Part shown: piece by piece, positions 1 through 64,000 of the stretch | Layout: every line of letters begins with the position of its first letter | Position numbering within the stretch: the first letter of the stretch is position 1 | NCBI RefSeq assembly: GCF_035998705.1 | Contig: NZ_DASYHH010000021.1 | Location: 141,036 to 205,035, forward strand | Reading direction: 5' to 3' | Origin: Shinella sp. | GTDB lineage: Bacteria > Pseudomonadota > Alphaproteobacteria > Rhizobiales > Rhizobiaceae | DNA length: 64,000 bases | The notes under the pieces: generated by a model | What the model was told of the DNA's origin: nothing | Database searches by the model: none | What the model saw: only the letters and a program-made list of their open reading frames with translations | Made by a program: the position numbers and the translations under genes

Positions 1-324
1 GTGTGCAAACGCGATGGCAGCGCCGTCGCGGATGTTGCCGGCGATGTCGGCCTTGTAGATGTCGGCCTGGAGTTCGTCCGGCGTCGCCATCATCAGGAGG
101 TCGCCCCACTTGGCGGCGTCAGCAACGGTCATGACCTTGAAGCCGTCGGCTTCGGCCTTCTTGATGGTCGGCGAACCGGCCTTCAGAGCGATGACGACGT
201 TCTTGGCGCCGGAATCCTTGAGGTTGAGGGCGTGGGCACGGCCCTGCGAGCCGTAGCCGACGATGACGACGTTCTTCGCCTTGATGAGATTGAGATCGGC
301 ATCACGATCGTAATAGACGCGCAT
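1..324 (-). CDS. ilvC: Ketol-acid reductoisomerase, N-terminal part (runs off window start)
   Basis: Not in ORF track; minus-strand translation from ATG at 324 reads [39 protein letters not shown], the KARI NADPH-binding N-terminus. Confidence 0.96.
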
Positions 325-381
325 TGATGTTTCCTTCCCTTGCTGTCTGTTTCACTTGAACCGGAGGCTGCCCTGCCGGCG

Positions 382-1077
382 TTACCCTTTCACGCCGTGA
401 AGCGTCAGGAAGGCGTCCACCGCCTTCTCCGCGCGCGGCGAGAATTCCTTTTTGAGCGCTGCGGCGTCTTCTCCGAGCAGCATCCTCAGATGCATGTCGG
501 AAACGATCAGCCCGTAGAGCGTGCCGTATGCCTCGTCCGCCTTGTCGAATGCAAGCAGCTTCGCCTTGCGGCCGGCTTCCAGCAGCGCTGCGGCGCGTTT
601 GCCGATCTGCCGGCGGCCGCGCTCCTGCAGCAGGCGGCCAAGTCCGGCGCCCTCGCGGCTCGCCTGGCCGATGGCGAGGCGGTTCAGCGCGAGAGACACA
701 TCGCCCGAAAGCACGTCGATCAGGTCGCAGGCAAAGGCGAAGAGATGTTTGCGCAGCGTCTCGGCCGTCAGCGCACCGGCGCTCGCCTCGACCGTGCGCA
801 CCTTGCCCGCCTGGTAGGTGATCATCGCCGAGATCAGCCCGTCGCGGTCGCCGAACCACTTGTAGAGGCTTTCCTTCGAACAGTTCGCCGCGCGCGCGAC
901 ACCCGCCGTCGTCAGCGCCCGTTCGCCGCCCTCGACCAGCAGGCCGAGCGCACGCTCCAGCACCGCGCCCTGACGTTCCGTCAGTCCCGCGGCGGCTGCG
1001 CCCGCTCTGCCCTGCTCCACGAAATGCACGATGATCCCCTGTCGAATTCCTGCGTACCGTACCGTACGGTTCGGCAT
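382..1077 (-). CDS. TetR/AcrR family transcriptional regulator (true start probably ~1020-1030)
   Basis: HTH LTTAGVARAANCSKESLYKWFGDRDGL; helical C-terminal ligand domain. Confidence 0.88.
   Translation of the reverse strand: MPNRTVRYAGIRQGIIVHFVEQGRAGAAAAGLTERQGAVLERALGLLVEGGERALTTAGVARAANCSKESLYKWFGDRDGLISAMITYQAGKVRTVEASAGALTAETLRKHLFAFACDLIDVLSGDVSLALNRLAIGQASREGAGLGRLLQERGRRQIGKRAAALLEAGRKAKLLAFDKADEAYGTLYGLIVSDMHLRMLLGEDAAALKKEFSPRAEKAVDAFLTLHGVKG
1056..1070. promoter_or_regulatory. Perfect palindrome ACCGTAC-C-GTACGGT, probable TetR autoregulatory operator
   Basis: 7-bp perfect inverted repeat with 1-bp spacer just upstream of the likely TetR start. Confidence 0.6.
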
Positions 1078-1435
1078 CTTCTAGCGATCTCCGCCGACGC
1101 GGTCAACACACTTCTCGCAAGGGAGGGAAAGCGGGTGATTTGCAGGGTCGAATCCTGCTTTCTGGGCCTGCTGCACCACGCAATAATCGCTGCAATGCAC
1201 AACGATGAAGAAATTTTTATTCCGCTATGTCGCTGATTTGAAACAGAAGTCCTTTTAAATCGTGCAAGGACCATGGCTCGCACAAAATTTTTCGCTTCCC
1301 AAGACGTTTCCGATTGTTAAGATTTGTGAGACCTGCGGTGCAGCAGGCCGTTCTGGACAAGCGCGGCCCTGCCGGCATCGAGGCCTGAGTATCAGGAGTA
1401 CGAAGCGAAACGCCCTTACGCCAAGGAGACAGAAA

Positions 1436-1816
1436 ATGTTGAATTTCCTGCCAGACCTTCACGAAGGACATGCTCCCATCACTCTGCAGCAAGTGTTCGG
1501 CGACGCCCTGGAAGCCTTTGACGCCTGGGAAGACGAACGCGCCGAACCGATGGTGATCTACGAAGACCAGATCGTTCCCATCGGCATCGTCTTCGACAGC
1601 ATGCGCGCATGCACCGATATCCTGCCGCGCACCATGGCGGATATCGTGGCCGATACCCTCGCCCGCAACCCGGCAGCCGTCGGCGCCGACATCGTCACCT
1701 TCGGCGATGCCGCCCGCCTCGCCGTGGCCCTCGTCGAACAGCGTCGCCTCTACGGCGAGGCTGCCATCGCCGCCTTCCTCGACCATCATCGCGTCGACAA
1801 GCGGCGTCCTGCCTGA
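1436..1816 (+). CDS. Hypothetical protein (126 aa)
   Basis: AAGGAG RBS before ATG 1436; GC3-rich codon usage; followed by terminator. Confidence 0.75.
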   Translation: MLNFLPDLHEGHAPITLQQVFGDALEAFDAWEDERAEPMVIYEDQIVPIGIVFDSMRACTDILPRTMADIVADTLARNPAAVGADIVTFGDAARLAVALVEQRRLYGEAAIAAFLDHHRVDKRRPA

Positions 1817-1822
1817 TCCCGG

Positions 1823-1850
1823 AAAAGTCCCGTTAAAAACGGGACTTTTT
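1823..1850 (+). terminator. Rho-independent (likely bidirectional) terminator
   Basis: AAAAGTCCCGTT..AACGGGACTTTTT stem-loop with T tract. Confidence 0.8.
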
Positions 1851-1933
1851 CTTCTCATGCATGGCAATACCGGAATAAGGAACAGGCACCACCCGTTATG
1901 GGAGTGCCTGCCCTCCTGCGACGGATTCCCGCC

Positions 1934-2233
1934 ATGTTTCGCCTCGCCGCTGCCGCCCTCCTCCTCTCCGCCCTGCCCGCACTCGCCGCCGAGGAGCCGC
2001 CCTATGTCGGCACCTGGAATTGCGAGGTCGCGACCTTCAGCTTCACCGCAGAGACTTATGACTCCGGCGAAGGCCCCATGCCGATCGTCAAGAGCGAAAA
2101 GGACGGCGGCGCCTATACGCTGACCTTCGCCGACGACTACCGCATCGGCCTTGCCAACATCACCGACAGCGAGATGGACTGGGCGTCGGAGGCGAGCGGC
2201 GACATGTTTCACTGCAAGAAGATGGTGAAGTGA
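1934..2233 (+). CDS. Small secreted hypothetical protein
   Basis: Signal peptide MFRLAAAALLLSALPALA; GTWNC motif and a C-terminal Cys. Confidence 0.7.
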   Translation: MFRLAAAALLLSALPALAAEEPPYVGTWNCEVATFSFTAETYDSGEGPMPIVKSEKDGGAYTLTFADDYRIGLANITDSEMDWASEASGDMFHCKKMVK

Positions 2234-2237
2234 GGAT

Positions 2238-2603
2238 ATGGCGATGAAAAGACTGGTTCTGGGTGCCCTTCTCTTTGTTCTTGCCGGGACGGGCGCGCAA
2301 GCCGCCGAAAACCGCTGCGGCTGGCTGCACAATCCCACGCCGGCGAACTGGTGGCTGAACGATGCCGACGGAAGCTGGACATTGATGACGCAGGGCGGCG
2401 GCGAGGAGCCTGACGGCATCGACATCCTCCCGGACATTTCTGCCGGCGACTATGTGCGCACCAACGGCAACTACGGCTACGCCTGCGCCTGCATGAGCGT
2501 CGACACCGACGACGCCGACGGCCGCATCCTCGCCATCCATTCCTTCCGCCAGCTGCCGATCGCGAAATGCGCGAACGATCCGGCCCTCTCACCGCCGGAC
2601 TGA
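2238..2603 (+). CDS. Secreted DUF4087-like protein
   Basis: Signal peptide then ENRCGWLHNPTPANWWLND; GNYGYACAC; four Cys. Confidence 0.75.
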   Translation: MAMKRLVLGALLFVLAGTGAQAAENRCGWLHNPTPANWWLNDADGSWTLMTQGGGEEPDGIDILPDISAGDYVRTNGNYGYACACMSVDTDDADGRILAIHSFRQLPIAKCANDPALSPPD

Positions 2604-2802
2604 CCAAGGACAAAAGCCGACGCGCTCCCGTCTTGACCCGGCGCGTCGAAGCACTTATTTCTCCCGCATCGAGATTTGAACGTTGACTTCTGCATTTGCA
2701 GGCGTTCCTGCCTGCAGTACGAACCTACCCTTCAAATTCGACCTCCCATGGTTGCCAATTCGGCGACCGAAGATTGATTTGACGGCTTAGAAAGGTTTCG
2801 TC

Positions 2803-3012
2803 ATGGCAACTGGTACCGTAAAGTGGTTCAACACGACCAAGGGCTACGGCTTCATTCAGCAGGACAGCGGTGAGCCGGACGTTTTCGTCCACATCTCCGC
2901 CGTTCAGCGCGCCGGCCTCACGGGCCTGGACGAAGGTCAGAAGGTCAGCTTCGAGCTGGTCCGCGACCGCAAGTCCGGCAAGATGTCGGCCGATCAGCTG
3001 ACCGCAGCCTGA
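2803..3012 (+). CDS. cspA: Cold-shock protein, CspA family
   Basis: [18 protein letters not shown] (RNP1) and DVFVHISA (RNP2). Confidence 0.93.
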
Positions 3013-3038
3013 TCACCGCCACGGCACTGAAATGAAAG

Positions 3039-3063
3039 AGGCCGGTTCAGACCGGCCTTTTTT
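3039..3063 (+). terminator. Rho-independent terminator after csp
   Basis: AGGCCGGT-TCAG-ACCGGCCT followed by TTTTT. Confidence 0.85.
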
Positions 3064-3070
3064 ATGCCTG

Positions 3071-3535
3071 CTATTCGGCGTGATCCACCGGCAGGCGCGA
3101 TCCGCTCTTCAGCACCTCCATCGAGATCGAGGCGGAAACGTCGAAGAGCTCGACCTTGCGCACGATGCGCTTGTAGACCACGTCGTAATGCTCGACGCGC
3201 GGCAGCACGATTTTCAGGATATAGTCGTAATTGCCCGTCAGCCGGTGCGCCTCGACGACCTCGGGAATGTCGGCGATCGCCCGGGAAAACAACGCGATCC
3301 AGTCGTCGCTGTGATGCGCCGTCTTGATCAGCGCGAAAACCGTCGTCGGCACGCCCATCTTGTCGCGGTCGAGCAGGGCGACCCGCCCCACGATATGCCC
3401 GCTCTCCTCCAGCCGCTGGATGCGGCGCGCGCAGGCCGAGAGCGACAGGTTCACCTTCTCCGCCAGCACGGCGACGGGCGCGCCCGCATCCTCCTGCAAC
3501 AGCGCCAGCAATTTCCGGTCCCGCTCATCCAGCAC
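3071..3535 (-). CDS. Lrp/AsnC family regulator
   Basis: GTG start; LDERDRKLLALLQED, LSACARRIQRLEESG, HRLTGNYDYILK. Confidence 0.92.
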   Translation of the reverse strand: MLDERDRKLLALLQEDAGAPVAVLAEKVNLSLSACARRIQRLEESGHIVGRVALLDRDKMGVPTTVFALIKTAHHSDDWIALFSRAIADIPEVVEAHRLTGNYDYILKIVLPRVEHYDVVYKRIVRKVELFDVSASISMEVLKSGSRLPVDHAE

Positions 3536-3703
3536 GCCGAGATTCTCCGCATATCTCTCCGATGCAGCAAAGAAAGCGCGCCAAGGTGTCATTTGGCAAC
3601 ACAAATTATCGCCGCTCCACCAAATCAGTCGAAACTTTGCGAACAATCGCCGCGGAGGGCGCGGCATTCTGATCGTCATGGACATCACCAGCGGGAGACG
3701 AGC

Positions 3704-4417
3704 ATGAAGACGATCGGCCTTATCGGCGGCATGAGCTTTGAGAGCACGGCGGTCTATTACCGCATGATTAACGAGGCGGTGCGCGCGCGGCTGGGCGGCC
3801 TGCATTCGGCGGACGTGCTGGTGCATTCGGTGGATTTCCAGTCGATCGTCGACCTTCAGAAGGCGGGCCGCTGGGATGCCGCCGGCGAGCGCCTCGGCGC
3901 GGTTGCCGCGGGCCTCGAAAAGGCCGGCGCGGACTGCGTGCTGATCTGCACCAATACCATGCACCTCGTCGCCGATGCGGTTCAGGCCGCCGTCAAGGCG
4001 CCGCTCCTCAACATCATCGACGAGACCGCGCGCGAAATTTTCGCGGCCGGCAAGCGCCGCCCGCTGCTGCTCGCCACGCGCTACACGATGGAACACGGTT
4101 TTTACGCAGACCGCATGAAAGAGGCCGGCCTCGACGTGATGGTGCCGGATGACGCCGGCCGCACGCTGATCCACGACGTTATCTTCGACGAGCTCTGCCA
4201 GGGCAAGGTGCTCGAAAATTCCCGCGAGCGCGTGCTCGCCCTGATCGAGGCAGCGCGCGGACAGGGCGCGGATTGCGTCATCCTCGGCTGCACGGAAATC
4301 TGCTTGCTGCTCGATCCAAAAACCCTGCCGCTGCCGGGCTTCGATTCGACCGCGATCCATGCCAGGGCGGCCGTCGATTTCGCGCTCGGCGCCATCGTCG
4401 CCAGCAAGGCGGCTTGA
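3704..4417 (+). CDS. Aspartate/glutamate racemase family protein (YgeA/RacX-like)
   Basis: MKTIGLIGGMSFEST; catalytic Cys motifs ICTNTMH and LGCTEI. Confidence 0.92.
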   Translation: MKTIGLIGGMSFESTAVYYRMINEAVRARLGGLHSADVLVHSVDFQSIVDLQKAGRWDAAGERLGAVAAGLEKAGADCVLICTNTMHLVADAVQAAVKAPLLNIIDETAREIFAAGKRRPLLLATRYTMEHGFYADRMKEAGLDVMVPDDAGRTLIHDVIFDELCQGKVLENSRERVLALIEAARGQGADCVILGCTEICLLLDPKTLPLPGFDSTAIHARAAVDFALGAIVASKAA

Positions 4418-4423
4418 GGCCGT

Positions 4424-5668
4424 TCAGGCCTCGCGCAGCGCCTTCTCCTGCCAGCGGCATTCTTCCAACCCGGCCCGTGCGAACGGGTCGGTCAGCGTAC
4501 CGGAGACGATCGCCGCCAGGATCTGCGGCGCCGGCGGTATTTTCGCGACGGTCGCGACCAGCCGGTCGCGCAGCCAAGCGATCGCCTGCGAATCCGACTG
4601 GTAGAACGGCGTGAAAACATAGGAAAGCAGCTGGAACAGCCGCACATGGTTGCGCCGGGCGGCCGCATAGGCCGCCAGCCCCTCCTCCAGCGACGCCGCC
4701 GACGACAGGGCATGCGCCAATGCGGCCGCGTCGAGCAACGCCATGTTCGCCCCCTGCCCGAGCTGCGGGCTCGTCGAATGGGCGCTGTCGCCGATGAAGA
4801 CGATGCCGTCCGCATAGGGCGGCAGCGTGGTGCGGTGGGCGTAGCGGGCGAGCGTCAGCTGGTCCCAATCCGTGATCTGGTCGAGGAAGGGCGCCGTTTC
4901 CGGCCAATGGCCGCGGATGCCGGCCTTCCAGCGCTCCAGCCCCGCCTGTCTCACCGTTTCCGCCTCCGCCGTCTTGAGGCTCCAGAAAAAGGCGGCCTTG
5001 CGGCCCCCGCCCGCATGCGCCCGGCCGACCGGCAGCACGCCGATCATCACCTTCGCGGCGTCATACCTTTGGGCAAGTGCGCGCGCGTCATGCGCAATAC
5101 CGTCGCAATCGAGCGTCGCCCAAAAGGCGCCCCAGGGCAGCTCCCGGATATGCGGCGAGACGATGGAGGCCGCGACGAGTTGCGAGCGCGCGCCGGTCGC
5201 ATCGATCACCAGGTCGTAATCGCCGACGATCTCGCCATCCGGATCGTGCAGCGCGGTGCGGGACTGGCGGGTCTCGGCCTTGGCCAGCGTGATGCCCGTG
5301 CGGATGGGCAGCCCTTCGGCCACCACCGCGTCATGCAGCACGGAAAACAGCGCCGCCCGGTGCACGGCGAGACCATAACGGCCGCCGGAAAGCGCATCGT
5401 AGCGCACGTCGAGCACGGTTCGACCGCTGCGCGCATCCGCGCCGTGCAGCCGGTCGATGCGGTTGCCCAGCGTATGGATGGCCGACGACAGGCCAAGGGC
5501 GTCGAGCACGGTGAGCCCGGTCGGCTGCATCAGCAGGCCGGAGCCGACCGGCGACGGCTGGTCGAAGCGCTCGATGAGTTCCACCCGGTGGCCGGCGCGC
5601 GCCAGAAAGAGCGCGGCCGCGAGCCCCGCAGGCCCCGCGCCGGCAATGCCGATATCCAGTCGCTTCAT
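4424..5668 (-). CDS. FAD-dependent monooxygenase (UbiH/salicylate hydroxylase-like fold)
   Basis: GAGPAG dinucleotide motif, DATGARS, IGDSAHSTSPQLGQGANMAL. Confidence 0.88.
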   Translation of the reverse strand: MKRLDIGIAGAGPAGLAAALFLARAGHRVELIERFDQPSPVGSGLLMQPTGLTVLDALGLSSAIHTLGNRIDRLHGADARSGRTVLDVRYDALSGGRYGLAVHRAALFSVLHDAVVAEGLPIRTGITLAKAETRQSRTALHDPDGEIVGDYDLVIDATGARSQLVAASIVSPHIRELPWGAFWATLDCDGIAHDARALAQRYDAAKVMIGVLPVGRAHAGGGRKAAFFWSLKTAEAETVRQAGLERWKAGIRGHWPETAPFLDQITDWDQLTLARYAHRTTLPPYADGIVFIGDSAHSTSPQLGQGANMALLDAAALAHALSSAASLEEGLAAYAAARRNHVRLFQLLSYVFTPFYQSDSQAIAWLRDRLVATVAKIPPAPQILAAIVSGTLTDPFARAGLEECRWQEKALREA

Positions 5669-5686
5669 GCCGCCTTCCCCGGTATG

Positions 5687-6094
5687 TCAGTCCTTCGCCG
5701 CGTCATAGACCAGGCGTGCAGCCCGGATCGCGCCGTGGTTCTCCGTAGACCACTGCACGAGGGAGCGCAGAAGCGCAAGGAAGGAGTGGCCGAGCGGCGT
5801 CAGCGCATATTCGACGCTCGGCGGCTGGGTGGGATAGACGGTGCGCGTCAGGTAACCGTCGCGCTGCAGGTCGCGCAGCGTCTGGGTCAGCATGCGTTGC
5901 GAAATGTCTGGAATGAGGCGGCGAAGCTGCGAGAAGCGGCGCGGCCCGTCGGCGAGGCCGAGGATCATCAGCGAGGTCCACTTGCCGCCGACGCTGTCCA
6001 GCACGTCGCGCACCGGACAATCATCCATTGACATGGCGACGCCGTCGATCAGCATGACGCGTTCGCCCTCGGCGCGCTCGACGATCTTGTTCAT
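5687..6094 (-). CDS. HxlR-family winged-helix regulator (QorR/YtfH-like)
   Basis: [37 protein letters not shown]; divergent from QorB-like gene. Confidence 0.9.
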
Positions 6095-6246
6095 AGAAGG
6101 TTCCCTCCAGGTAACCACAGCAGAAAAAACTGCCTCCTTTACAGCGTCTACCAGATCACCAGATAAGAGCAAGTCTCAATAAGAGACCAACACTCAGCAG
6201 GAACCGAAGGCGCCTCTCCGCCAACCCTGCCAGAAAGGCCATAGAC

Positions 6247-7134
6247 ATGACCGACACAATTCTCGTTACCGGCGCCTCCGGCCAGCTCGGCCGCCTCGTC
6301 CTCGACAAGCTCATCGCCTCCGGCCAGGTCGCGCCGGCCGATATCATCGCCGCGACGCGCGACACCGCCAAACTGGAGGCCTATGCCGCCAAGGGCGTCA
6401 CGGTCCGCGTGGCGGATTTCGACGATGAGGCCTCGCTCGACGCCGCTTTTGCCGGCGCCGGCAAGGTGCTGATCATCTCGACGGACGCGCTCGACAAGCC
6501 GGGCCGCCGCCTCGCCCAGCACAAGGCCGCGGTCGCCGCCGCTAAGAAGGCCGGCGCAAAACACATCCTCTACACCTCCATGCCGCAGCCGGAGGATTCG
6601 CTCGTCACCTTCGCGCCCGATCATCTCGGCACCGAACAGGCCATCAAGGCGACCGGCATCCCCTACACGATCCTGCGCGACGGCTGGTATGCCGAAAACC
6701 TCTTCATGTCGCTGCCGCACGCGCTCGCCACCGGCTCCTGGTACACCGCCACCGGTAAAGGCAGGATCGCCCACATCACCCGCGACGACACCGCCGCCGC
6801 CCTCGCCGGCGCCGTGCTGAAGGCTGGCGACGAGAGCAGGACCTACACGCTGACCGGCACGAAGACCCACACGGCCGATGAAATCGCCGCCATCGTTTCC
6901 GCGGCGACCGGCAAGCCGCTCAACGTGGTGCATGTGACGGATGCCCAGCTTGCCGAGGGCCTCAAGGGCGCCGGCCTGCCGGAAGCGTTCATCCCGACGA
7001 TCGTCTCCTTCGACGCCAACACGCGCGAGGGCAAGATCGCGATGGTCACGAGCGATGCCGAAACGCTGTCCGGCCGTCCGCTGACCGCGTTCGAGGACTT
7101 CGTCGCCGCCAGCAAGGCAGCATTTCTCGGCTGA
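6247..7134 (+). CDS. qorB: NAD(P)H:quinone oxidoreductase, NmrA-like SDR (QorB/YtfG-like)
   Basis: ILVTGASGQLG, HILYTS, TILRDGWYAEN, GRIAHITRDD. Confidence 0.8.
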   Translation: MTDTILVTGASGQLGRLVLDKLIASGQVAPADIIAATRDTAKLEAYAAKGVTVRVADFDDEASLDAAFAGAGKVLIISTDALDKPGRRLAQHKAAVAAAKKAGAKHILYTSMPQPEDSLVTFAPDHLGTEQAIKATGIPYTILRDGWYAENLFMSLPHALATGSWYTATGKGRIAHITRDDTAAALAGAVLKAGDESRTYTLTGTKTHTADEIAAIVSAATGKPLNVVHVTDAQLAEGLKGAGLPEAFIPTIVSFDANTREGKIAMVTSDAETLSGRPLTAFEDFVAASKAAFLG

Positions 7135-7144
7135 TGAATTTGCG

Positions 7145-7171
7145 GTGCGGCGCTCCCCAAGGGCGCCGCAC
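7145..7171. terminator. GC-rich hairpin between convergent qorB and pdxJ
   Basis: GTGCGGCGC..GCGCCGCAC inverted repeat. Confidence 0.5.
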
Positions 7172-7176
7172 TACCG

Positions 7177-7929
7177 TCAGACGTCCTGGCCGCAGGCGCG
7201 GCAGAAGCGCCGTACCGATTCCGCCATGCCAAATTCCAGCGCATCGGCGGTCAGGCCGTGGCCGATCGACACTTCGGCGAGGCGCGGAATGCGCGCCACC
7301 AGCATCGGCAGGTTGGCAATGGTCAGGTCATGGCCGGCATTGACGTCGAGGCCGAGATCGAAGGCGATATCCGCCGTCTCGCCCAGCAGGTCGGCGATGC
7401 GCTGGGCTTGCGCCGGATCATCGTAGCAGCCGCCATAGGGGCCGGTATAAAGCTCGATCCGGTCGGCCCCGACCTCTCTTGCGATCGTCAGCGCCTCGCG
7501 GTCAGGCGCACCATCGGCAAAGACCGACACGCGAAGGCCGAGCTTCTTCAGCCGGCCGACGATATTGCCGAGAAGATTGTGGCTCCGGCGAAAATCCCAG
7601 CCGTGGTCGGACGTCGCCTGCGACGGATCGTCCGGCACCAGCGTCACCTGCTCGGGACGATGCTCCTCGACGAGGCGCATGAAGCCCTCTTCCGGAAAGC
7701 CCTCGATGTTGAACTCCGTGCCGGTAAATTCGCTGTCGATGAGGTTGCGGATCGGCGCGAGGTCGGCAAAGCGCACATGGCGCTGGTCCGGCCGTGGATG
7801 CACGGTGAGGCCGCTCGCACCCGCCTGAAGGGCGATCCGGCCAAGGCCGGTGACGCTCGGCCAGGGCAGGTCCCGGCGGTTGCGCAGCATGGCGATGGCG
7901 TTGAGATTGACCGACAGTTTCGCAGGCAT
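7177..7929 (-). CDS. pdxJ: Pyridoxine 5'-phosphate synthase
   Basis: [45 protein letters not shown]. Confidence 0.96.
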
Positions 7930-8173
7930 GACGACGCGGGCTCCTGTTGCAGGACACAGGTCTAGCCTGTTGTTTCCACAAGGGCAATCGCCCCAAGAGC
8001 CGTGAAAACCGGGGCAGCGGGCGATTTGGCCGGGAGGGGCCGCCTCACCCCTTGCCGTTCATCAAGAATCACCGGTAAACTCCCCTAGAATTTTGGGGAT
8101 GCGCGCTTCGGCGCCTCGACACGGGACAGGAAGGAAACCAGGCAGCAACGATGGCCTCCTCTATGGTGTTACC

Positions 8174-9262
8174 ATGAGCGGGACCGACAGGCCGGCGTGC
8201 GATCTCGTACGGCGCGCGCTGCATGCTGTCATCGCCAGCGATACGTTCGCCCGTTCCGAGCGGTTGCGCTCGTTCCTCTCCTACATCGTCGAGAACGAAC
8301 TTTCCGGCAAGGCGGCCCAGTTGAAGGGCTACAGCATCGGCATCGACGTCTTCGGCCGGTCGGCCGGCTTCGATGCCGGCAACGATCCGCTGGTCCGCGT
8401 CCAGGCCGGCAAGCTCAGGAAGCTGCTCGAACACTATTACGAGACGGAAGGCGCTTCGGATCACCTGCGCATCCGCGTGCCGGTCGGCAGCTACGTTCCC
8501 GAATACAGCATCATCGAGGACGTGCCGGAAACACCCGAGCCCTTGGCAGCCACCCCGCGCCCGGTGCGCCAGAAGCCCGCACCGCGCCGCTCGTGGCTGC
8601 CGGCACCGGTCTCCTCGCCGCTCGCCCTGCTGTCGTTGCTGCCGCTGTTTTTCCTGGCGCCCTCCGTCTATCCGGAAACCACCAATGCGGCGATCGCCAA
8701 GGCGCAGCTCGTGCTTTCGGTGCAGAACCGGCTTGCCGGCCGCGCCCAGGCGCTGCCGAGCCTGCACATCGTGCAATGCTGGCCATCCGGCGGCGGATGC
8801 AGTGCGTTCGCGCACGCCATTGCCGGCTCCGCCGGTTACCACAGGACCGTGCACCTCATCGACAAGCGCGAGGCGGGCGAAACGCATCCGCTCTCCTACA
8901 CGATCCGCATCGAGAACCGCCCGGATGGCCGCGGCATCTACGCCCGGCTGATCCACGAACAATCCGGCGATACGATCTATGCGCGGTATTTCTCGCCAGA
9001 GCAGCTGCGCAGCAAAGCGGGCATCGCCTACGAGGCCGTCAATTTCGTCGCCCGCACCCTGTCGGCAACCGGGCCGCTCTATCGCCACGCGCTGCGCACG
9101 GGCACGGCAAGCGGCACCATGGAATGTCTTGCGCATAGCGAGCGGAGCCCGCCGCGCGGCACGCCATCGCTCGGCCAGCCGGCCGCCTGTAGCGTGCAAC
9201 CCGCCGCAGCCCTTGCCGAAGCGCCGATTCCGGACGGAACCGGGTTTACCCTGACGCGGTAG
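8174..9262 (+). CDS. Membrane protein with N-terminal winged-helix-like domain as in rhizobial TolB-like/adenylate cyclase-associated regulators
   Basis: SERLRSFLSYIV..KGYSIGIDVFGR..FD...DPLVRVQAGKLRKLLEHYY motif; one TM helix (LALLSLLPLFFLAP). Confidence 0.7.
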   Translation: MSGTDRPACDLVRRALHAVIASDTFARSERLRSFLSYIVENELSGKAAQLKGYSIGIDVFGRSAGFDAGNDPLVRVQAGKLRKLLEHYYETEGASDHLRIRVPVGSYVPEYSIIEDVPETPEPLAATPRPVRQKPAPRRSWLPAPVSSPLALLSLLPLFFLAPSVYPETTNAAIAKAQLVLSVQNRLAGRAQALPSLHIVQCWPSGGGCSAFAHAIAGSAGYHRTVHLIDKREAGETHPLSYTIRIENRPDGRGIYARLIHEQSGDTIYARYFSPEQLRSKAGIAYEAVNFVARTLSATGPLYRHALRTGTASGTMECLAHSERSPPRGTPSLGQPAACSVQPAAALAEAPIPDGTGFTLTR

Positions 9263-9577
9263 GCGCTTGCCTTTTTCTTGCAGCCCACGCGCCGGCGCCA
9301 CCAGGAAATACATCCCTAGATATAACGATAGGCACGACCAAGCCTTGGGTTTATTTTACGATGATGGGCGGATTGGTAATGTGTGCCGCTCGGGTTCAGG
9401 ATCCTTGCACAATCGCGTCGCGAAACGGATCGAGAACCTTTGCGCGATCGTATACAGTTCCATTGGACGGCACAGCCGATGGAACTGGTGGGCATTGTCC
9501 GCCGGCTCTGATCCAGACTTCACGGGGAAGAGGATTTTGCCGGCGACCGGGGGTTAAACACATGAGCAGATTTCTTT

Positions 9578-10273
9578 TTGCGGGCCGCTTTCATGATGAC
9601 CAATGAGTCGAAGAAGGCCGACAGCCGGACCGCCGCGCGCAAATCCATTCGTTTCCTGCCCGTCGCACCCTTGCCGGAAAATCTGCCTGAAGGGCGGCTT
9701 GCCATCGCCGACATGGCGAACGCCTTCGGCGTGACCCACCGCACGCTGCACTTCTACGAGGAAAAGGGCCTGCTGACGGCGGCCCGTGTCGGCCCGATGC
9801 GGGTCTACGGCCCGGAGGAAATCCAGCAGATGGCGGTGGTCAACACCTGCCGCGAGACGGGCATGCCCGTCGCCGTGATCCAGGAATTGCTGGATCACCT
9901 CTCGGCGGTCGAAAACCAGGAGGAGGCCGACGGCGTCTTCCGCAACGCCATGGCCGCCCGCAAACGCGAACTCGCGGCACAACAATCGACGATCCGCCGG
10001 CAGATGCAGCAGATCAACGAGCTGCTTGATTTCAGCGCCGCCCACGAGAACGAGACCAACGACAACACGCCCTCCTCCAGCCTGGCGCCGGCGGAACTGC
10101 GTTGCCTCACCCTGATGGCGGAAGGCTATCCGACGAGCCGCATTGCCCGCGCGCTCGAAATCGAGCCCGGCGAAGTGCAGGTGATGGAAAAGAGCATCAT
10201 CGCCAAGTTCAACAGCAACAACCGTTTCCAGGCCGTCGCCAAGGCGGTCATGCTCGGCATCGTCGGCCACTGA
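9578..10273 (+). CDS. Transcriptional regulator with N-terminal MerR HTH and C-terminal LuxR-type HTH
   Basis: IADMANAFGVTHRTLHFYEEKGLL (MerR); LAPAELRCLTLMAEGYPTSRIARAL..NRFQAVAKAVMLGIV (LuxR/GerE). Confidence 0.82.
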   Translation: MRAAFMMTNESKKADSRTAARKSIRFLPVAPLPENLPEGRLAIADMANAFGVTHRTLHFYEEKGLLTAARVGPMRVYGPEEIQQMAVVNTCRETGMPVAVIQELLDHLSAVENQEEADGVFRNAMAARKRELAAQQSTIRRQMQQINELLDFSAAHENETNDNTPSSSLAPAELRCLTLMAEGYPTSRIARALEIEPGEVQVMEKSIIAKFNSNNRFQAVAKAVMLGIVGH

Positions 10274-10352
10274 GGCCGACGTCATGGGCCGGACATGACG
10301 ACCGGCCCTTCTATCCGCCCCCTGATGGGCGGTCCGTCGTACGGGATCCTGG

Positions 10353-11480
10353 CTACCGCACGATGGTAAGCGTTTCCGCGGCGCGCGTGATGGCGGTGTA
10401 GAGCCAGCGTTCGCGCGTGTCGCGGAAAGCGTAACTTTCATCGAACAGCACGACATTGTTCCACTGCGAGCCCTGCGCCTTGTGCACGGTCAGCGCATAG
10501 CCGAAATCAAAGTCGTCGTAGCGCTTGCGCGTGGTCCAGGGAATTTCCTCGGTGACATTCTCGAAGGCGGCCTTCAGCAGCTTGATCTTCGCAGCCCCGC
10601 GATCCATGTCGTCGTCTTCCGGCCGGATCATCAGGTTGATGCCGGGCTTCACCGTTTCCTTGGACGAGCTCATCACCTGCCATAGCGAGCCATTGAGCAG
10701 GCCCTTGGCCGGGTCGTTGCGCAGGCACACCAGCTTGTCGCCGGATTGCGGATAGTCGGTCGTAAACCCCTTGAGTTCGCGGAGCCGCTGATTGTAGCGC
10801 CGGCGCGTCTTGTTGGTGCCGACGAGCACCTGGTCGGCATCGAGCACCAGCGACTGGTCGACCTCATTGCGGCCAATCACGCGCGCCGCACCATAATCGC
10901 CATAGTCGATGTCGCCGCCCTCGCGGATCTGCATGGCAAGATGAAGGATCGGGTTGTCGCGCGCCTGCCGATGAATATCCGTCAGCAGATAATCCGGCTC
11001 CTGATTGGTGAAATAGCCACCGCCGGAAACGGGCGGCAGCTGGCCGGGATCGCCGAGCACGAGGATCGGCGTGCCGAAGCTCATCAGGTCCTTGCCGAGC
11101 GCCTCGTCGACCATCGAGCATTCATCGACGACGACGAGCGCTGCCTTGGCGACCGGGCTCTGGCGATTGATGGTAAACATCGGCGAGATCGAGGTTTTCC
11201 CCGTCTCCTCGTCCGACACCTCTTCCTCGCCGCGCGAACGATAGATCAGCGAATGGATCGTGCGGGCATTTTTAGCGCCCTTGGAGCGCAGCACCTGCGC
11301 CGCCTTGCCGGTGAAGGCTGCAAACAGCACCTCGCCATCGACATTTTCGGCAAAGTGGCGCGCCAGTGTCGTCTTGCCCGTGCCGGCATAACCGAACAGC
11401 CGGAACAGCGGCGCGCGCCTTTCCTTCAGCCATCGTGCGACGGCGTTCAGCGCTTCATCCTGTTGGGGTGCAAATTCCAT
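10353..11480 (-). CDS. Stand-alone RecD-like (SF1B) ATP-dependent DNA helicase
   Basis: Walker A GYAGTGKT, VVDECSM, GDPGQLPP, YALTVHKAQGSQW, LYTAITRA. Confidence 0.92.
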   Translation of the reverse strand: MEFAPQQDEALNAVARWLKERRAPLFRLFGYAGTGKTTLARHFAENVDGEVLFAAFTGKAAQVLRSKGAKNARTIHSLIYRSRGEEEVSDEETGKTSISPMFTINRQSPVAKAALVVVDECSMVDEALGKDLMSFGTPILVLGDPGQLPPVSGGGYFTNQEPDYLLTDIHRQARDNPILHLAMQIREGGDIDYGDYGAARVIGRNEVDQSLVLDADQVLVGTNKTRRRYNQRLRELKGFTTDYPQSGDKLVCLRNDPAKGLLNGSLWQVMSSSKETVKPGINLMIRPEDDDMDRGAAKIKLLKAAFENVTEEIPWTTRKRYDDFDFGYALTVHKAQGSQWNNVVLFDESYAFRDTRERWLYTAITRAAETLTIVR

Positions 11481-11599
11481 GCCCGGACTTGGCAGGATTC
11501 GCGCCTACGAAGCAAGGGGCGGGACGCTGAGTTCACAAGAGTGCCCAAGGATTGGCCTACCCCCTGATTTGACCCTGTTCGCCGCGCGCGCTTGCCTGT

Positions 11600-12718
11600 A
11601 TGGAGACGCGAACCTTCCGGAGCGATGATTTGCCCGCCTCCCGAAATCCGAATGACGAAACGAAAGCGCCGAGCGGCGCCGGCCGGTTGCCGGCATGGCT
11701 GCAATGGAGCCTCGTCGCCTGTCTTTCGATCGTGACCACCGTTCCGCTCGAGATCGCCGGTTTTCCCGCCGCCCTCCTGATGGGGCCGATGCTCGCCGGC
11801 ATCGTCCTGGCGCTTGCCGGCGGCACGATCCGCCTGCCGCGCATCTTCTTCTTTTTCGTGCAGGTCGTGCTGGCGCTGATGATCGCCACCATGGTGTCGC
11901 AGGATTTCGTCGGAACGTTTGCGGAAAACTGGCTGCTGATGCTCTTCGTCGTGCTCTCGGTCATCAGCGTCAGCACGTTCTCCGGCTGGATGATCGCCCG
12001 CACCGGCCTCCTGCCCGGCACGACGGCGATCTGGGGTTCGTCCCCCGGTGCCGCCTCCACCATGCTGATGATGGCGGAAGCCTATGGCGCGGATGCGCGC
12101 CTCGTCGCCTTCATGCAATATCTGCGCGTCGTCTTCGTCGCGAGCGTCGCGACGCTCGTCGCCCATTTCGGCGGCCATGACGGCGCGGTGGTGCCGCCGC
12201 ATGCCTGGTTCGAGCCGGTGCCGATGCCGCCGCTGGCCGCCATGCTGGCGATCGGTATCCTGGCCGGCCTCGCCGCCCAGCGGTTGCGCATCCCGGCCGG
12301 CGCCTTCCTGGTGCCCTTCGCCATCGCCTCGGTGCTGAATTCCTCCGGCACGGTGACGTACCTGCTGCCGCAATGGCTGCTCGTCATCGCCTTCACCCTG
12401 CTCGGCTGGAACATCGGCCTCGGCTTCACCCGCGCCATCCTCATCCATGCGCGCCGAGCGCTGCTGCCGACCGTCGTCTCCATCCTCGCGCTGATCGGCT
12501 TTTCCGGCCTGCTCGCCGGCCTGCTGATCCTCGTGCTCGGCGTCGACCCGCTCACCGCCTATCTCTCGACCAGCCCCGGCGGGCTCGACTCGATTGCCGT
12601 CATCGCGGCATCGAGCAATGTCGACATCGCCTTCGTCATGACGCTGCAGACGGCGCGGCTGATTCTCGTCACGCTGATCGGGCCGTGGCTCGCCCGCTTC
12701 GTCGCCGACCGGGCTTAA
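11600..12718 (+). CDS. AbrB-family (duplicated) membrane protein
   Basis: Multiple TM helices; two repeats with SPGAAS / TSPGGL motifs; ALLMGPM. Confidence 0.82.
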   Translation: METRTFRSDDLPASRNPNDETKAPSGAGRLPAWLQWSLVACLSIVTTVPLEIAGFPAALLMGPMLAGIVLALAGGTIRLPRIFFFFVQVVLALMIATMVSQDFVGTFAENWLLMLFVVLSVISVSTFSGWMIARTGLLPGTTAIWGSSPGAASTMLMMAEAYGADARLVAFMQYLRVVFVASVATLVAHFGGHDGAVVPPHAWFEPVPMPPLAAMLAIGILAGLAAQRLRIPAGAFLVPFAIASVLNSSGTVTYLLPQWLLVIAFTLLGWNIGLGFTRAILIHARRALLPTVVSILALIGFSGLLAGLLILVLGVDPLTAYLSTSPGGLDSIAVIAASSNVDIAFVMTLQTARLILVTLIGPWLARFVADRA

Positions 12719-13074
12719 TCCGGCGCATTCTCCAGCAGGATCGGCTTGCCATGCGGCGTCGCCTCGGCGGCGCGCTCCCAGCGGTGGGACAGCGCATCCT
12801 GCTCGGCTTCGCTCGCCACGCCGCGCTCCGAAACGAGCGACGAAAGGGCGGCGACCCAGCAATCGAAATAATCGCGGCCATCGTCGGCGCGACCGGGACG
12901 ATGCACCTCGCGCGACAGCGCCGCCGCCCACTCCGCCCAGGTGAACATGCCCTGCTCGTGCAGGCGCACCGTCATGGCAAAGGCCTGAGCCTGCCAGGGT
13001 TCTGCAAAAACCGGATCGCCCTCGGCGGACTTCGGCAGGCCGGGAGAATCGGCCGGCGTCTCACACCGGCTCAA
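12715..13074 (-). CDS. Nitrile hydratase accessory/activator protein (P14K-like)
   Basis: PVFAEPWQAQAF, FTWAEWAAAL, YFDCWVAAL, TPHGKPI; TTG start overlapping the nthB stop. Confidence 0.9.
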   Translation of the reverse strand: MSRCETPADSPGLPKSAEGDPVFAEPWQAQAFAMTVRLHEQGMFTWAEWAAALSREVHRPGRADDGRDYFDCWVAALSSLVSERGVASEAEQDALSHRWERAAEATPHGKPILLENAPD

Positions 13075-13720
13075 GATAGCTCTCCCAGGCATCGATCGAA
13101 ACGGTAAGGCCGGGTGCCGCCCCCTCGCCCCAGATTTCCCCGCCGTCGAAGACGACGGTATAGACCCATTGCGGGTTTTCGCCCCGGCCGTGCGCGTTGT
13201 CGTCCGGAAAGACGAAGGAGCCCTGTACGGTCTCGACCACGCCGACCTTGTCGCGCGCATAGCGCGGCAGGCGGGTATGCGTGGTCGGATTGAAGTTGCG
13301 GGTGCGCACGCGGTCGCCGGCGGCAAAGCGTGGCACGGTCTCGAGCGGACGGTCGCACGGCCCGCCCTTCGCCAGGACGGCCGCCACCATGTCGGCCTTC
13401 AGCACGCGCTTCGGCGCCGCCCCCTTTTCCAGCATCCGCCCCTCCGCCAGTTCCGCCGCACTGACGAAACCATGGCGCTGAAGCAGCACTTCTAGCGCGC
13501 GGATCCAGATCTCGTAATAGCTCGCGGAAAGATAGGTGGCGGGCGGGATGTTTTCGCGCGCATGGCGGCTTTCATCGAGCGTCCAGGCGCCGAAGGCGCC
13601 GCAGGAGATCGTCACGCCAAGCGCCTGCCGCTCCCATTCGGCGTGAAAGTACGGCTCGTTGTGCTCGGGCGCGACCGGCCCCATTCCGTGCTGGCCGCCG
13701 AGATCGTGCGGCCCGTTCAT
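13061..13720 (-). CDS. nthB: Nitrile hydratase beta subunit
   Basis: [28 protein letters not shown]. Confidence 0.96.
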
Positions 13721-14343
13721 GGCCTTGCCTCCGGCGCAAGCGCGAGCCCGGTGCCGATCATGGCGTCCCGCGTCACGAGATCGGCAAGTGCTGCCTGGTC
13801 GAGCCCTTCCGTGCCCGCGGGCCGCTCGGGAATGACGAGGTAGCGCAGTTCCGCCGTCGAATCCCAGACGCGGATTTTCTTGTCCGGCGAAAGCGTTACG
13901 CCGAACTCCTCCAGCACGCCGCGCGGATCGATGACCGCGCGCGAACGATAGGCCGGCGCCTTGTACCAGACCGGCGGCAGGCCGAGCACGGACCAGGGAT
14001 AACAGGAGCAGAGCGTGCAGACGACGAGGTTGTGCGTCTGCGCATCGTTGAACACGGCCCGCATGTGTTCGCCCTGGCGGCCGGTATAGCTGAGGCTGGC
14101 GATCGCCTCCGTCGCGTCCCGCCGCAGCCAGTCGGCGAAATCCGGCTCCGCCCAGGCCTTGGCGACGACGCGGGCGCCGTTGCGCGGCCCGATCTTCGTC
14201 TCGTAGGTCTCGACGATGGCGTCGATCGCCTGCGGATCGATCAGCCCCTTCTGCGTCAGGATGGTTTCGAGCGCGCGCACGCGCGCCTCCATCGGCGAAA
14301 AATGGTTGTCGTGGTGATGGTGGTCGTCATGGTCATGAGACAA
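13717..14343 (-). CDS. nthA: Nitrile hydratase alpha subunit, cobalt type
   Basis: Metal motif VCTLCSCY (Thr/Tyr = Co-type); His-rich N-terminus; TTG start with GGAGGG RBS. Confidence 0.95.
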
Positions 14344-14375
14344 GGCGGTCCCTCCGGCTTGTCCTTCATACGCCT

Positions 14376-14969
14376 CTAGCGCAGCATCGGCCAGAGGCTG
14401 GCGACAAGCAGCAGCGCCATCGTAATGTTGAACCACTTGAGACGAACGGGATCCGACAGCCACTGGCGCAGCGCCGAGCCGAAGCCGGCCCAGGTGGAAA
14501 CGCTCGGGAAATTGACCAGCGCGAAGGCGACGCCGACGATGAGCACGCTCAGCGTATAGTTCGCCGCATTGGTACAGGTCGCCATGGCGGAAACAGCCAT
14601 GACCCAGGCCTTGGGGTTCACCCACTGGAAGGCGGCGGCCTGGAGAAAGCTCATCGGCCGTGCCCCCGCCTTGCCTTCGGAAAGCGTGCGCGACATGGCG
14701 ATCTTCCCGGCGATCCACAGGAGATAGGCGCCGCCCGCGAATTTCAGCACCGTATAGACCAGCGGCACGGCCTCCAGCAGCGCGCCGAGCCCGAAACCGA
14801 CGGCGAGCAGCAGCACGAGGAAACCGACGCCGATGCCGCACATATGCGGGATGGTGCGCACGAAACCGAAGTTCACGCCCGAGGCGAAGAGCATCATGTT
14901 GTTCGGGCCGGGGGTGATGGAGGTGGTGAAGGCGAAGACCAGCAGCGCCAGAAAGATTTCGATCGGCAT
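14376..14969 (-). CDS. LysE/RhtB family amino-acid exporter
   Basis: [17 protein letters not shown], six hydrophobic segments. Confidence 0.9.
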
Positions 14970-15090
14970 GCAGGTTCTCGCATATTCCGGTTGTTTTTTG
15001 CGATTGATAGTCCATCTCTTTGCGACGACCAGCCAATTCTTGTCATGCATACAATTCGTATCGATGCATGGCGCCTGAACGGAGAGACAC

Positions 15091-15936
15091 ATGAAAGCGG
15101 AACTTCCCGCAGTCACCTTCCCCGGCGGACGGCAGGTGCCGGCGCTCGGCCTCGGCACATGGCACATGGGCGAGAGCGGGTCGTCCCCGGCCGAGGAGGC
15201 CGCAAGCCTGCGCGCCGGGCTCGACCTCGGCATGACGCTGATCGACACGGCGGAAATGTATGCCGACGGCGGCGCGGAGACGGTGGTCGGCGAGGCGATC
15301 AGGGGCCGCCGCGACGGGGTCTTCGTCGTCAGCAAGGTGCTGCCGCACAATGCCAGCCGCACCGGCACGATCGCCGCCTGCGAGGCGAGCCTGAAGCGCC
15401 TCGGCACCGACCATATCGAGCTTTATCTCCTGCACTGGCGCGGCAACCATCCGCTTGCCGAGACCGTGGAAGCCTTCGAGACGCTGAAGGCGCAAGGCAA
15501 GATCGGCGCCTGGGGTGTCTCCAACTTCGACCAGGACGACATGGTGGAACTGCTCGACGTGGCGGAGCCGGCGCGTCCGCTCGCCAACCAGGTGCTCTAC
15601 AACCTCGCCCGCCGCGGCATCGAATATGATCTGTTGCGCTGGAGCCAGGTGCAGGGCGTGCCGATCATGGCCTATTCACCGCTCGACGAGGGCCGCCTGG
15701 TCGGCCATCCGGTGCTGGAGGAAATCGGCCGCATCCACCATGCGAGCTCCGCCCAGGTGGCGCTCGCCTTCCTGCTGACGAAGCCGGGCGTCATCGCCAT
15801 CCCGAAATCCGGCTCGCCGGAGCGCGTGCGCGAAAACTTCCGCGCCTCGGAGATCCGCCTGACCTCGGAGGATCTCCGCCTCCTCAACGAAGCCTTCCCG
15901 CCGCCGACCCGCAAGCGGCCGCTGGAGATGATCTGA
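15091..15936 (+). CDS. Aldo/keto reductase
   Basis: LGLGTW, IDTAEMY, VSKVLP, LLHW, GVSNF, NQVLYN, IPKS. Confidence 0.93.
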
Positions 15937-15948
15937 CGGCCACCCGAC

Positions 15949-15984
15949 AAAAAAAGGGCCTCCCCGTTTCGGAAGGCCCTTGTT
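15949..15984. terminator. Bidirectional terminator between AKR and ilvH
   Basis: A-tract + AAGGGCCT..AGGCCCTT stem. Confidence 0.75.
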
Positions 15985-16008
15985 GCGTGCATCAGTGTGC
16001 GTTTCTGA

Positions 16009-16581
16009 CTACATGCCCTGCGGGCCGCGGTTCATCGCCGCGATGCCGGTGCGGCAGACTTCGGAGAGGCCGAGCGGCTTCATGACGGCCACGAACTGGT
16101 CGACCTTGGAGGATTTGCCGGTGATCTCGAAGATGAAGTGATCGACCGTCGCATCGACCACCTTGGCGTGGAAGGCATCGGCCAGGCGCAGCGTTTCCGC
16201 CCGCATCTCGCCGGAACCGGTGACCTTGACCAGCGCCACTTCGCGCTCGATCGGCCGCTCCTGCCCCATGATCTTGGCGCGAACGGTGAGATCGACGACC
16301 CGGTGCACGGGCACGATGCGCTCGAGCTGCGACTTGATCTGTTCCAGCACGCCCGGCGTGCCGCGCGTCACGATGGTGATGCGCGACAGGTGCGACTCAT
16401 GCTCGGTCTCGGAGACCGTGAGGCTTTCGATATTGTAGCCGCGGCCGGAAAACAGGCCGATGACGCGCGCAAGCACGCCCGGCTCGTTGTCGACGAGCAC
16501 GGAGAGCGTGTGGCTCTCCGCGACCTGGGTTTCCTTGGCGATGAAATAGGCGGAGCCCGTGGGCTGAAGGTGTGCGTTCAT
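16009..16581 (-). CDS. ilvH: Acetolactate synthase small subunit
   Basis: TLSVLVDNEPGVLARVIGLFSGRGYNIESL ACT domain; downstream of the large subunit. Confidence 0.95.
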   Translation of the reverse strand: MNAHLQPTGSAYFIAKETQVAESHTLSVLVDNEPGVLARVIGLFSGRGYNIESLTVSETEHESHLSRITIVTRGTPGVLEQIKSQLERIVPVHRVVDLTVRAKIMGQERPIEREVALVKVTGSGEMRAETLRLADAFHAKVVDATVDHFIFEITGKSSKVDQFVAVMKPLGLSEVCRTGIAAMNRGPQGM

Positions 16582-16594
16582 AATCTTTCCTCAC

Positions 16595-16638
16595 GCAATT
16601 CCGGACGCAAAACCGCTTCACACTTTTGCTGGAATTGC
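16595..16638. repeat. Dispersed rhizobial palindromic repeat, copy 1
   Basis: GCAATTCCGGACGCAAAACCGCTTCACACTTTTGCTGGAATTGC; near-identical copy at 26945-26988. Confidence 0.8.
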
Positions 16639-16649
16639 TCTCCTCTTCA

Positions 16650-18428
16650 TCAAACGAGCTGGCGGCCCTTGGCGTCGATCGCGTTGGCGACCGCTTCGTC
16701 CGTGGCCTCGTCGGGCAGCAGCATTTCGTTATGCGCCTTGCCGGACGGGATCATCGGGAAGCAGTTGGCGAGGTTCGCCACGCGGCAATCGAAGATGACC
16801 GGACGCTTCACGTCGATCATCTCCTGGATCGCGCCGTCGAGATCGCCCGGCTTGTCGCAGGAAATGCCGACGCCGCCATAGGCTTCCGCGAGCTTGACGA
16901 AGTCCGGCATCGCTTCCGTGTAGGAATTCGACAGGCGGTTGCCGTGCAGGAGCTGCTGCCACTGGCGCACCATGCCCATATACTGGTTGTTCAGGATGAA
17001 GATCTTGACCGGCAGGTTATACTGGACGGCACAGCTCATTTCCTGAATGCACATTTGGATCGAGGCGTCGCCCGCAATGTCGATGACGAGGCTGTCGCGG
17101 TGTGCCACCTGCACGCCGATCGCCGCCGGGAAGCCGTAGCCCATCGTGCCGAGGCCGCCCGAGGTCATCCAGCGGTTCGGCTGCTCGAAGCCGTAGAACT
17201 GCGCCGCCCACATCTGGTGCTGGCCGACTTCCGTCGTGATGTAGGTGTCGCGGTCCTTGGTCAGCTCGTAGAGCCGCTGGATCGCGTATTGCGGCATGAT
17301 GACGTCGTTGCTGTGCTTGTAGGCAAAGGAATTGCGCGCCCGCCACTTGGCGATCGACGTCCACCAGTCGGCCTGGACCGACTTGTCATAGTCCTTCGCA
17401 CCGGCGCGCCACAGACGAACCATGTCCTCGAGCACATTGCCGACATCGCCGAGGATCGGAATGTCGACGCGGACGTTCTTGTTGATCGAGGACGGGTCGA
17501 TATCGATGTGGATCTTCTTCGAGTTCGGCGAAAAGGCGTTCAGGCGGCCGGTGATGCGGTCGTCGAAGCGCGCGCCGATGCAGACCATGACGTCGCAATC
17601 ATGCATCGCCATGTTCGCCTCGTAGGAACCGTGCATGCCGAGCATGCCCAGCCAGTTCTTGCCGGAATGCGGATAGGCGCCGAGGCCCATCAGCGTCGAG
17701 GTGATCGGGAAGCCGGTGATCTCGACCAGCTCGCGCAGCAGCCGCGAGGCCTCGGGACCGGAATTGACGACGCCGCCGCCGGAATAGATGACCGGCCGGC
17801 GCGCCGTCTTCATCAGGTGGATGGCCGCCTCGATCTGGCGGGCATCGCCCTGCAATTTCGGCTGGTAGCTCTTCTGGATCGGGGCAGCAGACGGCGGCGT
17901 ATAGGTGCCGGTCGCAAACTGCACGTCCTTCGGGATATCGACGACGACCGGGCCCGGACGGCCGGACTGGGCGACACGGAAGGCCTCATGGATGATGCGG
18001 GCGAGATCGTTCACGTCCTTGACCAGCCAGTTGTGCTTGGTGCAGGGGCGCGTGATGCCTACCGTGTCGCATTCCTGGAAGGCATCCGAGCCGATGAGCG
18101 TGGTCGGGACCTGGCCGGTGAGGCAGACGAGCGGGATCGAATCCATCAGCGCGTCCTGCAAGGGCGTGACGGCATTGGTGGCGCCCGGGCCGGAGGTGAC
18201 GAGCATGACGCCGACCTTGCCGGTAGAGCGGGCATAACCTTCGGCCATGTGGCCGGCGCCCTGCTCGTGGCGCACGAGGATGTGCTCGATGTCGTCCTGC
18301 TGGAAGATCTCGTCATAGATCGGCAGGACGGCACCGCCCGGATAGCCGAAAATATGTTCTACGCCGTTGTCCCGCAGCGCCTGCAAGACAATTTCGGCGC
18401 CCGTCATCTGGTTTTCTGTTCCGCTCAT
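16650..18428 (-). CDS. ilvI: Acetolactate synthase large subunit
   Basis: MTGAEIV, FGYPGGAVL, RHEQGAGHMAEGYAR, TSGPGATN, TPP motif GDAS..NN. Confidence 0.96.
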   Translation of the reverse strand: MSGTENQMTGAEIVLQALRDNGVEHIFGYPGGAVLPIYDEIFQQDDIEHILVRHEQGAGHMAEGYARSTGKVGVMLVTSGPGATNAVTPLQDALMDSIPLVCLTGQVPTTLIGSDAFQECDTVGITRPCTKHNWLVKDVNDLARIIHEAFRVAQSGRPGPVVVDIPKDVQFATGTYTPPSAAPIQKSYQPKLQGDARQIEAAIHLMKTARRPVIYSGGGVVNSGPEASRLLRELVEITGFPITSTLMGLGAYPHSGKNWLGMLGMHGSYEANMAMHDCDVMVCIGARFDDRITGRLNAFSPNSKKIHIDIDPSSINKNVRVDIPILGDVGNVLEDMVRLWRAGAKDYDKSVQADWWTSIAKWRARNSFAYKHSNDVIMPQYAIQRLYELTKDRDTYITTEVGQHQMWAAQFYGFEQPNRWMTSGGLGTMGYGFPAAIGVQVAHRDSLVIDIAGDASIQMCIQEMSCAVQYNLPVKIFILNNQYMGMVRQWQQLLHGNRLSNSYTEAMPDFVKLAEAYGGVGISCDKPGDLDGAIQEMIDVKRPVIFDCRVANLANCFPMIPSGKAHNEMLLPDEATDEAVANAIDAKGRQLV

Positions 18429-18484
18429 CGGATTCCCGTCCGTCTCTATTCGTATTTCGGGGTGATTATCGAATTTCTGGGCAT

Positions 18485-18509
18485 AAAAAAAGGCCCCTTG
18501 GAGGAGCCT
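18485..18509 (-). terminator. Attenuator terminator of the ilvIH leader
   Basis: Minus strand AGGCTCC-TCCAA-GGGGCCT followed by a T tract, between leader peptide and ilvI. Confidence 0.85.
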
Positions 18510-18541
18510 GCTTACCGCGCATGGGTGCTTTCGCCGGATGG

Positions 18542-18601
18542 TTACACCATCCTGCCCATGCGCGTTCCCACCACAAGAATGTTTGCCGTCAGATTTTTCA
18601 T
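18542..18601 (-). CDS. ilvL: ilv attenuator leader peptide MKNLTANILVVGTRMGRMV (19 aa)
   Basis: Hand-translated; Ile-Leu-Val-Val control codons; directly upstream of terminator and ilvI; below ORF-track cutoff. Confidence 0.85.
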   Translation of the reverse strand: MKNLTANILVVGTRMGRMV

Positions 18602-18774
18602 GGGGCGAAGTGTTAGCCACAAAGTCCACGCACGTCAACGCCCTTTCCATCTGTTTCGAAACGGCACGGATTCTCGCATATCCGGGAAAATACAACCAAT
18701 AGATGCATCACGCCGAAACGTCTTATTAAGCGGCAGCCGATAAGGTCGCTGTTTGATGGCAAGGAGTGCCGTGA

Positions 18775-20832
18775 TTGCTGAACAGTGATTTCCAGAATTC
18801 GATCGTCGCCGGCGAGCAGGAGCGCCGGGATGGCATGGTGGGCAACCGTCTGCTGGGGCGCATCGTCGCCTGCAACGGGTCCCGCGCCACGATCAGCGCT
18901 CTCGCCGAAGGCGGCCAGACGGCGCTGACGGAACTCTGGGCGGTTGGCCGCCTCATCTCCATCTCCGTCGGCCGCAACCGCCTCGTGGCGCTGGTCTACT
19001 CCATGTCCACCGACCAGCAGAGCTGGGTGGAAAACCACGACACGGTCTTCCGCATCGAGGTCGAGCTGCTCGGCGAGGTGAATGTCAGCGCGGACGGGCG
19101 CGAGACCTTTTCCGCCGGCATCACGGACTATCCCCATCTCGGCGCGATCGCCCACCGCATCCGCGCCTCCGACCTCGCCAAGGTCTACGACACCGGCAAG
19201 AACGACGTCTGCACGATCGGCAAGCTGACGCAGGACGAGACCCTCGACGCGACGATCCACGTGCCCTCCATGCTGGAGAAGCATTTCGCCATCGTCGGCA
19301 CGACCGGCGTCGGCAAGTCCACCTCCGTCACGCTGCTGCTGCACAAGGCGATCCAGGCCGATCCGCGCCTGCGCGTGCTGATCCTCGACCCGCACAACGA
19401 ATTCGCCTCCGCCTTCGGCGACCTCGCCGTCGTCATCGATACGGACACGCTCGACCTGCCCTTCTGGCTGTTCCGGCTGGAGGAATTCGCCGAAGTCGTC
19501 TTCCGCGGCCGCCCGCCGGTGGCGGAGGAGATGGATATTCTCCGCGACCTGATCCCGGAAGCCAAACGCGCCTTCCGCGGCACGAGCGAAAACGGCCTGA
19601 TGCGCCGCGCGACCGAAAAGAGCTCGGTGACGGCAGACACGCCCGTGCCCTTCCGCATCGCCGACCTGCTGGCGCTCGTCGACGAGCGCATCGGCCGGCT
19701 GGAGGGTCGTGCTGAAAAACCGCATCTGCGCTCGCTAAAAGTCAAGATCATGTCGGCGATCAACGACCCGCGCTACCATTTCATGTTCTCCTCGAACACG
19801 ATCACCGACACGATCCTCGACACGATCGCCCGCATCTTCCGCATTCCCGGCGAAGGCAAGCCGGTGACGACCTTCCAGCTCGCCGGCATCCCGTCGGAAG
19901 TGGTCAATTCCGTCGCCTCGGTGCTCTGCCGCATGGCCTTCGAAATCGGCCTGTGGAGCAATGGCGGCGTGCATATGCTGGTGGTGTGCGAAGAGGCGCA
20001 CCGCTACGTGCCGGCCGATCCCAAGCTCGGCTTCACGCCGACGCGCCAGGCGATCGCCCGCATCGCCAAGGAAGGCCGCAAATACGGCGTCTCGCTCGGC
20101 ATCATCACCCAGCGTCCCGGCGAACTGGACCCGACCATCCTCTCGCAGTGCTCGACGATCTTCGCCATGCGTCTTGCCAACGAGCATGACCAGGAGATCA
20201 TCCGCTCGGCGATCCCGAACTCCTCCTCCTCCACGACGAGCTTCATCTCCTCGATCGGCAATGGCGAGGCGATCGCGTTCGGCGAGGCCGTCGCGGTGCC
20301 GATGCGCATGCGCTTCACGCGCGTCGAGGCGGACCGCCTGCCGAAGACCAACGGCACCGGCGTCAAGGTCACCGACGAAACGCCGCAGAGCGTCGACCTG
20401 CGCTCGATCGTGTCGCGCATGCGCGCGATCTCCGGGCCGGATATTTCGGGCTTCCAGAATTCCTACCTCGCCTCGCAATCCCAAGGGACGCTTCCGACCG
20501 GCTACGAGGATGCGCCCTACGAGGACGAGGAAGATTATATCGACACGCTCCAGGCGGCAGCAGCACGACCGGCAACGGCGCCCGCACCGGAACCCTACCG
20601 CCCGGACATGCTGCCCGGCGCCCAAAGCGCCTACGAACCGTCGACGCAGGAGCGTTTCGAAACGATCCGCCGCGAGCTCACCTCCGAGCCCCCGCGCCCG
20701 GCCGCCGATCCCTACCGCCAGCCAGCGCGCCCCGCCCCGGCCTTCGGCGAGCAGCAGGAGCACCGACGCGAAGGATCTTCGATCCGTGAGCAGCTTCTGA
20801 AGAAACCGTTGAGCAGCCTGATCAGGCGCTAG
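18775..20832 (+). CDS. HerA-like (DUF87/DUF853) ATPase
   Basis: N-terminal barrel-like region, Walker A GTTGVGKST, ILDPHNEF, Walker B CEEAHRY, KEGRKYG, TQRP; P/A/E-rich tail. Confidence 0.88.
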   Translation: MLNSDFQNSIVAGEQERRDGMVGNRLLGRIVACNGSRATISALAEGGQTALTELWAVGRLISISVGRNRLVALVYSMSTDQQSWVENHDTVFRIEVELLGEVNVSADGRETFSAGITDYPHLGAIAHRIRASDLAKVYDTGKNDVCTIGKLTQDETLDATIHVPSMLEKHFAIVGTTGVGKSTSVTLLLHKAIQADPRLRVLILDPHNEFASAFGDLAVVIDTDTLDLPFWLFRLEEFAEVVFRGRPPVAEEMDILRDLIPEAKRAFRGTSENGLMRRATEKSSVTADTPVPFRIADLLALVDERIGRLEGRAEKPHLRSLKVKIMSAINDPRYHFMFSSNTITDTILDTIARIFRIPGEGKPVTTFQLAGIPSEVVNSVASVLCRMAFEIGLWSNGGVHMLVVCEEAHRYVPADPKLGFTPTRQAIARIAKEGRKYGVSLGIITQRPGELDPTILSQCSTIFAMRLANEHDQEIIRSAIPNSSSSTTSFISSIGNGEAIAFGEAVAVPMRMRFTRVEADRLPKTNGTGVKVTDETPQSVDLRSIVSRMRAISGPDISGFQNSYLASQSQGTLPTGYEDAPYEDEEDYIDTLQAAAARPATAPAPEPYRPDMLPGAQSAYEPSTQERFETIRRELTSEPPRPAADPYRQPARPAPAFGEQQEHRREGSSIREQLLKKPLSSLIRR

Positions 20833-21733
20833 AGGATAGCGGATCGATCCGCTGCCAGCCATCGTCGAGCTGGTTGCGGAACCAGGTCATCTGGCGCTTG
20901 GCATATTGCCGGGTCGCCGCCGCGCCGCGTTCGATGACCTCGGCCTCGCTCATCTCGCCTGCCAGCATCGCCGCGATCTGCGGCACGCCGATCGCCTTCA
21001 TGACGGGCATGGCGGGCGAAAGACCGAGTGCCAGCAGCGCCTTCACCTCCTCCACCGCGCCGGATCTCAGCATCGCGGCGAACCGTCGGTTGATGCGGCC
21101 GGCAAGCACCGCGCGGTCGGGCAGCACGACGATCTTTTCCGCCCGCTCCGGATCGATCACCGCCGGCCCCGCCGCCGCCTGGAACGTCGAAATCGACCGC
21201 CCCGTCGCCTCCAGCACCTCCAGCGCGCGCAGGATGCGCTGGCCGTCGCCCGGTTTCAGGCGGGCGGCCGTCTGCGGGTCGCGCTCCGTGAGGTCCCGGT
21301 GCAGGGCTTCTGCCCCTTCAGCGGCGAGCCTCCCGCGAACCCGCTCGCGAACATCGTCGGGAATGACGGGCATATCCGCCAGCCCGCCCGTCAGCGCGCG
21401 AAAATAAAGGCCCGTGCCGCCGACGAAGACCGGCAGCTTGCCGCGTGCCCTGAGCTCCGCCACGAGGCCCGTCGCCTCGCGCTGCCAGTCGCCGGTGGAA
21501 TAGGCCGCACCCGCCGGCACATGGCCGTAGAGGCGATGGTCGATGCCGCCCATATCTTCCGGCTGCGGCCGGGCCGTGAGGATGTTCAGCGTGTCGTAGA
21601 CCTGCATGCTGTCGGCATTGACCACCACGCCACCGTGCTCGCGCGCCAGCCGCACGGCGAGCGCGGACTTGCCGCTTGCCGTCGGGCCGGTTATCAGGAT
21701 CGCGTCCTGCTTTCGATCAAGGTTTCTCATCAT
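20822..21733 (-). CDS. miaA: tRNA dimethylallyltransferase
   Basis: GPTASGKS, NADSMQVY, FVGGTGLY, TRQYAKRQMTWFR. Confidence 0.96.
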   Translation of the reverse strand: MMRNLDRKQDAILITGPTASGKSALAVRLAREHGGVVVNADSMQVYDTLNILTARPQPEDMGGIDHRLYGHVPAGAAYSTGDWQREATGLVAELRARGKLPVFVGGTGLYFRALTGGLADMPVIPDDVRERVRGRLAAEGAEALHRDLTERDPQTAARLKPGDGQRILRALEVLEATGRSISTFQAAAGPAVIDPERAEKIVVLPDRAVLAGRINRRFAAMLRSGAVEEVKALLALGLSPAMPVMKAIGVPQIAAMLAGEMSEAEVIERGAAATRQYAKRQMTWFRNQLDDGWQRIDPLSSSA

Positions 21734-22622
21734 GGCTTTCGTTGCCACGCTTGTCGCCAATCCGTCAAATCCTGTCCTGACCCCAGCGCTCGCCGAAAAG
21801 GCCGCCGATCAGGTCAAGGCCTCCGGCCTCTACTGGCTCGCCGACGGCATCGCCTGCGACATCGCACTGCGCGACGGCAGCGATATCGCGGCCGCGCGCG
21901 ATACGATTCTCGTGGCGATCGGCAACACGCCGATCGATCTCGCCATTCAGGACGCGGAGACGCGGCGCAAGAAGCTGCTGATCGCCGACATGGATTCCAC
22001 CATGATCGGTCAGGAATGCATCGACGAGCTTGCCGCCGAAGTCGGCCTCAAGGAGCGGGTCGCCACCATCACCGCGCGCGCCATGAACGGCGAGATCGCC
22101 TTCGAGCCTGCCCTTCGCGAACGTGTCGCGCTGCTGAAGGGCTTGCCCGTCTCCGTCATCGACGAGGTCATCGAGAAGCGCATCACGCTCACGCCCGGCG
22201 GGCGCGAACTGATCGCGACGATGAAGGCCAGGGGCTTTTACACCGCCCTCGTCTCCGGCGGTTTCACCGTGTTCACGAGCCGCATCGCCGCCATGCTCGG
22301 CTTCGACGAGAACCGCGCCAACCTGCTCATCGATGCCGACGGCAAGCTCACTGGCGAAGTGGCCGAACCGATCCTCGGCAAGCAGGCCAAGGTGGACGCC
22401 CTCATCGAGATTTCCGAACGCCTCGGCATTTCACCGGAAGAGGCGATGGCCGTCGGCGACGGCGCCAACGATCTCGGCATGCTGCACCTCTCCGGCGCCG
22501 GCGTCGCTTTGCACGCCAAACCGGCCGTCGCGGCGGAAGCAAAGATCCGCATCGACCACGGCGACCTCACGGCACTGCTCTATCTCCAGGGATATCGCAA
22601 GTCGGATTTCGTGACGGCGTGA
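21732..22622 (+). CDS. serB: Phosphoserine phosphatase
   Basis: HAD motif ADMDST, LVSGGF, GKQAK, GDGANDL. Confidence 0.94.
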   Translation: MAFVATLVANPSNPVLTPALAEKAADQVKASGLYWLADGIACDIALRDGSDIAAARDTILVAIGNTPIDLAIQDAETRRKKLLIADMDSTMIGQECIDELAAEVGLKERVATITARAMNGEIAFEPALRERVALLKGLPVSVIDEVIEKRITLTPGGRELIATMKARGFYTALVSGGFTVFTSRIAAMLGFDENRANLLIDADGKLTGEVAEPILGKQAKVDALIEISERLGISPEEAMAVGDGANDLGMLHLSGAGVALHAKPAVAAEAKIRIDHGDLTALLYLQGYRKSDFVTA

Positions 22623-22700
22623 GCAAAAAAAGGCCGCTGAAGCATCGCTCCAACGGCATGATGCCAGCCGTTATTGATTTTGACGATTTCCCTCTGCCGC

Positions 22701-22855
22701 ACCCCCCTCTGCCCTGCCGGGCATCTCCCCCTCAAGGGGGGAGATCGGCAAGAGGCGCGGGCATTGCTCAAATTGAAGCGTCAAAGATGGGCGAGACGCT
22801 GCTCCATCCAATCTCCCCCCTTGAGGGGGAGATGCCCGGCAGGGCAGAGGGGGGT
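22701..22855. repeat. Intergenic inverted-repeat element (RIME/REPIN/MITE-like): two 45-bp perfect inverted arms with 65-bp spacer
   Basis: 22701-22745 is the exact reverse complement of 22811-22855 (ACCCCCCTCTGCCCTGCCGGGCATCTCCCCCTCAAGGGGGGAGAT). Confidence 0.9.
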
Positions 22856-22928
22856 ATCGGTGCCCCTATGCCGTCGGCATGAGTCGCCTTGGTGACGTGT
22901 GCCAGCAAGTCCCTGAACGGACTCACCT

Positions 22929-24458
22929 CTAGTCGATGCGCACGGTGATGTAGCGCAGCGCGCCGGTGCGGTTGGCGATCATCAGGAGCGCGTTGCGCCG
23001 GTCTTCCGTTTTCAGCTTGGCGACGCGGGTCTTCACCTCTTCGGCGGTCGTCACGGCTTCCTGACCGACCTCGACGATCACGTCGCCCGGCACGATGCCG
23101 CGCTCGGCGGCGGCCGATTCGGGCGTCACTTCGGTGATCACGACGCCCTTGACGCTTTCGACGATCTCGAAGGTCTTGCGCGCCTGCTCGTCGAGGTCGC
23201 TGATGCCCATGCCGAGGACCGTGTCGGCCTTGCTGGGCTGCACCTGTTCGCCGGTCTGCGGCGTCGTGCCGTCTTCGGTCGGGGTGTCCTCCTGGGTCAC
23301 CGCGTCGTCGCCGGCCTCCTTCTCGCCGTCCTCGAGGCGGCCGAGGGTGACCTTGACTGTCATTTCCTTGCCGTCGCGCAAGAGCACGACGTCGACGGCC
23401 TTGCCGACCGGGCTTTCGGCCACGACGCGCGGCAGGTCACGCATCTCGTCGACCTCCTTACCGTCGAAGCGGATGATGACGTCGCCGGTCTCGATCGAAC
23501 CGTTGTCGACCGGGCCGCCCTTGATGATGCCGGCAACGAGCGCGCCCTTCGCCTCGGCCATGCTGAGGCTTTCGGCAATGTCGTCGGTGACCGGCTGGAT
23601 GCGCACGCCGAGCCAGCCGCGCCGCGTCTCGCCGAAATCGCGAAGCTGCGTGAAGATGTTCTGCGCAAGCTCCGTCGGCACGGAGAAGCCGATGCCGATC
23701 GAGCCGCCCGACGGCGAGATGATCGCCGTGTTGATGCCGATGACCTCGCCCTTCATGTTGAACAGCGGACCGCCGGAATTGCCGCGGTTGATCGCGGCGT
23801 CCGTCTGGATGAAGTTGTCGTAGGGGCCGGCATTGATGTTGCGCCCGCGCGCGGAAATGATGCCGACCGTCACCGAGCCGCCAAGCCCGAACGGGTTGCC
23901 GATCGCCATGACCCAGTCGCCGATGCGCATGGTGCGGGAATCGCCGAAGGGCACCGCCTTCAGCGGCGCTTTCGGCTCGACCTTCAAGAGCGCGAGGTCG
24001 GTCTTCGGGTCGGTGCCGACGAGCTTCGCCTTCAGCTTGGAACCGTTGGCGAAATTCACCTCGATATCGTCCGCGCCCTCGATGACGTGGTTGTTCGTGG
24101 CGATGAAGCCCGAGGGATCGATGACGAAGCCGGAGCCGAGCGAATTGACCGTCTGCCCCTGGTTGCCGCCCTCGCCGCCTTCGCCCTTGAAGAATTCGTC
24201 GAAGAAATCCTGGAAGGGCGAGCCTTCCGGCACCTGCGGAACGGGCGCCTTGTCGTCGCTCTTGACGTTCTGCGAGGTGGAAATGTTCACCACCGCGTCA
24301 AGCAGGCTTTCGGCAAGATCGGCAACCGAATCCGGCCCTGCCGCCGGCTTCACCTGTGCCAGCGCCGGCGCGGCAAACGGTCCCCCCGCGATCAGCGAAA
24401 AACTCATCGCGAGCGCGAGTGCCGTTTGCGCTGCGCTGGACCTCATCTTCAAAGCCAT
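22929..24458 (-). CDS. degP: Do/DegP/HtrA family periplasmic serine protease, two PDZ domains
   Basis: Signal peptide; TNNHV, TDLALL, AINRGNSGGPL; PDZ repeats. Confidence 0.9.
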   Translation of the reverse strand: MALKMRSSAAQTALALAMSFSLIAGGPFAAPALAQVKPAAGPDSVADLAESLLDAVVNISTSQNVKSDDKAPVPQVPEGSPFQDFFDEFFKGEGGEGGNQGQTVNSLGSGFVIDPSGFIATNNHVIEGADDIEVNFANGSKLKAKLVGTDPKTDLALLKVEPKAPLKAVPFGDSRTMRIGDWVMAIGNPFGLGGSVTVGIISARGRNINAGPYDNFIQTDAAINRGNSGGPLFNMKGEVIGINTAIISPSGGSIGIGFSVPTELAQNIFTQLRDFGETRRGWLGVRIQPVTDDIAESLSMAEAKGALVAGIIKGGPVDNGSIETGDVIIRFDGKEVDEMRDLPRVVAESPVGKAVDVVLLRDGKEMTVKVTLGRLEDGEKEAGDDAVTQEDTPTEDGTTPQTGEQVQPSKADTVLGMGISDLDEQARKTFEIVESVKGVVITEVTPESAAAERGIVPGDVIVEVGQEAVTTAEEVKTRVAKLKTEDRRNALLMIANRTGALRYITVRID

Positions 24459-24585
24459 GTTCGGCATCCTCTTGTCCTGGGCATCGTGGCGAGTGTTTGC
24501 CGCGGATACGGCGAAAATCAGTCCGCCGCGTTGAATTTGATGTGAAGTCTTGCCCGTCTTCGCGGGCGGCTGCAAGCGGTCCTGT

Positions 24586-24774
24586 TCACCCGCCCCGAAT
24601 GAACCAGACCATGACCACGCCGAGCGCCACGGCAACGAGGCCCGAGACGCGCAGCTGGCTTTCCGGAATCTGCGGCAGCATTTCCGCCATGCGCTTCAAA
24701 ACCGAAGGGGCCAGTGCGTACACCAGCCCCTCGATGATCATGAAGAAGGCGATTCCCGTCAGGAAATCGGCCAC
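24586..24774 (-). CDS. DUF2065 family small membrane protein
   Basis: GTG start; IIEGLVYALAP..LRVSGL; usual position after hflC. Confidence 0.85.
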   Translation of the reverse strand: MADFLTGIAFFMIIEGLVYALAPSVLKRMAEMLPQIPESQLRVSGLVAVALGVVMVWFIRGG

Positions 24775-24778
24775 GGCG

Positions 24779-25729
24779 TCAGTTTGCCGTCGTCGGCGTC
24801 GTTGCCGTACCGTTCGTCGTTCCGGTCGCTGCACCCGAGGTGGCGGGCGTCGTGCCTGCCGCATCCTCGAAGTAGCGGAAGAATTCCGACTGCGGCGACA
24901 GCACCAGCGTTGTGTCGGACGACGTCATGGACGCAGCATAGGCGCTCATCGACCGGTAGAAGTCGAAGAAGGCCGGATCCTGCGAGAAGGCTTCGCCGAA
25001 GACGCGGTTGCGCTCGCCTTCGCCCTCGCCTCGCAGGATTTCCGAATCACGCTGTGCTGCGGCGATGAACTCGACGACCTGGCGATCCGCGATGGCGCGG
25101 CGGCGCTGGCCGGCCTCGTTACCGCGGGCGCGGATGAGCTCGGCTTCGGCAAGACGCTCGGCCTTCATGCGCTCGAAGGTCTGCTGCGAGACTTCCTGCG
25201 TGAGGTCCGTGCGACGGATACGCACGTCCGAGATCGTGAGACCCAGGTTCGAGGCGTCGTTCGTCAGCTCGCCGCGAACCTCGCGCATCATCGAAGCACG
25301 CTCTTCCGAGAGCGCGGATTCGAAGCCGCGCAGACCGTAGACCCGGCGAAGTGCCGCATCGAGACGGGTGCGCAGCCGCGATTCGGCCGATTCCCGGTCA
25401 CCCGAGACGGCTTCGCGGAAGCGGCGGGCATCGGTGATCTTGTAGACCACGAAGGCATCGACCTCGTAGAACTTGCCGCCCGAAACCTGGACGCGGATGT
25501 CGTCGAGGTCGAAGCGCAGCGCCTGGTCCTGGATATACTGCACGCTGTCGGCATCCATGAAGCCGAAGGGCAGCTTGAAGTAGAGGCCCGGTTCGGTCTT
25601 GACGTCCTGGATCTCGCCGAAGCGGATGACGATCGCCTGCTGGCGCTCGTTGACGACGAAGACCGACGAATAGGCGATGAACAGGAGAACGCCGACGGCG
25701 ATCAGAATGGTGGGTATACGGTTGCCCAT
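24779..25729 (-). CDS. hflC: FtsH protease modulator HflC
   Basis: SPFH domain; EPGLYFKLPF, RMKAERLAEA, DPAFFDFYRSM. Confidence 0.95.
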   Translation of the reverse strand: MGNRIPTILIAVGVLLFIAYSSVFVVNERQQAIVIRFGEIQDVKTEPGLYFKLPFGFMDADSVQYIQDQALRFDLDDIRVQVSGGKFYEVDAFVVYKITDARRFREAVSGDRESAESRLRTRLDAALRRVYGLRGFESALSEERASMMREVRGELTNDASNLGLTISDVRIRRTDLTQEVSQQTFERMKAERLAEAELIRARGNEAGQRRRAIADRQVVEFIAAAQRDSEILRGEGEGERNRVFGEAFSQDPAFFDFYRSMSAYAASMTSSDTTLVLSPQSEFFRYFEDAAGTTPATSGAATGTTNGTATTPTTAN

Positions 25730-26865
25730 TACTGAGTGCCTCCCGTGCTCTGCTGCTGCTGGGTCGTACCGCGGCCGAGTTCGTTCAGCGGCAGGAAGGG
25801 AACGACGCCCTGTCCACCCTGCTTCTCGTCGATGATGACCTTCTTGGAGTTCTTCATCACGCCTTCCATCGTTTCGAGGAAGAGACGTTTGCGGGTCACG
25901 TCGGGGGCCAGCTTGTACTGTTCGTAGACCGAGAGGAAGCGTGCCGCTTCACCTTCCGCTTCCTTGACGACGCGGTCCTTGTAGGCGGCAGCTTCTTCAC
26001 GCAGCTGCGCCGACTGACCACGAGCAAGGCCGAGCTTCTGGTTAGCATATTGGTTGGCTTCTTCGAGGAAACGGTCTTCGTCCTGCTCGGCGCGCTGCAC
26101 TTCGTCGAAGGCGTCGGCCACTTCGCGCGGCGGGGCCGCATCTTCGATCGCGACGGTGTTGATCGAGAGGCCGGCGCCATAGGCATCCATGGTCGCCTGG
26201 ATCGTCGTCTTCACGCCTTCCGCAATCGCCTGGCGGTTGTCGCGGAAAATGTCCTGGGCGGGACGGCGGCCGACAACTTCGCGCATGGCGCTTTCGGAAA
26301 CCTGCTGCAGCGTCTCTGCCGGATATTCGAGGTTGAAGAGGTAGGCTTCCGGATCCGTGACCGAATAGAGCACCGAGAACTGGACGTTGACGATGTTCTG
26401 GTCGCCGGTCAGCATCAGGCCGGACGCATCCGAGCCCGTGGCTGCCGTGCGGCGGCCGATATTCTGCTGCTGCTCGGTGATCTTGACGAGTTCGACGGTT
26501 TCGAGCGGCCAGAGATGGAAGTGCAGGCCGGGCATGGAGATTTCCTGCTTCGGCTTGCCGAAGCGCAGTTCCACGCCGCGCTCGTCCGGCTGGACGGTAT
26601 AGATGGAGTTCATCAGCCAGAAGACGCCGACGAGCAGCAGCGCGATGACGACCGCGCCGCCATTGATGCCGCCCGGCATGACGTTCTTCAACCGGTCCTG
26701 GCCGCGCCGGATGATGTCCTCAAGGTCCGGCGGGCCGCCATTGCCGCCTCCGCCGCCGCGGGGACGGTTTGGTCCCTGCCCCCATGGCCCTTGATTGTTT
26801 CCGCCACCGCCGCCGCCGCCGCCCCAAGGGCCGCCGCCGCCGTTCTGATTACTCCAGGGCATCAA
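25729..26865 (-). CDS. hflK: FtsH protease modulator HflK
   Basis: MPWSNQ + Gly-rich N-terminus, PPDLED, MLTGDQNIV, AFDEVQRA, GVVPFLPL. Confidence 0.95.
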   Translation of the reverse strand: MMPWSNQNGGGGPWGGGGGGGGNNQGPWGQGPNRPRGGGGGNGGPPDLEDIIRRGQDRLKNVMPGGINGGAVVIALLLVGVFWLMNSIYTVQPDERGVELRFGKPKQEISMPGLHFHLWPLETVELVKITEQQQNIGRRTAATGSDASGLMLTGDQNIVNVQFSVLYSVTDPEAYLFNLEYPAETLQQVSESAMREVVGRRPAQDIFRDNRQAIAEGVKTTIQATMDAYGAGLSINTVAIEDAAPPREVADAFDEVQRAEQDEDRFLEEANQYANQKLGLARGQSAQLREEAAAYKDRVVKEAEGEAARFLSVYEQYKLAPDVTRKRLFLETMEGVMKNSKKVIIDEKQGGQGVVPFLPLNELGRGTTQQQQSTGGTQ

Positions 26866-26894
26866 TACCTCTTTCTCTCAAATCCCCATGGAAG

Positions 26895-26990
26895 CATCTC
26901 CGCATTTCTCCGAAACACGAAAACACTCCATTTCTTGTTTATGCGCAGTTCCGGACGCAAAACCGCTTGGCGCTTTTGCCGGAACTGCTC
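26895..26990. repeat. Dispersed rhizobial palindromic repeat, copy 2 (longer; core 26945-26988)
   Basis: GCAGTTCCGGACGCAAAACCGCTTGGCGCTTTTGCCGGAACTGC matches 16595-16638. Confidence 0.75.
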
Positions 26991-27039
26991 CAGGCCGCAT
27001 CTCGCGGAATGTTTCGCCGCGCTACGCAAGGTGAACCCG

Positions 27040-27068
27040 TTATAGGTATCCCTCCGGCACCTTTCAAC
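27040..27068 (-). promoter_or_regulatory. Putative RpoH (sigma32) promoter for hflK-hflC-DUF2065-degP
   Basis: Minus strand GTTGAA-N16-CCTATAA, close to the rhizobial RpoH consensus CTTGAA-N15/16-CCTATAT. Confidence 0.6.
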
Positions 27069-27130
27069 AAATCCGCGTGACCTTGCGGGTTTGTGCGGCA
27101 AAATAGTTCGTGATCGGCACGATTTATGGT

Positions 27131-27652
27131 TTACGCAGCCGTCTTGCGGCGCCAGGTGACGAAGCGCATGGCGTGGCTGTCCTTCTCGCCCTGCGGGATA
27201 GGCTCTTCGACGACCTTCTCGAACGCTGCCGGATCGATCTCGGGAAAGCGCGTATCACCCTCCACATCCGCCTCGACATGGGTGACATGCAGCACATCCG
27301 CCCGGTCGAAAACCTGCGCATAGATCTGCCCGCCACCGATGACGCAGATTTCGTCGACGCCCAGGTCTTTTGCCGCGCGCCGCGCTGCCGCCAGTCCTTC
27401 GTCGAGCGAGGCGACGACCTGCGCTCCGGGAGCGGAGAACGTGGCATCGCGGGTGACGACGATATTCGGTCGGCCCGGCAGCGGCCTGCCGATCGAATCC
27501 CAGGTCTTGCGGCCCATCAGCACCGGCTTGCCGAGCGTCAGCTGCTTGAAGCGTTTCAGGTCCGACGGCAGGCGCCACGGCAGGTCGCCGTCACGGCCGA
27601 TGACGCCGTTTTTCGCGACGGCCACGACGAGAACGATCTTGGCTTCGGTCAT
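27131..27652 (-). CDS. folA: Dihydrofolate reductase
   Basis: AVAKNGVIG, LPWRLPSDLKRFK, MGRKTW, LPGRPNIV, IGGGQIY. Confidence 0.96.
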   Translation of the reverse strand: MTEAKIVLVVAVAKNGVIGRDGDLPWRLPSDLKRFKQLTLGKPVLMGRKTWDSIGRPLPGRPNIVVTRDATFSAPGAQVVASLDEGLAAARRAAKDLGVDEICVIGGGQIYAQVFDRADVLHVTHVEADVEGDTRFPEIDPAAFEKVVEEPIPQGEKDSHAMRFVTWRRKTAA

Positions 27653-27666
27653 GCGGCTTCCTGAAA

Positions 27667-28461
27667 TCAGACGGCGATGGGCGCCTTGATGGTTGAATCG
27701 GCTTCGTAGCCGATCAGGGTGAAGTCCTCGAATTTGAAGGAGAAAAGGTCCTTCACGTCCGGATTGAGCTTCATGAATGGCAAGGGTTTCGGCCGGCGCG
27801 TCAATTGCGTGCGGGCCTGTTCGAAATGGTTGGCATAGATATGCGCGTCGCCCAGCGTGTGCACGAAATCGCCCGGTTGCAATCCGCTCACCTGCGCCAC
27901 CATCATGGTCAGCAGCGCATAGGAGGCGATGTTGAAGGGCACGCCGAGGAAGATATCCGCGGAGCGCTGGTAGAGCTGGCAGGAGAGCTTGCCGTCCGCC
28001 ACATAGAACTGGAACAGGCAATGGCAGGGCGGCAGCGCCATTTCGTCGACGAGCGCCGGGTTCCAGGCCGAGACGATGTGGCGGCGCGAAGTCGGGTTGC
28101 GCTTGATGCCGTCGAGCACGGCGACGATCTGGTCGAGATGCCTGCCGTCATAGGTCGGCCAGGAGCGCCACTGGTAACCGTAGACCGGGCCGAGTTCGCC
28201 GTTCTCGTCGGCCCATTCGTCCCAGATGGTGACGCCGTTTTCGTGCAGGTAGGCGATGTTGGTGTCGCCCTTCAGGAACCACAGCAGTTCATGGATGATG
28301 GAACGCAGGTGCAGCTTCTTGGTGGTCAGCACCGGAAAGCCTTCGGAAAGGTCGAAGCGCATCTGGTGGCCGAAGACGCCGCGCGTGCCGGTGCCCGTCC
28401 GGTCCGGCCGGTCGCTGCCGTTTTCCATCACATGGGCGAGAAGATCGAGATATTGCTGCAT
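27667..28461 (-). CDS. thyA: Thymidylate synthase
   Basis: [36 protein letters not shown]. Confidence 0.98.
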
Positions 28462-28548
28462 GGGCGCCGCCGATTCGTTGTCCAGCGTGAGATACTAAAG
28501 CGAGAGCGGCGGCGGCCATAGGGCGAAAACGGATTTTCCCGGTTTTCC

Positions 28549-28860
28549 TTAAGCCAGCGCGCCGAGCGTTCCGAGTTCCTTGGCGGTGAGATAGTAGAAG
28601 GTGACGCGCGATTTCGTACGGTCGTCGGCCATGGCCTTGCAGACGGCCTCCACGGCCTTGTCGGCGGCGTCCCCGGTAATGCCGAACTTCTTGGCGCACC
28701 ACTTTTCCTTGACGCGGTTCAGCTCTTCGGGGTCGGAGCAGGAGACCAGCGAGGAATCGCGGTTGCGAAGCGCGATGCCGAGATGGCTTACGATCTTCTT
28801 GACGATGGCCTCGTCCGCACCACTGTCATACTTACGGACGTCTGCGAGATAGTCGGTCAT
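28549..28860 (-). CDS. DUF2853 family protein
   Basis: RDSSLVSCSDPEEL, KSRVTFYYL. Confidence 0.8.
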   Translation of the reverse strand: MTDYLADVRKYDSGADEAIVKKIVSHLGIALRNRDSSLVSCSDPEELNRVKEKWCAKKFGITGDAADKAVEAVCKAMADDRTKSRVTFYYLTAKELGTLGALA

Positions 28861-29157
28861 GGGGTCTCCTCTCCGGTCACGTGGCCGCCGCCATCATGGC
28901 GATCCTGCCAGACCCCATGTTTTTCACGCCGGAATGACAAGTCAAGCGCTATCGAGCGCCCGCTCTGCAACGCTACGTATTGCCCGCCCTCGCCCCAGGG
29001 TGGCATCGTCGTCCTTTCTGAAGAAATTTCCGGTAGTGAGATCCGGATAGGCCGGCCCGGCGGGCGAGCCACAACGAACGGTCGCCGCCCGGCCAACCTT
29101 CCAAATATCCTGTCACAAAACCCTTTTCTTGGGAGATGAGAGCGCCTATATACGGGG

Positions 29158-29480
29158 TGCTGCTTCGGCAGCTACGGCAATAAACGAGCGGTGTAATAAA
29201 CCCATTGGACCCGGGGGCGGTACCCGGCGCCTCCACCAAAAACCGGTCATGCGCGACCGACCGGCTTTTGATGGGGGCGAAATAGGATCGACAAGGGCGT
29301 AAAGATCGACTTTTTGCTCGGCATTGTACCACCGTTATCGGGCTAAACTTGTAGTTGCAAACGACAACTATGCGGAAGCTCGTCTCGCTGCTTAATCGCG
29401 GTGTGACACTTCACTCAAAGTCCTAAGGGGTCGCACTCTTAGGCGGGGTCCGAAGGCACCTGGCAACAGAAGCCTTCACC
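29158..29480 (+). ncRNA. ssrA: Two-piece (circularly permuted) tmRNA; outer ends approximate
   Basis: Acceptor piece ends CGCCTCCACCA at 29238; coding piece starts GGGGGCGAAATAGGATCGAC at 29273; tag frame 29357-29395 = ANDNYAEARLAA*. Confidence 0.96.
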
Positions 29481-29491
29481 TTCTCCAATCC

Positions 29492-29519
29492 CTTGAAATG
29501 GTCTATAGCTGTGCCAGAT
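29492..29519 (+). promoter_or_regulatory. Possible RpoH-type promoter for sspB
   Basis: CTTGAA-N16-CCAGAT. Confidence 0.35.
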
Positions 29520-29590
29520 GACTCGTATCGCAAGATATGAGAACGCGTTGCAATGCCTGATGACAAAGGCTGGAAGAAAGACAGGAACTG

Positions 29591-30115
29591 ATGGCGCAAG
29601 ACCACATTCGTTACGACATTCTCGCCCAGGACGCGCTGCGCAGCGTCATTCGCAAGGTCCTGTCCGAAGTTGCGGTCACAGGCCATTTGCCCGGCGAGCA
29701 CCATTTTTTCATCACCTTCCTGACCAACGCCCCCGGCGTGCGCATCTCGCAGCACCTCAAGGCGAAATATGCCGAGCAGATGACCATCGTCGTCCAGCAC
29801 CAGTTCTGGGACCTGAAGGTCACCGAGAGCCTGTTCGAGATCGGCCTCTCCTTCTCCGATACGCCGGAAAAGCTCGTCATTCCGTTCAACGCCATCCGCG
29901 GCTTCTATGACCCGTCCGTCAGCTTCGAGCTGGAATTCGACGTGCCGGCCGTCGAGGAGGAGGAAGAGCACTCCGCCGAGATCACCGCCTATCCGGCCAC
30001 CGCGGAAAAGGCCGTGGAAACCACCACGGAAGAGCCGACACCGCCGACCGGCGGGGACGACAACAAGGGCGGCGGTTCCGTCGTCTCGCTCGATTCCTTC
30101 CGCAAGAAGAACTGA
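29591..30115 (+). CDS. sspB: SspB, ClpXP adaptor (alphaproteobacterial type)
   Basis: HHFFITFLT, MTIVVQHQFWDL, IPFNAIRGFYDPSV, C-terminal VVSLDSFRKK; adjacent to ssrA. Confidence 0.92.
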   Translation: MAQDHIRYDILAQDALRSVIRKVLSEVAVTGHLPGEHHFFITFLTNAPGVRISQHLKAKYAEQMTIVVQHQFWDLKVTESLFEIGLSFSDTPEKLVIPFNAIRGFYDPSVSFELEFDVPAVEEEEEHSAEITAYPATAEKAVETTTEEPTPPTGGDDNKGGGSVVSLDSFRKKN

Positions 30116-30124
30116 GTTGTCGCG

Positions 30125-30322
30125 ATGAGCGGCGACGTCGTCAATCTCCGCCAGTTCCGCAAGCAGAAGGCCCGCTCCGACAAGGAGAAGCAGGCCGAGC
30201 AGAACCGCGCCACCTTCGGTCGCACGAAGGCGGAGAAGACGCTGACACGCGCATTGAACGACAAGGCGGAAAAGTCGCTGGATCAGGGCCGCCTCGAGCG
30301 GCCCGACGGCGATAAGGACTAA
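30125..30322 (+). CDS. DUF4169 family protein
   Basis: DVVNLRQFRKQK, NRATFGRTKAEK. Confidence 0.85.
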   Translation: MSGDVVNLRQFRKQKARSDKEKQAEQNRATFGRTKAEKTLTRALNDKAEKSLDQGRLERPDGDKD

Positions 30323-30386
30323 GATTTCAAACGCTTGCCGGGAAAACCGGATTCGATCTGCCAATCGCCTGATTCACTGCGTAAGG

Positions 30387-30623
30387 ATGGGCATGATCCG
30401 CAAATATTCCACCACCCTGCACGGCCACCGCACGAGCTTCTCGCTCGAGCCGGCCTTTCACGACGAGTTGCGCGGTATTGCCGACGCGCGCGGCATGGCC
30501 GTCGCGGCGCTGATCCGCGAGATCGACGACGCCCGTGGCGTCGACGGCAATCTCTCCTCGGCGCTGCGCCTTCATGTGCTGCAATGGCTGAAGGAAAAGG
30601 CCGGCGACGCCGGTCTCAGTTGA
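30387..30623 (+). CDS. Ribbon-helix-helix domain protein
   Basis: HGHRTSFSLEPAF, NLSSALRL. Confidence 0.88.
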   Translation: MGMIRKYSTTLHGHRTSFSLEPAFHDELRGIADARGMAVAALIREIDDARGVDGNLSSALRLHVLQWLKEKAGDAGLS

Positions 30624-33600
30624 CGCCCGGCAGCGTGTCGAAGTTCAGGCTCTGCCCGCCGTCGAGCGGCGGCAGTTCGCCACCGCGCTCGACGCCCTCT
30701 TCCGGATTGACCGGCAGGCGCCGGCGCGCCGCCTCGTCTTCCGCCTTGCGCGCCTCGGCGGCTGCCCGCTGCTCGGCCAGGCGACGGGCCTCCTCCTGCG
30801 CCTCCAGCAGCAGGCGGGCGTCGTTCGCGGCCTTGCGGCGCGTGCGCTCGGCCTCTTCGGCGGCCTCCCTGGCGGAGCGCTCCTTCTCGGCGCGTTCGCG
30901 CGCCTCGGTACGCCGCCGCGTTTCTTCCTCGATCTGAAGGCGCATCGCTTCCGCAAGCGCTGCCCGCGCATCCGCCCGCGAACGATAGAGCGCCGCCTCG
31001 CGCCGCAGGCGCTGCTTTTCGAGCACGTTGGCCTGCAAGGTCTCCACCCGCCGGCGCTCGGTCTCGAAGCGGCGCAGCGACAGGTAGTTGGCAAGCGGCT
31101 GCACGTCGAGTTCGAAGCCCGGCGCCTCGACGAGGCCGCGATAGGCGAGCGCCACCTCCGGCTCGGCGCCGGCCAATGCATCCTCACCCGCCTCGTAGGT
31201 GACGGAAAGGCGCCCCGTCATCATGTCGCCGGCGAGATCGATATCCGCGTCGCCCGAAAGCCGCGCCTTACCATCCTCGGCCGCAACGCTCTGGACACGC
31301 AGCTTGCCACCGGCGAGCGCGAAGGGAATGCGCACCGCCCCCAGCGCCGCCTCGCCCTTCAGGATGGCGCCCGACGCAAAACCGGCCACGCGCGCCGGCG
31401 TGATGTCACCCTCGATGCGATCCGCCTCGGCAAGAAGCGACGGCAGCGCACCGGTATCGAGCCCGCGCAGGACAAGATCGGACACCCGCACCTCGCCCGA
31501 GCCGCTGGCGCCCTCGACCATGGCGCGCACGCTCTTGCCGGAAGCATCGACGGCGAGCGTCACATCCGCCTTGCCGGTGGCCGCCGCCCCTTGCGGCCCG
31601 GCCCAGACGATCTTCGACAGATCGACGCCGGCAAGTTCCGTGCGCGCCTCGAACAGGCCGTTCTCCTCGGCGTTGGCGACCTTGACGCGGCCGGAGAGCT
31701 TGCCGCCGAGCCAGTCGCCGGCCATGTCGGTCAAGGTCAGTTCGCCGCCCTTCCAGACGAGGTTCGCCTTGAACCCCTCGACCGCGCCATAAAGTCCCGG
31801 CCAGAACGTTCCGGCCTCGAGCGCCACGGAAACATCGGCGGCATCCTGGAGCGGCTGCACCAGCGGCGCGGCGTTGAGCCCGCCTTCGAGGACATCGCTC
31901 ACCGAGCCGGCAATGGCTTCCGCCAGGAAAGCGAAATCCACCGTATCGAAGCGCAGCGCGCCGGCGCCCTTCAGCGTGGCGGCCGTGCGATCGAGCGTCA
32001 GGTTGCCGGAAAAGGCGTTGCGGTCGGCCTCGCCGTCTATCTCGGTGATCGCGATCGCCTGCGCATCGGTCGCAACCGATGCCTGAGCCGTCAGCGGCAG
32101 GCCGGCGCCCGCCTGCGGAACGGCGATGCCGTTCATCATCAGATAGGGCTCGATATCGTCGCTCTTGGCCGAAATCGCGAGCGTGCCGGCAAGAAAATCC
32201 TCGGCGGAAAGCGCGGCGCTGCCCTTGGCGGAGACCGACGTGCTGCCGGCATTGAACGCCGCCGACACGGTCGCCGCGCCCTCTTCGGGCTGGTTCACGC
32301 GGAAGGTGACGCTGCCGTCCGGGTCCGCGTCGAAGGGCAGCGGGTCAAGGCCGACCTGTCCGGCGAGCACGACGGATTGCGGGTTGAAGATGCTGCCGTC
32401 GAGCTCGAAATTGCGGCCGCGCAGCAGATCGGCTGGCGTGTTGGTGGAAAGCTTGAACTCGACCCGGCCCTCGTTGACGGGCCCGGACAGCGTGATCGTC
32501 GCAGGGCCACCGCCCTCGCCGGAGACCGCGGCGCGAAGCGCGAGATCGGCATTGTCATAGTAGCCGGCATTGGCGACGAAGCGCGTCAGCAACGGATGGG
32601 CCGGCAGATGCCGCGCGAGAAGGGCCGCGACCGGTTCCATCGCCCCCGCCTTGAGCCGGATGTCGAGCCCCGCGCTCGGCGCCAGAAGCGAACCGCCGAG
32701 CGTGCCGCTTGCCGAAAGGGTCGCCCCCTCGAGGGACGCAACGTTGAAGCGGCTCAGCGTCAGGAGACCATCCTTCACGGAAAGCGTGGCATTCACATCC
32801 GCGGCAGTCTCGCCGAAGGCCAGGAACCGATCCGCCTTGAGGTCGAGCGCGATGGAATGATCCAGCACGGTGGTGAGCGACGCATCTCCGGCGACGAGGC
32901 CGACCAGCGCGCGAAGCGAATCCAGCTGCACCTCGTTGCCGCGCAGCTCCAGCGACAGCGCGGGCGCCTCGTTCGAGCGGGATTCCCGCTCCAGCCGCCC
33001 CGTCAGCGAGGCGCCGCCGATGGCGATTTCGAGATTTTCGAAGCGCTGCAACTCGTCGGCCAGGTTCACTTGCGCCGAAAAACCGGCGGTCCGCAGCTTG
33101 CGGATTTCCGGATCCACCGAGCCGGCAAGCCAGGTCGCAAGCCCCGAGGGCTGGTTGGAGGCGATCAGCAGGTCGCCGACGAAGCCGCGGTTTTCCCGCA
33201 GCAATAACCGCCCCTTGGCTTCGAGCGCGGTGCGGCCGGGCAGGATCGCATCCGCCCGGTCGATCCGCCAGCCATCGCCATCCGGCTTCACGTCGAGGCG
33301 AATTTCGCGCACCGTCGTGTCGCCGACCACAACGGCCGGCAGGAACAGGCTCGCCCGGCCCGGCACCTGCGGAACGGGGATATCTGCGGCAATCGCCAGC
33401 AGCGCCTGAAGCCGCTGGCGGGCCGACATCTGCGGGTTTCGGCCGGTCTTGCCGGTCTCGCCGCTGTTGCCGATGCGGTTGACGTCGATCTGCTGGCCAT
33501 CGGCGATCAGGAGGAATTCGGGCTTTCGGCCCGTATCGAGCGTCGCCTCGCCGGTCACCACGTAGGGATCGGCGGCCGGCCCGGCCTCCAGGCGGTATTC

Positions 33601-34416
33601 CGGAACACGGATGCGCTCGTTGGAAAGCTCGAACTTGCCGGCGATGCGGATCGGATCGGCCGGCCCCTCGCCCTTCGCGCGCGGCTTTTCCGAAACGGTG
33701 AAATTGCCGTCGTAGAGCGGGCGGAAATCGACGACCTTCAAGGCGCCGTCGAGATCGGCGGTAAAAGTGAGCCTGTCGGGCACGATGCGGGCGCGCAACG
33801 ACAGCGCGCCGTTCTCCACCTGCCCGCTCGCCAGCTGGAAGGCGCCGCTTTCCCCGTCGAGCGCCGCACGCCCGTCGATGCGCCACGGGCCGCCGAGCGA
33901 CTTCGCGGTGACCTGCGCGTCGAGGCCGGTGACATGGCGCGTGCGGCCGGTCTGCTCGTCGACGAACTCGATCTCGCCGCCGGTGATCGCGACGTTTTCC
34001 AGGATGACGGTGCGGGCGGGGATATCGGACTTGCGGCCGCGCGCCCAATCCAGGGTGCCGTCCTGGAAGAGCTTGATGCGGGCCTTCGGCTCCTCGATGC
34101 GCATGTCGAAGATCAGCGCCTCGCCGGAGAGAAACGGTGCCAACTCCGCATCCATGGAGAATCGCGCGACCTCGACCAGCGGCCGTCCGTCCTCAGGCGA
34201 GCCGACGCGCACGTCGTTGAGCGTCACGGAGGGAAACGGGATCAGCCGTGCATCGACGCTGCCATGCACGACCACGGTACGGCCCATGATGCGGCTCGCC
34301 TCGCGCTCGAAATCCTGGCGGAAACTCGTCCAGTCGACGAAGACTGGCGCCAGCAGCGCTGCAAAGAGCGCCACGACCACCAGGCCGCCAACGAAGAGCA
34401 TGATCCTAGAAAGCAC
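30616..34416 (-). CDS. AsmA family protein
   Basis: N-terminal TM + PVFVDWTSFR..ASRIMGR AsmA start; 1266 aa, beta-rich; C-terminal coiled coil. Confidence 0.88.
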   Translation of the reverse strand: MLSRIMLFVGGLVVVALFAALLAPVFVDWTSFRQDFEREASRIMGRTVVVHGSVDARLIPFPSVTLNDVRVGSPEDGRPLVEVARFSMDAELAPFLSGEALIFDMRIEEPKARIKLFQDGTLDWARGRKSDIPARTVILENVAITGGEIEFVDEQTGRTRHVTGLDAQVTAKSLGGPWRIDGRAALDGESGAFQLASGQVENGALSLRARIVPDRLTFTADLDGALKVVDFRPLYDGNFTVSEKPRAKGEGPADPIRIAGKFELSNERIRVPEYRLEAGPAADPYVVTGEATLDTGRKPEFLLIADGQQIDVNRIGNSGETGKTGRNPQMSARQRLQALLAIAADIPVPQVPGRASLFLPAVVVGDTTVREIRLDVKPDGDGWRIDRADAILPGRTALEAKGRLLLRENRGFVGDLLIASNQPSGLATWLAGSVDPEIRKLRTAGFSAQVNLADELQRFENLEIAIGGASLTGRLERESRSNEAPALSLELRGNEVQLDSLRALVGLVAGDASLTTVLDHSIALDLKADRFLAFGETAADVNATLSVKDGLLTLSRFNVASLEGATLSASGTLGGSLLAPSAGLDIRLKAGAMEPVAALLARHLPAHPLLTRFVANAGYYDNADLALRAAVSGEGGGPATITLSGPVNEGRVEFKLSTNTPADLLRGRNFELDGSIFNPQSVVLAGQVGLDPLPFDADPDGSVTFRVNQPEEGAATVSAAFNAGSTSVSAKGSAALSAEDFLAGTLAISAKSDDIEPYLMMNGIAVPQAGAGLPLTAQASVATDAQAIAITEIDGEADRNAFSGNLTLDRTAATLKGAGALRFDTVDFAFLAEAIAGSVSDVLEGGLNAAPLVQPLQDAADVSVALEAGTFWPGLYGAVEGFKANLVWKGGELTLTDMAGDWLGGKLSGRVKVANAEENGLFEARTELAGVDLSKIVWAGPQGAAATGKADVTLAVDASGKSVRAMVEGASGSGEVRVSDLVLRGLDTGALPSLLAEADRIEGDITPARVAGFASGAILKGEAALGAVRIPFALAGGKLRVQSVAAEDGKARLSGDADIDLAGDMMTGRLSVTYEAGEDALAGAEPEVALAYRGLVEAPGFELDVQPLANYLSLRRFETERRRVETLQANVLEKQRLRREAALYRSRADARAALAEAMRLQIEEETRRRTEARERAEKERSAREAAEEAERTRRKAANDARLLLEAQEEARRLAEQRAAAEARKAEDEAARRRLPVNPEEGVERGGELPPLDGGQSLNFDTLPGVN

Positions 34417-34466
34417 GCCGCATGCCTCGAAATTCCTTCATTCGCACAGGATAACGCGAACTTCCG

Positions 34467-35879
34467 CTAGAGGGTCGAAAAAATCTTGCCCGGGTTCAGA
34501 ATGTTGTCCGGATCGAGCGCCCGCTTGATCTGCTGCATCAGTAGCACCGACCCTCCGAGTTCGCCCGGCAGGAAGGCCTGCTTGCCCTGCCCGATGCCGT
34601 GTTCGCCCGTGCAGGTGCCGTCCATGGCGAGTGCGCGCGCATTGAGCCGGCCGACGAAGGCCTCCACCTGCTCGACATGCGCCGGGTCCTTGTCGTCGAA
34701 GACGATGCTGACGTGGAAATTGCCGTCGCCCGCATGGCCGACGATCGGCGCCAGCAGGCCGTGTTCCTCGATGTCGGCCTCGGTGTCCGCCACGCAATCG
34801 GCCAGCCGCGAGATCGGCACGCAGACATCCGTCGCGATGACGGCATAGCCGGGCCGAAGCCCCTTGGCCGCCCAATAGACGTCGTGCCGGGCCTTCCACA
34901 ATTTCGCGCGTTCACCGGCATCGGCCGTCCACTGGAATTCACCCCCACCGCAATCCGCCGCGATCGCGCCGAATTCTTCCGATTGCAGGCGCACGCTTTC
35001 CGCATTGCCGTGGAACTCGACGAAGAGCGTCGGCTGCTCCGGCAGCGTCAGGCCCGAATAGGCGTTGCAGGCCTTGATCTGGAGCGTGTTGACGAGTTCG
35101 ATGCGCGCGACCGGAATACCGAGCTGGATCGTCATGATCACGGCGTCGCAGGCGTCCTTCAGCGTCGGAAAACCGCAGATGCCGCCGGCAATGACCGCGG
35201 GAATGCCCTGGAGGCGCAGCGTGATCGAGGTCAGCACGCCGAGCGTGCCCTCGGCGCCGACGAAGAGGCGCGTGAGATCGTAGCCGGCCGAGGATTTTCG
35301 CGCACGACGCGCGGTGCGGATTTCCTCGCCGGTCGCGGTGACGACGGTGACGGCCAGCACATTGTCCTTCATCGTGCCGTAGCGCACGGCATTCGTGCCG
35401 GAAGCGCGCGTCGAGGCCATGCCGCCGATCGAGGCGTTCGCGCCGGGATCGATCGGGAAGAACAGGCCGGTATCGCGCAGATAGGTGTTCAGCTCCTCGC
35501 GGGTGATACCGGGCTCGACGGTGCAGTCGAGATCCTCGGCATTCACTTCGAGCACGCGCTTCATATTGTTGAAATCGATGGAAATGCCGCCGTTCGGCGC
35601 ATTGACCTGCCCTTCCAGCGAGGAGCCCGTGCCGAAGGGGATGACCGGCACTTTCAATTCGGCGCAGATGGCGACGACCGCCTTCACCTCCTCGGCGGTC
35701 TCGACGAAGACGACACCGTCGGGAAGCTGGGCGGGAATATAGGTGGTGGTGTGCGCATGCTGGGCGCGGATCGCCTGTCCGTTATGGAACCGCGCGCCGA
35801 AGCGATCGGCGAGCCGTGCCAGCGCCTCGGTGATGCCCGCCTCGTTGCGCGTGCCGCTCCTGATATCCGTCAATGCCAT
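34467..35879 (-). CDS. FAD-linked oxidase (D-lactate dehydrogenase/GlcD-like)
   Basis: PFGTGSSLEG, PIDPGA, GYDLTRLFVGAEGTLG, GHAGDGNFH, GEHGIG, LNPGK. Confidence 0.92.
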   Translation of the reverse strand: MALTDIRSGTRNEAGITEALARLADRFGARFHNGQAIRAQHAHTTTYIPAQLPDGVVFVETAEEVKAVVAICAELKVPVIPFGTGSSLEGQVNAPNGGISIDFNNMKRVLEVNAEDLDCTVEPGITREELNTYLRDTGLFFPIDPGANASIGGMASTRASGTNAVRYGTMKDNVLAVTVVTATGEEIRTARRARKSSAGYDLTRLFVGAEGTLGVLTSITLRLQGIPAVIAGGICGFPTLKDACDAVIMTIQLGIPVARIELVNTLQIKACNAYSGLTLPEQPTLFVEFHGNAESVRLQSEEFGAIAADCGGGEFQWTADAGERAKLWKARHDVYWAAKGLRPGYAVIATDVCVPISRLADCVADTEADIEEHGLLAPIVGHAGDGNFHVSIVFDDKDPAHVEQVEAFVGRLNARALAMDGTCTGEHGIGQGKQAFLPGELGGSVLLMQQIKRALDPDNILNPGKIFSTL

Positions 35880-35966
35880 CGTTTCCCCCTCACTGCCTGT
35901 GCGGGTTTACTCAGCAAATTGGCGCGCGGCTGTCCAGCCGCAATATCAGGTCATGGCCGCAGAGGC

Positions 35967-38900
35967 TCACTCCGCCGCCTGCGGCAGCGCACCGTCGCCG
36001 GCCTTGGCGAGCGCATCGGCATGGGCAAGTTCCGCGGCAAGGCGCTTTTCCTCGTCCGCATGCGGGCTCGTATAGCGGGCGATCGCCAGATAGGCGACGG
36101 GCGTCAGGTAGAGGGTGACGACCGTCGCAAGGCCGAGACCGCCGACCAGCACCCAGCCGAGCGAGATGCGCGCTTCCGCACCCGCCCCGCTTGCCAGCAC
36201 CAGCGGCACCGCGCCGACGACGGTGGCGATCATCGTCATCAGCACCGGGCGCAGGCGGATATTGGCGGCGTCCTCGATGGCGCTGCGCACATCCTGGCCA
36301 CGGTCGCGCAGCTGGTTGGCGAATTCGACGATCAGGATGCCGTTCTTCGCCATGATGCCCACGAGCAGCACGAGCCCGATCTGGCTGTAGATGTTGAGCG
36401 TCGTGCCCGTCAGGATCATCGCGAAGACGGCGCAGGCAAGGCCCAGCGGCACCGTCACCATGATGATCACGGCGCTGACGAAACTCTCGAACTGCGCGGC
36501 AAGCACCAGGAAGATGATGGCGATGGCAAAACCGAAGGTGACGAACAGGCCGCTCGAATTTTCCTGGAGCGTAGCGGCTTCCGCCATCGGCATCAGGCGC
36601 GAGCCCTCCGGCAGCAGCGGCTCGGCCATGTCCTGCACCATCGACAGCGCGTCACCGAGTGCGAGGCCATCCTTGAGACCGGCCGAAAGCGAGACGGCGC
36701 GCAACTGCTGCTCGCGCGACAGCTGGGGCGCGACCGCGCGTTCCTCCAGCGAGGCGATGGAGGACATCGGCACGATCTTGCCGTCGCCGGTCTTGAGGAA
36801 GATGTTCTCCAGATCCGTCGGATCGTTGATCGGCTGCGTCGTCGAGGAGAGCTTTACGGGATAGGCTTGGCCTTCCACATAGATATCGACGACGCTCGTG
36901 CCCTCCAGCATGGCCTGCAAGGCGGCCGAAAGCCCGGTAATGTCGATGCCGAGGTCGGCGGCGCGCTCCCGGTCGACGGTCACCGAAAGCTGGGCCTGGT
37001 TGGCCTCGTAGTTCAGCCGCACGTTCTGGAAGCGGCCGCTATCCTCGATCTTGCGCACGAGTTCCGCCGCCGCATTGCCGAGCTTGGTATAGTCGTTGCC
37101 GACGAGCGCCACCTGCAGGCCGTTGCCGGCGCCGCGGATGCCAAGGCTGTTCGGCTGCATGGCGAAAGCGCGCACCGAGGGCACGGAACCGACCGCGCCG
37201 TTGATGTCCTGCACGATTTGCTGCTGCGTGCGGTCGCGCTCGTCCCAGGGGGCGAGCGTGAGCACCATGAAGCCGCTGTTGGTGGAACCGCCCTGCCCCG
37301 AAATGGAGAAGATGTTGACGATCTCACCCTTGTCGTAGAGCGGCCGAAGCTTGTTCTCGATCAGCTTCATCTGGTCCTGCGCATATTCCAGCGACACGCC
37401 CTGCGGCGCGTTCACGCGCAGCATGACCATCGACCGGTCTTCGCTCGGCGTCAGTTCGGATTTGATGGTGAAGAACGAGGTGGCGCCCGCGGCGGTAAAG
37501 AGCAGCGCCACGACGAAGACGATGAACGGCGCGCCGAGGCAGGCGCTCAGCGTCGAGCGGTAGAAGCGCGCGCAGGCGCTGCCGATGCGGGCGAGAACGC
37601 CGGTATGCTCGTGCTTCATCTCCTTGGTCAGCAGGCGCGAGGCGAGCATCGGGCAGAGCGTCAGCGCGACGAAGGAGGACAGCAGCACCGCGAAGGCCAG
37701 CACGAAGCCGAATTCGCGGAACAGCCGCCCCGCCTGGCCGGGCAGGAAGGAGAGCGGGATGAAGACGGCGGCGAGCGTCGCGGTCGTGGCGATGACGGCG
37801 AAGAACACTTCCAGCGTGCCGATGATGGCGGCGGCGCGCGGTTTCAGGCCTTCCGCGCGGCGACGCACGATGTTCTCCAGCACCACGATCGCGTCGTCCA
37901 CCACGAGGCCCGTCGCCAGAACGATCGCGAGCAGCGTCAGGATGTTGACGGAGAAGCCGGCCATGTAGATGGCGGCGATCGTGCCGATCAGTGCGATCGG
38001 CATGCTGATCGTCGGGATGAGCGTCGCGCGCCAGTCGAGCAGGAAAAGGTAGATGACGAGCGTCACGATGACGACGGCGACGACGAGCGCGATCTCCACC
38101 TCGTGGATCGCGCCATCGATGAAGACGGCGTCGTCGCTGGTGATCTTGATCTCGGTGCCTTCCGGCAGGATGTTGCCGAACTGCGCCACCATCTGCTTCA
38201 CGCCCTCGGAAATATCGAGCGTGTTGGATTGCGCCTGGCGCACGATGCCGAGACCGATGCCCTGCCGGCCGTTGGAGCGTAGCGCCGTCTGCCCCTCGTC
38301 CGGCCCCATCGTCACCATGGAGACGTCGCCGAGGCGCACGCGGTTCTTCAGCATCAGGTTTTCGAAATCGGCCGGCGTCGTCAGGTCCGCGGTGGCACGC
38401 ACCGTGATGTCCTGGCTCCGGCTCTTCAGCGAGCCGGCCGGCACGTCGAAGGCGGCCGTCGCCAGCGCATTGCGCAGGTCCGCGACCGTCAGGCCGCGCG
38501 CCGCAAGCTTCGACTGGTCGACATCGACGCGAAAGATCTTTTCCTGGTCGCCGTAGACCACCACGTCGGCGACCCCCTCGACGGAGGCCAGCCGGTCGGT
38601 GATCTCGTTTTCGGCCAGCAGCGTCAGGTCTTCGAGCGACAGCGTATCGGAGGTCAGCGCAAGCCGCATGATCGGCTGGCTGTCGGCATCCGCCTTGACG
38701 ACGCGCGGTTCGTCGGCGCCGTCCGGCAACTGGTTCGTCACGCGGCCGAGCGCGTCGCGCACGTCGTTCGCCGCCTGGTTGACGTCCGTCGTATCGGAAA
38801 ATTGCAGCGTGACGCGGCTGCGGCCGAAGGACGACTGCGAGGAAATGTCCTTGATGCCCTGGACGCGCGAGACGCCGCCCTCGATGACATCGGTGACTTC

Positions 38901-39122
38901 CCGGTCGACCGTCTCGGGCGAAGCACCCTCGAATTCCGTCGACACGCTGATGACCGGCTGGTCGACCGACGGCAGTTCGCGGATTTCCACGCCATTGAAG
39001 GCGGCAAGGCCGGCGAGGATGATCAAGGTATTGAGGACGAGAGCGAAGATCGGCCGGCGAATGAAAAGGGCGGTAAAACCCGCCTTGCCGGAGTCGTTGA
39101 GGCCGTTCCCCTCTCCCGACAT
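35967..39122 (-). CDS. RND efflux permease (AcrB/MdtC family)
   Basis: FIRRPIFA, GLVVDDAIVVLENI, KNGILIVEFA, RLRPVLMT; TAATG coupling with the MFP. Confidence 0.95.
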   Translation of the reverse strand: MSGEGNGLNDSGKAGFTALFIRRPIFALVLNTLIILAGLAAFNGVEIRELPSVDQPVISVSTEFEGASPETVDREVTDVIEGGVSRVQGIKDISSQSSFGRSRVTLQFSDTTDVNQAANDVRDALGRVTNQLPDGADEPRVVKADADSQPIMRLALTSDTLSLEDLTLLAENEITDRLASVEGVADVVVYGDQEKIFRVDVDQSKLAARGLTVADLRNALATAAFDVPAGSLKSRSQDITVRATADLTTPADFENLMLKNRVRLGDVSMVTMGPDEGQTALRSNGRQGIGLGIVRQAQSNTLDISEGVKQMVAQFGNILPEGTEIKITSDDAVFIDGAIHEVEIALVVAVVIVTLVIYLFLLDWRATLIPTISMPIALIGTIAAIYMAGFSVNILTLLAIVLATGLVVDDAIVVLENIVRRRAEGLKPRAAAIIGTLEVFFAVIATTATLAAVFIPLSFLPGQAGRLFREFGFVLAFAVLLSSFVALTLCPMLASRLLTKEMKHEHTGVLARIGSACARFYRSTLSACLGAPFIVFVVALLFTAAGATSFFTIKSELTPSEDRSMVMLRVNAPQGVSLEYAQDQMKLIENKLRPLYDKGEIVNIFSISGQGGSTNSGFMVLTLAPWDERDRTQQQIVQDINGAVGSVPSVRAFAMQPNSLGIRGAGNGLQVALVGNDYTKLGNAAAELVRKIEDSGRFQNVRLNYEANQAQLSVTVDRERAADLGIDITGLSAALQAMLEGTSVVDIYVEGQAYPVKLSSTTQPINDPTDLENIFLKTGDGKIVPMSSIASLEERAVAPQLSREQQLRAVSLSAGLKDGLALGDALSMVQDMAEPLLPEGSRLMPMAEAATLQENSSGLFVTFGFAIAIIFLVLAAQFESFVSAVIIMVTVPLGLACAVFAMILTGTTLNIYSQIGLVLLVGIMAKNGILIVEFANQLRDRGQDVRSAIEDAANIRLRPVLMTMIATVVGAVPLVLASGAGAEARISLGWVLVGGLGLATVVTLYLTPVAYLAIARYTSPHADEEKRLAAELAHADALAKAGDGALPQAAE

Positions 39123-40279
39123 TACGAGCCCTCCGTCACGGAGGACGTCACCTGGCCGTCCCGCTCGGCCGTGCGCACCGCGCCGCCCGGCCGCAGCGTC
39201 TGCACGCCTTCGGTGACGATCTGGTCGCCCTCGGCGATCTCGGCCTTGATGAGAACCTTGTCCGGATTGCGCTGGACGATGCGGATCGGAACGCGCTCGA
39301 CCTTCTCGCCCTTGACGCGCCAGACGAAGGAGCCGTCGGCGCTCCACTGCACGGAAAGCGGATCGACGCTCGGATAGAGATCGCCGGCAAAGTGCATGGT
39401 CACCTGGAAGGACATGCCGGCGCGCAACAGGTCCTCGGGATTTTCGATGCGGGCGCGCACGCGCAGCGTCCGGCTCTCCTGGTCGATGCGGTTGTCGATC
39501 GCCTGCACCTTGCCCTCGAAGGTTTCGCCCGCCCGCGCCACCGCGGTCGCCGAGACGTCGCCGCCGACGCGTATGCTGGTCGCGAACCGCTCCGGCACCC
39601 AGAAGTCGACGAGGATTTCCGAGCGGTCGTCGATGCGGGCGATCGCCGAGGAGGTGGTGACGTAGTCGCCGGCATTGACGGAAATGATGCCGACCACGCC
39701 GCCATAGGGCGCGGTGATGTCACGGCGGCGCAGCGTCAGCTCGGCATTCTGCAGCACCAGTTCCGCCGCCTTCAGCGCGGTCTCCGCATCCTGCAACTCG
39801 GCGATGCTCATGGAGGACTTGATGCTCTGGACGCGCTTCAGCTTCTGCTCCGCGCTTTCGCGCGCCACGCGCGCCTGGTCGGCGGCGATGCGCTGCTCGT
39901 CACTGTCGAGACGGGCGATCACCTGGCCCTGCTCGACCCGGTCGCCGGATTCGACGAGCACTTCGGTGAGGTTGCCGGTCGCATAGGGCGTTACCGTGAC
40001 GGTGCGGATCGCCTCGCCGTCGCCGATGGCGTTCAGCCGGTCGTTGACGACGGACATGGCCACGGGCTTGGTGGCGACGAGCACCGGGCCGCCGCCGAAA
40101 CCGCCGCGGCGGCCGCCCTCAGCCTCGCCTTCGCCGGCCGGCGCGATTGCGGCGACGAGCGTGCCGGGCAGGCCCGCGGCCGCCAGCATGCCGTTCGCCC
40201 CGGGCACGAAGCGACCCCAGAGCAAGACCCCGGCCGAAATGATCCCGAGGCTCAAGAGGAGCTGTTTCCAAACCCGCAT
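39122..40279 (-). CDS. RND efflux periplasmic adaptor (MFP)
   Basis: N-terminal TM; lipoyl/hairpin GDRVEQGQVIARLD, ITAPYGGVVG, LRAGMS. Confidence 0.93.
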   Translation of the reverse strand: MRVWKQLLLSLGIISAGVLLWGRFVPGANGMLAAAGLPGTLVAAIAPAGEGEAEGGRRGGFGGGPVLVATKPVAMSVVNDRLNAIGDGEAIRTVTVTPYATGNLTEVLVESGDRVEQGQVIARLDSDEQRIAADQARVARESAEQKLKRVQSIKSSMSIAELQDAETALKAAELVLQNAELTLRRRDITAPYGGVVGIISVNAGDYVTTSSAIARIDDRSEILVDFWVPERFATSIRVGGDVSATAVARAGETFEGKVQAIDNRIDQESRTLRVRARIENPEDLLRAGMSFQVTMHFAGDLYPSVDPLSVQWSADGSFVWRVKGEKVERVPIRIVQRNPDKVLIKAEIAEGDQIVTEGVQTLRPGGAVRTAERDGQVTSSVTEGS

Positions 40280-40379
40280 GCAATCTTTCTCCGATGGAAG
40301 CGAACCGTCACCTGCTGCATTGCGACATAAGGCAAGTATCCCGCTTTGGAAATGAACGGGCAATGAAAGAATACGATCA

Positions 40380-40427
40380 TTACCGAAATGTAAGATTGGC
40401 GGTCCGTACTGTTACCGAAATGTAAGA
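40380..40427. promoter_or_regulatory. Two identical 16-bp sites TTACCGAAATGTAAGA in the divergent MFP/cyclase intergenic region
   Basis: Exact copies at 40380-40395 and 40412-40427; internal TTAC-N6-GTAA palindrome. Confidence 0.65.
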
Positions 40428-40577
40428 AAACGTGGAGAAATCTTCCTCTGCCAGCCCTATCCGAGCATGCGCGTGGCTGGACCGATCCGGCGCGTGTGAT
40501 AGCTTTCTTGCGCCAGTATGGCCGAGCCTTATTTCAGCATTGTTTCATCAACGCATTAACCGACAGGGGGAAGAACC

Positions 40578-41399
40578 ATGTGCGACGCCTGCGTCATCGA
40601 TACCGTCAAGAACCGCATGCTTTCGAGGAGAAGCTTTTTCCGTGCCGCCGCTGCGGGCGCCGCAACGGTTGCGGCAGCCAGTTCCGGCGCGCTGAGCCTC
40701 GCACTTGCCCAGGCGCCGAGCAAGGCAACGGACCTCACCCACGAACTCTACGAGGAGTTTCCGACTTTCTTCGGGCAGCAGCAGTTCTGGCGTGAGCAGA
40801 AATTCAACTACAAGGAACACAAGTTCAATCTCTTCGAGCTGCGAGTGAACGAGCACACCGGCACCCATGTCGATGCGCCGCTGCACTTTTCCGAGGACGG
40901 CAAATCGGTCGCCGAAATCCCGGTCTCGGACCTCGTCGTGCCGCTCGCCATCATCGATATCCGCGAGAAGGCGGCGGCGAATGCCGATGCGCAGCTGACG
41001 CCGGACGACATCAAGGCCTGGATCGCCGCCAATGGCGACCTGCCGGAAAAGGCCTGCGTGGCGCTGCTGTCCGGCTGGGACAAACATCTCGGCACCGACA
41101 AGTTCCGCAATGCCGACGCCGAGGGCAAGATGCATTTCCCGGGCTTCCACGTCGAAGCCGTGCAGTATCTCGCCGAAAACTCCAGCGCCGCCGGCATCGC
41201 CGTCGATACGCTGTCGCTCGACTACGGCATCTCGCCCGATTTCGCGACGCACTATGCCTGGCTTGCCTCCGGCCATTGGGGGCTTGAAGCGGCAGCCAAT
41301 CTGGACCAGCTTCCGGCCAAGGGCGCGACCCTCATCGTCGGCGCGCCAAAAGTGCGCGGCGGAACGGGCGGCCCTGCCCGCGTGTTCGCGCTGGCCTGA
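40578..41399 (+). CDS. Cyclase/kynurenine formamidase-like metal hydrolase with Tat signal
   Basis: SRRSFF twin-arginine; HTGTHVDAPLH; HFPGF, DTLSLD, GGTGGPARV. Confidence 0.9.
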   Translation: MCDACVIDTVKNRMLSRRSFFRAAAAGAATVAAASSGALSLALAQAPSKATDLTHELYEEFPTFFGQQQFWREQKFNYKEHKFNLFELRVNEHTGTHVDAPLHFSEDGKSVAEIPVSDLVVPLAIIDIREKAAANADAQLTPDDIKAWIAANGDLPEKACVALLSGWDKHLGTDKFRNADAEGKMHFPGFHVEAVQYLAENSSAAGIAVDTLSLDYGISPDFATHYAWLASGHWGLEAAANLDQLPAKGATLIVGAPKVRGGTGGPARVFALA

Positions 41400-41448
41400 C
41401 CCCATCGGCCGGCGGCCTGCCCGCCGGCCCTTTCTTCCGGAGGAACCC

Positions 41449-41862
41449 ATGAGCACCGTCAAGCCAGCCGAAGACATCGAAGCCGATCCGCGCGTCAAAG
41501 CGGTGTTCGACGACATCCGCGCCACCCGCAAATCCGACTTCGTCAACAATATGTGGCGCTACCTCGCCTTCGACCCGGCGCTGCTGGAGCGCACCTGGGC
41601 GGAGGTGAAGGCGGTGATGGCGACACCCTCGACGCTCGATCCGCTGGTCAAGGAAATGCTCTACATCGCCGTCTCGGTGACGAACGGATGCAGCTATTGC
41701 GTCCACTCCCACACCGCCGCCGCCAAGGCCAAGGGCATGACGGACGCGCAATATGCCGAGCTGCTCGCCATCGTCTCGCTCGCCGGCAAGACCAACCAGC
41801 TCGCCACCGCCCTCCAGCTGCCCGTGGACGCCGTCTTCGATGCGGACCGCGCGACGCCCTGA
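41449..41862 (+). CDS. Carboxymuconolactone decarboxylase/AhpD family protein
   Basis: KEMLYIAVSVTNGCSYCVHSH. Confidence 0.9.
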   Translation: MSTVKPAEDIEADPRVKAVFDDIRATRKSDFVNNMWRYLAFDPALLERTWAEVKAVMATPSTLDPLVKEMLYIAVSVTNGCSYCVHSHTAAAKAKGMTDAQYAELLAIVSLAGKTNQLATALQLPVDAVFDADRATP

Positions 41863-41955
41863 ACGGCGCGGCTTTCCACAATCTTCTGGTCAATGTTTTT
41901 CCCCGTGGAATAAAAGCAGAACGGAAATCTGGTCTTTCGAGCCCGAATCACTACA

Positions 41956-44424
41956 TTGAACCGCATGATCAGCGGTTACGACGACATTCCCTTCTTCGAT
42001 GAGGACCCGCAGCTTTCCGAAAAGCCCGCCGCGCCAAAGGAAAAGCCGGCTGGTGGCATCGCCGCGCGTGCGATGGCCGCGAGAGACCTCGGTCGCGCGC
42101 CGGACTACCTCTCCGGCCTCAATCCGGAACAGCGCGAGGCGGTGGAAACGCTCGACGGCCCCCTGCTGGTGCTCGCCGGCGCCGGCACCGGCAAGACGCG
42201 CGTCTTGACCACCCGCATCGCCCATATCCTCGCGACCGGCCGCGCCTTCCCCAGCCAGATGCTGGCCGTGACCTTCACCAACAAGGCCGCGCGCGAGATG
42301 AAGGAACGCATCGGCCTCCTCGTCGGCGGCGCCGTCGAAGGCATGCCCTGGCTCGGCACCTTCCACTCGATCGGCGTGAAGCTGCTGCGCCGCCATGCCG
42401 AACTGGTCGGCCTGCGCTCCGATTTCTCCATCCTCGACACCGACGACGTCGTGCGGCTGATCAAGCAGATCATCCAGGCCGAGGGCATCGACGACAAGCG
42501 CTGGCCGGCAAAGCAGTTCGCCGGCATGATCGACGGCTGGAAGAACAAGGGCCTCGACCCGGCACAGATCCCGGAGGGCGACGCCCGCGCTTTCGCCAAT
42601 GGCAAGGGCCGCGAACTCTACATCGCCTACCAGAACCGCCTGAAGACGCTGAACGCCTGCGATTTCGGCGACCTGCTGCTGCACCCGATCCGGATGTTCC
42701 GCGCCAATCCGGACGTGCTGGCCGAATACCACCAGAAATTCCGCTACATCCTCGTCGACGAGTATCAGGACACCAACACCGCCCAGTATATGTGGCTGCG
42801 CCTGCTCGCCCAGCGCCCGAAGGGCACGCCGCAGAATGTCTGCTGCGTCGGCGACGACGACCAGTCGATCTACGGCTGGCGCGGCGCGGAGGTGGACAAC
42901 ATTCTCCGCTTTGAGAAGGATTTTCCGGGCGCCCGCGTCGTCAAGCTGGAGCGCAACTACCGCTCGACCGCCCATATCCTCGGCGCTGCCGGCCACCTCA
43001 TTGCGCATAACGAGGACCGGCTCGGCAAGACGCTCTTCACCGACCGGCACGATCCCGAGGACGACAAGGTCGTCGTGCATGCGGCCTGGGATTCGGAAGA
43101 AGAGGCGCGCGCCGTCGGCGAGGAGATCGAGCAGCTCCAGCGCCAGAAACACAAGCTCAACGACATGGCGATCCTGGTGCGCGCCTCCTTCCAGATGCGT
43201 GAATTCGAAGATCGTTTCGTCACGCTCGGCATCAACTACCGCGTCATCGGCGGCCCGCGGTTCTACGAGCGGCTCGAAATCCGCGATGCCATGGCCTATT
43301 TCCGCCTGGTCAGCCAGCCCGCCGACGACCTCGCCTTCGAGCGCATCGTCAACACGCCGAAGCGCGGCCTCGGCGACACGACGATCCGCAACCTGCATGA
43401 TTATGCGCGCGCCCGCGACATCCCGATGCTCGCCGCCGCATCCGACATCATCGAGACCGACGAATTGAAGCCGAAGGCGCGCAAGGCGCTGTTCGACGTC
43501 GTCACCGATTTCCGCCGCTGGCAGACGCTCTTGGAGACCATGCCGCACACCGAGCTTGCCGAGCAGATCCTCGACGAGAGCGGCTATACAGCCATGTGGC
43601 AGGCGGACAAATCGGCGGAAGGCCCGGGGCGCCTCGACAACCTCAAGGAACTGATCCGCTCGATGGAAGCGTTCGAGTCCATGCGCGGCTTCCTCGACCA
43701 CGTCTCGCTCGTCATGGATGCCGAGCAGAACGCGGAGCTCGACGCCGTCTCGATCATGACGCTGCACTCGGCCAAGGGCCTCGAATTCGAGACCGTCTTC
43801 CTGCCCGGCTGGGAGGAAGGCCTGTTCCCGCACCAGCGCGCGCTCGACGAGGGTGGCCGCTCGGGTCTCGAGGAAGAACGCCGCCTCGCCTATGTCGGCA
43901 TCACGCGCGCCAAGCGCCGTTGCCACATCTGGTTCGTCTCGAACCGCCGCATCCACGGCCTCTGGCAATCGACGCTCCCCTCCCGCTTCCTCGACGAACT
44001 GCCGGAAGCGCATGTGGAAGTGGCCGAGGTGGAACAGTCCTATGGCGGTTACGGCCGCGGCGGCTACGGCCAGTCGCGCTTCGACAAGCAGGAGCCGTTC
44101 CAGAATGCCTATTCGACGCCCGGCTGGCGCCGCGCCCAGGCGAACCGCACGGAAGCCACGCGCGACAACTGGGGCTCACGCTCCGGCCACGCGGTCGAGC
44201 GCATCGGTTATGGCGAGAGCGGCCCGCGCTCGCGTATGATCGATGGCGAACTGGTGGCGAAATCGACCACGAGCGAACCGTCGAAATTCTCCGTCGGCGA
44301 CCGGGTCTTCCACCTGAAATTCGGCAACGGCAATGTCGCGGCGATCGAGGGCAACAAGCTGACGATCGATTTCGACCGTGCCGGACAGAAACGCGTGCTG
44401 GACGGTTTCGTCGAACAGATCTGA
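41956..44424 (+). CDS. uvrD: UvrD/PcrA/Rep DNA helicase
   Basis: LAGAGTGKT, VTFTNKAA, VDEYQDTN, VGDDDQSIYGWRGA, NYRST, LHSAKGLEF, EERRLAYVGITRA. Confidence 0.95.
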   Translation: MNRMISGYDDIPFFDEDPQLSEKPAAPKEKPAGGIAARAMAARDLGRAPDYLSGLNPEQREAVETLDGPLLVLAGAGTGKTRVLTTRIAHILATGRAFPSQMLAVTFTNKAAREMKERIGLLVGGAVEGMPWLGTFHSIGVKLLRRHAELVGLRSDFSILDTDDVVRLIKQIIQAEGIDDKRWPAKQFAGMIDGWKNKGLDPAQIPEGDARAFANGKGRELYIAYQNRLKTLNACDFGDLLLHPIRMFRANPDVLAEYHQKFRYILVDEYQDTNTAQYMWLRLLAQRPKGTPQNVCCVGDDDQSIYGWRGAEVDNILRFEKDFPGARVVKLERNYRSTAHILGAAGHLIAHNEDRLGKTLFTDRHDPEDDKVVVHAAWDSEEEARAVGEEIEQLQRQKHKLNDMAILVRASFQMREFEDRFVTLGINYRVIGGPRFYERLEIRDAMAYFRLVSQPADDLAFERIVNTPKRGLGDTTIRNLHDYARARDIPMLAAASDIIETDELKPKARKALFDVVTDFRRWQTLLETMPHTELAEQILDESGYTAMWQADKSAEGPGRLDNLKELIRSMEAFESMRGFLDHVSLVMDAEQNAELDAVSIMTLHSAKGLEFETVFLPGWEEGLFPHQRALDEGGRSGLEEERRLAYVGITRAKRRCHIWFVSNRRIHGLWQSTLPSRFLDELPEAHVEVAEVEQSYGGYGRGGYGQSRFDKQEPFQNAYSTPGWRRAQANRTEATRDNWGSRSGHAVERIGYGESGPRSRMIDGELVAKSTTSEPSKFSVGDRVFHLKFGNGNVAAIEGNKLTIDFDRAGQKRVLDGFVEQI

Positions 44425-44445
44425 CGGGGCCGCCGAACGGCCCCG
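44425..44445. terminator. Hairpin between convergent uvrD and MCP
   Basis: CGGGGCCG-CCGAA-CGGCCCCG. Confidence 0.6.
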
Positions 44446-44456
44446 CTTTCCAAAAA

Positions 44457-46184
44457 TCAGGATGCCTTCCGCATATGGCCGAGGCGTGCCGCGCGTTGCG
44501 CCGGCGTCCAGATTTCGCGGTCCTGGTCGCGCTGATGGTCGCGGCGGTTGAGCTGGAAGCGGTTCACCAGTTCCGTCAGCGTCGTCGCGCCCTCGGCAAG
44601 CGTCTGGCTGGTCGAGGTCGTGCGCTCCACCATCGCCGCATTGTCCTGCGTGATGCGGTCGACATCGGTCACCGCCGCGCTGATCTCTTCGAGACCATTT
44701 GCCTGTTCGGCGGCGGAGGTCGCGATCGCATCGACATTGTGGTCGATCTCTTCGACGAAATTGCCGATCTCCTTGAGCGCCCGGCCGGTCTCGCCGACAA
44801 GCCGCACGCCTTCGCGCACCTCGCTGCTGGAATTGGTGATCAGCGTCTTGATCTCGCGGGCGGCCTTGGCCGAGCGCTGGGCAAGCTCGCGCACTTCCTG
44901 CGCAACGACCGCAAAGCCCCTGCCCGCGTCGCCCGCGCGCGCCGCTTCGACCCCGGCGTTGAGCGCGAGCAGGTTGGTCTGGAAGGCGATCTCGTCGATC
45001 ACGCCGATGATCTGGCCGATTTCGCTCGACGCGGATTCGATGCGCTGCATGGCGCTGACCGTGTCCTGCACGACATTGGCGGACGTGTTGGCGGAGGCGC
45101 GCGCATCCTGGACGAGCTTGCGGGTCTCCCGCGTGCGATCAGTGGAGGAGCGCACGGCGACGGTCATCTGCGTCAGCGCAGCCGCGGTCTCCTCGAGCGC
45201 CACCGCCTGCTGGCGGGTGCGCTCCGAAAGCTCCTCCGCCCCCATGCGCATCTCCTGGCCGCTGCGGTTGAGGATCTGCGTCTGGTCCAGCACCTTCGAC
45301 AGGGTTTCCTGGAAGGCGCCGATCGAGCCGTTGAAATCGCGGCGCAGCGATTCGAACTCGCCGATGAACTGGCGGTCGATCGTGACGCGGATGTTGCATT
45401 CGGCAAGCCGGCCGAGACCCGCGCCGATCTCCTCGATCGCCCGCACGCGCTCCGTCACGTCCGTCGCGAATTTCACCACCTTGAACACCTTGCCACTGGC
45501 ATCGAGGATGGGGTTGTAGGACGCCTGGATGTGGATCTTGCCGCCGCCCTTGGCGATGCGGGTGAACTGGTCGGAGACGAACTTGCCTTCGGCAAGCCGC
45601 GCCCAAAACTCCTTGTAGGCGGCACTTGCCACATATTCGGGCGCGCAGAACATCGCGTGATGGCGCCCGACGATCTCGGAGAGGTCGTAGCCGAGCGTGG
45701 CGAGAAAATTCTCGTTGGCGCCGAGGATGTCGCCCTTCGGCGTGAATTCGATGATCGCCTGCGCCCGGCTCAGCGCGGAGAGCTTGCCCTCGTCCTCCAT
45801 GGCTTTGCGCTTCATGGCCGTGATGTCGGTGGCGAACTTCACCACCTTATAGGGCTTCCTGCCGCGGAAGACGGGATTGTAGGACGCCTCGATCCAGATC
45901 TCGCGGCCGCCCTTGGCGACGCGCTTGTACTGGCGCTGGTCGAAATGCCCCTCGGCAAGCCGCGCCCAGAACGCCGCGTATTCGGGGGATGCCGCCTCCG
46001 CCGGATCGACGAAGATGCGGTGATGCTGGCCGACGACCTCCGAAAGCTCATAGCCGACGGCCTGCAGGAAATTCTCGTTGGCGTGCAGAATCCTGCCGGT
46101 CATGTCGAATTCGATGATCGCCTGGGAGCGGTTCATCGCGGCAAGCACGGAGCGGGAATTCAATCCGAAATCGAAGGCAGTCAC
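44457..46184 (-). CDS. Soluble methyl-accepting chemotaxis protein with two PAS domains
   Basis: Two SQAIIEF/AQAIIEF PAS repeats; IAFQTNLLALNAGVEAARAG..GFAVVAQEVR; no TM. Confidence 0.93.
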   Translation of the reverse strand: MTAFDFGLNSRSVLAAMNRSQAIIEFDMTGRILHANENFLQAVGYELSEVVGQHHRIFVDPAEAASPEYAAFWARLAEGHFDQRQYKRVAKGGREIWIEASYNPVFRGRKPYKVVKFATDITAMKRKAMEDEGKLSALSRAQAIIEFTPKGDILGANENFLATLGYDLSEIVGRHHAMFCAPEYVASAAYKEFWARLAEGKFVSDQFTRIAKGGGKIHIQASYNPILDASGKVFKVVKFATDVTERVRAIEEIGAGLGRLAECNIRVTIDRQFIGEFESLRRDFNGSIGAFQETLSKVLDQTQILNRSGQEMRMGAEELSERTRQQAVALEETAAALTQMTVAVRSSTDRTRETRKLVQDARASANTSANVVQDTVSAMQRIESASSEIGQIIGVIDEIAFQTNLLALNAGVEAARAGDAGRGFAVVAQEVRELAQRSAKAAREIKTLITNSSSEVREGVRLVGETGRALKEIGNFVEEIDHNVDAIATSAAEQANGLEEISAAVTDVDRITQDNAAMVERTTSTSQTLAEGATTLTELVNRFQLNRRDHQRDQDREIWTPAQRAARLGHMRKAS

Positions 46185-46333
46185 GTCTGGGTCCCCACGT
46201 CGATGTGGCCTAGGCAAACCTAGCCATCAAAAGAAGTTGGTTAAATTTGACCCGAAATTCTTAGCATTTGCTAAACCAAATGGTTATTGCTCACAACATT
46301 TGGAGGAAATCTCCGCGCCCGGCCGAAAAATGC

Positions 46334-46362
46334 AAAAAACCGGCACCAAGGGCGCCGGTTTC
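46334..46362 (-). terminator. Terminator after DUF2778 gene
   Basis: AAAAAACCGGC..GCCGGTTT. Confidence 0.6.
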
Positions 46363-46381
46363 AGGGTTCACGCGAAAGATG

Positions 46382-47590
46382 TCAGGCGCCGGCCTTACGG
46401 TAGAGCGCGGCAAGCTGGGTGCGCGACGAGGGCAATTCCGGCACCACGACCATCATGGTGATATGCCCGCGCTTGAAGGCGTTGAGGAACGGCTCGTAGT
46501 TCTGGAAGGCGACGCAGCCGTGCGAGCCCTTCTGGTTGCGCAGGAGGTTGGTATGCGTCAAGAGGCCCGTGCGGTTCTTCGGGTCACGCCCGTCGATCGA
46601 GGTCATGCGGATCGCCTCTACGCCGTGGAAGCGCCGCTCGCGCATCTTCAGGCGGTAGATGCCGGCCGGCGTCGGCCCGTTCATCTTGACATGCTCGTAG
46701 CGCGGATTGTCGCGCATCTTGCCGATGCCGGAATGGGCGCGAAGCTTCGTGCCGTCGGGCATGTAGACCGTTGCGTTGGAGACGTCGTAGATCGCGACCC
46801 GCGTGCCCTTGCCGAGCCAGCCCGTGCCATTGCTGCTGCCGCCCTTGCCCTTGAACAGGTCGCCGAACAGCGAGCGCTCGGGCTTGGCGTAGGCGATCTC
46901 TTCCTTGTCCTTGTCCTTGTCCTTCGCCGTTTCGCGCTTGTTGCGCGCGACCGGCTTTTCTTCCACCACCGGCTTTTCGATGGCGACCGTCTCGAGCGCG
47001 GGCTTGGCTTCCGGCAGCGGGATCTGGCTGAGGATGTTGTCCTCTTCCGTCTGCGGCTTCTGCATGACGAGGCCGAAGGGCTGGATGTCCTTGCGCGCAG
47101 ACGTGTCTTCGACGAGCGCGGTCACCATGGCCGGCTGGCCGGTGATCGCCTTTTCCTGTTCGACGGAGCGCTCGGCGCGGGCATAGGCCGCCTCGATCAA
47201 CGCCGCCTTCGCCTTTTCACGCTTCACGGCGGAGGCGAGCTGGACCGAGATCTTGCGCTGGTGCGCCACCTGGATCGCCTCGGCGGTCAGCTGCTTCTGG
47301 CGAAGCTCGCTTTCCGAGGGCTGCGAGAGCCGCGAGAATTTCGCGATCTTCACCACCCGGTCGGCGGCCTTTTCTTTTGCCGCGGTCTTGATGTGGAGCG
47401 TGCCGGCAATGGCCTTCTTGCCGTCGGAAAGCGACGTTGCCGCCTCGTGCATGGCGCCGAGCGTCGAGACGACGGCCCAGGCGGACCCGGCGATGACGCC
47501 GCAGGCAAGCAATGTGCTGAGAAGGATGCCCGCGGAACGGCCCCGACGGGATTTCGACGCGGAACGCGCGGAACTGTACACAGACGCCAT
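46382..47590 (-). CDS. Membrane-anchored DUF2778 (Tlde1, L,D-transpeptidase-like fold) protein
   Basis: N-terminal TM; long charged linker; AHSGIG, GPTPAGIY, HTNLLRNQKGSHGCV. Confidence 0.82.
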   Translation of the reverse strand: MASVYSSARSASKSRRGRSAGILLSTLLACGVIAGSAWAVVSTLGAMHEAATSLSDGKKAIAGTLHIKTAAKEKAADRVVKIAKFSRLSQPSESELRQKQLTAEAIQVAHQRKISVQLASAVKREKAKAALIEAAYARAERSVEQEKAITGQPAMVTALVEDTSARKDIQPFGLVMQKPQTEEDNILSQIPLPEAKPALETVAIEKPVVEEKPVARNKRETAKDKDKDKEEIAYAKPERSLFGDLFKGKGGSSNGTGWLGKGTRVAIYDVSNATVYMPDGTKLRAHSGIGKMRDNPRYEHVKMNGPTPAGIYRLKMRERRFHGVEAIRMTSIDGRDPKNRTGLLTHTNLLRNQKGSHGCVAFQNYEPFLNAFKRGHITMMVVVPELPSSRTQLAALYRKAGA

Positions 47591-47843
47591 GATACTCGTT
47601 ACCCGATACTCGTTACTCGACGCGGCCGCGGAACAGACAGTCCGAGGGCCTTTACGCTGGCGGCGGGCATCGGGACCACGCGTCCCGGAACTCTGCCGAA
47701 CGAGCAAAGAATGACGAAATATGGTAAGCAATTCCTTTACGGCGCCTCACGTTTTTGAAGGAATCCGCCGGGGTGTCCTCACCGCCCGGCAAGGCTGCCT
47801 CTCACGAGAATGCGGCGATGGCGTGTCCTTACCGTCCGTATCG

Positions 47844-49289
47844 CTAGAACCGGGGAGGCCGGGCGAGCCAGTCGGTGGCCTTTTCATAGGCCGCGGCGGC
47901 CGCCAGCACGTCGCGATCGGCCCGCGCGCGGCCGATGATCTGGATGCCCGCAGGCAGGCCGTTTGCCCCGAAACCGGCCGGCATGGCGGCGACGGGAAGG
48001 CCGGCGAGCGTCGGGCCGATGACCACCTCCATCCAGCGGTGATAGGTGTCCATCGCCCGCCCGTCGATCGCTTTCGGCCAGTCCAGCTCGGCATCGAACG
48101 GAAAAACCTGGGCCGAGGGCAGGACGAGGAAATCGTAGGTTTCGAAGAGGCCCGAGACGTAGCGATGCCAGTCGCTGCGGCCGAGCGACGCCGCATAGAC
48201 CTCGGTCGCCGAAAGCCCGCGGCCGTTCTCGATCTCCCAGATCATCTCCGGCTTCATGTTCGCGCGCCGCGCCGGATCATCGTAGTCGGCAGCCTGCCCG
48301 CCGGCGACGAGGAAATGGCGCAGCGTGCGCCAGGTCTGCCACAGCCGCGCCATGTCGAAGCCCGGCGCGACCTCTTCCACCGTGCAGCCGAGCCGGCGAA
48401 AGACGTCGAGCGTCCCGCGGCAAAGCTCCAGCACGCCCGGCTCGAACGGCAGGTAACCGCCGAAATCGCCGAGCCAGCCTATCCGGGCGCCGGAGAGATC
48501 GCGGCTCCCGTCCAGCGAGAGGTCCTCGTCGACCAGCGACAGCGGATCGCGCGGATCGTGCCCCGCCTGCGTCGCGAGAAGGGCCGCGACATCGGCGACG
48601 CTGCGCCCCATCGGCCCGTTGACGGCGAGCTGGCCGAGGAAAAGCTCGTTGCCGAGCGAGGGCACGCGGCCGAAGGACGGGCGGAAGCCGACGACATTGT
48701 TGAAACCGGCGGGATTGCGCAGCGAGCCCATCATGTCGCTGCCGTCGGCCACCGGCAGCATCCGCGCCGCAAGCGCCGCCGCCGCACCGCCGGAAGAACC
48801 GCCAGCGCTCTTGCCCGTATCGTAAGGGTTGCGCGTGACACCGAAGACCGGATTGTAGCTGTGCGAGCCGAGGCCCATTTCCGGCGCGTTGGTCTTGCCG
48901 ATCACGATGGCCCCGGCCGCCCGGATGCGCTCGACATGGATGTCGTCATAGTCCGGCACGAAATCCGCGTAGTTCTTTGAGCCGAAGGAGCAGAGGATGC
49001 CCTTCGCCTCGGACAGATCCTTCACCGCGAAGGGCAGGCCATGCAGCCAGCCGCGATACTCTCCCGCCGCGAGCGCCCGGTCGGCCTCGTCCGCCTCGGC
49101 CAGCAGCTCTTCCGTCGGGCGGAGGCTGACGATGGCGTTGATGCGCGGATTGATCGCCGCGATGCGGGAAAGGTAGGCCGCCATGACGCTTCGGCAGTCG
49201 AGCCTGCGCTCGGCGATGGCGGCGGAAAGGGCAAGGGCGGAAAGGTCGGTAATGTCCTGCAAGGTCGGCTCCGGCGGTCTCTGATGCAA
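47844..49289 (-). CDS. Amidase signature family enzyme
   Basis: GLPFAVKDL, GKTN, GGSSGG, GSDMMGSLRNPA (Ser-cisSer-Lys triad). Confidence 0.94.
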   Translation of the reverse strand: MHQRPPEPTLQDITDLSALALSAAIAERRLDCRSVMAAYLSRIAAINPRINAIVSLRPTEELLAEADEADRALAAGEYRGWLHGLPFAVKDLSEAKGILCSFGSKNYADFVPDYDDIHVERIRAAGAIVIGKTNAPEMGLGSHSYNPVFGVTRNPYDTGKSAGGSSGGAAAALAARMLPVADGSDMMGSLRNPAGFNNVVGFRPSFGRVPSLGNELFLGQLAVNGPMGRSVADVAALLATQAGHDPRDPLSLVDEDLSLDGSRDLSGARIGWLGDFGGYLPFEPGVLELCRGTLDVFRRLGCTVEEVAPGFDMARLWQTWRTLRHFLVAGGQAADYDDPARRANMKPEMIWEIENGRGLSATEVYAASLGRSDWHRYVSGLFETYDFLVLPSAQVFPFDAELDWPKAIDGRAMDTYHRWMEVVIGPTLAGLPVAAMPAGFGANGLPAGIQIIGRARADRDVLAAAAAYEKATDWLARPPRF

Positions 49290-49326
49290 GAGCTAGCAGG
49301 CCGAGGGGGCGAGCGCCAGCCCGGCC

Positions 49327-49818
49327 TCAGCCGAGCGGCACACCCTGCCGGAAGGCGAGCGCGAAAAGCCCGACGGCGGCGAGCGAGCCGAGCGTGCGCA
49401 CATGGTTCCATGGCGTCCAGACGTCGAGATAGCGCTGCCAGAGGGCCGCCTGTTCCGGGCTGCCGGCGGGGGCCGCGGCGAGCGCATCGTTGAGCGGCAC
49501 GTTGAAGACCATCGTCACGCCGATGACCGCAACGAGGAAGACCACGCCGCCAGCCAAGGCCATGAGCCCGCCGGCCCCGCCCTGCAGGAAGCCGATGATG
49601 ACGAGTGCGAGCGACAAAACCGCCGCGCCGAAGAAGGCCGTGGCAAACCAGGGGTTCAGGATAACGACATTGATGGCGTTCATCGCCGCCGCCCCTTCCG
49701 CCGGCGTCAGGCGCGCGAAGGCGGCCATGATGCAGACGGAAAAGATGAAGAACAGGCCGGCATTGAGCGCTGCCGCAAGGATGGCGAAAAAGGTCAGGAT
49801 AGGGAAAACGCTTGCCAT
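49327..49818 (-). CDS. DUF1772/anthrone oxygenase family membrane protein
   Basis: GLFFIFSVCIM, FNVPLNDAL, WTPWNHVRT. Confidence 0.88.
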   Translation of the reverse strand: MASVFPILTFFAILAAALNAGLFFIFSVCIMAAFARLTPAEGAAAMNAINVVILNPWFATAFFGAAVLSLALVIIGFLQGGAGGLMALAGGVVFLVAVIGVTMVFNVPLNDALAAAPAGSPEQAALWQRYLDVWTPWNHVRTLGSLAAVGLFALAFRQGVPLG

Positions 49819-49820
49819 GA

Positions 49821-50645
49821 TCAGGTCCTCCAGAAACCGGTTGCCGCGACGTCGCGGGCGAAATCGGCAAAATCGCGCGGCGGGCGGCCGAGCACCTGCT
49901 CGACATCGGTCCTCAGAGATTCGTTCCGCCCGTCGAGCACCGAGCCGAACAGGTAGGTGACGAGCCAGATGACATCCTCCGCAACGCCCGCCTCCCGCAG
50001 GATGCCGGCATAGGCCGCGACGGTGACCGGCGTATAGGCGACCGCGCGCCCGCCCGCCGCGGAAAATTCCGCCAGTGCCTCACGAAAGGTCATCAGCCGC
50101 GAGCCGGTCAGTTCATAGGTCCTGCCGGCATGCCCCTCCTCCGTCAGCGCCGCCACCGCCATGTCGGCAATGTCGCGCGTATCGACGAAGGGCTCGCGGA
50201 CCGTGCTGGAGGGCAGCACCAGCTCGCCCGCCAGTATCTGTTCGGCAAACAGGCCTTCGCTGAAATTCTGGAAGAACCAGCTGCCGCGCAGCACGGTCCA
50301 CGGGATGCCCGCTTCCTTCATCGCCGCCTCGCTCGCCTCCGCCGCATCCTCGCCGCGGCCGGAAAGCAGCACGATGCGCTGGACGCCGGCCTCGGCGGCA
50401 AGGCGGGAAAGCCGGCGGATATCGTCGTCCGAGCCCGGCACCGCGAGGTCCGGCTGATAGGCGATGTAGAGCGCATCCACATCCGCCAGCACCGCCGGCC
50501 AGCCGGACGCATCGCGCCAGTCGAACGGGATGTCCGCCGAGCGCGAGGCGACCCGCACCGCATAACCCTTCTCCCGCAATCTTTCGGCGATCGGCCGCCC
50601 CGTCTTGCCTTCGCCACCCAGAAGCAGAATGCGCTTGTTCGTCAT
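49821..50645 (-). CDS. NmrA-like NAD(P)H-binding protein
   Basis: LLGGEGKTG, PFDWRD, LLSGRGE, WFFQNFSEG, RPPRDFADF. Confidence 0.88.
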   Translation of the reverse strand: MTNKRILLLGGEGKTGRPIAERLREKGYAVRVASRSADIPFDWRDASGWPAVLADVDALYIAYQPDLAVPGSDDDIRRLSRLAAEAGVQRIVLLSGRGEDAAEASEAAMKEAGIPWTVLRGSWFFQNFSEGLFAEQILAGELVLPSSTVREPFVDTRDIADMAVAALTEEGHAGRTYELTGSRLMTFREALAEFSAAGGRAVAYTPVTVAAYAGILREAGVAEDVIWLVTYLFGSVLDGRNESLRTDVEQVLGRPPRDFADFARDVAATGFWRT

Positions 50646-50657
50646 GTCTCCGCCCTC

Positions 50658-50709
50658 CAAAATGTGAGCATCACTCATGTTTGCAAAATGTGAGGAATCC
50701 TCGTATTTG
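50658..50709. promoter_or_regulatory. Two tandem 26-bp imperfect palindromes CAAAATGTGAG-N5-CTCRTRTTTG, likely TetR operators
   Basis: Units at 50658-50683 and 50684-50709 between divergent NmrA and TetR genes. Confidence 0.65.
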
Positions 50710-50770
50710 TCAAGCGCGATTATGCGAGCCTTTGGAGCAGACGGTGGAACGAGAGCCGAGCGAAACGCAG

Positions 50771-51364
50771 ATGCGTCGCGCGCCGACCCAGAAACGCAGC
50801 CGCGAGCGGGTGGACGCCATCCTTGCCAATGCGACGGAGATGATCGCCGAAACGGGGAGCGACGCGCTGCGCATGAGCGAGCTCGCCCAGCGCACGGGCA
50901 TCTCGATCGGCTCGCTCTACCAGTATTTTCCCGACAAGAGCGCCGTCGTGCATGCGCTCGCCGAACGCTGCAACGAGGATAGCCGCGCCTGCATCGCCGA
51001 AGGCCTCGCCACGGTCGAAAGCATGGACGAACTCGGCACCGCCTTCGCCAGCCTGATCGATACCTACTACGCGATCTTCCTCGCCGAACCCGTCATCCGC
51101 GACATCTGGTCGGCGGTGCAGGCGGATGGGGCGTTGCGGGCCATGGAGGTCGAGGAAAGCCGGCGCAACGGCGCGCTGCTCGCCGCCCGGCTGACGGCGC
51201 TGCGGCCTCAGGCCGATCCGCAAAAGATCGAGGCGACCGCTCTTCTCGTCATGCATCTCGGTGAGGCGACCATGCGCCTTTCCGTCTCGGTCGCGCGGGC
51301 GGAGGGCGACCGTCTGGTCGAGGCCTACAAGCGCATGGCGATCCACGAGCTGATGGCGCTTTGA
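50771..51364 (+). CDS. TetR/AcrR family regulator (start uncertain)
   Basis: PTQKRSRERVDAIL, LAQRTGISIGSLYQYFPDK. Confidence 0.92.
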   Translation: MRRAPTQKRSRERVDAILANATEMIAETGSDALRMSELAQRTGISIGSLYQYFPDKSAVVHALAERCNEDSRACIAEGLATVESMDELGTAFASLIDTYYAIFLAEPVIRDIWSAVQADGALRAMEVEESRRNGALLAARLTALRPQADPQKIEATALLVMHLGEATMRLSVSVARAEGDRLVEAYKRMAIHELMAL

Positions 51365-51368
51365 GTGT

Positions 51369-52466
51369 TCAAGCGCGTTTGCGGGCGCGGCGCTGTTCCA
51401 GCACGTCCGCGGCTTCCAGCAGCGTATCGAAGATGTAGGAAATCTTCTCGCCCCGCGTCTCGCCATACCAGATCTGCGGCACCATCACCCGAAAGCGGGT
51501 CTCCAGAAGATCGGCAAGCGCCTCGGTATCCCCCATCCATTCGAGCATGTCGGCGTAAAGGTTCATCACGCTCGGTGCCGGGAAGCGGGCAAGCAGGTCT
51601 TCGAAGCCCTGCTTGACGAGGGCCGGATCGCAGAGCGTATCGGCAAGCTCGTGATCGCCGACATCGGTGTTCGCCTGCTGGATCAGCGCATAGAAGCCGA
51701 GGCCGAAGCACTCCCGGGTCAGCTCCACCGCCCGCCGGGCGAAGTTTTCGAGGTCCTGCGCGTCGCGGCCGAGCCAGCGCGGCATGATCATGCGGGCATG
51801 CGCCCGGCAGAGATCGACATTGTAGCGGTCGAGCAGCCAGGCCCGCTCGAAACGCGCCTTGAAGATGTCGAAACTGCCCTCGTTCGCCGCGCGGCGGTAG
51901 TCGCTCATCCGCCAGCTGAAATTCTCCGGGTCCGGATGGCTGTCGAGCACCTCGTCCGCTTCCTTCAAAAGCTCCTCGTAGCTCTTCCACTGCTCCGGCC
52001 GCACGAAGCGTCCATAGGCGGTGCCGCGCCGCGCGAAGGCGGTTACGCGCAGTGCATCGGCATAGGTGGCGGCGGAAAACGGCGACGGGCTGCGCTGGAA
52101 GAACGCCCGGAACGGCTTGAGCATCTCCTCATGCGCCGGCGCCTCCTCGTCCGGCAGCTCCAGGAAGGGTTCGAAGAACCAGTCCTTCACCAGGGAATAA
52201 TGCGGCCGGCCGCTTTGAGCGATCACGCCGCCGGCCCGTGCGGCCTCGAAGGCGCGCTGGTAGGCCTCGAAATCGCCGTTGCCCCAGGCGATCCGCATGG
52301 CGTCGCGCTGCGGAACGAGGTCCGGGAGCTCGTCATAGAGGTCGACGAGATAGAGATCGTAGTCGCGGACCAGCAGCTCCTGCGGCGAAAGCGGCTCCGC
52401 CGGCGCGCGCTCCGCCCGGCCGAACATCCTGTTGCGAAGCGTGCTGAAAATATCCTTGAAGCCCAT
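51369..52466 (-). CDS. Hypothetical protein, DUF4034-like
   Basis: AFARRGTAY..QW and MPRWLG segments resemble DUF4034 proteins; recognition by eye only. Confidence 0.55.
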   Translation of the reverse strand: MGFKDIFSTLRNRMFGRAERAPAEPLSPQELLVRDYDLYLVDLYDELPDLVPQRDAMRIAWGNGDFEAYQRAFEAARAGGVIAQSGRPHYSLVKDWFFEPFLELPDEEAPAHEEMLKPFRAFFQRSPSPFSAATYADALRVTAFARRGTAYGRFVRPEQWKSYEELLKEADEVLDSHPDPENFSWRMSDYRRAANEGSFDIFKARFERAWLLDRYNVDLCRAHARMIMPRWLGRDAQDLENFARRAVELTRECFGLGFYALIQQANTDVGDHELADTLCDPALVKQGFEDLLARFPAPSVMNLYADMLEWMGDTEALADLLETRFRVMVPQIWYGETRGEKISYIFDTLLEAADVLEQRRARKRA

Positions 52467-52644
52467 CTCGATCTGCTTTCTCCGCCCGAAGGCAAGTCCC
52501 GTTCCCGGCGTCCGAAAATCGCCGGAACAGCAATCTGACGGTCGCGGGCCGGCGGCTATTCGCCGGCATCACCGATATTTGAACTGCGCCCGTCCTTTCC
52601 TTGCGCGGTTCGTGATACATTTGCCGTCCGGGATATGCACATAG

Positions 52645-53445
52645 GTGATGGCCATGCTGACAGTGCTTGCCTTGCTGATGAGCCTGACGGCCGGCGCCGA
52701 AATCGCCGCCGCCTCCGACCAGGAGGTCGACGTGGAGCTGGTGCTTGCGGTCGACGTCTCCGGCTCGATGGACCTGGAGGAAGCGCAGGTGCAGCGCGCC
52801 GGCTATGTCGATGCGCTCAGACATCCCGATTTCGTCAATGCCGTGCGCGACGGCCTGACCGGCCGCATCGCCATCAGCTATTTCGAATGGGCCGGCACGA
52901 TCCGCGACAGTTCCCACCTGCCCTGGCAGATCATCTCCGGGCCGGAAGACGCCAACGCCTTTGCAGCCCAACTGGAGGCCCGCCCGATCGCCACGCGCCG
53001 CGGCACGTCGATCTCCGGCGCCATCGTCTACGGCGCGAAACTCTTCGATGGAAACGGCTATTCCGGCATGCGCCGCGTCATCGATGTCTCCGGCGACGGC
53101 CCGAACAATTTCGGACCGCCCGTGACGCCGGCCCGCGATGCCGCCACCGCGCTCGGCATTATCATCAACGGCCTCGCCATCATGATCCGCCCCTCGGCCG
53201 CCTACGGCTCGCTCGACGACTATTATTCGAACTGCGTCATCGGCGGCCCGGGCGCCTTCGTGCTGCCGGTGCAGGAGCCGGAGGATTTCGCCATCGCCAT
53301 CCGCCGCAAGCTGATCCTCGAAGTCAGCGGCGCCGAGCCGCCCGCCCGCGTGATCCGCGCCGCCGGCCAGAGCGCCGACTGCATGATCGGCGAGAAACTC
53401 AGGCCCAGCTACATGGAACGCTACTACCCGGAACTCGACCGGTAA
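52645..53445 (+). CDS. DUF1194 (vWA-like) secreted protein
   Basis: Signal peptide; LVLAVDVSGS, RRVIDVSGDGPNN, CVIGGPGAF. Confidence 0.9.
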   Translation: MMAMLTVLALLMSLTAGAEIAAASDQEVDVELVLAVDVSGSMDLEEAQVQRAGYVDALRHPDFVNAVRDGLTGRIAISYFEWAGTIRDSSHLPWQIISGPEDANAFAAQLEARPIATRRGTSISGAIVYGAKLFDGNGYSGMRRVIDVSGDGPNNFGPPVTPARDAATALGIIINGLAIMIRPSAAYGSLDDYYSNCVIGGPGAFVLPVQEPEDFAIAIRRKLILEVSGAEPPARVIRAAGQSADCMIGEKLRPSYMERYYPELDR

Positions 53446-53597
53446 CGCGCGTGAAAATCTGCCGTTAAGCTGCGGCACCGACGTGGTTTTAGCCGAAAAT
53501 CCGCCCCTCCTCGGCCGCGCCGCGACCGGCTTTTTCCTGATTCAAAAACAACAGCTCGTCGCAAGCTATTCCTTTTAAACGGAAATCGTGCTTATAT

Positions 53598-53611
53598 TGA
53601 ATGAACGTTCA
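53598..53611. promoter_or_regulatory. BetI-like operator site 1 (TGAATGAACGTTCA)
   Basis: Palindromic; 20 bp upstream of the Rieske start; matches sites at 56423 and 62265. Confidence 0.75.
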
Positions 53612-53630
53612 GCAAAATAAGGGGAGCGAC

Positions 53631-54830
53631 ATGAACGAGATGATCCGCGATATCAACGTTCCGAACGACTGGGACAGGAGCGGACTTCCGGGCTGGTGTT
53701 ATCACAGCCCCGCCCTTCTCGAGCTGGAGAAGCAGCATGTTTTCCGCGAGCACTGGCAGATCGCCTGCCACGTCTCCGACATTCCCGAGCCCGGCAACTA
53801 CCTTGCCATGGACGTCGTCGGCGAGCGCGCGCTCATCCTGCGCGGGCAGGACGGCACCGTGCGCGCCTTCCACAATATCTGCCGCCACCGCGGCTCGCGC
53901 CTCGTCGCCGACGAGACGGGCACGTGCCGCAACGCGCTTGTCTGTCCCTTCCACGGCTGGGTCTACAATCTCGACGGCACCTTGCGCGGCGCCGCGCGCC
54001 CCCGCAGTTTCCCGCCGCTCGACAAGGACGAGTTCGCGCTGAAATCGCTCGAATGCGAGATCTGGATGGGTTTCGTCTTCATCCGCTTCGCGCCCGGCCC
54101 GCAGCCCTCCGTCGCCGAGCTGATGAAGCCCTTCGAGGACGAACTTTCGCATTACCGTTCCGAGGAGATGGTGCCCACCGGCGGTATCTGGACGCAGGAA
54201 AGTCCGGTCAACTGGAAGTCCGTGCGCGACGTCGACAACGAGGGCTACCATGTCGCCATGGCCCACCCGGCCCTTCAGGACCTCTATGGCTCGACCTATT
54301 ACGACGAGCCCTTCGTCGACGGCCTCTGCCGGTCCTTCGCCACCTACAATCCCCATGCCGGCCGGCGCTGGAGCGTGCGCAACTACGTCAGGATATCGCA
54401 GGACAACCCGCGGCTTCCCGAACGGCTGCGCAAGGCCTGGATCTATTTCGGCCTGTTCCCGAACTGCGTCATCGCGGTGACGCCGGAGACCATGCAGTTC
54501 TACCAGGAATTCCCCATCGGCGTCGGCAGGACGTTGCTGCGCGGCGGCATCTACCGCTACCGCGACGAGGACCGCGCCCAGCGCCTCGCCCGCTACCTCG
54601 CCTACCGCATCGATCGCGACACGCAGTCCGAGGACGTGCAGCTCACCGTCTGGTCGAACGAGGCGATGACCTCGAACGCCTTTGCCGGCTTCTACCTCTC
54701 CGACCTCGAATATGGCGTGCGCACCCACCACGACCACATTCGCAAGGTGCTGCCGGTGGTGACGCTGAAGGAGGCGCCGGAAGAGACGGCGATGGCGGAG
54801 GTCAATGCCGGCCTCGCCGAAAGCCGCTAA
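53631..54830 (+). CDS. Rieske non-heme iron oxygenase alpha subunit (choline monooxygenase/GbcA/CntA-like group)
   Basis: CRHRG..CPFHGW Rieske ligands; EGYHVAMAH and a C-terminal ED for mononuclear Fe; AAGGGGAG RBS before 53631. Confidence 0.92.
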   Translation: MNEMIRDINVPNDWDRSGLPGWCYHSPALLELEKQHVFREHWQIACHVSDIPEPGNYLAMDVVGERALILRGQDGTVRAFHNICRHRGSRLVADETGTCRNALVCPFHGWVYNLDGTLRGAARPRSFPPLDKDEFALKSLECEIWMGFVFIRFAPGPQPSVAELMKPFEDELSHYRSEEMVPTGGIWTQESPVNWKSVRDVDNEGYHVAMAHPALQDLYGSTYYDEPFVDGLCRSFATYNPHAGRRWSVRNYVRISQDNPRLPERLRKAWIYFGLFPNCVIAVTPETMQFYQEFPIGVGRTLLRGGIYRYRDEDRAQRLARYLAYRIDRDTQSEDVQLTVWSNEAMTSNAFAGFYLSDLEYGVRTHHDHIRKVLPVVTLKEAPEETAMAEVNAGLAESR

Positions 54831-54842
54831 ACCACCGACATG

Positions 54843-54870
54843 AAAAAGAGGCCCGCTTTCGCGGGCCTCA
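54843..54870. terminator. Terminator between convergent Rieske and aminotransferase genes
   Basis: AAAAA-GAGGCCCGC-TTTC-GCGGGCCTC. Confidence 0.8.
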
Positions 54871-54921
54871 AACGTTTGGACCGGGGAATGTCGGTCCAAA
54901 CAGGGTCTTGTCCGGAAGGGC

Positions 54922-56358
54922 TCAGCCCTTCCAGAGCCCTTCGCGGGTCAGGTCGTCCATGGTGAGTTCGATGCCGCGGCGCAGGATCGAAGCCATGTCG
55001 TCGATCTGCGCTGTCGAGATGGTGAGCGGCGGCGACATCACGCACATGCTGATGAGCGGGCGCACCAGAAGGCCGAGTTCCTGGCAATGCCGGTCGATGC
55101 GTTTTCCCACTTCGAGATCGAGCGTCAGCGGATTGTTGCTGACCCGGTCGGCGACGCATTCGACGCAGGCCATGAGGCCGAGACCGCGCACTTCGCCGAC
55201 CAGCGGCAGGTCTTCCAGCGCCTTCAGGCTCTTCTGGAAATGATCCGACACCGCCCGTGCATGCGCCAAAAGGCCGCCTTCCAGGATGTCGAGGTTCTTC
55301 AGCGCCACGGCGCAGCCGACCGGATGGCTGGAATAGGTGAGCCCGTGCGCAAACATCGCCTCCGAATGGTTCGAACGGCGCAACTCCTCGAACAGCCGGC
55401 CTGCGATCATCACGCCGCCGAGCGGGAAATAACCGGAGGTGACGCCCTTGGCGAAGGTGATCATGTCCGGCTCGATATCGAAAACATCCTTCGACGCGAA
55501 GACATGGCCGAGGCGCCCGAAGGCCGTCACTACCTCGTCGGCGATGAAGAGGATGTCGTTGGCCCGGCAAAGCGCGTGCATGCGCTTGAGGTATCCCGCG
55601 GGCGGCACGATGACGCCGCCAGAGGCCATGACGGGCTCGGCAATGAAGGCGCCGATAGTTTCGGCCCCCTTCTCTTCTATGACCTGCCGGAATTCCTCAA
55701 CGAGGAAGTCGCAGAACGCCTCTTCCGTAATGCCTTCCGGCCGGCGGAACGGGTCCGGGCAGGAGAGTTTGACGACGAGATCCGACGCGCTGTCCATCCA
55801 GTCGTGGTCGCGCGGCCGGCCGTTGAGCGAGGCGGAGAGATAGGTCGAACCGTGATAGCCGCCCTGCCGGGAGACGATCAGCTTCTTCTCCGGCCGCCCC
55901 TTCACATTGTTGGCGAACTGCATGAAGCGCAGCGCCGTCTCCACCGCCGAGGAACCGCCCGTCGTGTAGAAAACGTGGTCGACGCCGTCGGGCGCGTGCT
56001 CGGCGAGTCGGGCAGAGAGCACAGCAGAGGGTGTGTTCGTCGTGTACCAGGGCGAATTGTAGGATAGCTCCATGGCCTGCGACGCCATGACGTCGGCCAA
56101 TTCCTTGTTGCGGTGCCCGGCATTGACGCACCACATGCCGGCAGGCCCGTCGATCAGCTTTCTGCCGCTGGCATCCGTCACATAGATGCCCTCGCCCGAC
56201 TCGATTCGCCCGCGTGCCTCGGCACCGATCGAGCCCGACATCGGCCAAGGCTGCACCAGGTGGCGCTCGGCAAGGCGGGTGATCTCGTCGCCCGCCGCCT
56301 CGCCAGCACGCAGGTCCTCGTTCGCCGTCTTCGGAATTGCCGCCATGTCCCGCTCCAT
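54922..56358 (-). CDS. Class III (omega-amine) PLP aminotransferase
   Basis: GMWCVNAGH, GGSSAVETA, YHGST, IADEVVTAFGR, TFAKGVTSGYFPLG. Confidence 0.93.
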   Translation of the reverse strand: MERDMAAIPKTANEDLRAGEAAGDEITRLAERHLVQPWPMSGSIGAEARGRIESGEGIYVTDASGRKLIDGPAGMWCVNAGHRNKELADVMASQAMELSYNSPWYTTNTPSAVLSARLAEHAPDGVDHVFYTTGGSSAVETALRFMQFANNVKGRPEKKLIVSRQGGYHGSTYLSASLNGRPRDHDWMDSASDLVVKLSCPDPFRRPEGITEEAFCDFLVEEFRQVIEEKGAETIGAFIAEPVMASGGVIVPPAGYLKRMHALCRANDILFIADEVVTAFGRLGHVFASKDVFDIEPDMITFAKGVTSGYFPLGGVMIAGRLFEELRRSNHSEAMFAHGLTYSSHPVGCAVALKNLDILEGGLLAHARAVSDHFQKSLKALEDLPLVGEVRGLGLMACVECVADRVSNNPLTLDLEVGKRIDRHCQELGLLVRPLISMCVMSPPLTISTAQIDDMASILRRGIELTMDDLTREGLWKG

Positions 56359-56422
56359 CGATTATTTACCAAGAGGATATCGCATACAACAATATGAAAG
56401 AGTTTAGGTTTCCCAATCATAT

Positions 56423-56436
56423 TGAATGTTCGTTCA
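56423..56436. promoter_or_regulatory. BetI-like operator site 2 (TGAATGTTCGTTCA, flanked by AT..ATCAAT)
   Basis: In the divergent aminotransferase/ABC promoter region. Confidence 0.78.
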
Positions 56437-56604
56437 ATCAATATTGCAGAACTGGGGCTTGATTTCAACGGGGATTTGAGCGCATGTTGTCTTCAGGGAA
56501 CACGAGAGTGCCGGATACGGAAACTCCTCAAGCCGAAAAGGCGCACATATGGGAATGGGAAGCCTCACGCTCTATGAATGTTGCCGCGAGCGGAGCCCTG
56601 CCCG

Positions 56605-57522
56605 ATGACGGCGGCGGCGTTCGACAGGATCGCTGACACGCCCGCCCCGGCAAGGCGCCGGGCCTGGACACGCAGCGAAGAGGCCCGCGGCCTCGCCATG
56701 ATCTCGCCGACCTTCCTCTATGCGCTGGCGCTGCTTTTCTTGCCCGTCCTCATCGTCATCGCCTACAGTTTCTGGACCCAGAACTATCTCGACATCGACC
56801 GCACCTTCACGCTGGAAAACTACCGCCAGGCGCTGACCGAACCGATCTACCGCGACCTCTTCATCCGCTCGCTGTGGATCTCGCTGACGGTCAGCGTCGT
56901 CACCGTCGTCTTCTCTTACCCCATCGCCTGGTTCATCTCCTTCCATGGCGGGGTGCACAAAAACCTCTGGCTCTTCCTGATCACCGTACCCTGCTGGACG
57001 AGCTATCTGCTGCGCGTCATGTCCTGGAAGGTCATCCTCGGCTATGGCGGCGTCATGAACACCGGCCTTATCTCGATGGGCCTCATCGACAAGCCGGTGA
57101 CCTCGCTGCTCTACAATTCCAACGCCGTCGTCATCACGCTGGTGCACAGCTGGGCCGCCTTCGCCATCTTGCCGATCTACGTCTCGCTGCAGAAGATCGA
57201 CCGCACCTATATCGAGGCGGCACGCGATCTCGGCGACAGTCGGCTCCGCGCCTTCTTCCGCATCACCCTGCCGCTGTCGCTGCCGGGCGTCGTCTCCGCC
57301 TTCCTGATCGTGATGATACCGACCGTCGGCGACTACGTGACGCCGCGCCTCGTCGGCGGCAAGGACGGCGTGATGATCGCGACCGCCATCCAGGCGCAGT
57401 TCGGCAAGGGCGCGAACTGGCCGCTGGGTGCCGCCCTCTCCGTAACGACCATGATCCTCGTGTCGCTGACGGCCGCAGCCGTCGTGCTGGCGCTGAAATT
57501 CACCGTGCGGAGGATCAAATGA
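56605..57522 (+). CDS. ABC transporter permease (PotB-like)
   Basis: TM helices; EAARDLG EAA loop; NWPLGAALS. Confidence 0.92.
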   Translation: MTAAAFDRIADTPAPARRRAWTRSEEARGLAMISPTFLYALALLFLPVLIVIAYSFWTQNYLDIDRTFTLENYRQALTEPIYRDLFIRSLWISLTVSVVTVVFSYPIAWFISFHGGVHKNLWLFLITVPCWTSYLLRVMSWKVILGYGGVMNTGLISMGLIDKPVTSLLYNSNAVVITLVHSWAAFAILPIYVSLQKIDRTYIEAARDLGDSRLRAFFRITLPLSLPGVVSAFLIVMIPTVGDYVTPRLVGGKDGVMIATAIQAQFGKGANWPLGAALSVTTMILVSLTAAAVVLALKFTVRRIK

Positions 57523-58343
57523 CAATCCTCACGCAACGCTTGCGTTTCATTCCGTGGCTGCCGGTCTATGTCGCGGTCTATTTCCTCTTCCTCTACCTGC
57601 CGATCCTGCTGCTGCCGGTCTTCTCCTTCAACAATGCGGCGACGACGACCTTCCCGCTCGCCGGCTTCACCACCAAATGGTACGCCTCGCTCGCCGGCAA
57701 TTCGGTGATGATGGAAGCGGCCTGGAACAGTCTGGTCGTCGGCATCTCGGTCGCGCTGCTCTCGACGGTGCTCGGCATCTGCGCGGCCCGCGCCATCACG
57801 CGATACCGCTTTCGCGGCCAGAGGGCGGCGGCCGGCCTCATCATGGCGCCGCTCTTCCTGCCGGAAATCATCGTCGCGGTCTCGCTCCTGATGATCGTGC
57901 TCGCGATGGGCATCGAGCTTTCGCTCGTCACCATCATCCTCGGCCAGACCGTGTTCTGCGTGCCCTATGCCATGTCGGTGCTCGTCTCCGGCTTCGAGGG
58001 CTTCGACCGCAGCCTGGAAGAAGCCTCCTACGATCTCGGCGAAACCGCCATCGGCACCTTCCGGCGCGTCACGCTGCCGGTGGTCGCACCGGCCATCGTC
58101 TCCAGCCTGCTCGTTACCTTCACCATCTCGCTCGACGAGTTCATCCTCGCCTTCTTCCTGTCCGGCACCGCGCCGACGCTGCCGGTCTATATCTGGGGCC
58201 AGCTGCGTTTCGCCGCCAAGCTGCCCGGCGTGCTGGCGCTCGGCACGATCATGCTCGTCGCCTCGATCCTCATGCTCACCCTTGCCGAAGTCCTGCGCCG
58301 CCGTGCCGAACGCCGCACGCAATTGGCGCTCATCCTGCCCTAG
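57519..58343 (+). CDS. ABC transporter permease (PotC-like)
   Basis: FLYLPILLL..FSFN, GFTTKWY, EEASYDLG, FTISLDEF. Confidence 0.92.
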   Translation: MTILTQRLRFIPWLPVYVAVYFLFLYLPILLLPVFSFNNAATTTFPLAGFTTKWYASLAGNSVMMEAAWNSLVVGISVALLSTVLGICAARAITRYRFRGQRAAAGLIMAPLFLPEIIVAVSLLMIVLAMGIELSLVTIILGQTVFCVPYAMSVLVSGFEGFDRSLEEASYDLGETAIGTFRRVTLPVVAPAIVSSLLVTFTISLDEFILAFFLSGTAPTLPVYIWGQLRFAAKLPGVLALGTIMLVASILMLTLAEVLRRRAERRTQLALILP

Positions 58344-58353
58344 GAGGCGCGCA

Positions 58354-59463
58354 ATGCCCGACCGTCCCATGATCGAGATCCAGAACGTCTCGAAGTTCTA
58401 CGGCATCTACAAGGCGCTCGACGACGTCTCGCTGACCATCGGCGAAGGTGAGTTCTTCTCGCTGCTCGGCCCCTCCGGCTGCGGCAAGACCACGCTGCTG
58501 CGCTCGATTGCCGGCTTCGAGACGCCGACGGCCGGCGAAATCTTCATCGACGGCGCGCCGTCGCTCGCCCTGCCGCCAAACAAGCGGCCGACCAACATGG
58601 TGTTCCAGAACTACGCCATCTTCCCGCATCTCGACGTCGCCGAAAACGTCGCCTACGGCCTGAAGCGGCTGAAACTCTCGCCGGAAGACGAGAAAAAACG
58701 TGTCGGCGACGCGCTCGACCAGGTCCGCCTCTCGGGCTTCGGCCAACGCAAGGCGCACGAATTGTCCGGCGGCCAGCGCCAGCGCGTGGCGCTCGCCCGC
58801 GCCCTCGTCATGCGTCCGAAAGTATTGCTGCTCGACGAGCCGCTCTCAGCCCTCGACAAGAAGCTGCGCGAGGAAATGCAGGTGGAGCTGCGCACGCTGC
58901 AAAAGGCCGTCGGCATCACCTTCATCCTCGTCACGCACGACCAGTACGAGGCGCTGGCGCTCTCCGACCGCATCGCCGTGATGTTCGGCGGCCGCATCGC
59001 CCAGATCGCGACACCGAAGGAAATCTACCAGCGCCCGCGCACGCGAAAAGTCGCCGATTTCCTCGGCGGCATGAACTTTTTGAAGGCGAAGGTGCTCGGC
59101 GAACAGGGCAATGCCGTCTCGGTTGACGCCGCCCGCTTCGGCGCGGTCAACCTCGACAAGCCGCACGGTTTTAGCGCCACAAACGGCCACGTCACCGTCG
59201 GCATCCGCCCGGAACGCCTGCGCCTCCTGTGGGACGACGACCGCGCCCAGCACGAACTCGCCGGCCGCATTCAGAACCGCGCCTATTTCGGCGAAGTCAC
59301 CCATCTCACCGTCGGCGTCGACGGGCTGGAGCAGCCGCTCTCCATGGTCGAGACCAACGATCACGGCGCAGACGACCTGCCGATCGGTGCAGAAATCCGC
59401 CTCGCCTATGATCCAGATGCGTTCGTGCTTTTGGCAGAAGACGAAGCGGTGCGACGGGTTTGA
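58354..59463 (+). CDS. ABC transporter ATP-binding protein (PotA-like)
   Basis: GPSGCGKT, VFQNYAIFPH, LSGGQRQR, LLDEPLSALD, TOBE-like tail. Confidence 0.95.
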   Translation: MPDRPMIEIQNVSKFYGIYKALDDVSLTIGEGEFFSLLGPSGCGKTTLLRSIAGFETPTAGEIFIDGAPSLALPPNKRPTNMVFQNYAIFPHLDVAENVAYGLKRLKLSPEDEKKRVGDALDQVRLSGFGQRKAHELSGGQRQRVALARALVMRPKVLLLDEPLSALDKKLREEMQVELRTLQKAVGITFILVTHDQYEALALSDRIAVMFGGRIAQIATPKEIYQRPRTRKVADFLGGMNFLKAKVLGEQGNAVSVDAARFGAVNLDKPHGFSATNGHVTVGIRPERLRLLWDDDRAQHELAGRIQNRAYFGEVTHLTVGVDGLEQPLSMVETNDHGADDLPIGAEIRLAYDPDAFVLLAEDEAVRRV

Positions 59464-59523
59464 GCGATAGCGAATAGAAGGTAGCGCCTAGAAACTATTC
59501 GCTACTCCCTATTCGCTATTCGC
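59464..59523. repeat. Inverted arrays of the heptamer CTATTCG
   Basis: Right arm CTATTCG-CTACTCC-CTATTCG-CTATTCG (59495-59522); left arm GCGATAG-CGAATAG-AAGGTAG (59464-59484) on the opposite strand. Confidence 0.7.
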
Positions 59524-59531
59524 CCCTCTTC

Positions 59532-60614
59532 TCAATACCCCGATTTGATCTTCTCGAATTCGGCGATCATCTTCTGGCGCAGCTCCGTCGGGATCGGCGC
59601 CTGGAAGAGCGTGTTGGCGACGAAGGAGTCGACATCCGCATAGCCCTTGTCGGCAAGGATCTTCGGATCGACCGCGGCCATGCCCTTGGCGTTGGAATGG
59701 CCGTAACCCCAGTTCTCCACCATATAGGCGGCTACGGCCGGATCGGTGACGGCGTTGAGGTAGTCATAGGCGAGATCGGGGCTGCCTTCGCCGTCCTTCA
59801 GCCGTGAATAGCCGCAGACCCAGGTCGAAAGCCCTTCCTTCGTATCCTTCTTGATCACCACCGGCTGGCCCTCGGCTTGCAGCGTCGTCGCCGTCTCGTT
59901 CCACGCCCAGGCAAGATCGACCTCGCCGCTGGCCATCGCCTGGCTGAGATCCGTATTGTCCGTCCAATAGAGCCGTACGTTCTGGTGCACCGCGCGCAGG
60001 AAGGCCGACGCCTCCTGGAATTGCGCATCCGTCATCGCCGTCAGGTCCTTGAGGCCGATGGCGAGGCCCGCCAGCGCATAGGCGTCGTCGACATTGTCGC
60101 CGATCGACACGCGGTCCTTGAATTTCGGATCAGCAAAGGCCTTCAGCGAGGCGACTTCCTCGGGCTTCACTGTATCCGTACGGTAGGTCAGCACCGTATT
60201 GCCCCATTCGAAGGGAAGGAACCAGGCCGTGCCGTCCTCGGCCGTCATGAGGTTTTTCATGCCCTTGAAGGCCGGCAATATGTCGTTCCATGCCGTGAGT
60301 TTCGACGTGTCGAGAGGCTCCAGCAGCCCGGCCTCGCGCCATTTCACGATACTCTGCGCGCAAGGATGCGCGATATCGGCCTTGAAGCCGGAACGCAGCT
60401 TCTGGAAGGCCTCTTCCTCATCGCCGAAGAACGAGAAATCCGGCGAACCACCATGTTTTTCCACATAGGCGGGGTGGAAGGCCGGGTCCTCGTAGCCGGA
60501 CCAGTCGAAAACAGTGAGCGTATCGGCGGCGACGGCGGGAAGCGCAGTTGTAAGGGCGAGGAGAGCGGCCAATGCCGCCATTGTGGTGCGCTTGGCCCTG
60601 TTTGCAGTCTTCAT
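59532..60614 (-). CDS. Extracellular solute-binding protein (PotD/PotF-like)
   Basis: Signal peptide; LTVFDWSGY, PFEWGNT, MASGEVDLAWAW, GLSTWVCG. Confidence 0.9.
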   Translation of the reverse strand: MKTANRAKRTTMAALAALLALTTALPAVAADTLTVFDWSGYEDPAFHPAYVEKHGGSPDFSFFGDEEEAFQKLRSGFKADIAHPCAQSIVKWREAGLLEPLDTSKLTAWNDILPAFKGMKNLMTAEDGTAWFLPFEWGNTVLTYRTDTVKPEEVASLKAFADPKFKDRVSIGDNVDDAYALAGLAIGLKDLTAMTDAQFQEASAFLRAVHQNVRLYWTDNTDLSQAMASGEVDLAWAWNETATTLQAEGQPVVIKKDTKEGLSTWVCGYSRLKDGEGSPDLAYDYLNAVTDPAVAAYMVENWGYGHSNAKGMAAVDPKILADKGYADVDSFVANTLFQAPIPTELRQKMIAEFEKIKSGY

Positions 60615-60643
60615 GCCGTACTCCTTCCCCGTTTTCGGGTTCC

Positions 60644-61309
60644 CTATTGTGGTTGTGGTCCTTGAAGCGTGAGATGTTTCGGGAAGGCGATCACGACGAA
60701 GGCGATTGCCGCCTCCAGCGCCTTTTCCCGCGTCGTGCCGTCGCCCATCATCAGGCGCAGCCACAGGCCTTCCAGCATGGCGCAGAGCGCCAGCGCCATC
60801 GGCTCCGGCTCATAGCCATAGCCGCCCTCGGCCCTCAGCTCGGTGCAAAGCGAGATCACCGTTTCCTGGTATTTGACGTCACGCGCGCCGCAGAGCGCCT
60901 GATAGGTCGGCCGCGACTTCGCCTCGCCCCAGAACGCGCACCAGGCGGCAAGCTTGCGCTTGGTGCAGATCTTGCGGTCGAAATCCGCGTGCACGATGGC
61001 CCACAGGCGGCTGGCAACGCTTGGGCCGGCCTTTTCCAGCGCGGCATTCCAATGGTCGCCATACTCTTCCGACATATATTGCAGCGTCGCGATGAGCAGG
61101 TTTTCCTTGCTCTCGAAATGGAAGTTGACGATGCCGCGGGAAAGGCCGGCGCCGTCAGCCACGTCGGCGAGCGTTGTGTCGGAATAACCGCGCTTGGCGA
61201 GCGAATCGATCGTCGCCTCGATGAGCTGCTGCCGCCTCGTTTCCTTGGAAGCCTTGCGTCCCCGCTTCTCGCCGTCGCCCGAGCCCTGTTCAGCCCCGCC
61301 TGCCCGCAT
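60644..61309 (-). CDS. TetR family regulator, BetI-like
   Basis: RRQQLIEATIDSLAKRG, GLSRGIVNFHFESKENLL, WCAFWGEA, LEGLWL. Confidence 0.88.
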   Translation of the reverse strand: MRAGGAEQGSGDGEKRGRKASKETRRQQLIEATIDSLAKRGYSDTTLADVADGAGLSRGIVNFHFESKENLLIATLQYMSEEYGDHWNAALEKAGPSVASRLWAIVHADFDRKICTKRKLAAWCAFWGEAKSRPTYQALCGARDVKYQETVISLCTELRAEGGYGYEPEPMALALCAMLEGLWLRLMMGDGTTREKALEAAIAFVVIAFPKHLTLQGPQPQ

Positions 61310-61350
61310 CTTCACCGTCACCTTGCCTCTGGGATTTCTGAGCACCACGG

Positions 61351-62169
61351 TCACGGGTTCACTCCCGCGGCCGGCTTGCTGCCGCGCAGATGAGTGGGAC
61401 AATGCTCTCCGCTGTCAAGAACCTTCTGCATGGCCGTCCAGGTGCGGATATTCTTCGCGACATGGGCTTCGCCCACGGCCTCCACCGCCGCTGCGTAGAG
61501 CGGCCCCTTCAGGCGTTCAAGCTCACCGCGCGCCACCTCGCGATACCAGGCATTGCGGCTTTCGGCCGTCGCATCGATGAAGCCCGCCGCCGCCATCGCC
61601 GCAAGATAGCGGCGCGGCGAGGCCATGCCGAAATGCAGCCCCTCGGCGGCAATATAGTCGGTCATGTCCACGCTCGGCTCACCGTCATGGCCGATCAGCC
61701 AGTCGGAGGCGGCAAACCTGCCGCCGGGTTTCAGCACGCGGAAAAGCTCGGCGAAGAGGGCCTCCTTGTCCGGCACGTGGATCATCGCATCCTTGGAAAA
61801 GACGATGTCGAACTCTCCGTCGTCGAACGGCAGGCGGCCGGGTGGGCTAGACACGAACCGCGCGACGGCGGAGAGCGCTGCGGCATCAGCCGCCGCCCTC
61901 GCCCGCTTGATGACCGGCTGCTCCACGTCGTAGCCGACGATCTGCGCCGGCCCGTAGGTCTTTGCCAGATGCAAGGTGATGCCGCCGGCGCCGCAACCGA
62001 AATCGAGAACGCGTTTGCCCTTGAGGTCGACACCCGCAATCACGCGATCGACTTCCTCTGGTCCACCGGGAGACAGGTATCCTTCTCCCCAAAGGACGCC
62101 GAGGAAGCGGATCGCCGCCTCGTCATATTCCGGCGCCCCTGCCGCATCGCCTTCAACCACTGCCGTCAT
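61351..62169 (-). CDS. Class I SAM-dependent methyltransferase, phosphoethanolamine N-methyltransferase-like
   Basis: [45 protein letters not shown]. Confidence 0.82.
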
Positions 62170-62264
62170 GGCATTCCCTTGTCGTGGTCCCTGATACCGG
62201 CTGACCGGCGCTCGTCCATGGGTCGAAATTCTAGCGCATAATCAGGCGATTGCAAGATACTTGC

Positions 62265-62278
62265 TGAATGATCATTCA
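62265..62278. promoter_or_regulatory. BetI-like operator site 3 (TGAATGATCATTCA; perfect 16-bp palindrome 62264-62279)
   Basis: In the divergent methyltransferase/flavoprotein promoter region. Confidence 0.78.
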
Positions 62279-62337
62279 GAATAACTGGACAAGGTTTTGC
62301 TTTTGATGCAGCTTTTAGAAACAAGGGAGACATCAAA

Positions 62338-63957
62338 ATGCAAAAGTACGATGCCCTGATCGTTGGCGGCGGCCATAATGGGCTGGTCACGGCCTGCTAT
62401 TTGCAGCGCTCCGGCCTCAACGTTCTCGTCGTGGAAAAGAATGGGTGGGTCGGCGGCGCGGCGACAAGCCGGGAGCTCACCCCCGGCTTCCTCTATTCCA
62501 ACTGCTCCTACGTCTGCTCCCTCTTCCGCCCGGAGATCATGCGCGACCTCGAACTGCCGAAACACGGCCTCCAGGTCATCGCCTACGAGGGCGGCGCGGT
62601 CTTCACGCGCGACGGCGACTACCTCGCCTCCTACCGCGACCACGACAGCCATCGCCGTGAATTCGCCCGCTACTCCAGGCGCGACGCCGAGGCCTATGAG
62701 CGCTACGCCCGCGACGTCACCCGCCAGTGCCGCTTCATCCAGCCGCTTCTGATGCGCACCGCACCCGACCCGTTCAGTTTTCGCCCGCGCGACATTTCCG
62801 AGCTGCTCTATCTCGCCAAAAAATTCGGGGAGTTCAGCCCGCACGAAATGGCCGAGACGCTGCGCTTCTGGACCATGTCGATCTCCGACTATCTCGACGA
62901 ATATTTCGAAACCGACGTCATCAAGGCCTATCTGGCGCTGTCCGGCATCATCGGCACCGCGCTCGGCCCCATGTCGCCGGGCACGGCCTATGTGCTGCTC
63001 CATCACTATATGGGCGAAGTCGACGGCTCGGTCGGCGCCTGGGGTTATGCCCGCGGCGGCATGGGCGCGGTGACGCAGGCGCTCGCCCGTTCCTTCGAAT
63101 CGGTCGGCGGCACCATCCGCACCGATGCCGAGGTCTCCAAGATCTTGACCCGTGGCGGGCGCACGACCGGCGTCGTGCTCGCCAACGGCGACGAGGTGCG
63201 CGCCGATCTCGTCGTCTCCAATGCCGACGTGAACCGCACCTTCCTGAAGCTCGTCGACGAGGAATCGCTTCCGGGCGACTTCGTCCACCGGGTAAAACAC
63301 TTCAAGATGCGCGGCTCGTCGGGCAAGGTGAACATCGCGCTCGACAGCCTGCCGGAATTCCCGGCGCTGCCGGAAGGCTCCTCCTGCATGCGCGGCGACA
63401 TGCATTTCACCGATTCCATCGAGCGCATGGAACGCGCCTATGACGACTGGAAGGATGGCCGCTGGTCGGCCGATCCCTTCCTCGACATGGTCATCCCGAC
63501 GACGCTCGACCCGACCATGGCCTCGCCCGGCAAACATTTCATGAGCTGTTTCGTGCAATATTGCCCGCCGAAGGTGGAGGGCCGCGACTGGACGGATGCC
63601 GACCGCGACGCTTTCGCCGAAACCGTCATCAGCCAGATCGCCAGCTATTCGCCGGGTTTTCGCGAGCGCATCGTCCATATGGAGGTGCGCACGCCGCGCG
63701 AAATCGAGAACGAGGTGGGCCTCACGGAAGGCAACATCTTTCAAGGTGAACTCACCTTCGACCAGCTTCTCTTCAACCGGCCGGTGCCGGGTTACGCCCA
63801 GTACCGCAGCCCCATCGCCGGCCTCTACATGTGCGGCTCCTCCACCCATCCGGGCGGCGGGGTGATGGGCGCGCCCGGGCGCAACGCCGCCGCCGAAATC
63901 CTGCGCGACCTGAAGCGTACCCCCGAACAGATGAGCAAAGCCCATGACGTCATTTGA
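62338..63957 (+). CDS. Phytoene dehydrogenase-like (PYROXD2-type) FAD oxidoreductase
   Basis: IVGGGHNG, YARGGMG, GNIFQG, YMCGSSTHPGGGVMGAPGRNAA. Confidence 0.9.
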   Translation: MQKYDALIVGGGHNGLVTACYLQRSGLNVLVVEKNGWVGGAATSRELTPGFLYSNCSYVCSLFRPEIMRDLELPKHGLQVIAYEGGAVFTRDGDYLASYRDHDSHRREFARYSRRDAEAYERYARDVTRQCRFIQPLLMRTAPDPFSFRPRDISELLYLAKKFGEFSPHEMAETLRFWTMSISDYLDEYFETDVIKAYLALSGIIGTALGPMSPGTAYVLLHHYMGEVDGSVGAWGYARGGMGAVTQALARSFESVGGTIRTDAEVSKILTRGGRTTGVVLANGDEVRADLVVSNADVNRTFLKLVDEESLPGDFVHRVKHFKMRGSSGKVNIALDSLPEFPALPEGSSCMRGDMHFTDSIERMERAYDDWKDGRWSADPFLDMVIPTTLDPTMASPGKHFMSCFVQYCPPKVEGRDWTDADRDAFAETVISQIASYSPGFRERIVHMEVRTPREIENEVGLTEGNIFQGELTFDQLLFNRPVPGYAQYRSPIAGLYMCGSSTHPGGGVMGAPGRNAAAEILRDLKRTPEQMSKAHDVI

Positions 63958-64000
63958 TGCGATCGTTATCGGCGCCGGCCACAACGGGCTCGCCGCCGCC
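63944..64000 (+). CDS. Second phytoene dehydrogenase-like flavoprotein (partial, runs off window)
   Basis: MTSFDAIVIGAGHNGLAAA, overlapping the previous stop by 14 bp. Confidence 0.8.
   Translation, partial: MTSFDAIVIGAGHNGLAAA

Follow-up and report, generated by a model that had tools for sequence, protein, structure and literature searches.

What brings a Rieske oxygenase, an aminotransferase, a polyamine-type importer, a methyltransferase, paired flavoproteins and a BetI-like repressor together at a single locus? The genes occupy positions 53598–64000 of the window, the 64 kb stretch of DNA analysed here; the bacterial host resembles Shinella and comes from an algal culture. An earlier note on this DNA had described nine whole genes and part of a tenth, and this count is borne out by codon-position GC (GC3 of 0.76–0.90) together with Pfam and NCBIfam matches; its family assignments all hold at the family level, by the same databases and by solved relatives. 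The genes form five transcription units: the Rieske gene, the aminotransferase gene, a permease–permease–ATPase unit, a methyltransferase–regulator–binding protein unit and a flavoprotein operon. The window end cuts the island, and a further ∼3 kb on the source contig encodes the remainder of flavoprotein 2, followed by a GcvT-like protein of 410 aa and an ORF of 85 aa. A GC-rich terminator hairpin (54848–54869, minus strand; a nine-pair stem with eight GC pairs, then the T-run TTTTTCATGT) lies where the Rieske and aminotransferase genes converge, and a long hairpin (59464–59523; −31.5 kcal/mol, z = −6.3) with three copies of CTATTCGCTA separates the convergent ATPase and binding-protein genes.

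The units are joined by a BetI-box-like palindrome, TGAATGWWCRTTCA, which matches three times in the whole window (53598–53611, 56423–56436 and 62265–62278), where the expected count is 0.04; three matches were reached in none of 100 shuffles. Predicted operator O1 (TGAATGAACGTTCA, 53598–53611) precedes the likely Rieske start codon by ∼20 nt and matches the Escherichia coli betI–betT box at 15 of 18 bases. The Rieske ORF opens at 53601; its start is probably ATG 53631, which follows AAGGGAG and is itself kept in Shinella curvata, and this start would place O1 in the leader, outside the coding sequence. O2 (TGAATGTTCGTTCA, 56423–56436) lies between the divergent aminotransferase and permease genes, immediately downstream of a promoter-like site for the former (56468 to 56440, minus strand). 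O3 (62265–62278), within the perfect 16-bp palindrome CTGAATGATCATTCAG at 62264–62279, lies in the divergent methyltransferase/flavoprotein intergenic region and adjoins a minus-strand promoter-like site (62255 to 62228). With one site upstream of the Rieske gene and two in divergent intergenic regions, three sites serve all five units, in agreement with the common operator that had been proposed. The operator positions are kept in Shinella, Mycoplana, Ensifer, Pararhizobium, Mesorhizobium, Hoeflea and Salaquimonas, the O1 position upstream of the Rieske gene being likewise kept in other genera; in the Fuscovulum and Palleronia clusters neither the motif nor a repressor homologue was found. 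The regulator gene (60644–61354, minus strand; alternative start ATG 61309) encodes a TetR-family repressor with a BetI-type C-terminal domain (Pfam TetR_N and TetR_C_6). The protein shares 33% identity with E. coli BetI and scores below the cut-offs of both BetI models (121.6 against 201.3 and 115.8 against 118).

Neighbourhood scans revealed strong co-occurrence of these genes across many genera and two orders. A 12-gene set is syntenic at 46 loci found from the methyltransferase seed and 80 found from the Rieske seed, and in over 80 Rhizobiales genomes. On a Fuscovulum plasmid, and in other Rhodobacterales and Hyphomicrobiales, the same families recur in a new order as a single co-directional operon. 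Some Pararhizobium-type loci add an MAO-like amine oxidase, and Rhodobacterales versions add a second Rieske protein with the motif NWKTFWENYSECLH. A full-text literature search found no description of the gene set, consistent with the claim that it matches no characterised pathway. This conserved and so far uncharacterised gene set is a variation on methylated-amine catabolic systems that are already known.

Within the island, conservation is highest for flavoprotein 1 (62338–63957, plus strand; Pfam Amino_oxidase, DAO and NAD_binding_8), a CrtI/PYROXD2-like protein with 83–97% identity across Rhizobiales genera and 68% to Fuscovulum. Flavoprotein 2, of which the window holds the first 19 codons (63944–64000, plus strand), runs to 518 aa on the source contig and is a paralogue (33% identity over the full length). 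The two genes overlap by 14 nt, flavoprotein 2 and the GcvT-like gene overlap by 4 nt, and the small conserved 85-aa ORF starts 2 nt past the GcvT-like stop. Since the best solved relative of flavoprotein 1 is CrtI (4DGK, matched over the full length) and its best NCBIfam matches are CrtO at 311 bits and the crtI family at 141 bits, the pair might be read as phytoene or carotenoid desaturases in a chance mix of unrelated genes. The cut-offs of these families are 1000 and 238, however, far above the scores obtained; the vicinity has no crt genes, rearrangement across orders has left the link with the GcvT-like, Rieske and ABC genes in place, and the flavoprotein operon has its operator in common with the other units; the probability of a desaturase role is so small that we reject it in practice. 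To our knowledge, CrtI-type flavoproteins are desaturases or isomerases and not amine demethylases, which counts against the role proposed for them below.

The best match of the GcvT-like protein is to TMAO demethylase, in its C-terminal folate domain (9Q5A, 173 bits; NCBIfam, 244 bits); sarcosine oxidase alpha and dimethylglycine dehydrogenase/oxidase come next. The GcvT-like gene lay outside the view of the earlier note, and it adds weight to the N-methyl part of the reading offered there, of a pathway for an N-methylated diamine or amino alcohol. Flavoprotein 1 is named generically in the sources, and several orthologues carry the PYROXD2 name in UniRef, which suggests a relationship, by name, to the human protein. 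Human PYROXD2 is an orphan mitochondrial flavoprotein of unknown function (PMC8777681), at whose locus a QTL for N6-methyl- and N6,N6-dimethyl-lysine has been replicated (PMC9730628), which fits an N-demethylase role. The island also provides this orphan family with a testable function.

The Rieske gene (53631–54830, plus strand; Pfam Rieske and Ring_hydroxyl_A) encodes the alpha subunit of a non-haem-iron oxygenase of group V, the quaternary-amine type, with CXH/CXXH cluster motifs, an HX4H iron motif and the bridging Glu of the group in NEGYH (group criteria: PMC7948474). The signature position of group V is Tyr or Phe in CntA and choline monooxygenases, providing a cation–π contact in the CntA clade, and Asn in Stc2 and GbcA (PMC7948474). 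In the island protein the corresponding column (CntA Tyr203) holds an unusual Asp, invariant in A2; as this is neither the demethylase Asn nor the Tyr/Phe of C-oxidisers, the enzyme may catalyse either demethylation or C–N cleavage. The nearest solved relatives are CntA (119 bits, the best) and Stc2, and a CntA-like enzyme would hydroxylate the carbon beside a trimethylammonium group, so that trimethylamine and an aldehyde are set free; the released trimethylamine, dimethylamine or methylamine would then be demethylated by the flavoprotein pair with the GcvT-like protein, and the carbon skeleton would offer a second amino group to the aminotransferase. This route draws on the rank of CntA, on the TMAO demethylase folate domain as the closest to the GcvT-like protein and on the second Rieske protein of the Rhodobacterales, in which inspection against the CntA/Stc2 alignment puts Tyr at the Va-type position. 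We nevertheless consider it unlikely, as the window Rieske protein has Asp in place of the cation–π residue, and Tmm, Tdm and γ-glutamylmethylamide genes are all missing from the vicinity. Neither the island nor the sampled ORFs of the window yielded a Rieske reductase gene.

Uptake is suggested by a Pot-type ABC importer, comprising a PotB-like permease (56605–57522, plus strand, start as on the source contig; Pfam BPD_transp_1; NCBIfam PotB 203 bits, below cut-off), a PotC-like permease (57519–58343, plus strand, overlapping the former by 4 nt; Pfam/NCBIfam), a PotA-like ATPase with a TOBE domain (58354–59463, plus strand; Pfam ABC_tran and TOBE_2; NCBIfam potA subfamily 354.8 against a cut-off of 355.6) and a periplasmic binding protein distantly related to PotD/PotF (59532–60614, minus strand; Pfam SBP_bac_8). 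The binding protein keeps the aromatic (cation–π) box of PotD (W34, Y37, W229, W255 and Y293), and its acidic and polar ligands are altered (E36G, D168N, D257C, Y85Q and E171D). The Rhizobiales and Rhodobacterales binding proteins are 22% identical, so their ligands may differ. The class-III (omega, pyruvate-type) aminotransferase (54922–56358, minus strand; Pfam Aminotran_3, 272 bits; NCBIfam NF005447, 686 bits, above the cut-off of 618) groups with amine:pyruvate enzymes, its nearest structures being 3I5T, plant GABA-T and SpuC-type putrescine/polyamine:pyruvate transaminases. The island encodes no aldehyde dehydrogenase for the transamination product.

The methyltransferase (61351–62169, minus strand; Pfam/NCBIfam) is SAM-dependent, and its best solved relatives are phosphoethanolamine N-methyltransferases (126 bits to 5WP5). 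The description `PEAMT-like' given previously stands for the fold, with SAM motifs and catalytic His kept, but not for the phosphobase ligands: Arg179 and Tyr181 of PfPMT are replaced by Glu and Leu and the catalytic Tyr19 column by Leu. In an alignment of 93 sequences (92 full-length bacterial representatives and the query), the eight commonest residues of the Arg179 column do not include Arg. The missing phosphate-binding residues rule out a phosphoethanolamine enzyme and, with the absence of the methyltransferase from 10 of 52 otherwise intact loci (those keeping regulator and flavoprotein side by side), indicate an accessory gene. Homologues elsewhere adjoin agmatinase-family, GS-like, decarboxylase and MTHFR genes as well as N-demethylases of non-homologous types (TMADH-like and DAO-family); distant ones in gammaproteobacteria share an operon with an Orn/DAP/Arg-type decarboxylase and an MTHFR-like gene.

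Such neighbours, the Pot-type transporter, the SpuC-like aminotransferase and the Glu at the PEAMT phosphate position, which fits a second cationic group, would suit a pathway in which the methyltransferase quaternises the secondary amine of spermidine, homospermidine or norspermidine for C–N cleavage by the Rieske enzyme, the flavoproteins and GcvT-like protein recovering the methyls as methylene-tetrahydrofolate and the aminotransferase finishing the diamine. Natural loci without the methyltransferase retain all other genes, however, and SAM would be spent where simple dehydrogenases suffice; we also know of no precedent for methylation-assisted cleavage, and find this scheme highly improbable. 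In a bet-like arrangement, the methyltransferase could instead exhaustively methylate an imported or endogenous amine to a compatible solute, which the oxygenase, flavoproteins and aminotransferase would dismantle when unneeded. The BetI-like regulator, the PEAMT fold, whose enzymes perform three successive N-methylations (PMC6705855), and the gammaproteobacterial decarboxylase operons favour this idea. It appears quite doubtful given the methyltransferase-less loci, the lack of any osmotic-stress element found and the single operator common to all units, by which synthesis and breakdown would run together.

The reading that we favour, with moderate confidence, is that of a single regulon, through which a cationic N-methylated amine would be imported, oxidatively stripped of all its N-methyl groups and then deprived of the primary amino group thus freed. 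The substrate probably carries a trimethylammonium group and may be a diamine, an amino alcohol, an omega-amino-acid betaine or a methyl-lysine. From the gene families, operators, synteny and residue patterns we infer the following order of steps. The methylated amine or a close derivative would release the BetI-type repressor from its three operators and hence all five units, and the importer, its binding protein having the PotD aromatic cage and few acidic ligands, would take up the compound. The Rieske oxygenase, served by a reductase encoded elsewhere, would remove the first methyl, converting the quaternary to a tertiary amine. The two flavoproteins would oxidise the tertiary and secondary N-methyl groups in a putative complex with the translationally coupled GcvT-like protein, which would pass the one-carbon unit to tetrahydrofolate, and the 85-aa protein, a possible small subunit. 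The aminotransferase would convert the resulting primary amine to an aldehyde bound for central metabolism. For the optional methyltransferase, the probable role is N-methylation of a related amine without phosphate, whereby it would feed or buffer the same pool; its co-regulation with predicted demethylases looks like a futile cycle, which this reading leaves unexplained and which counts against it. So do the Asp at the Rieske signature position, the lack of reductase and aldehyde dehydrogenase genes and the low identity between the Rhizobiales and Rhodobacterales binding proteins.

Several known systems resemble parts of the island. With the E. coli and rhizobial bet regulons (BetI, BetT and BetAB) it shares a TetR-family repressor with a BetI-type ligand domain and a closely similar operator, but its repressor is under the BetI equivalog cut-offs and would control five units through three sites, and betA and betB are absent. 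CntAB and Stc2 (PMC7948474) have the same Rieske and iron motifs and bridging Glu; they differ at the signature residue and in their partner reductase, whose gene does not adjoin the island Rieske gene, the catalytic C-terminal domain of which gave no phmmer alignment to them. As in PotABCD/SpuC, a four-component importer accompanies a pyruvate-type omega-aminotransferase, here linked to predicted demethylation genes; every Pot component is below its equivalog cut-off, and the binding protein lacks E36, D168 and D257 of PotD. The methyltransferase resembles plant PMT/PEAMT and PfPMT in fold, SAM motifs and catalytic His, and not in the phosphate ligands or Tyr19. Tdm, dimethylglycine oxidase/dehydrogenase and heterotetrameric sarcosine oxidase contain the folate-binding domains matched by the GcvT-like protein, with similar predicted channelling of formaldehyde or iminium to tetrahydrofolate; in the island this module is a separate protein, encoded after two CrtI-type flavoproteins and before the 85-aa ORF, with no DUF1989 domain or DAO-type partner.

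In Pseudomonas, glycine betaine is degraded by GbcAB, DgcAB and SoxBDAG with one enzyme per methyl group, a scheme that the proposed pathway mirrors: after a group-V Rieske oxygenase, the second and third methyls are handled by flavoenzymes of their own, and the one-carbon unit goes to a folate-binding GcvT-type module. Compared with GbcA/BmoA, the island Rieske protein scores 134 bits against a GbcA cut-off of 670, its N-terminal half alone aligning, and has no GbcB-type reductase gene beside it; the island flavoproteins are of the CrtI/PYROXD2 type, in place of the OYE-like DgcA and DAO-type SoxB, and the GcvT module of the island is free-standing. Unlike the Pseudomonas pathway, that of the island would yield a product that is transaminated and hence is not glycine.

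The window belongs to a 235 kb contig from a JGI metagenome, and its nearest public DNA is an algae metagenome; no runs classed as RNA were listed in the sequencing-run search for this DNA. The encoded proteins are 81–98% identical to those of Shinella species (Rhizobiaceae). At 65% GC, many spurious open reading frames overlap real ones, and frames were therefore chosen by the GC content of the third codon position (GC3), the products then being scanned against Pfam and NCBIfam. The inventory of nine complete genes and one partial gene in five transcription units, read from the sequence in the earlier note, proved to be right. The ABC operon on the plus strand comprises the two permeases and the ATPase only; the binding-protein gene lies on the minus strand, behind the methyltransferase and regulator genes. 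For the Rieske gene, ATG 53631 is the most likely start codon: a ribosome-binding site, AAGGGAG, precedes it by 5 nt, and the conserved N-terminus is the one that begins at this Met. On the source contig, flavoprotein 2 is a full-length paralogue (518 residues, 33% identity) of flavoprotein 1. It is followed, with a 4 nt overlap, by a GcvT-family gene (410 residues) and, 2 nt past the stop codon of the latter, by an ORF of 85 residues (contig locus L001 14394–14651, equivalent to window positions 66731–66988, past the window end).

Beyond this small ORF lie a TetR regulator and an RND efflux system that are common to Shinella and Mycoplana only (63–99% identity) and were not detected in the other genera compared. 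On the other side, before the Rieske gene, lie housekeeping and miscellaneous genes unrelated to the island. The nearest of them, for a DUF1194 (vWA-like) secreted protein (52645–53445, plus strand), frequently accompanies the island in synteny in Shinella, Mycoplana and Pararhizobium, and has neither an operator nor an obvious link to it. A 449-residue protein with a C-terminal Tlde1 domain (an L,D-transpeptidase-like type VI effector family) is encoded at 46382–47731 (minus strand), with a PAS-domain chemoreceptor gene upstream (44457–46217) and an amidase gene downstream (47844–49289). The ORFs at 51369–52466 (minus strand) and 8093–9262 (plus strand) have no Pfam match and are well supported (365 and 389 residues, GC3 of 0.82–0.84). 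No Rfam family exceeded its threshold within the island. A weak match to BjrC68, a Bradyrhizobiaceae sRNA, at 54839–54910 (minus strand; 23.6 bits versus a gathering score of 39) overlaps a terminator hairpin and is probably just that hairpin. The hairpin at 59464–59523 between the convergent ATPase and binding-protein genes (−31.5 kcal/mol, z = −6.3), which contains three copies of CTATTCGCTA, may serve as a terminator or represent a small repeat element.

A genome scan seeded with the methyltransferase gave 76 loci, 46 of which have most or all of the twelve genes in synteny; these 46 come from Shinella, Mycoplana, Ensifer, Pararhizobium, Rhizobium, Ciceribacter, Mesorhizobium, Hoeflea, Nitratireductor and Salaquimonas. 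An alignment seeded with the Rieske protein gave 340 relatives in species-level genomes and, within 10 kb flanks of the best 80 of these 340, the aminotransferase was present at 68 loci, the ATPase at 67, the regulator at 57, flavoprotein 1 at 52 and the methyltransferase at 47. Seeded on either gene, the neighbourhood check proposed in the earlier note thus finds that the genes co-occur. Cultured species that carry the island include Shinella lacus, S. granuli and Ensifer adhaerens. A plasmid of Fuscovulum ytuae (Rhodobacterales) carries the same families in a wholly different order as one co-directional operon (aminotransferase, two flavoproteins, GcvT-like protein, two Rieske proteins, binding protein, ATPase, two permeases, a DddL-family cupin, an amidohydrolase and the methyltransferase), with identities to the window proteins of 68% for flavoprotein 1, 45% for flavoprotein 2, 56% for the GcvT-like protein and 58% each for the Rieske protein and the methyltransferase. 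Variants also occur in Palleronia, a Rhodobacter MAG and a Hyphomicrobiales MAG. Linkage is kept despite rearrangement across orders and is therefore good evidence that the genes function together.

The Rhodobacterales and Hyphomicrobiales versions also include an Amidohydro_3 hydrolase, and a second Rieske protein (5144–6280 of the Fuscovulum plasmid locus L078; also at loci L096 and L103) is 30% identical to that of the window, with Tyr at the position of CntA residue 203 (Va type). These additions suggest a longer or branched pathway in those versions. The gap between the convergent Rieske and aminotransferase genes (window 54831–54921) is an insertion hot spot in other genomes (loci L002, L175, L195, L205, L217 and L221). 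The inserts are heterogeneous from genome to genome (a PBP5-like carboxypeptidase, an IS transposase, a chemoreceptor, a TPR protein, or a lipase/phosphoesterase/methyltransferase/sulfatase block) and were rejected as pathway members.

The units of the island share an operator. A repeat finder returned a single family (D11/I17), with copies at 53594, 56419 and 62261, and the pattern TGAATGWWCRTTCA matches at 53598–53611 (O1), 56423–56436 (O2) and 62265–62278 (O3) only in the 64 kb, where 0.04 matches are expected; no shuffled sequence came near the observed count. One site precedes the Rieske gene and the other two fall in the two divergent intergenic regions, an arrangement by which three sites can control all five units. 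Site O2 is directly downstream of a promoter-like −10 element of the aminotransferase gene and O3 adjoins a promoter-like site of the methyltransferase operon. The motif recurs at the same three positions in Shinella, Mycoplana, Ensifer, Pararhizobium, Mesorhizobium, Hoeflea and Salaquimonas and is absent from all four Rhodobacterales/Hyphomicrobiales-type loci checked. No repressor homologue was detected at the Fuscovulum and Palleronia loci, which also lack the motif, and Ruegeria marina and the Hyphomicrobiales MAG, both without it, have only a distant homologue (37–47% identity). The operator is of the betI–betT type: O1 is ATATTGAATGAACGTTCA, compared with TTATTGATTGGACGTTCA for the Escherichia coli betI–betT operator, of which the box is TTATTGATTGGACGTTCAATATAA.

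The description of the regulator as a BetI-like repressor stood in so far as the protein combines TetR_N (PF00440) with a BetI-type C-terminal domain (PF13977), is 33% identical to E. coli BetI and shares the operator type of this choline repressor. However, it scores below both NCBIfam BetI equivalog cutoffs (TIGR03384, 121.6 versus 201.3; NF001978, 115.8 versus 118), and the island contains no betA or betB gene. We class it, on these comparisons, as a putative paralogue of BetI and not as BetI.

The transporter has likewise kept only part of its first description as a polyamine-type ABC system. The set of Pot-type components is complete (binding protein, two permeases and ATPase), as in the PotABCD spermidine/putrescine importer, but the scores lie under the equivalog cutoffs (PotB, 203 versus 348; PotC, 192 versus 326; PotD, 82 versus 582). 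In an alignment of 22% identity with E. coli PotD, five aromatic residues are kept and four others are changed (E36G, D168N, D257C and Y85Q), all at positions which, from the PotD literature, we take to be ligands. An aromatic box kept alongside altered acidic ligands would suit an alkylated or quaternary ammonium compound better than a polyamine with several protonated nitrogens. An unlikely rival explanation, methylation-assisted cleavage of a polyamine, would accommodate the Pot-type components and the methyltransferase.

The aminotransferase is of the class-III omega type, as judged from its Aminotran_3 fold (PF00202, 272 bits) and a score above an NCBIfam equivalog cutoff (NF005447, 686.5 versus 618), this unnamed equivalog being a family without an assigned substrate; it falls among the pyruvate-dependent transaminases that act on amines, GABA and polyamines. 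At Pararhizobium-type loci (L018 12604–13905 and L020 12609–13886), an additional MAO-like flavin amine oxidase (425–433 residues) follows the binding-protein gene, and one of these loci also encodes a SnoaL-like protein (L020 13931–14320).

The Rieske protein has CntA and Stc2 as its best solved relatives and, aligned to both, contains the cluster motif CXH...CXXH (CRHRG...CPFHGW) and the HX4H iron motif (YHVAMAH). Group V (quaternary-amine) oxygenases are defined by a bridging Glu in place of the canonical aspartate and differ among themselves at position 203, which is Tyr or Phe (Va) in CntA, choline monooxygenases and OxyBAC and Asn (Vb) in the demethylases GbcA, BmoA and Stc2 (PMC7948474). 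The bridging residue is present in the window protein (the Glu of NEGYH, aligned to CntA E205), and the residue at position 203 is Asp, neither of the Va nor of the Vb type; this Asp does not vary between the window protein and its Shinella curvata and Fuscovulum orthologues. The protein is thus group-V-like, with a signature of a third type. The kinship to CntA also brings in a less likely rival explanation, CntA-type cleavage with release of trimethylamine, against which the Asp counts. No gene for a Rieske reductase was found in the island, the 10 kb downstream, the sampled window ORFs or the Fuscovulum operon, and no aldehyde dehydrogenase was found in the window or downstream.

The two flavoproteins align with CrtI from end to end. 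Their scores are far below the cutoffs (TIGR02734, 140.8 versus 238.1; CrtO, 311 versus 1000) and no crt genes lie nearby, which makes their identity as phytoene desaturases very unlikely. Their homologues bear generic names in every source, some being named after PYROXD2, and flavoprotein 1 is by a wide margin the most conserved protein of the island. Human PYROXD2, their putative homologue, is an orphan mitochondrial protein of unknown function (PMC8777681), and its locus is a replicated QTL for N6-methyl- and N6,N6-dimethyl-lysine (PMC9730628).

On the source contig, the GcvT-like protein carries PF01571 and PF08669. Its best match is the folate domain at the C-terminus of TMAO demethylase (PDB code 9Q5A, 173 bits; NCBIfam model, 244 bits), followed by true T-proteins, sarcosine oxidase alpha (SoxA) and dimethylglycine dehydrogenase/oxidase (DMGDH/DMGO). 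This match is the strongest single indication that N-methyl groups are removed by oxidation and handed to tetrahydrofolate. The 85-residue protein is conserved behind the GcvT-like gene, at 42–90% identity, in those Rhizobiales loci that allowed a check, and corresponds by homology to the first ∼60 residues of the DddL-family (DMSP-lyase) cupins (PF16867, 283–295 residues) of the Rhodobacterales versions; in Rhizobiales the cupin part is gone and the N-terminal domain alone is kept as a separate protein, which makes it a candidate small subunit. We tentatively propose, at somewhat less than even odds, that the paralogous CrtI/PYROXD2-type pair, the free-standing GcvT-like protein and the small protein together make up a new type of folate-linked N-methyl-amine demethylase. 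It would act downstream of a new Asp-type subclade of quaternary-amine Rieske oxygenases and would share no homology with enzymes of the DAO type (sarcosine oxidase, DMGDH) or the OYE type (DgcA, TMADH).

The methyltransferase was first described as PEAMT-like. Its best solved relatives are indeed the plant phosphoethanolamine methyltransferases, and it shares with PEAMT/PMT enzymes the SAM motif (DFGCGAGG) and the catalytic His of DAMIHVPDK (PfPMT His132), the latter in 73 of 93 aligned sequences. The likeness does not extend to the phosphate ligands, which in PfPMT are Arg179 and Tyr181 (PMC6705855). The plant motif YIKQRGY, in which the Arg and the second Tyr are spaced as these ligands, has become YIAAEGL, with Glu and Leu in their places; AEGL is nearly invariant among the orthologues and, when the query is aligned with 92 full-length representatives, most residues in the Arg179 column are Glu, Ala, Asp or Ser. 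These replacements argue that the enzyme is not a phosphobase methyltransferase, and Glu176, which stands at the Arg179 position, would go well with a second group, cationic or neutral polar, on the substrate. The column of Tyr19 (of the Tyr–His dyad) holds Leu, with Phe adjoining, in a region where the N-terminal alignment is short. A 2-aminoethylphosphonate/trimethyl-AEP pathway was considered, the ATPase also resembling PhnT2, and was dropped because there is no phosphonatase, PhnW or PhnY/A gene and the phosphate ligands are lost.

The methyltransferase family is small (182 representatives at E ≤ 1e-30 among 1.84 billion) and the gene is accessory in the island: of the 52 loci that have both the regulator and flavoprotein 1, ten lack it, and in these ten the two genes are directly divergent with gaps of 185–430 nt. 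Strains naturally without the methyltransferase include Shinella daejeonensis and Aquamicrobium soli. The neighbours of its more distant homologues are an Orn/DAP/Arg-type decarboxylase with an MTHFR-like gene, a TMADH-like flavoenzyme with an agmatinase-family gene, or a glutamine-synthetase-like gene. One homologue, from an Anaerolineae MAG, is accompanied by a DAO-family oxidase, an aminotransferase, a Pot-type importer and a malonate/methylmalonate-semialdehyde dehydrogenase of the CoA-acylating kind (MMSDH). These contexts link the family to amine metabolism and, more than once, to N-demethylases of unrelated folds; the decarboxylase/MTHFR-like, TMADH-like/agmatinase and DAO/MMSDH/aminotransferase/Pot operons (loci L098 7901–10765, L099, L100 7818–11748, L089 7912–10765 and L117 1141–10759) may be further methylated-amine pathways. 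Homologues of 39–40% identity in Lysobacterales (L048) and on a Mesorhizobium plasmid (L079) have no related context. The presence of a methylating enzyme among putative demethylases is where an unlikely rival explanation, an osmolyte synthesis-and-turnover regulon, enters; the absence of the methyltransferase from the ten loci counts against it.

The simplest scheme for such catabolism has one enzyme per step. A methylated compound would be sensed by the BetI-like repressor; the Rieske enzyme would convert the quaternary to the tertiary amine; the two flavoproteins with the folate protein would take the tertiary amine through the secondary to the primary amine, from which the aminotransferase would form an aldehyde. 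The candidate substrate is a trimethylammonium compound of which the demethylated form is an omega-amine; candidates include γ-butyrobetaine, β-alanine betaine and δ-valerobetaine, trimethylated diamines, methylated amino alcohols and N6-methyl-lysines. The DddL-family cupin and the malonate-semialdehyde dehydrogenase of the Anaerolineae operon, both from distant variants, are weak hints of a three-carbon skeleton or a DMSP analogue.

In soils, rhizospheres and the phycospheres of algae, methylated amines (among them choline, betaines, carnitine relatives, methylated polyamines and methyl-lysines) are major currencies of carbon, nitrogen and one-carbon units, and they are also the source of climate- and health-relevant methylamines. 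The island, widespread in Rhizobiales and also present in Rhodobacterales, unites a transporter, a sensor, three operators and enzymes under common regulation, a complete test bed that could assign a substrate, define a third group-V Rieske signature class and give CrtI/PYROXD2-like pairs their first biochemical function. If the proposed demethylase is real, the PYROXD2 family, including a human disease gene linked to methyl-lysine levels, would consist of N-demethylases; the bacterial context provides a concrete, testable hypothesis for the function of this family.

No description of this gene set was found in the full-text literature searched, in agreement with the earlier view that it matches no characterized pathway. 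None of the parts is new in kind, and the scheme as a whole is akin to that of known betaine catabolism; what appears undescribed in the literature searched is the gene combination, the Asp-type Rieske signature, the coupling of a CrtI/PYROXD2-type pair to a free-standing folate protein and the three-operator regulon of a BetI paralogue. In the CntA, GbcA and Stc2 systems a dedicated reductase gene (CntB, GbcB and Stc3/4) adjoins that of the oxygenase, whereas the island Rieske gene is without one. Sarcosine oxidase, DMGDH/DMGO and Tdm have a GcvT-type folate module in common with the island, but their partner is of the DAO type or DUF1989, in place of which the island has flavoproteins of the CrtI/PYROXD2 type. 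Glycine betaine catabolism by GbcAB, DgcAB and SoxBDAG follows the same stepwise logic, with which the island would run in parallel using second and third demethylases that are non-homologous.

Follow-up and report, generated by a model that had tools for sequence, protein, structure and literature searches.

Does the recurrence of one short palindrome at the heads of the transcription units of a gene cluster mean that these units are switched together, and if so, by which protein? The window (the whole 64-kb stretch of DNA analysed here), which stems from an algae metagenome run, carries a cluster in which a sequence-only reading had noted three such palindromes and proposed them as operators of a BetI-like TetR encoded at 60644-61309, the only regulator gene in the cluster. 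On comparative grounds, we consider it very probable that the three palindromes are operators of this cluster-encoded TetR and that they define one regulon. The predicted sites and the five units that they head are as follows.

53598..53611, no strand assigned: site 1, TGAATGAACGTTCA, ending 19 nt 5′ of the Rieske ATG at 53631
53631..54830, plus strand: unit 1, Rieske non-haem-iron oxygenase alpha subunit (PF00355, PF00848)
54922..56358, minus strand: unit 2, class III (omega) aminotransferase (NF005447, 686 bits > 618; PF00202)
56423..56436, no strand assigned: site 2, TGAATGTTCGTTCA, in the divergent aminotransferase/permease intergenic region
56578..59463, plus strand: unit 3, PotB/PotC/PotA-like ABC importer operon (permease 56578-57522, permease 57519-58343, ATPase 58354-59463)
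59532..60614, minus strand: unit 4, last gene, PotD/PotF-like periplasmic binding protein (SBP; PF13416)
60644..61309, minus strand: unit 4, regulator, BetI-like TetR of 221 aa (PF00440, PF13977)
61351..62169, minus strand: unit 4, first gene, SAM-dependent methyltransferase (PF08241 and related models)
62265..62278, no strand assigned: site 3, TGAATGATCATTCA, a perfect palindrome in the divergent region between the methyltransferase-TetR-SBP operon and the FAD oxidoreductase operon
62338..63957, plus strand: unit 5, first gene, CrtI/amine-oxidase-type FAD oxidoreductase

Unit 5 runs past the end of the window; in orthologues it also includes a GcvT-type aminomethyltransferase, another FAD oxidoreductase and an 81-aa ORF. 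The methyltransferase gene is optional, being present in 55 of 86 loci. The longest Rieske ORF opens at an ATG at 53601, inside the palindrome; the conserved start is the one at 53631.

All three 14-mers were recovered as exact matches at 53598, 56423 and 62265, and the gene coordinates bear out the placement claimed for them, one ahead of the Rieske gene and one in each of two divergent regions. Site 2 is part of an 18-bp dyad, ATTGAATG-TT-CGTTCAAT. The pattern was first defined post hoc, from the inspected window sequence, which is the one point in favour of the palindrome, AT-rich like the intergenic DNA around it, having recurred by chance. Against it, the first-pass pattern TGAATGWWCRTTCA has three sites in 64 kb where shuffles predict 0.02, with no shuffle reaching three, and the broader, orthologue-derived consensus TGAAYRNNYRTTCA picks out the same three sites only, where 0.03 are expected. 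The same positions are, moreover, conserved in about 80 species despite diverging flanks, so that chance is already refuted and retains practically no probability. When two mismatches are permitted, one extra match appears in the window, at 17044 (TGAATGCACATTTG); we rejected it as an operator, as it is intragenic, lacks the invariant TTCA and occurs at the frequency expected by chance.

Conservation was assessed across Rhizobiaceae, Phyllobacteriaceae and one Rhodobacteraceae genome, with 85 orthologous loci in all, among them 80 from different species that were anchored on a TetR of 68-98% identity and 4 that lie on plasmids or chromids. The loci were found via the TetR, or via cluster genes that always had an adjacent TetR, and ~1.7 Mb of flanking DNA from the 85 genomes served as the background. 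The sequence-only reading had named conservation in orthologues and a motif frequency above background as checks on itself, and both came out in its favour, the second as measured on these flanks and on the window: 213 of 215 motif instances lie at the same unit heads, and the unit-head sites are kept in 78 of the 80 TetR-anchored loci. With up to two mismatches, 58 of 59 orthologous loci have an equivalent of site 1 ahead of the Rieske gene, at a distance of 15-22 nt (mode 19) to its ATG, and this equivalent is the sole invariant block of that intergenic alignment. Equivalents of site 2, at the same threshold, occupy 74 of 77 orthologous aminotransferase/permease regions, the arms being kept and the central two bases varying (TT, TC, GA, GC and others), and those of site 3 occupy 80 of 81 orthologous regions between the methyltransferase or TetR gene and the FAD oxidoreductase gene, ~60 nt 5′ of the oxidoreductase ATG. 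The sites are the best-conserved blocks within otherwise diverging intergenic regions. Upstream of the internal genes of the orthologous loci (SBP, permC, ATPase, FADox2 and AMT), the best match had at least 3-4 mismatches and no motif was found; strict off-target matches numbered zero in the flanking DNA (~1.7 Mb) as well as in the remaining 53 kb of the window.

Across all 213 local sites, TGAA and TTCA never change, YR occupies positions 5-6 and 9-10, and any base is tolerated at the centre. The pattern originally proposed, TGAATG-WW-CRTTCA, fits the three sites of the window, and its arms and centre are widened by the orthologues to TGAAYR-NN-YRTTCA. Invariant outer tetranucleotides around a free centre are the pattern expected of a dyad protein site, and TGAA and TTCA stand 10 bp apart centre to centre, that is, one helical turn.

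If the local TetR reads these sites, they should change when it does, and the observations agree with this. Two distant clusters with TetRs 35-51% identical to the local one carry different palindromes in the same places. Fuscovulum ytuae has all cluster genes in one operon, divergent from a TetR 45-51% identical, and this fused operon has a single, different palindrome, TGATTGAC-AA-CTCAGTCA; in Parasedimentitalea marina (TetR 35% identical), TTGAGCGCTCAA occurs exactly twice, each time within a divergent region of the cluster. In step with this, the recognition helix differs among the local and the distant TetRs (GLSRGIVNFHF, GLSHGLVLFHF, GLSQGVAVFYF), so that operator and recognition helix co-vary in two diverged lineages. 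Two loci with orphan TetRs (L020 and L023; TetR 82-84% identical) have no motif. The outer neighbours of the orphan TetR of Shinella sedimenti, namely AcrB and a second TetR on one side and an amidase, Tlde1 and an MCP on the other, recur on either side of the intact cluster of the window and of S. lacus, which indicates that the cluster was deleted around this TetR. We therefore ruled out L020 and L023 as exceptions to the motif rule, these being orphan TetRs left after cluster loss. Conservation at unit heads, absence before internal genes, replacement alongside a diverged TetR and absence beside orphans together uphold the proposal that the sites are predicted operators of the local TetR. 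Its extension to a single regulon is borne out by the way the sites track unit heads through gene-order rearrangements and by the single palindrome of the fused single operon.

These data also bear on whether the sites might belong to another regulator encoded elsewhere, of the FNR/FixK/CRP type or RirA, with the TetR controlling something else. FNR/FixK boxes have the form TTGAT-N4-ATCAA (TGA-N6-TCA), and the rhizobial iron-responsive operator is TGA-N9-TCA. They share the TGA...TCA dyad core with the local sites, and the Rieske enzyme is an iron-sulfur protein; however, the local spacing is TGA-N8-TCA without exception, the palindromes are replaced in step with TetR divergence, and the site of a global regulator would not be confined to one cluster, whereas strict off-target matches are lacking in the flanks and the rest of the window. 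We regard a foreign regulator as very unlikely, although it is the least improbable of the readings that compete with the local TetR.

The regulator itself has an N-terminal HTH domain (PF00440 TetR_N, 2.5e-12, residues 60-105 of the long ORF), whose HTH segment is invariant across five orthologues, and a BetI-type C-terminal ligand domain (PF13977, 5.6e-16) that is present in all listed homologues too; an alternative GTG start at 61354 yields the 236-aa form that is usual in databases. It falls below both BetI cut-offs (TIGR03384, 121 bits < 201.3; NF001978, 115.2 < 118), compared with 240-258 bits for the genuine BetI of Shinella and Sinorhizobium, to which kind of protein it is 24-29% identical. 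No bet genes (betA, betB, betC, betT) were found in the cluster, and Shinella sp. PSBB067 has a separate betI-betC-betB operon on the same replicon as the cluster. Judged by these scores and this context, the local regulator is paralogous to BetI rather than BetI itself. Its database names are generic or automated, e.g. ‘repressor of bet genes’.

Like E. coli BetI, the local protein belongs to the TetR family, carries PF13977 and is associated with a dyad at divergent promoters that include that of the regulator's own operon. It differs from E. coli BetI in sequence (29% identical, below both equivalog cut-offs), in an N-terminal arm, conserved and rich in Lys and Arg (KRGRKASKETRR), that is missing from BetI, in the absence of linkage to betA, betB and betT, and in having three operators and five units where BetI has one operator; choline is an unlikely inducer of the local TetR. 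The resemblance of the sites to BetI boxes, which the sequence-only reading had taken as established, is real for E. coli: the betI-betT operator region TTATTGATTGGACGTTCAATATAA agrees with site 2 in 17 of 21 positions and with the local 14-bp core in 11 of 12 specified positions, and, in the aligned register, the two operator sequences, ATTGATTGGACGTTCAAT and ATTGAATGTTCGTTCAAT, are nearly identical. This E. coli region serves as the BetI operator in synthetic gates (PMC7058928). By register, the likeness stands for the E. coli operator but not for alphaproteobacterial boxes: the footprint of Ruegeria pomeroyi BetI1 is ATTGACG*CGTCAAT (PMC12442346), and the boxes 5′ of genuine betI in Shinella, Sinorhizobium and Paracoccus have the register ATTGA-N4-TCAAT. 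As these genuine boxes contain tandem ATTG repeats, a TGA-N8-TCA pair is embedded in them too, and we accordingly dropped spacing alone as a means of separating them from the local sites. As far as the compared boxes tell, the remaining difference is the symmetry axis together with the invariant A4 and T11; in the local register, the Shinella bet box reads TGATTGATCACTCA and mismatches at just the two positions that never vary among the 213 local sites.

That the sites are bound mainly by genuine, choline-sensing BetI, which would place the island in the choline/betaine regulon, thus draws on the match to the E. coli operator, on the embedded TGA-N8-TCA pair and on the presence of a bet operon on the cluster's replicon in strain PSBB067. 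The register of the alphaproteobacterial boxes and the two failed positions argue against this, as do sites 1 and 3, in which the outer ATTGA/TCAAT is missing on one side, and the motif, which always accompanies the local TetR and is replaced where this TetR has diverged. We give control by genuine BetI only a very slight probability. Some cross-binding of genuine BetI to the local sites is nevertheless possible, because it co-occurs in at least one cluster-bearing genome and recognizes a related box. More widely, the paralogous BetI-type repressors found within one genome (R. pomeroyi BetI1/BetI2; Shinella and Sinorhizobium betICB(A)) resemble the local system in that each has its own palindrome over promoter elements and a TGA/TCA dyad core, and differ from it in that A4 and T11 never vary in the local motif, TGAA-N6-TTCA, whose targets make up an amine-catabolic island without bet genes.

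How the predicted operators might act depends on their position relative to the promoters, for which the following elements were recognized.

53592..53597, plus strand: putative -10-like TTATAT, with TG before it, immediately 5′ of site 1
56394..56423, plus strand: putative weaker promoter-like ATGAAA-18-CATATT of the permease operon, assigned by eye, its -10 abutting site 2
56440..56468, minus strand: predicted promoter-like TTGAAA-17-(TG)AATATT of the aminotransferase gene, with AATATT and TG kept in orthologues
62228..62255, minus strand: predicted promoter-like TTGCAA-16-TAGAAT of the methyltransferase-TetR-SBP operon, conserved in orthologues
62286..62292, plus strand: invariant TGGACAA, 7 nt 3′ of site 3 and a possible -35 for the FAD oxidoreductase gene

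The -10-like element at site 1 is kept as TG.TTatAT in 50 unique orthologous contexts; the promoter scan returned no convincing -35 for it. The permease candidate scores 8/12, under the scan threshold, and its -35 TGA and AT.T flank are conserved. The ATAT flank that sites 1 and 2 had been said to share is indeed common to them (tatatTGAATG, catatTGAATG) and kept in orthologues, and, being one-sided, is likelier to be a -10-like promoter element than part of the dyad. The predicted aminotransferase -10 is 3 nt from site 2, which would place the predicted transcription start inside the operator. Site 3, by comparison, sits 9 nt upstream of the predicted -35 of the TetR operon, a non-classical position for repression that makes autoregulation there uncertain; its effect on the TetR operon could even be positive. 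A sigma-54 promoter 3′ of site 3 (TGGACAA-N-TTGC) was considered, with the correct GG-N10-GC spacing in the window, and rejected, as no more than 19 of 80 orthologous contexts have the -12 TTGC.

Because the sites adjoin conserved -10-like hexamers and keep fixed distances to start codons (19 nt for Rieske, ~60 nt for FAD oxidoreductase), it might be argued that the conserved blocks are core promoter elements or RNA leader hairpins rather than a repressor site. Yet a 6-bp stem with a 2-nt loop makes no stable RNA hairpin, two sites are shared by divergent genes and so act as DNA, the sigma-54 reading near site 3 failed, and a dyad with invariant outer tetranucleotides and a free centre is the signature of a protein dimer, not of a sigma factor. 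This explanation too is, in our estimation, very improbable.

Operators of the local TetR fit what is familiar of its family, in which the regulator is often divergent from its targets and ligand binding frees the DNA: the sites are short dyads at adjacent or divergent promoters, and site 3 heads the TetR operon. In the classical systems (TetR/tetO, QacR, AcrR and TtgR), as is proposed here, an HTH dimer acts on a short palindrome and the regulator adjoins its targets. The local arrangement differs in its three dispersed operators, which serve five units of a catabolic island, and in site 3, which is placed between two predicted -35 boxes and covers neither a -10 nor a transcription start.

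The analysis establishes that the sites are real, non-random, conserved, restricted to unit heads and variable in step with the regulator; binding, repression, autoregulation, an inducer and the pathway chemistry we infer, in the following form. One TetR homodimer would occupy each TGAAYR-NN-YRTTCA dyad, and the unliganded protein on its three sites would keep five units off: the Rieske gene, the aminotransferase gene, the PotBCA-like importer, the methyltransferase-TetR-binding protein operon and the FAD oxidoreductase operon. Sites 1 and 2 directly follow -10-like hexamers, so that the operator probably covers the transcription starts, in the case of site 2 those of two overlapping divergent promoters; the operator at site 3 would lie between two conserved -35-like hexamers. 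As the TetR gene is itself inside the repressed methyltransferase-TetR-SBP unit, the regulator is proposed to control itself. A substrate of the pathway, or an early intermediate, would bind the BetI-type C-terminal domain, release the DNA and induce the whole island.

The substrate is, by inference, an N-methylated or quaternary amine. Known demethylation pathways of this kind include GbcAB, DgcAB and SoxBDAG for glycine betaine, CntAB for carnitine and Stc2/HpbBC for proline betaine. The local cluster shares with them a Rieske enzyme of the CntA/GbcA/Stc2 group, whose nearest solved relatives are carnitine monooxygenase CntA (6y9c, 1.6e-33) and the Stc2-type demethylase 3vca, and, with dimethylglycine/sarcosine demethylation, FAD amine-oxidase-type enzymes beside a tetrahydrofolate-type GcvT aminomethyltransferase. 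It departs from the quaternary-amine pathways in that no curated equivalog model of them is reached (the Rieske protein scores 134 bits against the GbcA cut-off of 670), it encodes no reductase partner, and its integral components include a class III aminotransferase and a polyamine-type importer. Among solved structures, the binding protein has spermidine/putrescine-binding relatives, and for it and the FAD oxidoreductase the search returned only generic polyamine-binding and phytoene-desaturase relatives, with no clue to the substrate. The chemistry may consist of stepwise N-demethylation of a trimethylammonium-type amine, the methyl groups being removed by the CntA/GbcA-like Rieske enzyme and by a pair of FAD amine-oxidase-type enzymes that act with a separate GcvT folate protein, after which the class III aminotransferase would remove the nitrogen. 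Rather tentatively, and at somewhat less than even chances, we suggest an undescribed pathway for a plant or algal betaine-type compound or N-methylated omega-amine, with beta-alanine betaine, gamma-butyrobetaine, trimethyltaurine and a methylated polyamine as candidates and the TetR as a new small-molecule sensor. If so, a TetR on a near-E. coli-BetI operator would answer to another ligand, with A4/T11 of the dyad as the basis of its specificity.

Literature searches found no relevant paper on this combination of enzymes, nor any paper containing one of six site 14-mers (three from the window and three orthologous variants). The motif turns a loose gene neighbourhood, conserved across Rhizobiaceae, Mesorhizobium and some Rhodobacterales, into a defined regulon of five units and 12-13 genes, and is the best available evidence that the Rieske enzyme, the aminotransferase, the polyamine-type importer and the FAD/GcvT module belong to one pathway. 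The switch would be of the ordinary TetR type and alters no concept of gene regulation; the TetR/operator pair is, however, an experimental handle on candidate inducers, and hence on the pathway substrate. The pair further illustrates, in a natural setting, how BetI-type paralogues of one genome may stay apart, with a similar half-site core in another register and with other invariant positions, which is useful for the design of orthogonal TetR-family switches. The RNA data comprise contigs of ~90%-identical relatives that carry neither direction nor transcript ends; one of these contigs, 2.1 kb long, covers the SBP gene and part of the TetR gene and weakly suggests that the two are co-transcribed.

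Our comparisons support reading the three palindromes of the amine-degradation cluster (sites 1, 2 and 3; 14 bp, consensus TGAAYR-NN-YRTTCA) as the predicted operator set of a known regulator type, with binding by the local BetI-like TetR predicted from sequence. This operator set delimits a conserved catabolic regulon that is itself uncharacterised. Counted by gene orientation, the cluster comprises five transcription units, and the three sites cover all five unit heads, in the positions that the sequence-only reading had assigned to them; each 14-mer was found where that reading had put it.

Sites and genes of the cluster in the window
53598-53611, site 1, TGAATGAACGTTCA
53631-54830, plus strand, Rieske oxygenase alpha subunit
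54922-56358, minus strand, class III aminotransferase
56423-56436, site 2, TGAATGTTCGTTCA
56578-57522, 57519-58343 and 58354-59463, plus strand, PotB-, PotC- and PotA-like ABC importer
59532-60614, minus strand, PotD-like binding protein
60644-61309, minus strand, TetR-family regulator with a BetI-type C-terminal domain
61351-62169, minus strand, SAM-dependent methyltransferase
62265-62278, site 3, TGAATGATCATTCA
62338-63957, plus strand, CrtI/amine-oxidase-type FAD oxidoreductase

Between the end of site 1 and the Rieske ATG there are 19 nt; site 2 falls in the divergent region separating the aminotransferase and permease genes, and site 3 in that between the methyltransferase–TetR–binding-protein operon and the FAD oxidoreductase gene. 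Judging from orthologues, the last unit runs past the window end into a second FAD oxidoreductase, a GcvT-type aminomethyltransferase and an 81-aa ORF. Assembled out of an algae metagenome, the window comes from the chromosome of a Shinella closely related to S. lacus CPCC 100929, whose TetR copy is 98% identical and whose outer neighbours also match. The longest Rieske ORF opens with an ATG at 53601, inside site 1 (tgAATGaacg), and the conserved start is 53631, preceded by the Shine–Dalgarno sequence aaggggag; an automatic gene caller could thus put the Rieske start codon within the operator.

In the window the motif is far above chance expectation. The degenerate pattern proposed from the sequence matches the 64-kb window three times, with no fourth match, against 0.02 expected from dinucleotide-preserving shuffles of the window, and the broader consensus derived from orthologues, TGAAYRNNYRTTCA, returns the same three against 0.03 expected. 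Allowing two mismatches adds one window match, at 17044, which we rejected as a further site: it lies within a coding region and has no TTCA arm, and the count at this stringency is at chance level.

The sites are also conserved in orthologous loci. By megablast against plasmid and chromid records, the cluster is present in Shinella zoogloeoides, Shinella sp. PSBB067 and Ensifer adhaerens and, rearranged, in Rhizobium sp. SL42; all four plasmid or chromid clusters keep sites 1–3. When the three intergenic regions are aligned, conservation is highest at the sites, whose two central bases vary, and the flanks diverge. For a broader sample, a TetR alignment was scanned against one genome per species, giving 556 relatives, and the best 80 of these (68–98% identity) were taken with 10-kb flanks from Shinella, Rhizobium, Pararhizobium, Mycoplana, Ensifer/Sinorhizobium, Ciceribacter, Mesorhizobium, one Rhodobacteraceae genome and others. 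Cluster genes were mapped in each locus, and the best motif match upstream of each gene class was scored.

Loci with a match at two or fewer mismatches, by gene class downstream
Rieske gene: 58 of 59
Aminotransferase / permease B: 74 of 77
FAD oxidoreductase 1: 80 of 81
Head gene of the TetR operon (methyltransferase, 55 loci; TetR gene, 26 loci): all

Upstream of the binding protein, permease C, ATPase, FAD oxidoreductase 2 and aminomethyltransferase genes there was no match at two or fewer mismatches, the best match before these internal genes having 3–4 mismatches, which equals background; the small ORF hypB gave one 1-mismatch match in 27 upstream regions scored. Across the ~1.7 Mb scanned, the motif is at unit heads in 213 of 215 instances, the other two being 2-mismatch sequences outside the strict consensus. 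TGAA (positions 1–4) and TTCA (11–14) show no variation across all sites, positions 5–6 and 9–10 are YR, and positions 7–8 are free. The two tetranucleotides lie 10 bp apart, centre to centre, a spacing that fits a dimer touching two successive major grooves. The methyltransferase is optional (55 of 86 loci; missing, for example, in Shinella zoogloeoides ATCC 19623 and Rhizobium sp. SL42) and, where present, is the first gene of the TetR operon; with or without it, site 3 stays ~60 nt from the FAD oxidoreductase gene.

Every cluster compared carries a TetR. Where gene order is rearranged, the sites remain at unit heads; where the cluster is a single operon there is a single dyad, and the dyad sequence is altered where the TetR has diverged, as seen in two diverged lineages. 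Both were reached by a protein search with the FAD oxidoreductase, which led to two distant clusters on Rhodobacterales plasmids. The Fuscovulum ytuae cluster has all its structural genes in one operon, transcribed away from a TetR of 45–51% identity, and its single intergenic region contains a lone 18-bp dyad, TGATTGAC-AA-CTCAGTCA. The TetR of Parasedimentitalea marina is 35% identical; the 23.6 kb scanned there has exactly two copies of the perfect palindrome TTGAGCGCTCAA, each within a divergent region of the cluster. The recognition-helix segment changes along with the dyad (GLSRGIVNFHF, GLSHGLVLFHF, GLSQGVAVFYF). Because the sites track unit heads, operon fusion and TetR divergence, they show the pattern expected of the TetR's own operators. 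To the limit of comparative genomics, the sequence-only assignment of the sites to the local TetR is therefore supported, with binding as a prediction, and so is its view of the island as one regulon, given the retention of sites at unit heads through rearrangement and the one dyad of the fused operon.

Among the 80 loci, those of a Shinella MAG (10001-10657) and of Shinella sedimenti (10001-10663) have an orphan TetR, 82–84% identical and without the cluster, and a search of both for TGAA-N6-TTCA gave zero matches. The S. sedimenti orphan is flanked by AcrB and a second TetR on one side and by an amidase, Tlde1 and an MCP on the other, the same genes that enclose the intact cluster in both S. 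lacus and the window. Deletion thus removed the cluster around the TetR, the operators being lost with their target promoters; the arrangement implies two deletions that spared only the regulator.

The proposed likeness of the sites to BetI boxes holds for the E. coli operator. The E. coli betI–betT intergenic region includes TTATTGATTGGACGTTCAATATAA, the same sequence that serves as the operator of a synthetic BetI gate (PMC7058928); it is identical to site 2 (ATATTGAATGTTCGTTCAATCA) at 17 of 21 positions and agrees with the local 14-bp core at 11 of 12 specified positions. The local TetR carries PF00440 and PF13977, scores under both curated BetI cut-offs (121 versus 201.3; 115.2 versus 118) and is 24–29% identical to genuine BetI proteins, which lack its conserved basic N-terminal arm. 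In Ruegeria pomeroyi, the BetI1 box mapped by DNase footprinting is ATTGACG*CGTCAAT (PMC12442346). The boxes before genuine betI of Shinella (TTATTGATTGATCACTCAATTAA; bet box TTATTGATTGATCACTCAAT) and Sinorhizobium (TTATTGATTGATGGATCAATCAA), both identified by score, and before betI of Paracoccus (TTCATTGATTGACGAGTCAATCAATGA), identified by record annotation, have an ATTGA-N4-TCAAT core with an outer tandem ATTG repeat. All four of these alphaproteobacterial boxes are centred differently from the local sites. In Shinella sp. PSBB067, a genuine betI-betC-betB operon shares one replicon with the cluster; in the local register its bet box reads TGATTGATCACTCA, with mismatches exactly at A4 and T11, the bases invariant in all local sites. 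On these differences in score, identity and register, we regard the regulator as a BetI-type paralogue that has an operator class of its own; cross-binding by genuine BetI is possible but not needed to account for the sites. On Sinorhizobium meliloti pSymA, a second gene annotated betI (locus L007, 8986-9597) neighbours a betB-like aldehyde dehydrogenase, a small Rieske protein, an amidohydrolase and a binding protein, and is another BetI paralogue, possibly with its own regulon.

The predicted promoter geometry is as follows. At site 2, a promoter scan gave a minus-strand TTGAAA-17-AATATT that has an upstream TG and whose -10 lies 3 nt off the site, and ATGAAA-18-CATATT, read by eye on the plus strand, adjoins the opposite side; both hexamer sets are conserved in orthologues. 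Site 2 would thus cover the starts of two overlapping divergent promoters, an arrangement over one operator as in the E. coli bet divergon. A conserved TG.TTATAT immediately precedes site 1, and with 19 nt left to the ATG we infer that the transcript must start within or beside the site. Site 3 lies between two conserved hexamers, TTGCAA 9 nt to its left, the -35 of a predicted TTGCAA-16-TAGAAT promoter of the TetR operon, and TGGACA 7 nt to its right. TGGACAA (62286-62292) and TTGCAA (62250-62255) are about as conserved across orthologues as the operator and may serve the two divergent promoters as -35 boxes; a repressor acting from between such boxes would be less usual. Alternative -10-like hexamers adjoining site 3 can be read on both strands. 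A sigma-54 promoter near site 3 was tested and rejected.

The Rieske protein has carnitine monooxygenase CntA and a Stc2-type N-demethylase as nearest solved relatives, and its best NCBIfam match, glycine betaine monooxygenase GbcA, is far under cut-off. Two FAD amine-oxidase-type proteins adjoin a folate-binding GcvT protein; the rest of the conserved set is a class III aminotransferase and a polyamine-type importer. A consistent reading is that a trimethylammonium-type omega-amine would be demethylated stepwise at N and then transaminated; the TetR ligand would be a cationic amine, in line with the BetI-type domain. Curated models, solved structures and papers gave no identification of the substrate. 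The last genes of the fused F. ytuae operon, which has two tandem Rieske genes, include an amidohydrolase and a DMSP-lyase-family cupin (plasmid locus L088, 21647-22498; PF16867, 4.9e-18), a hint that the substrate may be an onium compound of marine origin.

In two metatranscriptome runs the ABC ATPase segment of the cluster (58300-59000) showed ~100-fold higher contig depth with many chimeric joints; this comes from conserved ABC motifs of many organisms that cross-map there, and not from expression of this gene. Elsewhere in the window, a two-piece (permuted) alphaproteobacterial tmRNA gene lies at 29120-29480 (Rfam RF01849, 305 bits). The Rhizobiales sRNA family Atu_C8 (RF02502, 112 bits) is found at 18475-18596 on the minus strand, just 5' of the part of a thiamine-pyrophosphate enzyme that Pfam supports (ORF 16650-18695, domains from residue 97), and may belong to that gene as a leader instead of being an independent sRNA.

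Follow-up and report, generated by a model that had tools for sequence, protein, structure and literature searches.

The methyltransferase gene analysed here represents a distinct bacterial family with the architecture of the phosphoethanolamine N-methyltransferases (PMTs), in which, as our alignments show, the catalytic Tyr/His/Asp residues and the SAM site are retained, with a substrate pocket that has probably been rebuilt. The gene (61351..62169, minus strand) encodes P0002, a PMT-fold SAM-dependent methyltransferase of 272 aa, and lies in a window of 64,000 nucleotides of Shinella sp. DNA, which is the whole stretch that we analysed. It is the first gene of an operon that also codes for a TetR regulator and a periplasmic binding protein (SBP). 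We give about an even chance to the reading that P0002 is a working N-methyltransferase with PMT architecture and a rebuilt pocket, which acts on a non-phosphorylated amine and thereby feeds or induces the regulon. Held more tentatively is the possibility that it stands for an unrecognised specificity class of the PMT fold, i.e. a diamine/polyamine or amino-alcohol N-methyltransferase, that makes the effector of the BetI-like repressor. If this is true, the methyltransferase product would be the inducer of an undescribed and widely transferred pathway for methylated polyamine-type compounds, which would comprise the Rieske oxygenase, PYROXD2-like flavoproteins with GcvT and an omega-transaminase. 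A literature search returned no publication on the bacterial family or its cluster.

Sequence and fold of the methyltransferase

The open reading frame of the methyltransferase is intact, an AAGGGA ribosome-binding site stands before its ATG, and its GC3 of 0.77 is the usual value for genes in the window. The original prediction had been drawn from a 10-residue motif ahead of SAM motif I and had described the protein as similar to phosphoethanolamine methyltransferases (PEAMTs). In the translated frame, the PEAMT-like motif occupies residues 27-36 and SAM motif I residues 54-63, and the described similarity proved correct. Pfam assigned generic class I methyltransferase domains only (PF08241, PF13649 and PF13847 at E 1e-22), and none of the NCBIfam equivalog cut-offs was reached. 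Compared as a single sequence with solved structures, P0002 matched MT2 domains best (Arabidopsis PMT2 at E 1e-35, PMT1 at E 4e-33). A family profile built from 50 sequences was then searched against the sequences of solved structures. Its first 11 matches were all PMT sequences from plants, Plasmodium and nematodes, aligned end-to-end at E values of 5e-65 to 9e-41. Arabidopsis PMT 5wp5 was found at E 5e-65, the Plasmodium enzyme PfPMT (3uj6) at E 6e-44, with profile positions 7-261 corresponding to chain residues 15-265, and nematode PMT-2 at E 9e-41. The first non-PMT methyltransferases ranked behind all 11 PMTs, at E 1e-36. The AlphaFold2 model of P0002 (pLDDT 95.2, pTM 0.91) led to the same relatives: in a Foldseek search of the PDB, PMT chains were the only matches listed to rank 19, with query-normalised TM scores of 0.81-0.85 and rmsd values of 1.9-3.1 Å. 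Since PMTs rank first by sequence, by profile and by predicted fold, the PEAMT resemblance is real and specific, and far above chance.

Several other assignments were considered and rejected. The scores stayed far below the cut-offs for sarcosine/dimethylglycine N-methyltransferase (NF041675, 59 bits compared to 550), for UbiE/MenG (TIGR01934, 49 bits compared to 158, with only residues 50-154 aligned) and for the arsenite methyltransferase ArsM (NF008823, 73 bits compared to 263). PmtA (8ys9) was matched at E 1e-7 over residues 52-153 only, with 56 bits when the profile was used, and the GSMT/SDMT type (2o57) at 39-83 bits over the generic SAM core only. Nor does P0002 group with the UbiE or tocopherol types, a placement that the original prediction had set against its own proposal; among characterised proteins, the PMTs clearly stand closest to it. 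In databases, relatives carry the names 'UbiE', 'class I SAM-dependent methyltransferase' or, by similarity, 'phosphoethanolamine N-methyltransferase'; the first and the last of these are probably wrong for the family.

Operon structure and putative operator

The likely start of the TetR gene (60644..61354, minus strand) is a GTG at 61354 behind a GGGAG ribosome-binding site, and it overlaps the stop codon of the methyltransferase gene as GTGA. The SBP gene (59532..60614, minus strand) starts with an ATG at 60614, which is preceded by GGAAGGAG and lies ~30 nt past the TetR stop. Because of this overlap and this short distance, we treat the three genes as one operon, with the SBP gene as its last member. 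The arrangement shows the methyltransferase gene to be the first cistron, with predicted translational coupling to the gene of the TetR protein. The latter (~236 aa; PF13977, PF00440) is of the BetI type and constitutes a BetI paralogue: it reached 121 bits on TIGR03384 (cut-off 201) and 115 on NF001978 (cut-off 118), and a true BetI is encoded elsewhere in the same genome (240 bits). The SBP is of the PotD/PotF type, carries a signal peptide and clusters with PotD and PotF.

A palindrome of 14 bp, TGAATGNNCRTTCA, occurs in exactly three copies in the window, compared to 0.34 expected by chance. One copy is perfect (TGAATGATCATTCA, 62265..62278) and is located in the gap between the methyltransferase gene and a divergently oriented flavoprotein gene, 96 nt upstream of the former and 60 nt upstream of the latter start. 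Another one (TGAATGTTCGTTCA, 56423..56436) falls into the divergent intergenic region between the transaminase gene and potB, and the third (TGAATGAACGTTCA, 53598..53611) lies directly upstream of the Rieske gene. Relaxing the pattern to TGAAYGNNCRTTCA yielded four sites in the 6.44-Mb genome, i.e. one beyond the three of the cluster. This fourth site, on contig C19 between genes for a PHB depolymerase and a Zn-dehydrogenase, was not accepted as a regulon member and is probably unrelated. In many related loci, the palindrome is found ~100 bp upstream of the methyltransferase gene, and this position is conserved across several genera. We presume that the palindrome is the operator of the cluster TetR. 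Its occurrence at the cluster promoters, its rarity in the genome and its conserved positions make co-regulation of the methyltransferase gene with the Rieske gene, which had been predicted, well supported at the level of sequence.

Neighbouring genes

The Rieske gene (53631..54830, plus strand) codes for the alpha subunit of a non-haem-iron oxygenase of the CntA/GbcA/Stc2 (quaternary-amine) group. Its open reading frame opens at 53601, but a GGGGAG ribosome-binding site stands ahead of the ATG at 53631. The nearest solved relatives of the protein are the carnitine monooxygenase CntA (1.5e-33) and the stachydrine demethylase Stc2, with GbcA as best NCBIfam match. The adjacent gene (54922..56358, minus strand) encodes a class III omega-aminotransferase (NF005447), for which 3i5t is the nearest solved structure (5e-133) and GABA, putrescine and polyamine transaminases come next. 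The permeases and the ATPase of a polyamine-type ABC importer follow at 56578..59463 on the plus strand (PotB 56578-57522, PotC ~57519-58343, PotA ~58357-59463). On the far side of the methyltransferase gene, a CrtI/PYROXD2-like FAD oxidoreductase (62338..63957, plus strand) is encoded by the first gene of an operon running past the window end; in the same genome, this operon continues with genes for a paralogous flavoprotein, a GcvT-family folate-binding protein and a protein of 85 aa.

Judging from their domain content, the two flavoproteins and the GcvT-family protein suggest folate-linked oxidative N-demethylation, and we presume that together they are the demethylase of the regulon. Taken with the assignments of the Rieske protein, the SBP and the transaminase, this makes the locus look like a route for importing a cationic amine, removing its methyl groups and transaminating the resulting primary amine. 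But, why should such a locus encode an enzyme that adds methyl groups? The original prediction had already called this odd for a catabolic locus, and rightly so: the locus is otherwise of a demethylating type, and the methyltransferase is its odd member.

Distribution, fusions and loss

The whole cluster is syntenic in ~45 genomes of the Rhizobiaceae/Phyllobacteriaceae, with Shinella, Mycoplana, Ensifer, Rhizobium, Pararhizobium, Mesorhizobium, Hoeflea and Nitratireductor among the genera. When Pseudomonadota genomes were sampled evenly, 10 out of 401 contained the methyltransferase family and all 10 were Alphaproteobacteria. A second alphaproteobacterial family has methyltransferases at 47-55% identity, which are encoded beside TetR, PotABC, transaminase, Rieske, GcvT and flavoprotein genes; some of these loci add a DMGDH-like DAO-GcvT fusion, an OYE/TMADH-like flavoprotein and a sulfatase. 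Sequences with 57-69% identity to the methyltransferase domain of P0273 come from Acidimicrobiaceae, Ilumatobacteraceae, Chloroflexota, Flavobacteriaceae MAGs, Rhodospirillales and Kiloniellales. In about half of these loci, among them some from Acidimicrobiaceae, Rhodospirillales and other MAGs, the methyltransferase gene is accompanied by the genes of the cluster. The other half is found in unrelated contexts, e.g. behind a his operon, and has no recurrent partner gene; the function of the family can therefore not depend on this cluster. At one 'orphan' locus, a kinase gene beside the methyltransferase gene was considered as a hint to a phosphobase and rejected: it codes for the PRK-family kinase found behind a his operon, and for this reason its position is uninformative about the methyltransferase. 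At another 'orphan' locus (L127), an APH-family gene adjoins the methyltransferase gene and was considered as a similar hint.

A search for longer homologues recovered gene fusions, and plant PEAMTs were absent from its matches. In 16 sequences of 498-523 aa from NCBI MAGs, Tara, Logan and JGI (including P0290), the methyltransferase is fused to a TetR part that is orthologous to the cluster TetR and 50% identical to it. In Acidimicrobiaceae, a PAO/LSD-like flavin amine oxidase is fused N-terminally to the methyltransferase, and the gene is located inside a GcvT-flavoprotein operon of the same cluster type. A further candidate, P0126 (ABC ATPase plus partial methyltransferase), looks like a chimera of assembly or gene calling and was rejected as a genuine fusion.

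The methyltransferase gene can also be missing. In one genome (G084), the cluster is otherwise complete, the methyltransferase gene is absent and the flavoprotein and TetR genes are directly adjacent; in another one (G116), the gene is reduced to a C-terminal remnant matching residues 151-268. Close orthologues of the first flavoprotein are present in genomes without the methyltransferase, and two related clusters of other families (L149, L150) contain no methyltransferase gene. The unpublished genome G383 was left out of all conclusions. Since it has been deleted or has decayed in some otherwise intact clusters, the methyltransferase is accessory and dispensable for the cluster.

These patterns bear on the possibility of an anabolic or salvage enzyme that re-methylates a free primary amine, e.g. 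by turning ethanolamine into choline or a diamine into a betaine-type osmolyte. What it makes would then serve as osmoprotectant or as precursor for phosphatidylcholine synthase, and the demethylation module would be the turnover arm of the same pool. Three successive methylations are established for PMTs and their chemistry would permit such a route; the pocket described below fits a non-phosphorylated base, the regulator is BetI-like, a related locus (L097) contains a sulfatase-family gene (PF00884), and half of the family resides outside catabolic clusters. However, with an operator common to this gene and the degradative genes, synthesis and breakdown would proceed at the same time, the gene has been lost from otherwise intact clusters, and no conserved biosynthetic partner genes adjoin it. 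We thus regard an anabolic or salvage role as unlikely.

Acceptor pocket

In PfPMT, Tyr19 and His132 form the catalytic dyad, the phosphobase is ringed by Tyr19, Tyr27, Tyr160, Tyr175 and Tyr181, and Arg179 and Lys247 provide electrostatic contacts (PMC6705855). We located the corresponding residues by aligning the family profile to 3uj6, with profile position + 4 giving the P0002 position. The catalytic residues are kept, Y19 as Y15, D128 as D127 and H132 as H131. Among the phosphate-site residues R179, K247, Y27, Y160, Y175 and Y181, Y175 (Y172 in P0002) is the sole one retained; Y27 is replaced by L23, Y160 by W157, R179 by E176, Y181 by F180 and K247 by M247. In an alignment with Arabidopsis PMT2, Y254, Y386, R404 and Y406 stand opposite L23, W157, E176 and L178. 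The two alignments agree on E176, but the equivalent of Tyr181 is F180 via 3uj6 and L178 via Arabidopsis PMT2. The signature Y15/L23/D127/H131/W157/Y172/E176/F180/W244/M247 is near-invariant in 90 homologues of 40-85% identity, which were recovered from genomes and belong to loci titled Alphaproteobacteria, Actinomycetota, Chloroflexota, Bacteroidota and Gammaproteobacteria. L23, W157 and E176 are each present in 90/90 homologues, and Y15, H131 and D127 each in 89/90.

Could P0002 still be a true phosphoethanolamine or phosphobase N-methyltransferase, making phosphocholine for a plant-like choline/betaine branch or for phosphatidylcholine? All of its nearest characterised relatives are PMTs, by sequence as well as by fold, and the catalytic dyad and the Asp are conserved. 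Some databases automatically give homologues that name, and the neighbours include a regulator of the BetI type and a Rieske enzyme related to CMO. Against this speak the exchanges of Arg179/Lys247 for Glu/Met and of Tyr27/Tyr160/Tyr181 for Leu/Trp/Phe, which are found in nearly all of the 90 homologues, and among the aligned homologues no conserved, family-specific basic residue was found that could compensate as a substitute. When the PDB was searched with just the first 50 aa or just the last 123 aa, the matches were only designed armadillo repeats or a PMT at E 0.58, i.e. the C-terminal substrate half by itself barely detects PMTs. Finally, no ethanolamine/choline kinase, phosphatase or cytidylyltransferase is encoded among the ~13 cluster genes or in the syntenic loci. 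A true PMT is improbable in the light of these points. The original prediction had offered two readings, and one of them finds no support here: a plant-like choline/betaine branch via phosphoethanolamine is at odds with the replaced phosphate ligands, with a cluster lacking the three accompanying enzyme types and with a dispensable gene. The other one, methylation of an imported amine, survives.

As the phosphate-binding residues are lost, P0002 probably methylates a different amine from that of the PMTs. From the alignment to liganded PMT structures we infer that the chemistry is the same, i.e. amine N-methylation, with an acceptor that lacks phosphate. Rather than a phosphobase, the acceptor would be a small amine with a cationic or hydrogen-bond-donating far end. 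Its distal group is predicted to face a carboxylate in an aromatic and hydrophobic pocket, which would suit a second ammonium or a hydroxyl. The more likely candidates are a diamine/polyamine-type compound or a free amino-alcohol. We slightly favour the diamine/polyamine type because of the PotD-type importer, the fusion partner of polyamine-oxidase type, the omega-transaminase and the Glu in place of the phosphate-binding Arg.

The pocket also bears on whether nitrogen is the methylated atom at all. The thioether sulfur of 3-methylthiopropylamine might be methylated instead, yielding DMSP-amine for a fused amine oxidase or a transaminase, or the target might be a hydroxyl. The next solved relatives behind the PMTs, in the profile and Foldseek searches, include the O- and C-methyltransferases AtmM, RebM and TleD, and the joining of oxidase and methyltransferase in one protein hints that an omega-amino compound is processed in successive steps. 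Yet the Tyr/His/Asp set, which PMTs use for amine deprotonation, is near-invariant, all other cluster enzymes point to N-methyl chemistry, and the cluster showed no gene of sulfur metabolism. There is accordingly little to recommend methylation of an atom other than nitrogen.

Selection and recombination

Among the cluster proteins, the methyltransferase shows the lowest conservation within Shinella (81-85% identity, compared to 85-97% for the others). In four comparisons, its dN/dS was 0.14-0.23 and that of its neighbours 0.05-0.25; it had the highest dN and dN/dS of the cluster, save PotA and PotB in two of the four. These ratios indicate that the gene is under purifying selection. In comparison with Shinella lacus, nucleotide identity is 70-85% over 61500-62200 and ~95% in the flanks, and the dS of the methyltransferase gene is 0.58. 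The local drop between well-conserved flanks, together with the raised dS, suggests an allele replacement by recombination relative to Shinella lacus. Deletion in G084, the remnant in G116, the high substitution rates and the signs of allele replacement could be taken for a dispensable passenger that drifts towards loss and has no role in the regulon, but this is the least probable of the readings considered, given an intact frame with ribosome-binding site and translational coupling, a dN/dS well under 1, catalytic and pocket residues that are near-invariant across phyla, linkage to the same type of cluster, which is found again in distant taxa at 50% identity, and the existence of two independent gene fusions.

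Proposed function and significance

Returning to an N-methyltransferase that feeds or induces the regulon, we propose that under-methylated congeners of the regulon substrate are methylated by P0002 up to the quaternary state, and that this state is what the BetI-like sensor and the CntA/GbcA-like oxygenase would recognise. Because sensor and oxygenase would both recognise the quaternary state, the methyltransferase would widen the range of compounds that the regulon senses and consumes, acting as an inducer-making or funnelling enzyme. We suggest such a role because it best fits the position of the gene, which comes first in the regulator operon, is joined to the repressor by coupling or by fusion, and is optional for the pathway. 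The main point against our own reading is that methylating an amine that co-induced enzymes demethylate looks futile and costs SAM. Also counting against it are the position of about half of the loci in other phyla outside the cluster context and the rank of the methyltransferase as least conserved cluster protein.

PMTs are usually associated with plants, nematodes and apicomplexans, and they are drug targets, in part since mammals, to our knowledge, do not have them. If bacteria have a coherent sister family that combines unchanged catalytic machinery with a re-tooled acceptor pocket, it would show how specificity is set by this pocket, and a natural methylation reaction new to science would probably come to light as well. 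The family marks a synteny-conserved methylated-amine regulon across several phyla, from soil rhizobia to many uncultured MAG lineages. Identifying the methyltransferase substrate would make the whole pathway chemically accessible, and perhaps the substrate class of PYROXD2-type proteins as well. The methyltransferase-TetR and amine-oxidase-methyltransferase fusions are unusual, and both yield specific, testable predictions.

Comparison with known systems

P0002 has the same full-length architecture as the PMTs (PfPMT 3uj6; MT2 of Arabidopsis PMT1/2, 5wp4/5wp5; nematode PMT-2, 4ine/4krh): an N-terminal lid with (F/W)GEGY.S.GG, a Rossmann SAM core and a C-terminal helical cap ending in a beta-strand. 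In contrast to PMTs, the bacterial family consists of a single domain, is found in an amine-catabolic regulon and is fused to TetR or to an amine oxidase in some lineages. With PmtA and the glycine, sarcosine and dimethylglycine N-methyltransferases it would have in common the SAM-dependent N-methylation towards quaternary ammonium head groups, but the generic SAM core alone aligns (8ys9 at 35-56 bits, 2o57 at 39-83 bits).

The amine-oxidase-methyltransferase fusion and the neighbouring transaminase imply an order of steps similar to that of plant putrescine N-methyltransferase and N-methylputrescine oxidase. In plants, methylation of the diamine and its subsequent oxidation are the entry steps to pyrrolidine alkaloids; the methyltransferase derives from spermidine synthase and the oxidase is a copper enzyme. 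The two systems are not homologous and are parallel in logic only, with the substrate in our cluster being hypothetical.

On the regulatory side, BetI is a choline-responsive TetR repressor, and the regulator adjacent and coupled to the methyltransferase is its paralogue. Unlike BetI itself, the cluster TetR coexists with a separate true BetI, and its ligand and operator binding are predictions. We know of no enzyme-TetR fusion that involves a methyltransferase. Among enzyme-coupled repressors such as BirA and PutA, BirA makes the effector of its own repressor function. One lineage found here has enzyme and repressor as a single polypeptide, and an inducer-making methyltransferase would be comparable to BirA in its logic.

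Results and discussion

When the window was compared with the related locus L007 of Shinella lacus, the closest relative, nucleotide identity was found to fall to 70-85% within the gene of the SAM-dependent methyltransferase (window 61500-62200), whereas the flanks on both sides of the gene remained at approximately 95%. The dS value of the methyltransferase gene (0.58) was likewise higher than those of its neighbours (0.15-0.34). Since the dip in identity lies inside the gene and coincides with a raised dS against conserved flanks, the methyltransferase allele looks to have been swapped by recombination relative to S. lacus.

Two related genomes lack an intact methyltransferase gene: in G116, it is reduced to a C-terminal remnant of residues 151-268 (locus L147, 15059-15412) with the rest of the cluster intact, and in G084 (locus L148), the gene is cleanly gone from an otherwise intact cluster.

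For the Rieske gene, the first ATG of the open reading frame (53601) lies within the operator palindrome that begins at window position 53598. A second in-frame ATG at 53631 is preceded by a GGGGAG ribosome-binding site, and this sequence context makes 53631 the likelier start rather than 53601, so that the predicted operator would fall in the leader. Elsewhere in the same genome, the relaxed palindrome recurs just once, as TGAACGGCCGTTCA (contig C19, 51406-51419; L154 1501-1514). There, a Zn-dehydrogenase gene has its 3' end on one side of the site and a PHB depolymerase gene starts on the other; this copy probably has no tie to the regulon. Upstream of the cluster, a Tlde1-domain protein (449 aa, 46382-47731) and a DUF1194 protein (266 aa, 52645-53445) are encoded, which appear not to be cluster members. 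Between the convergent potA and binding-protein genes lies a short spacer (59460-59531), the sole part of the cluster not aligning with S. lacus; across the block 59401-59500, identity is 48%.

In an Acidimicrobiaceae MAG (L106, 239-3076), the methyltransferase forms the C-terminal part of a 945-aa open frame, whose preceding ~690 residues gave no Pfam match; the frame is either a third fusion type or an over-extended ORF. In the related alphaproteobacterial locus L097 (357-4719 and 8105-10189), which additionally carries a sulfatase gene, the CrtI-like pair is replaced by a DMGDH-like DAO-GcvT fusion and by an OYE plus pyridine-nucleotide-disulfide flavoprotein resembling TMADH/DgcA. The demethylation hardware surrounding the methyltransferase appears to be interchangeable.
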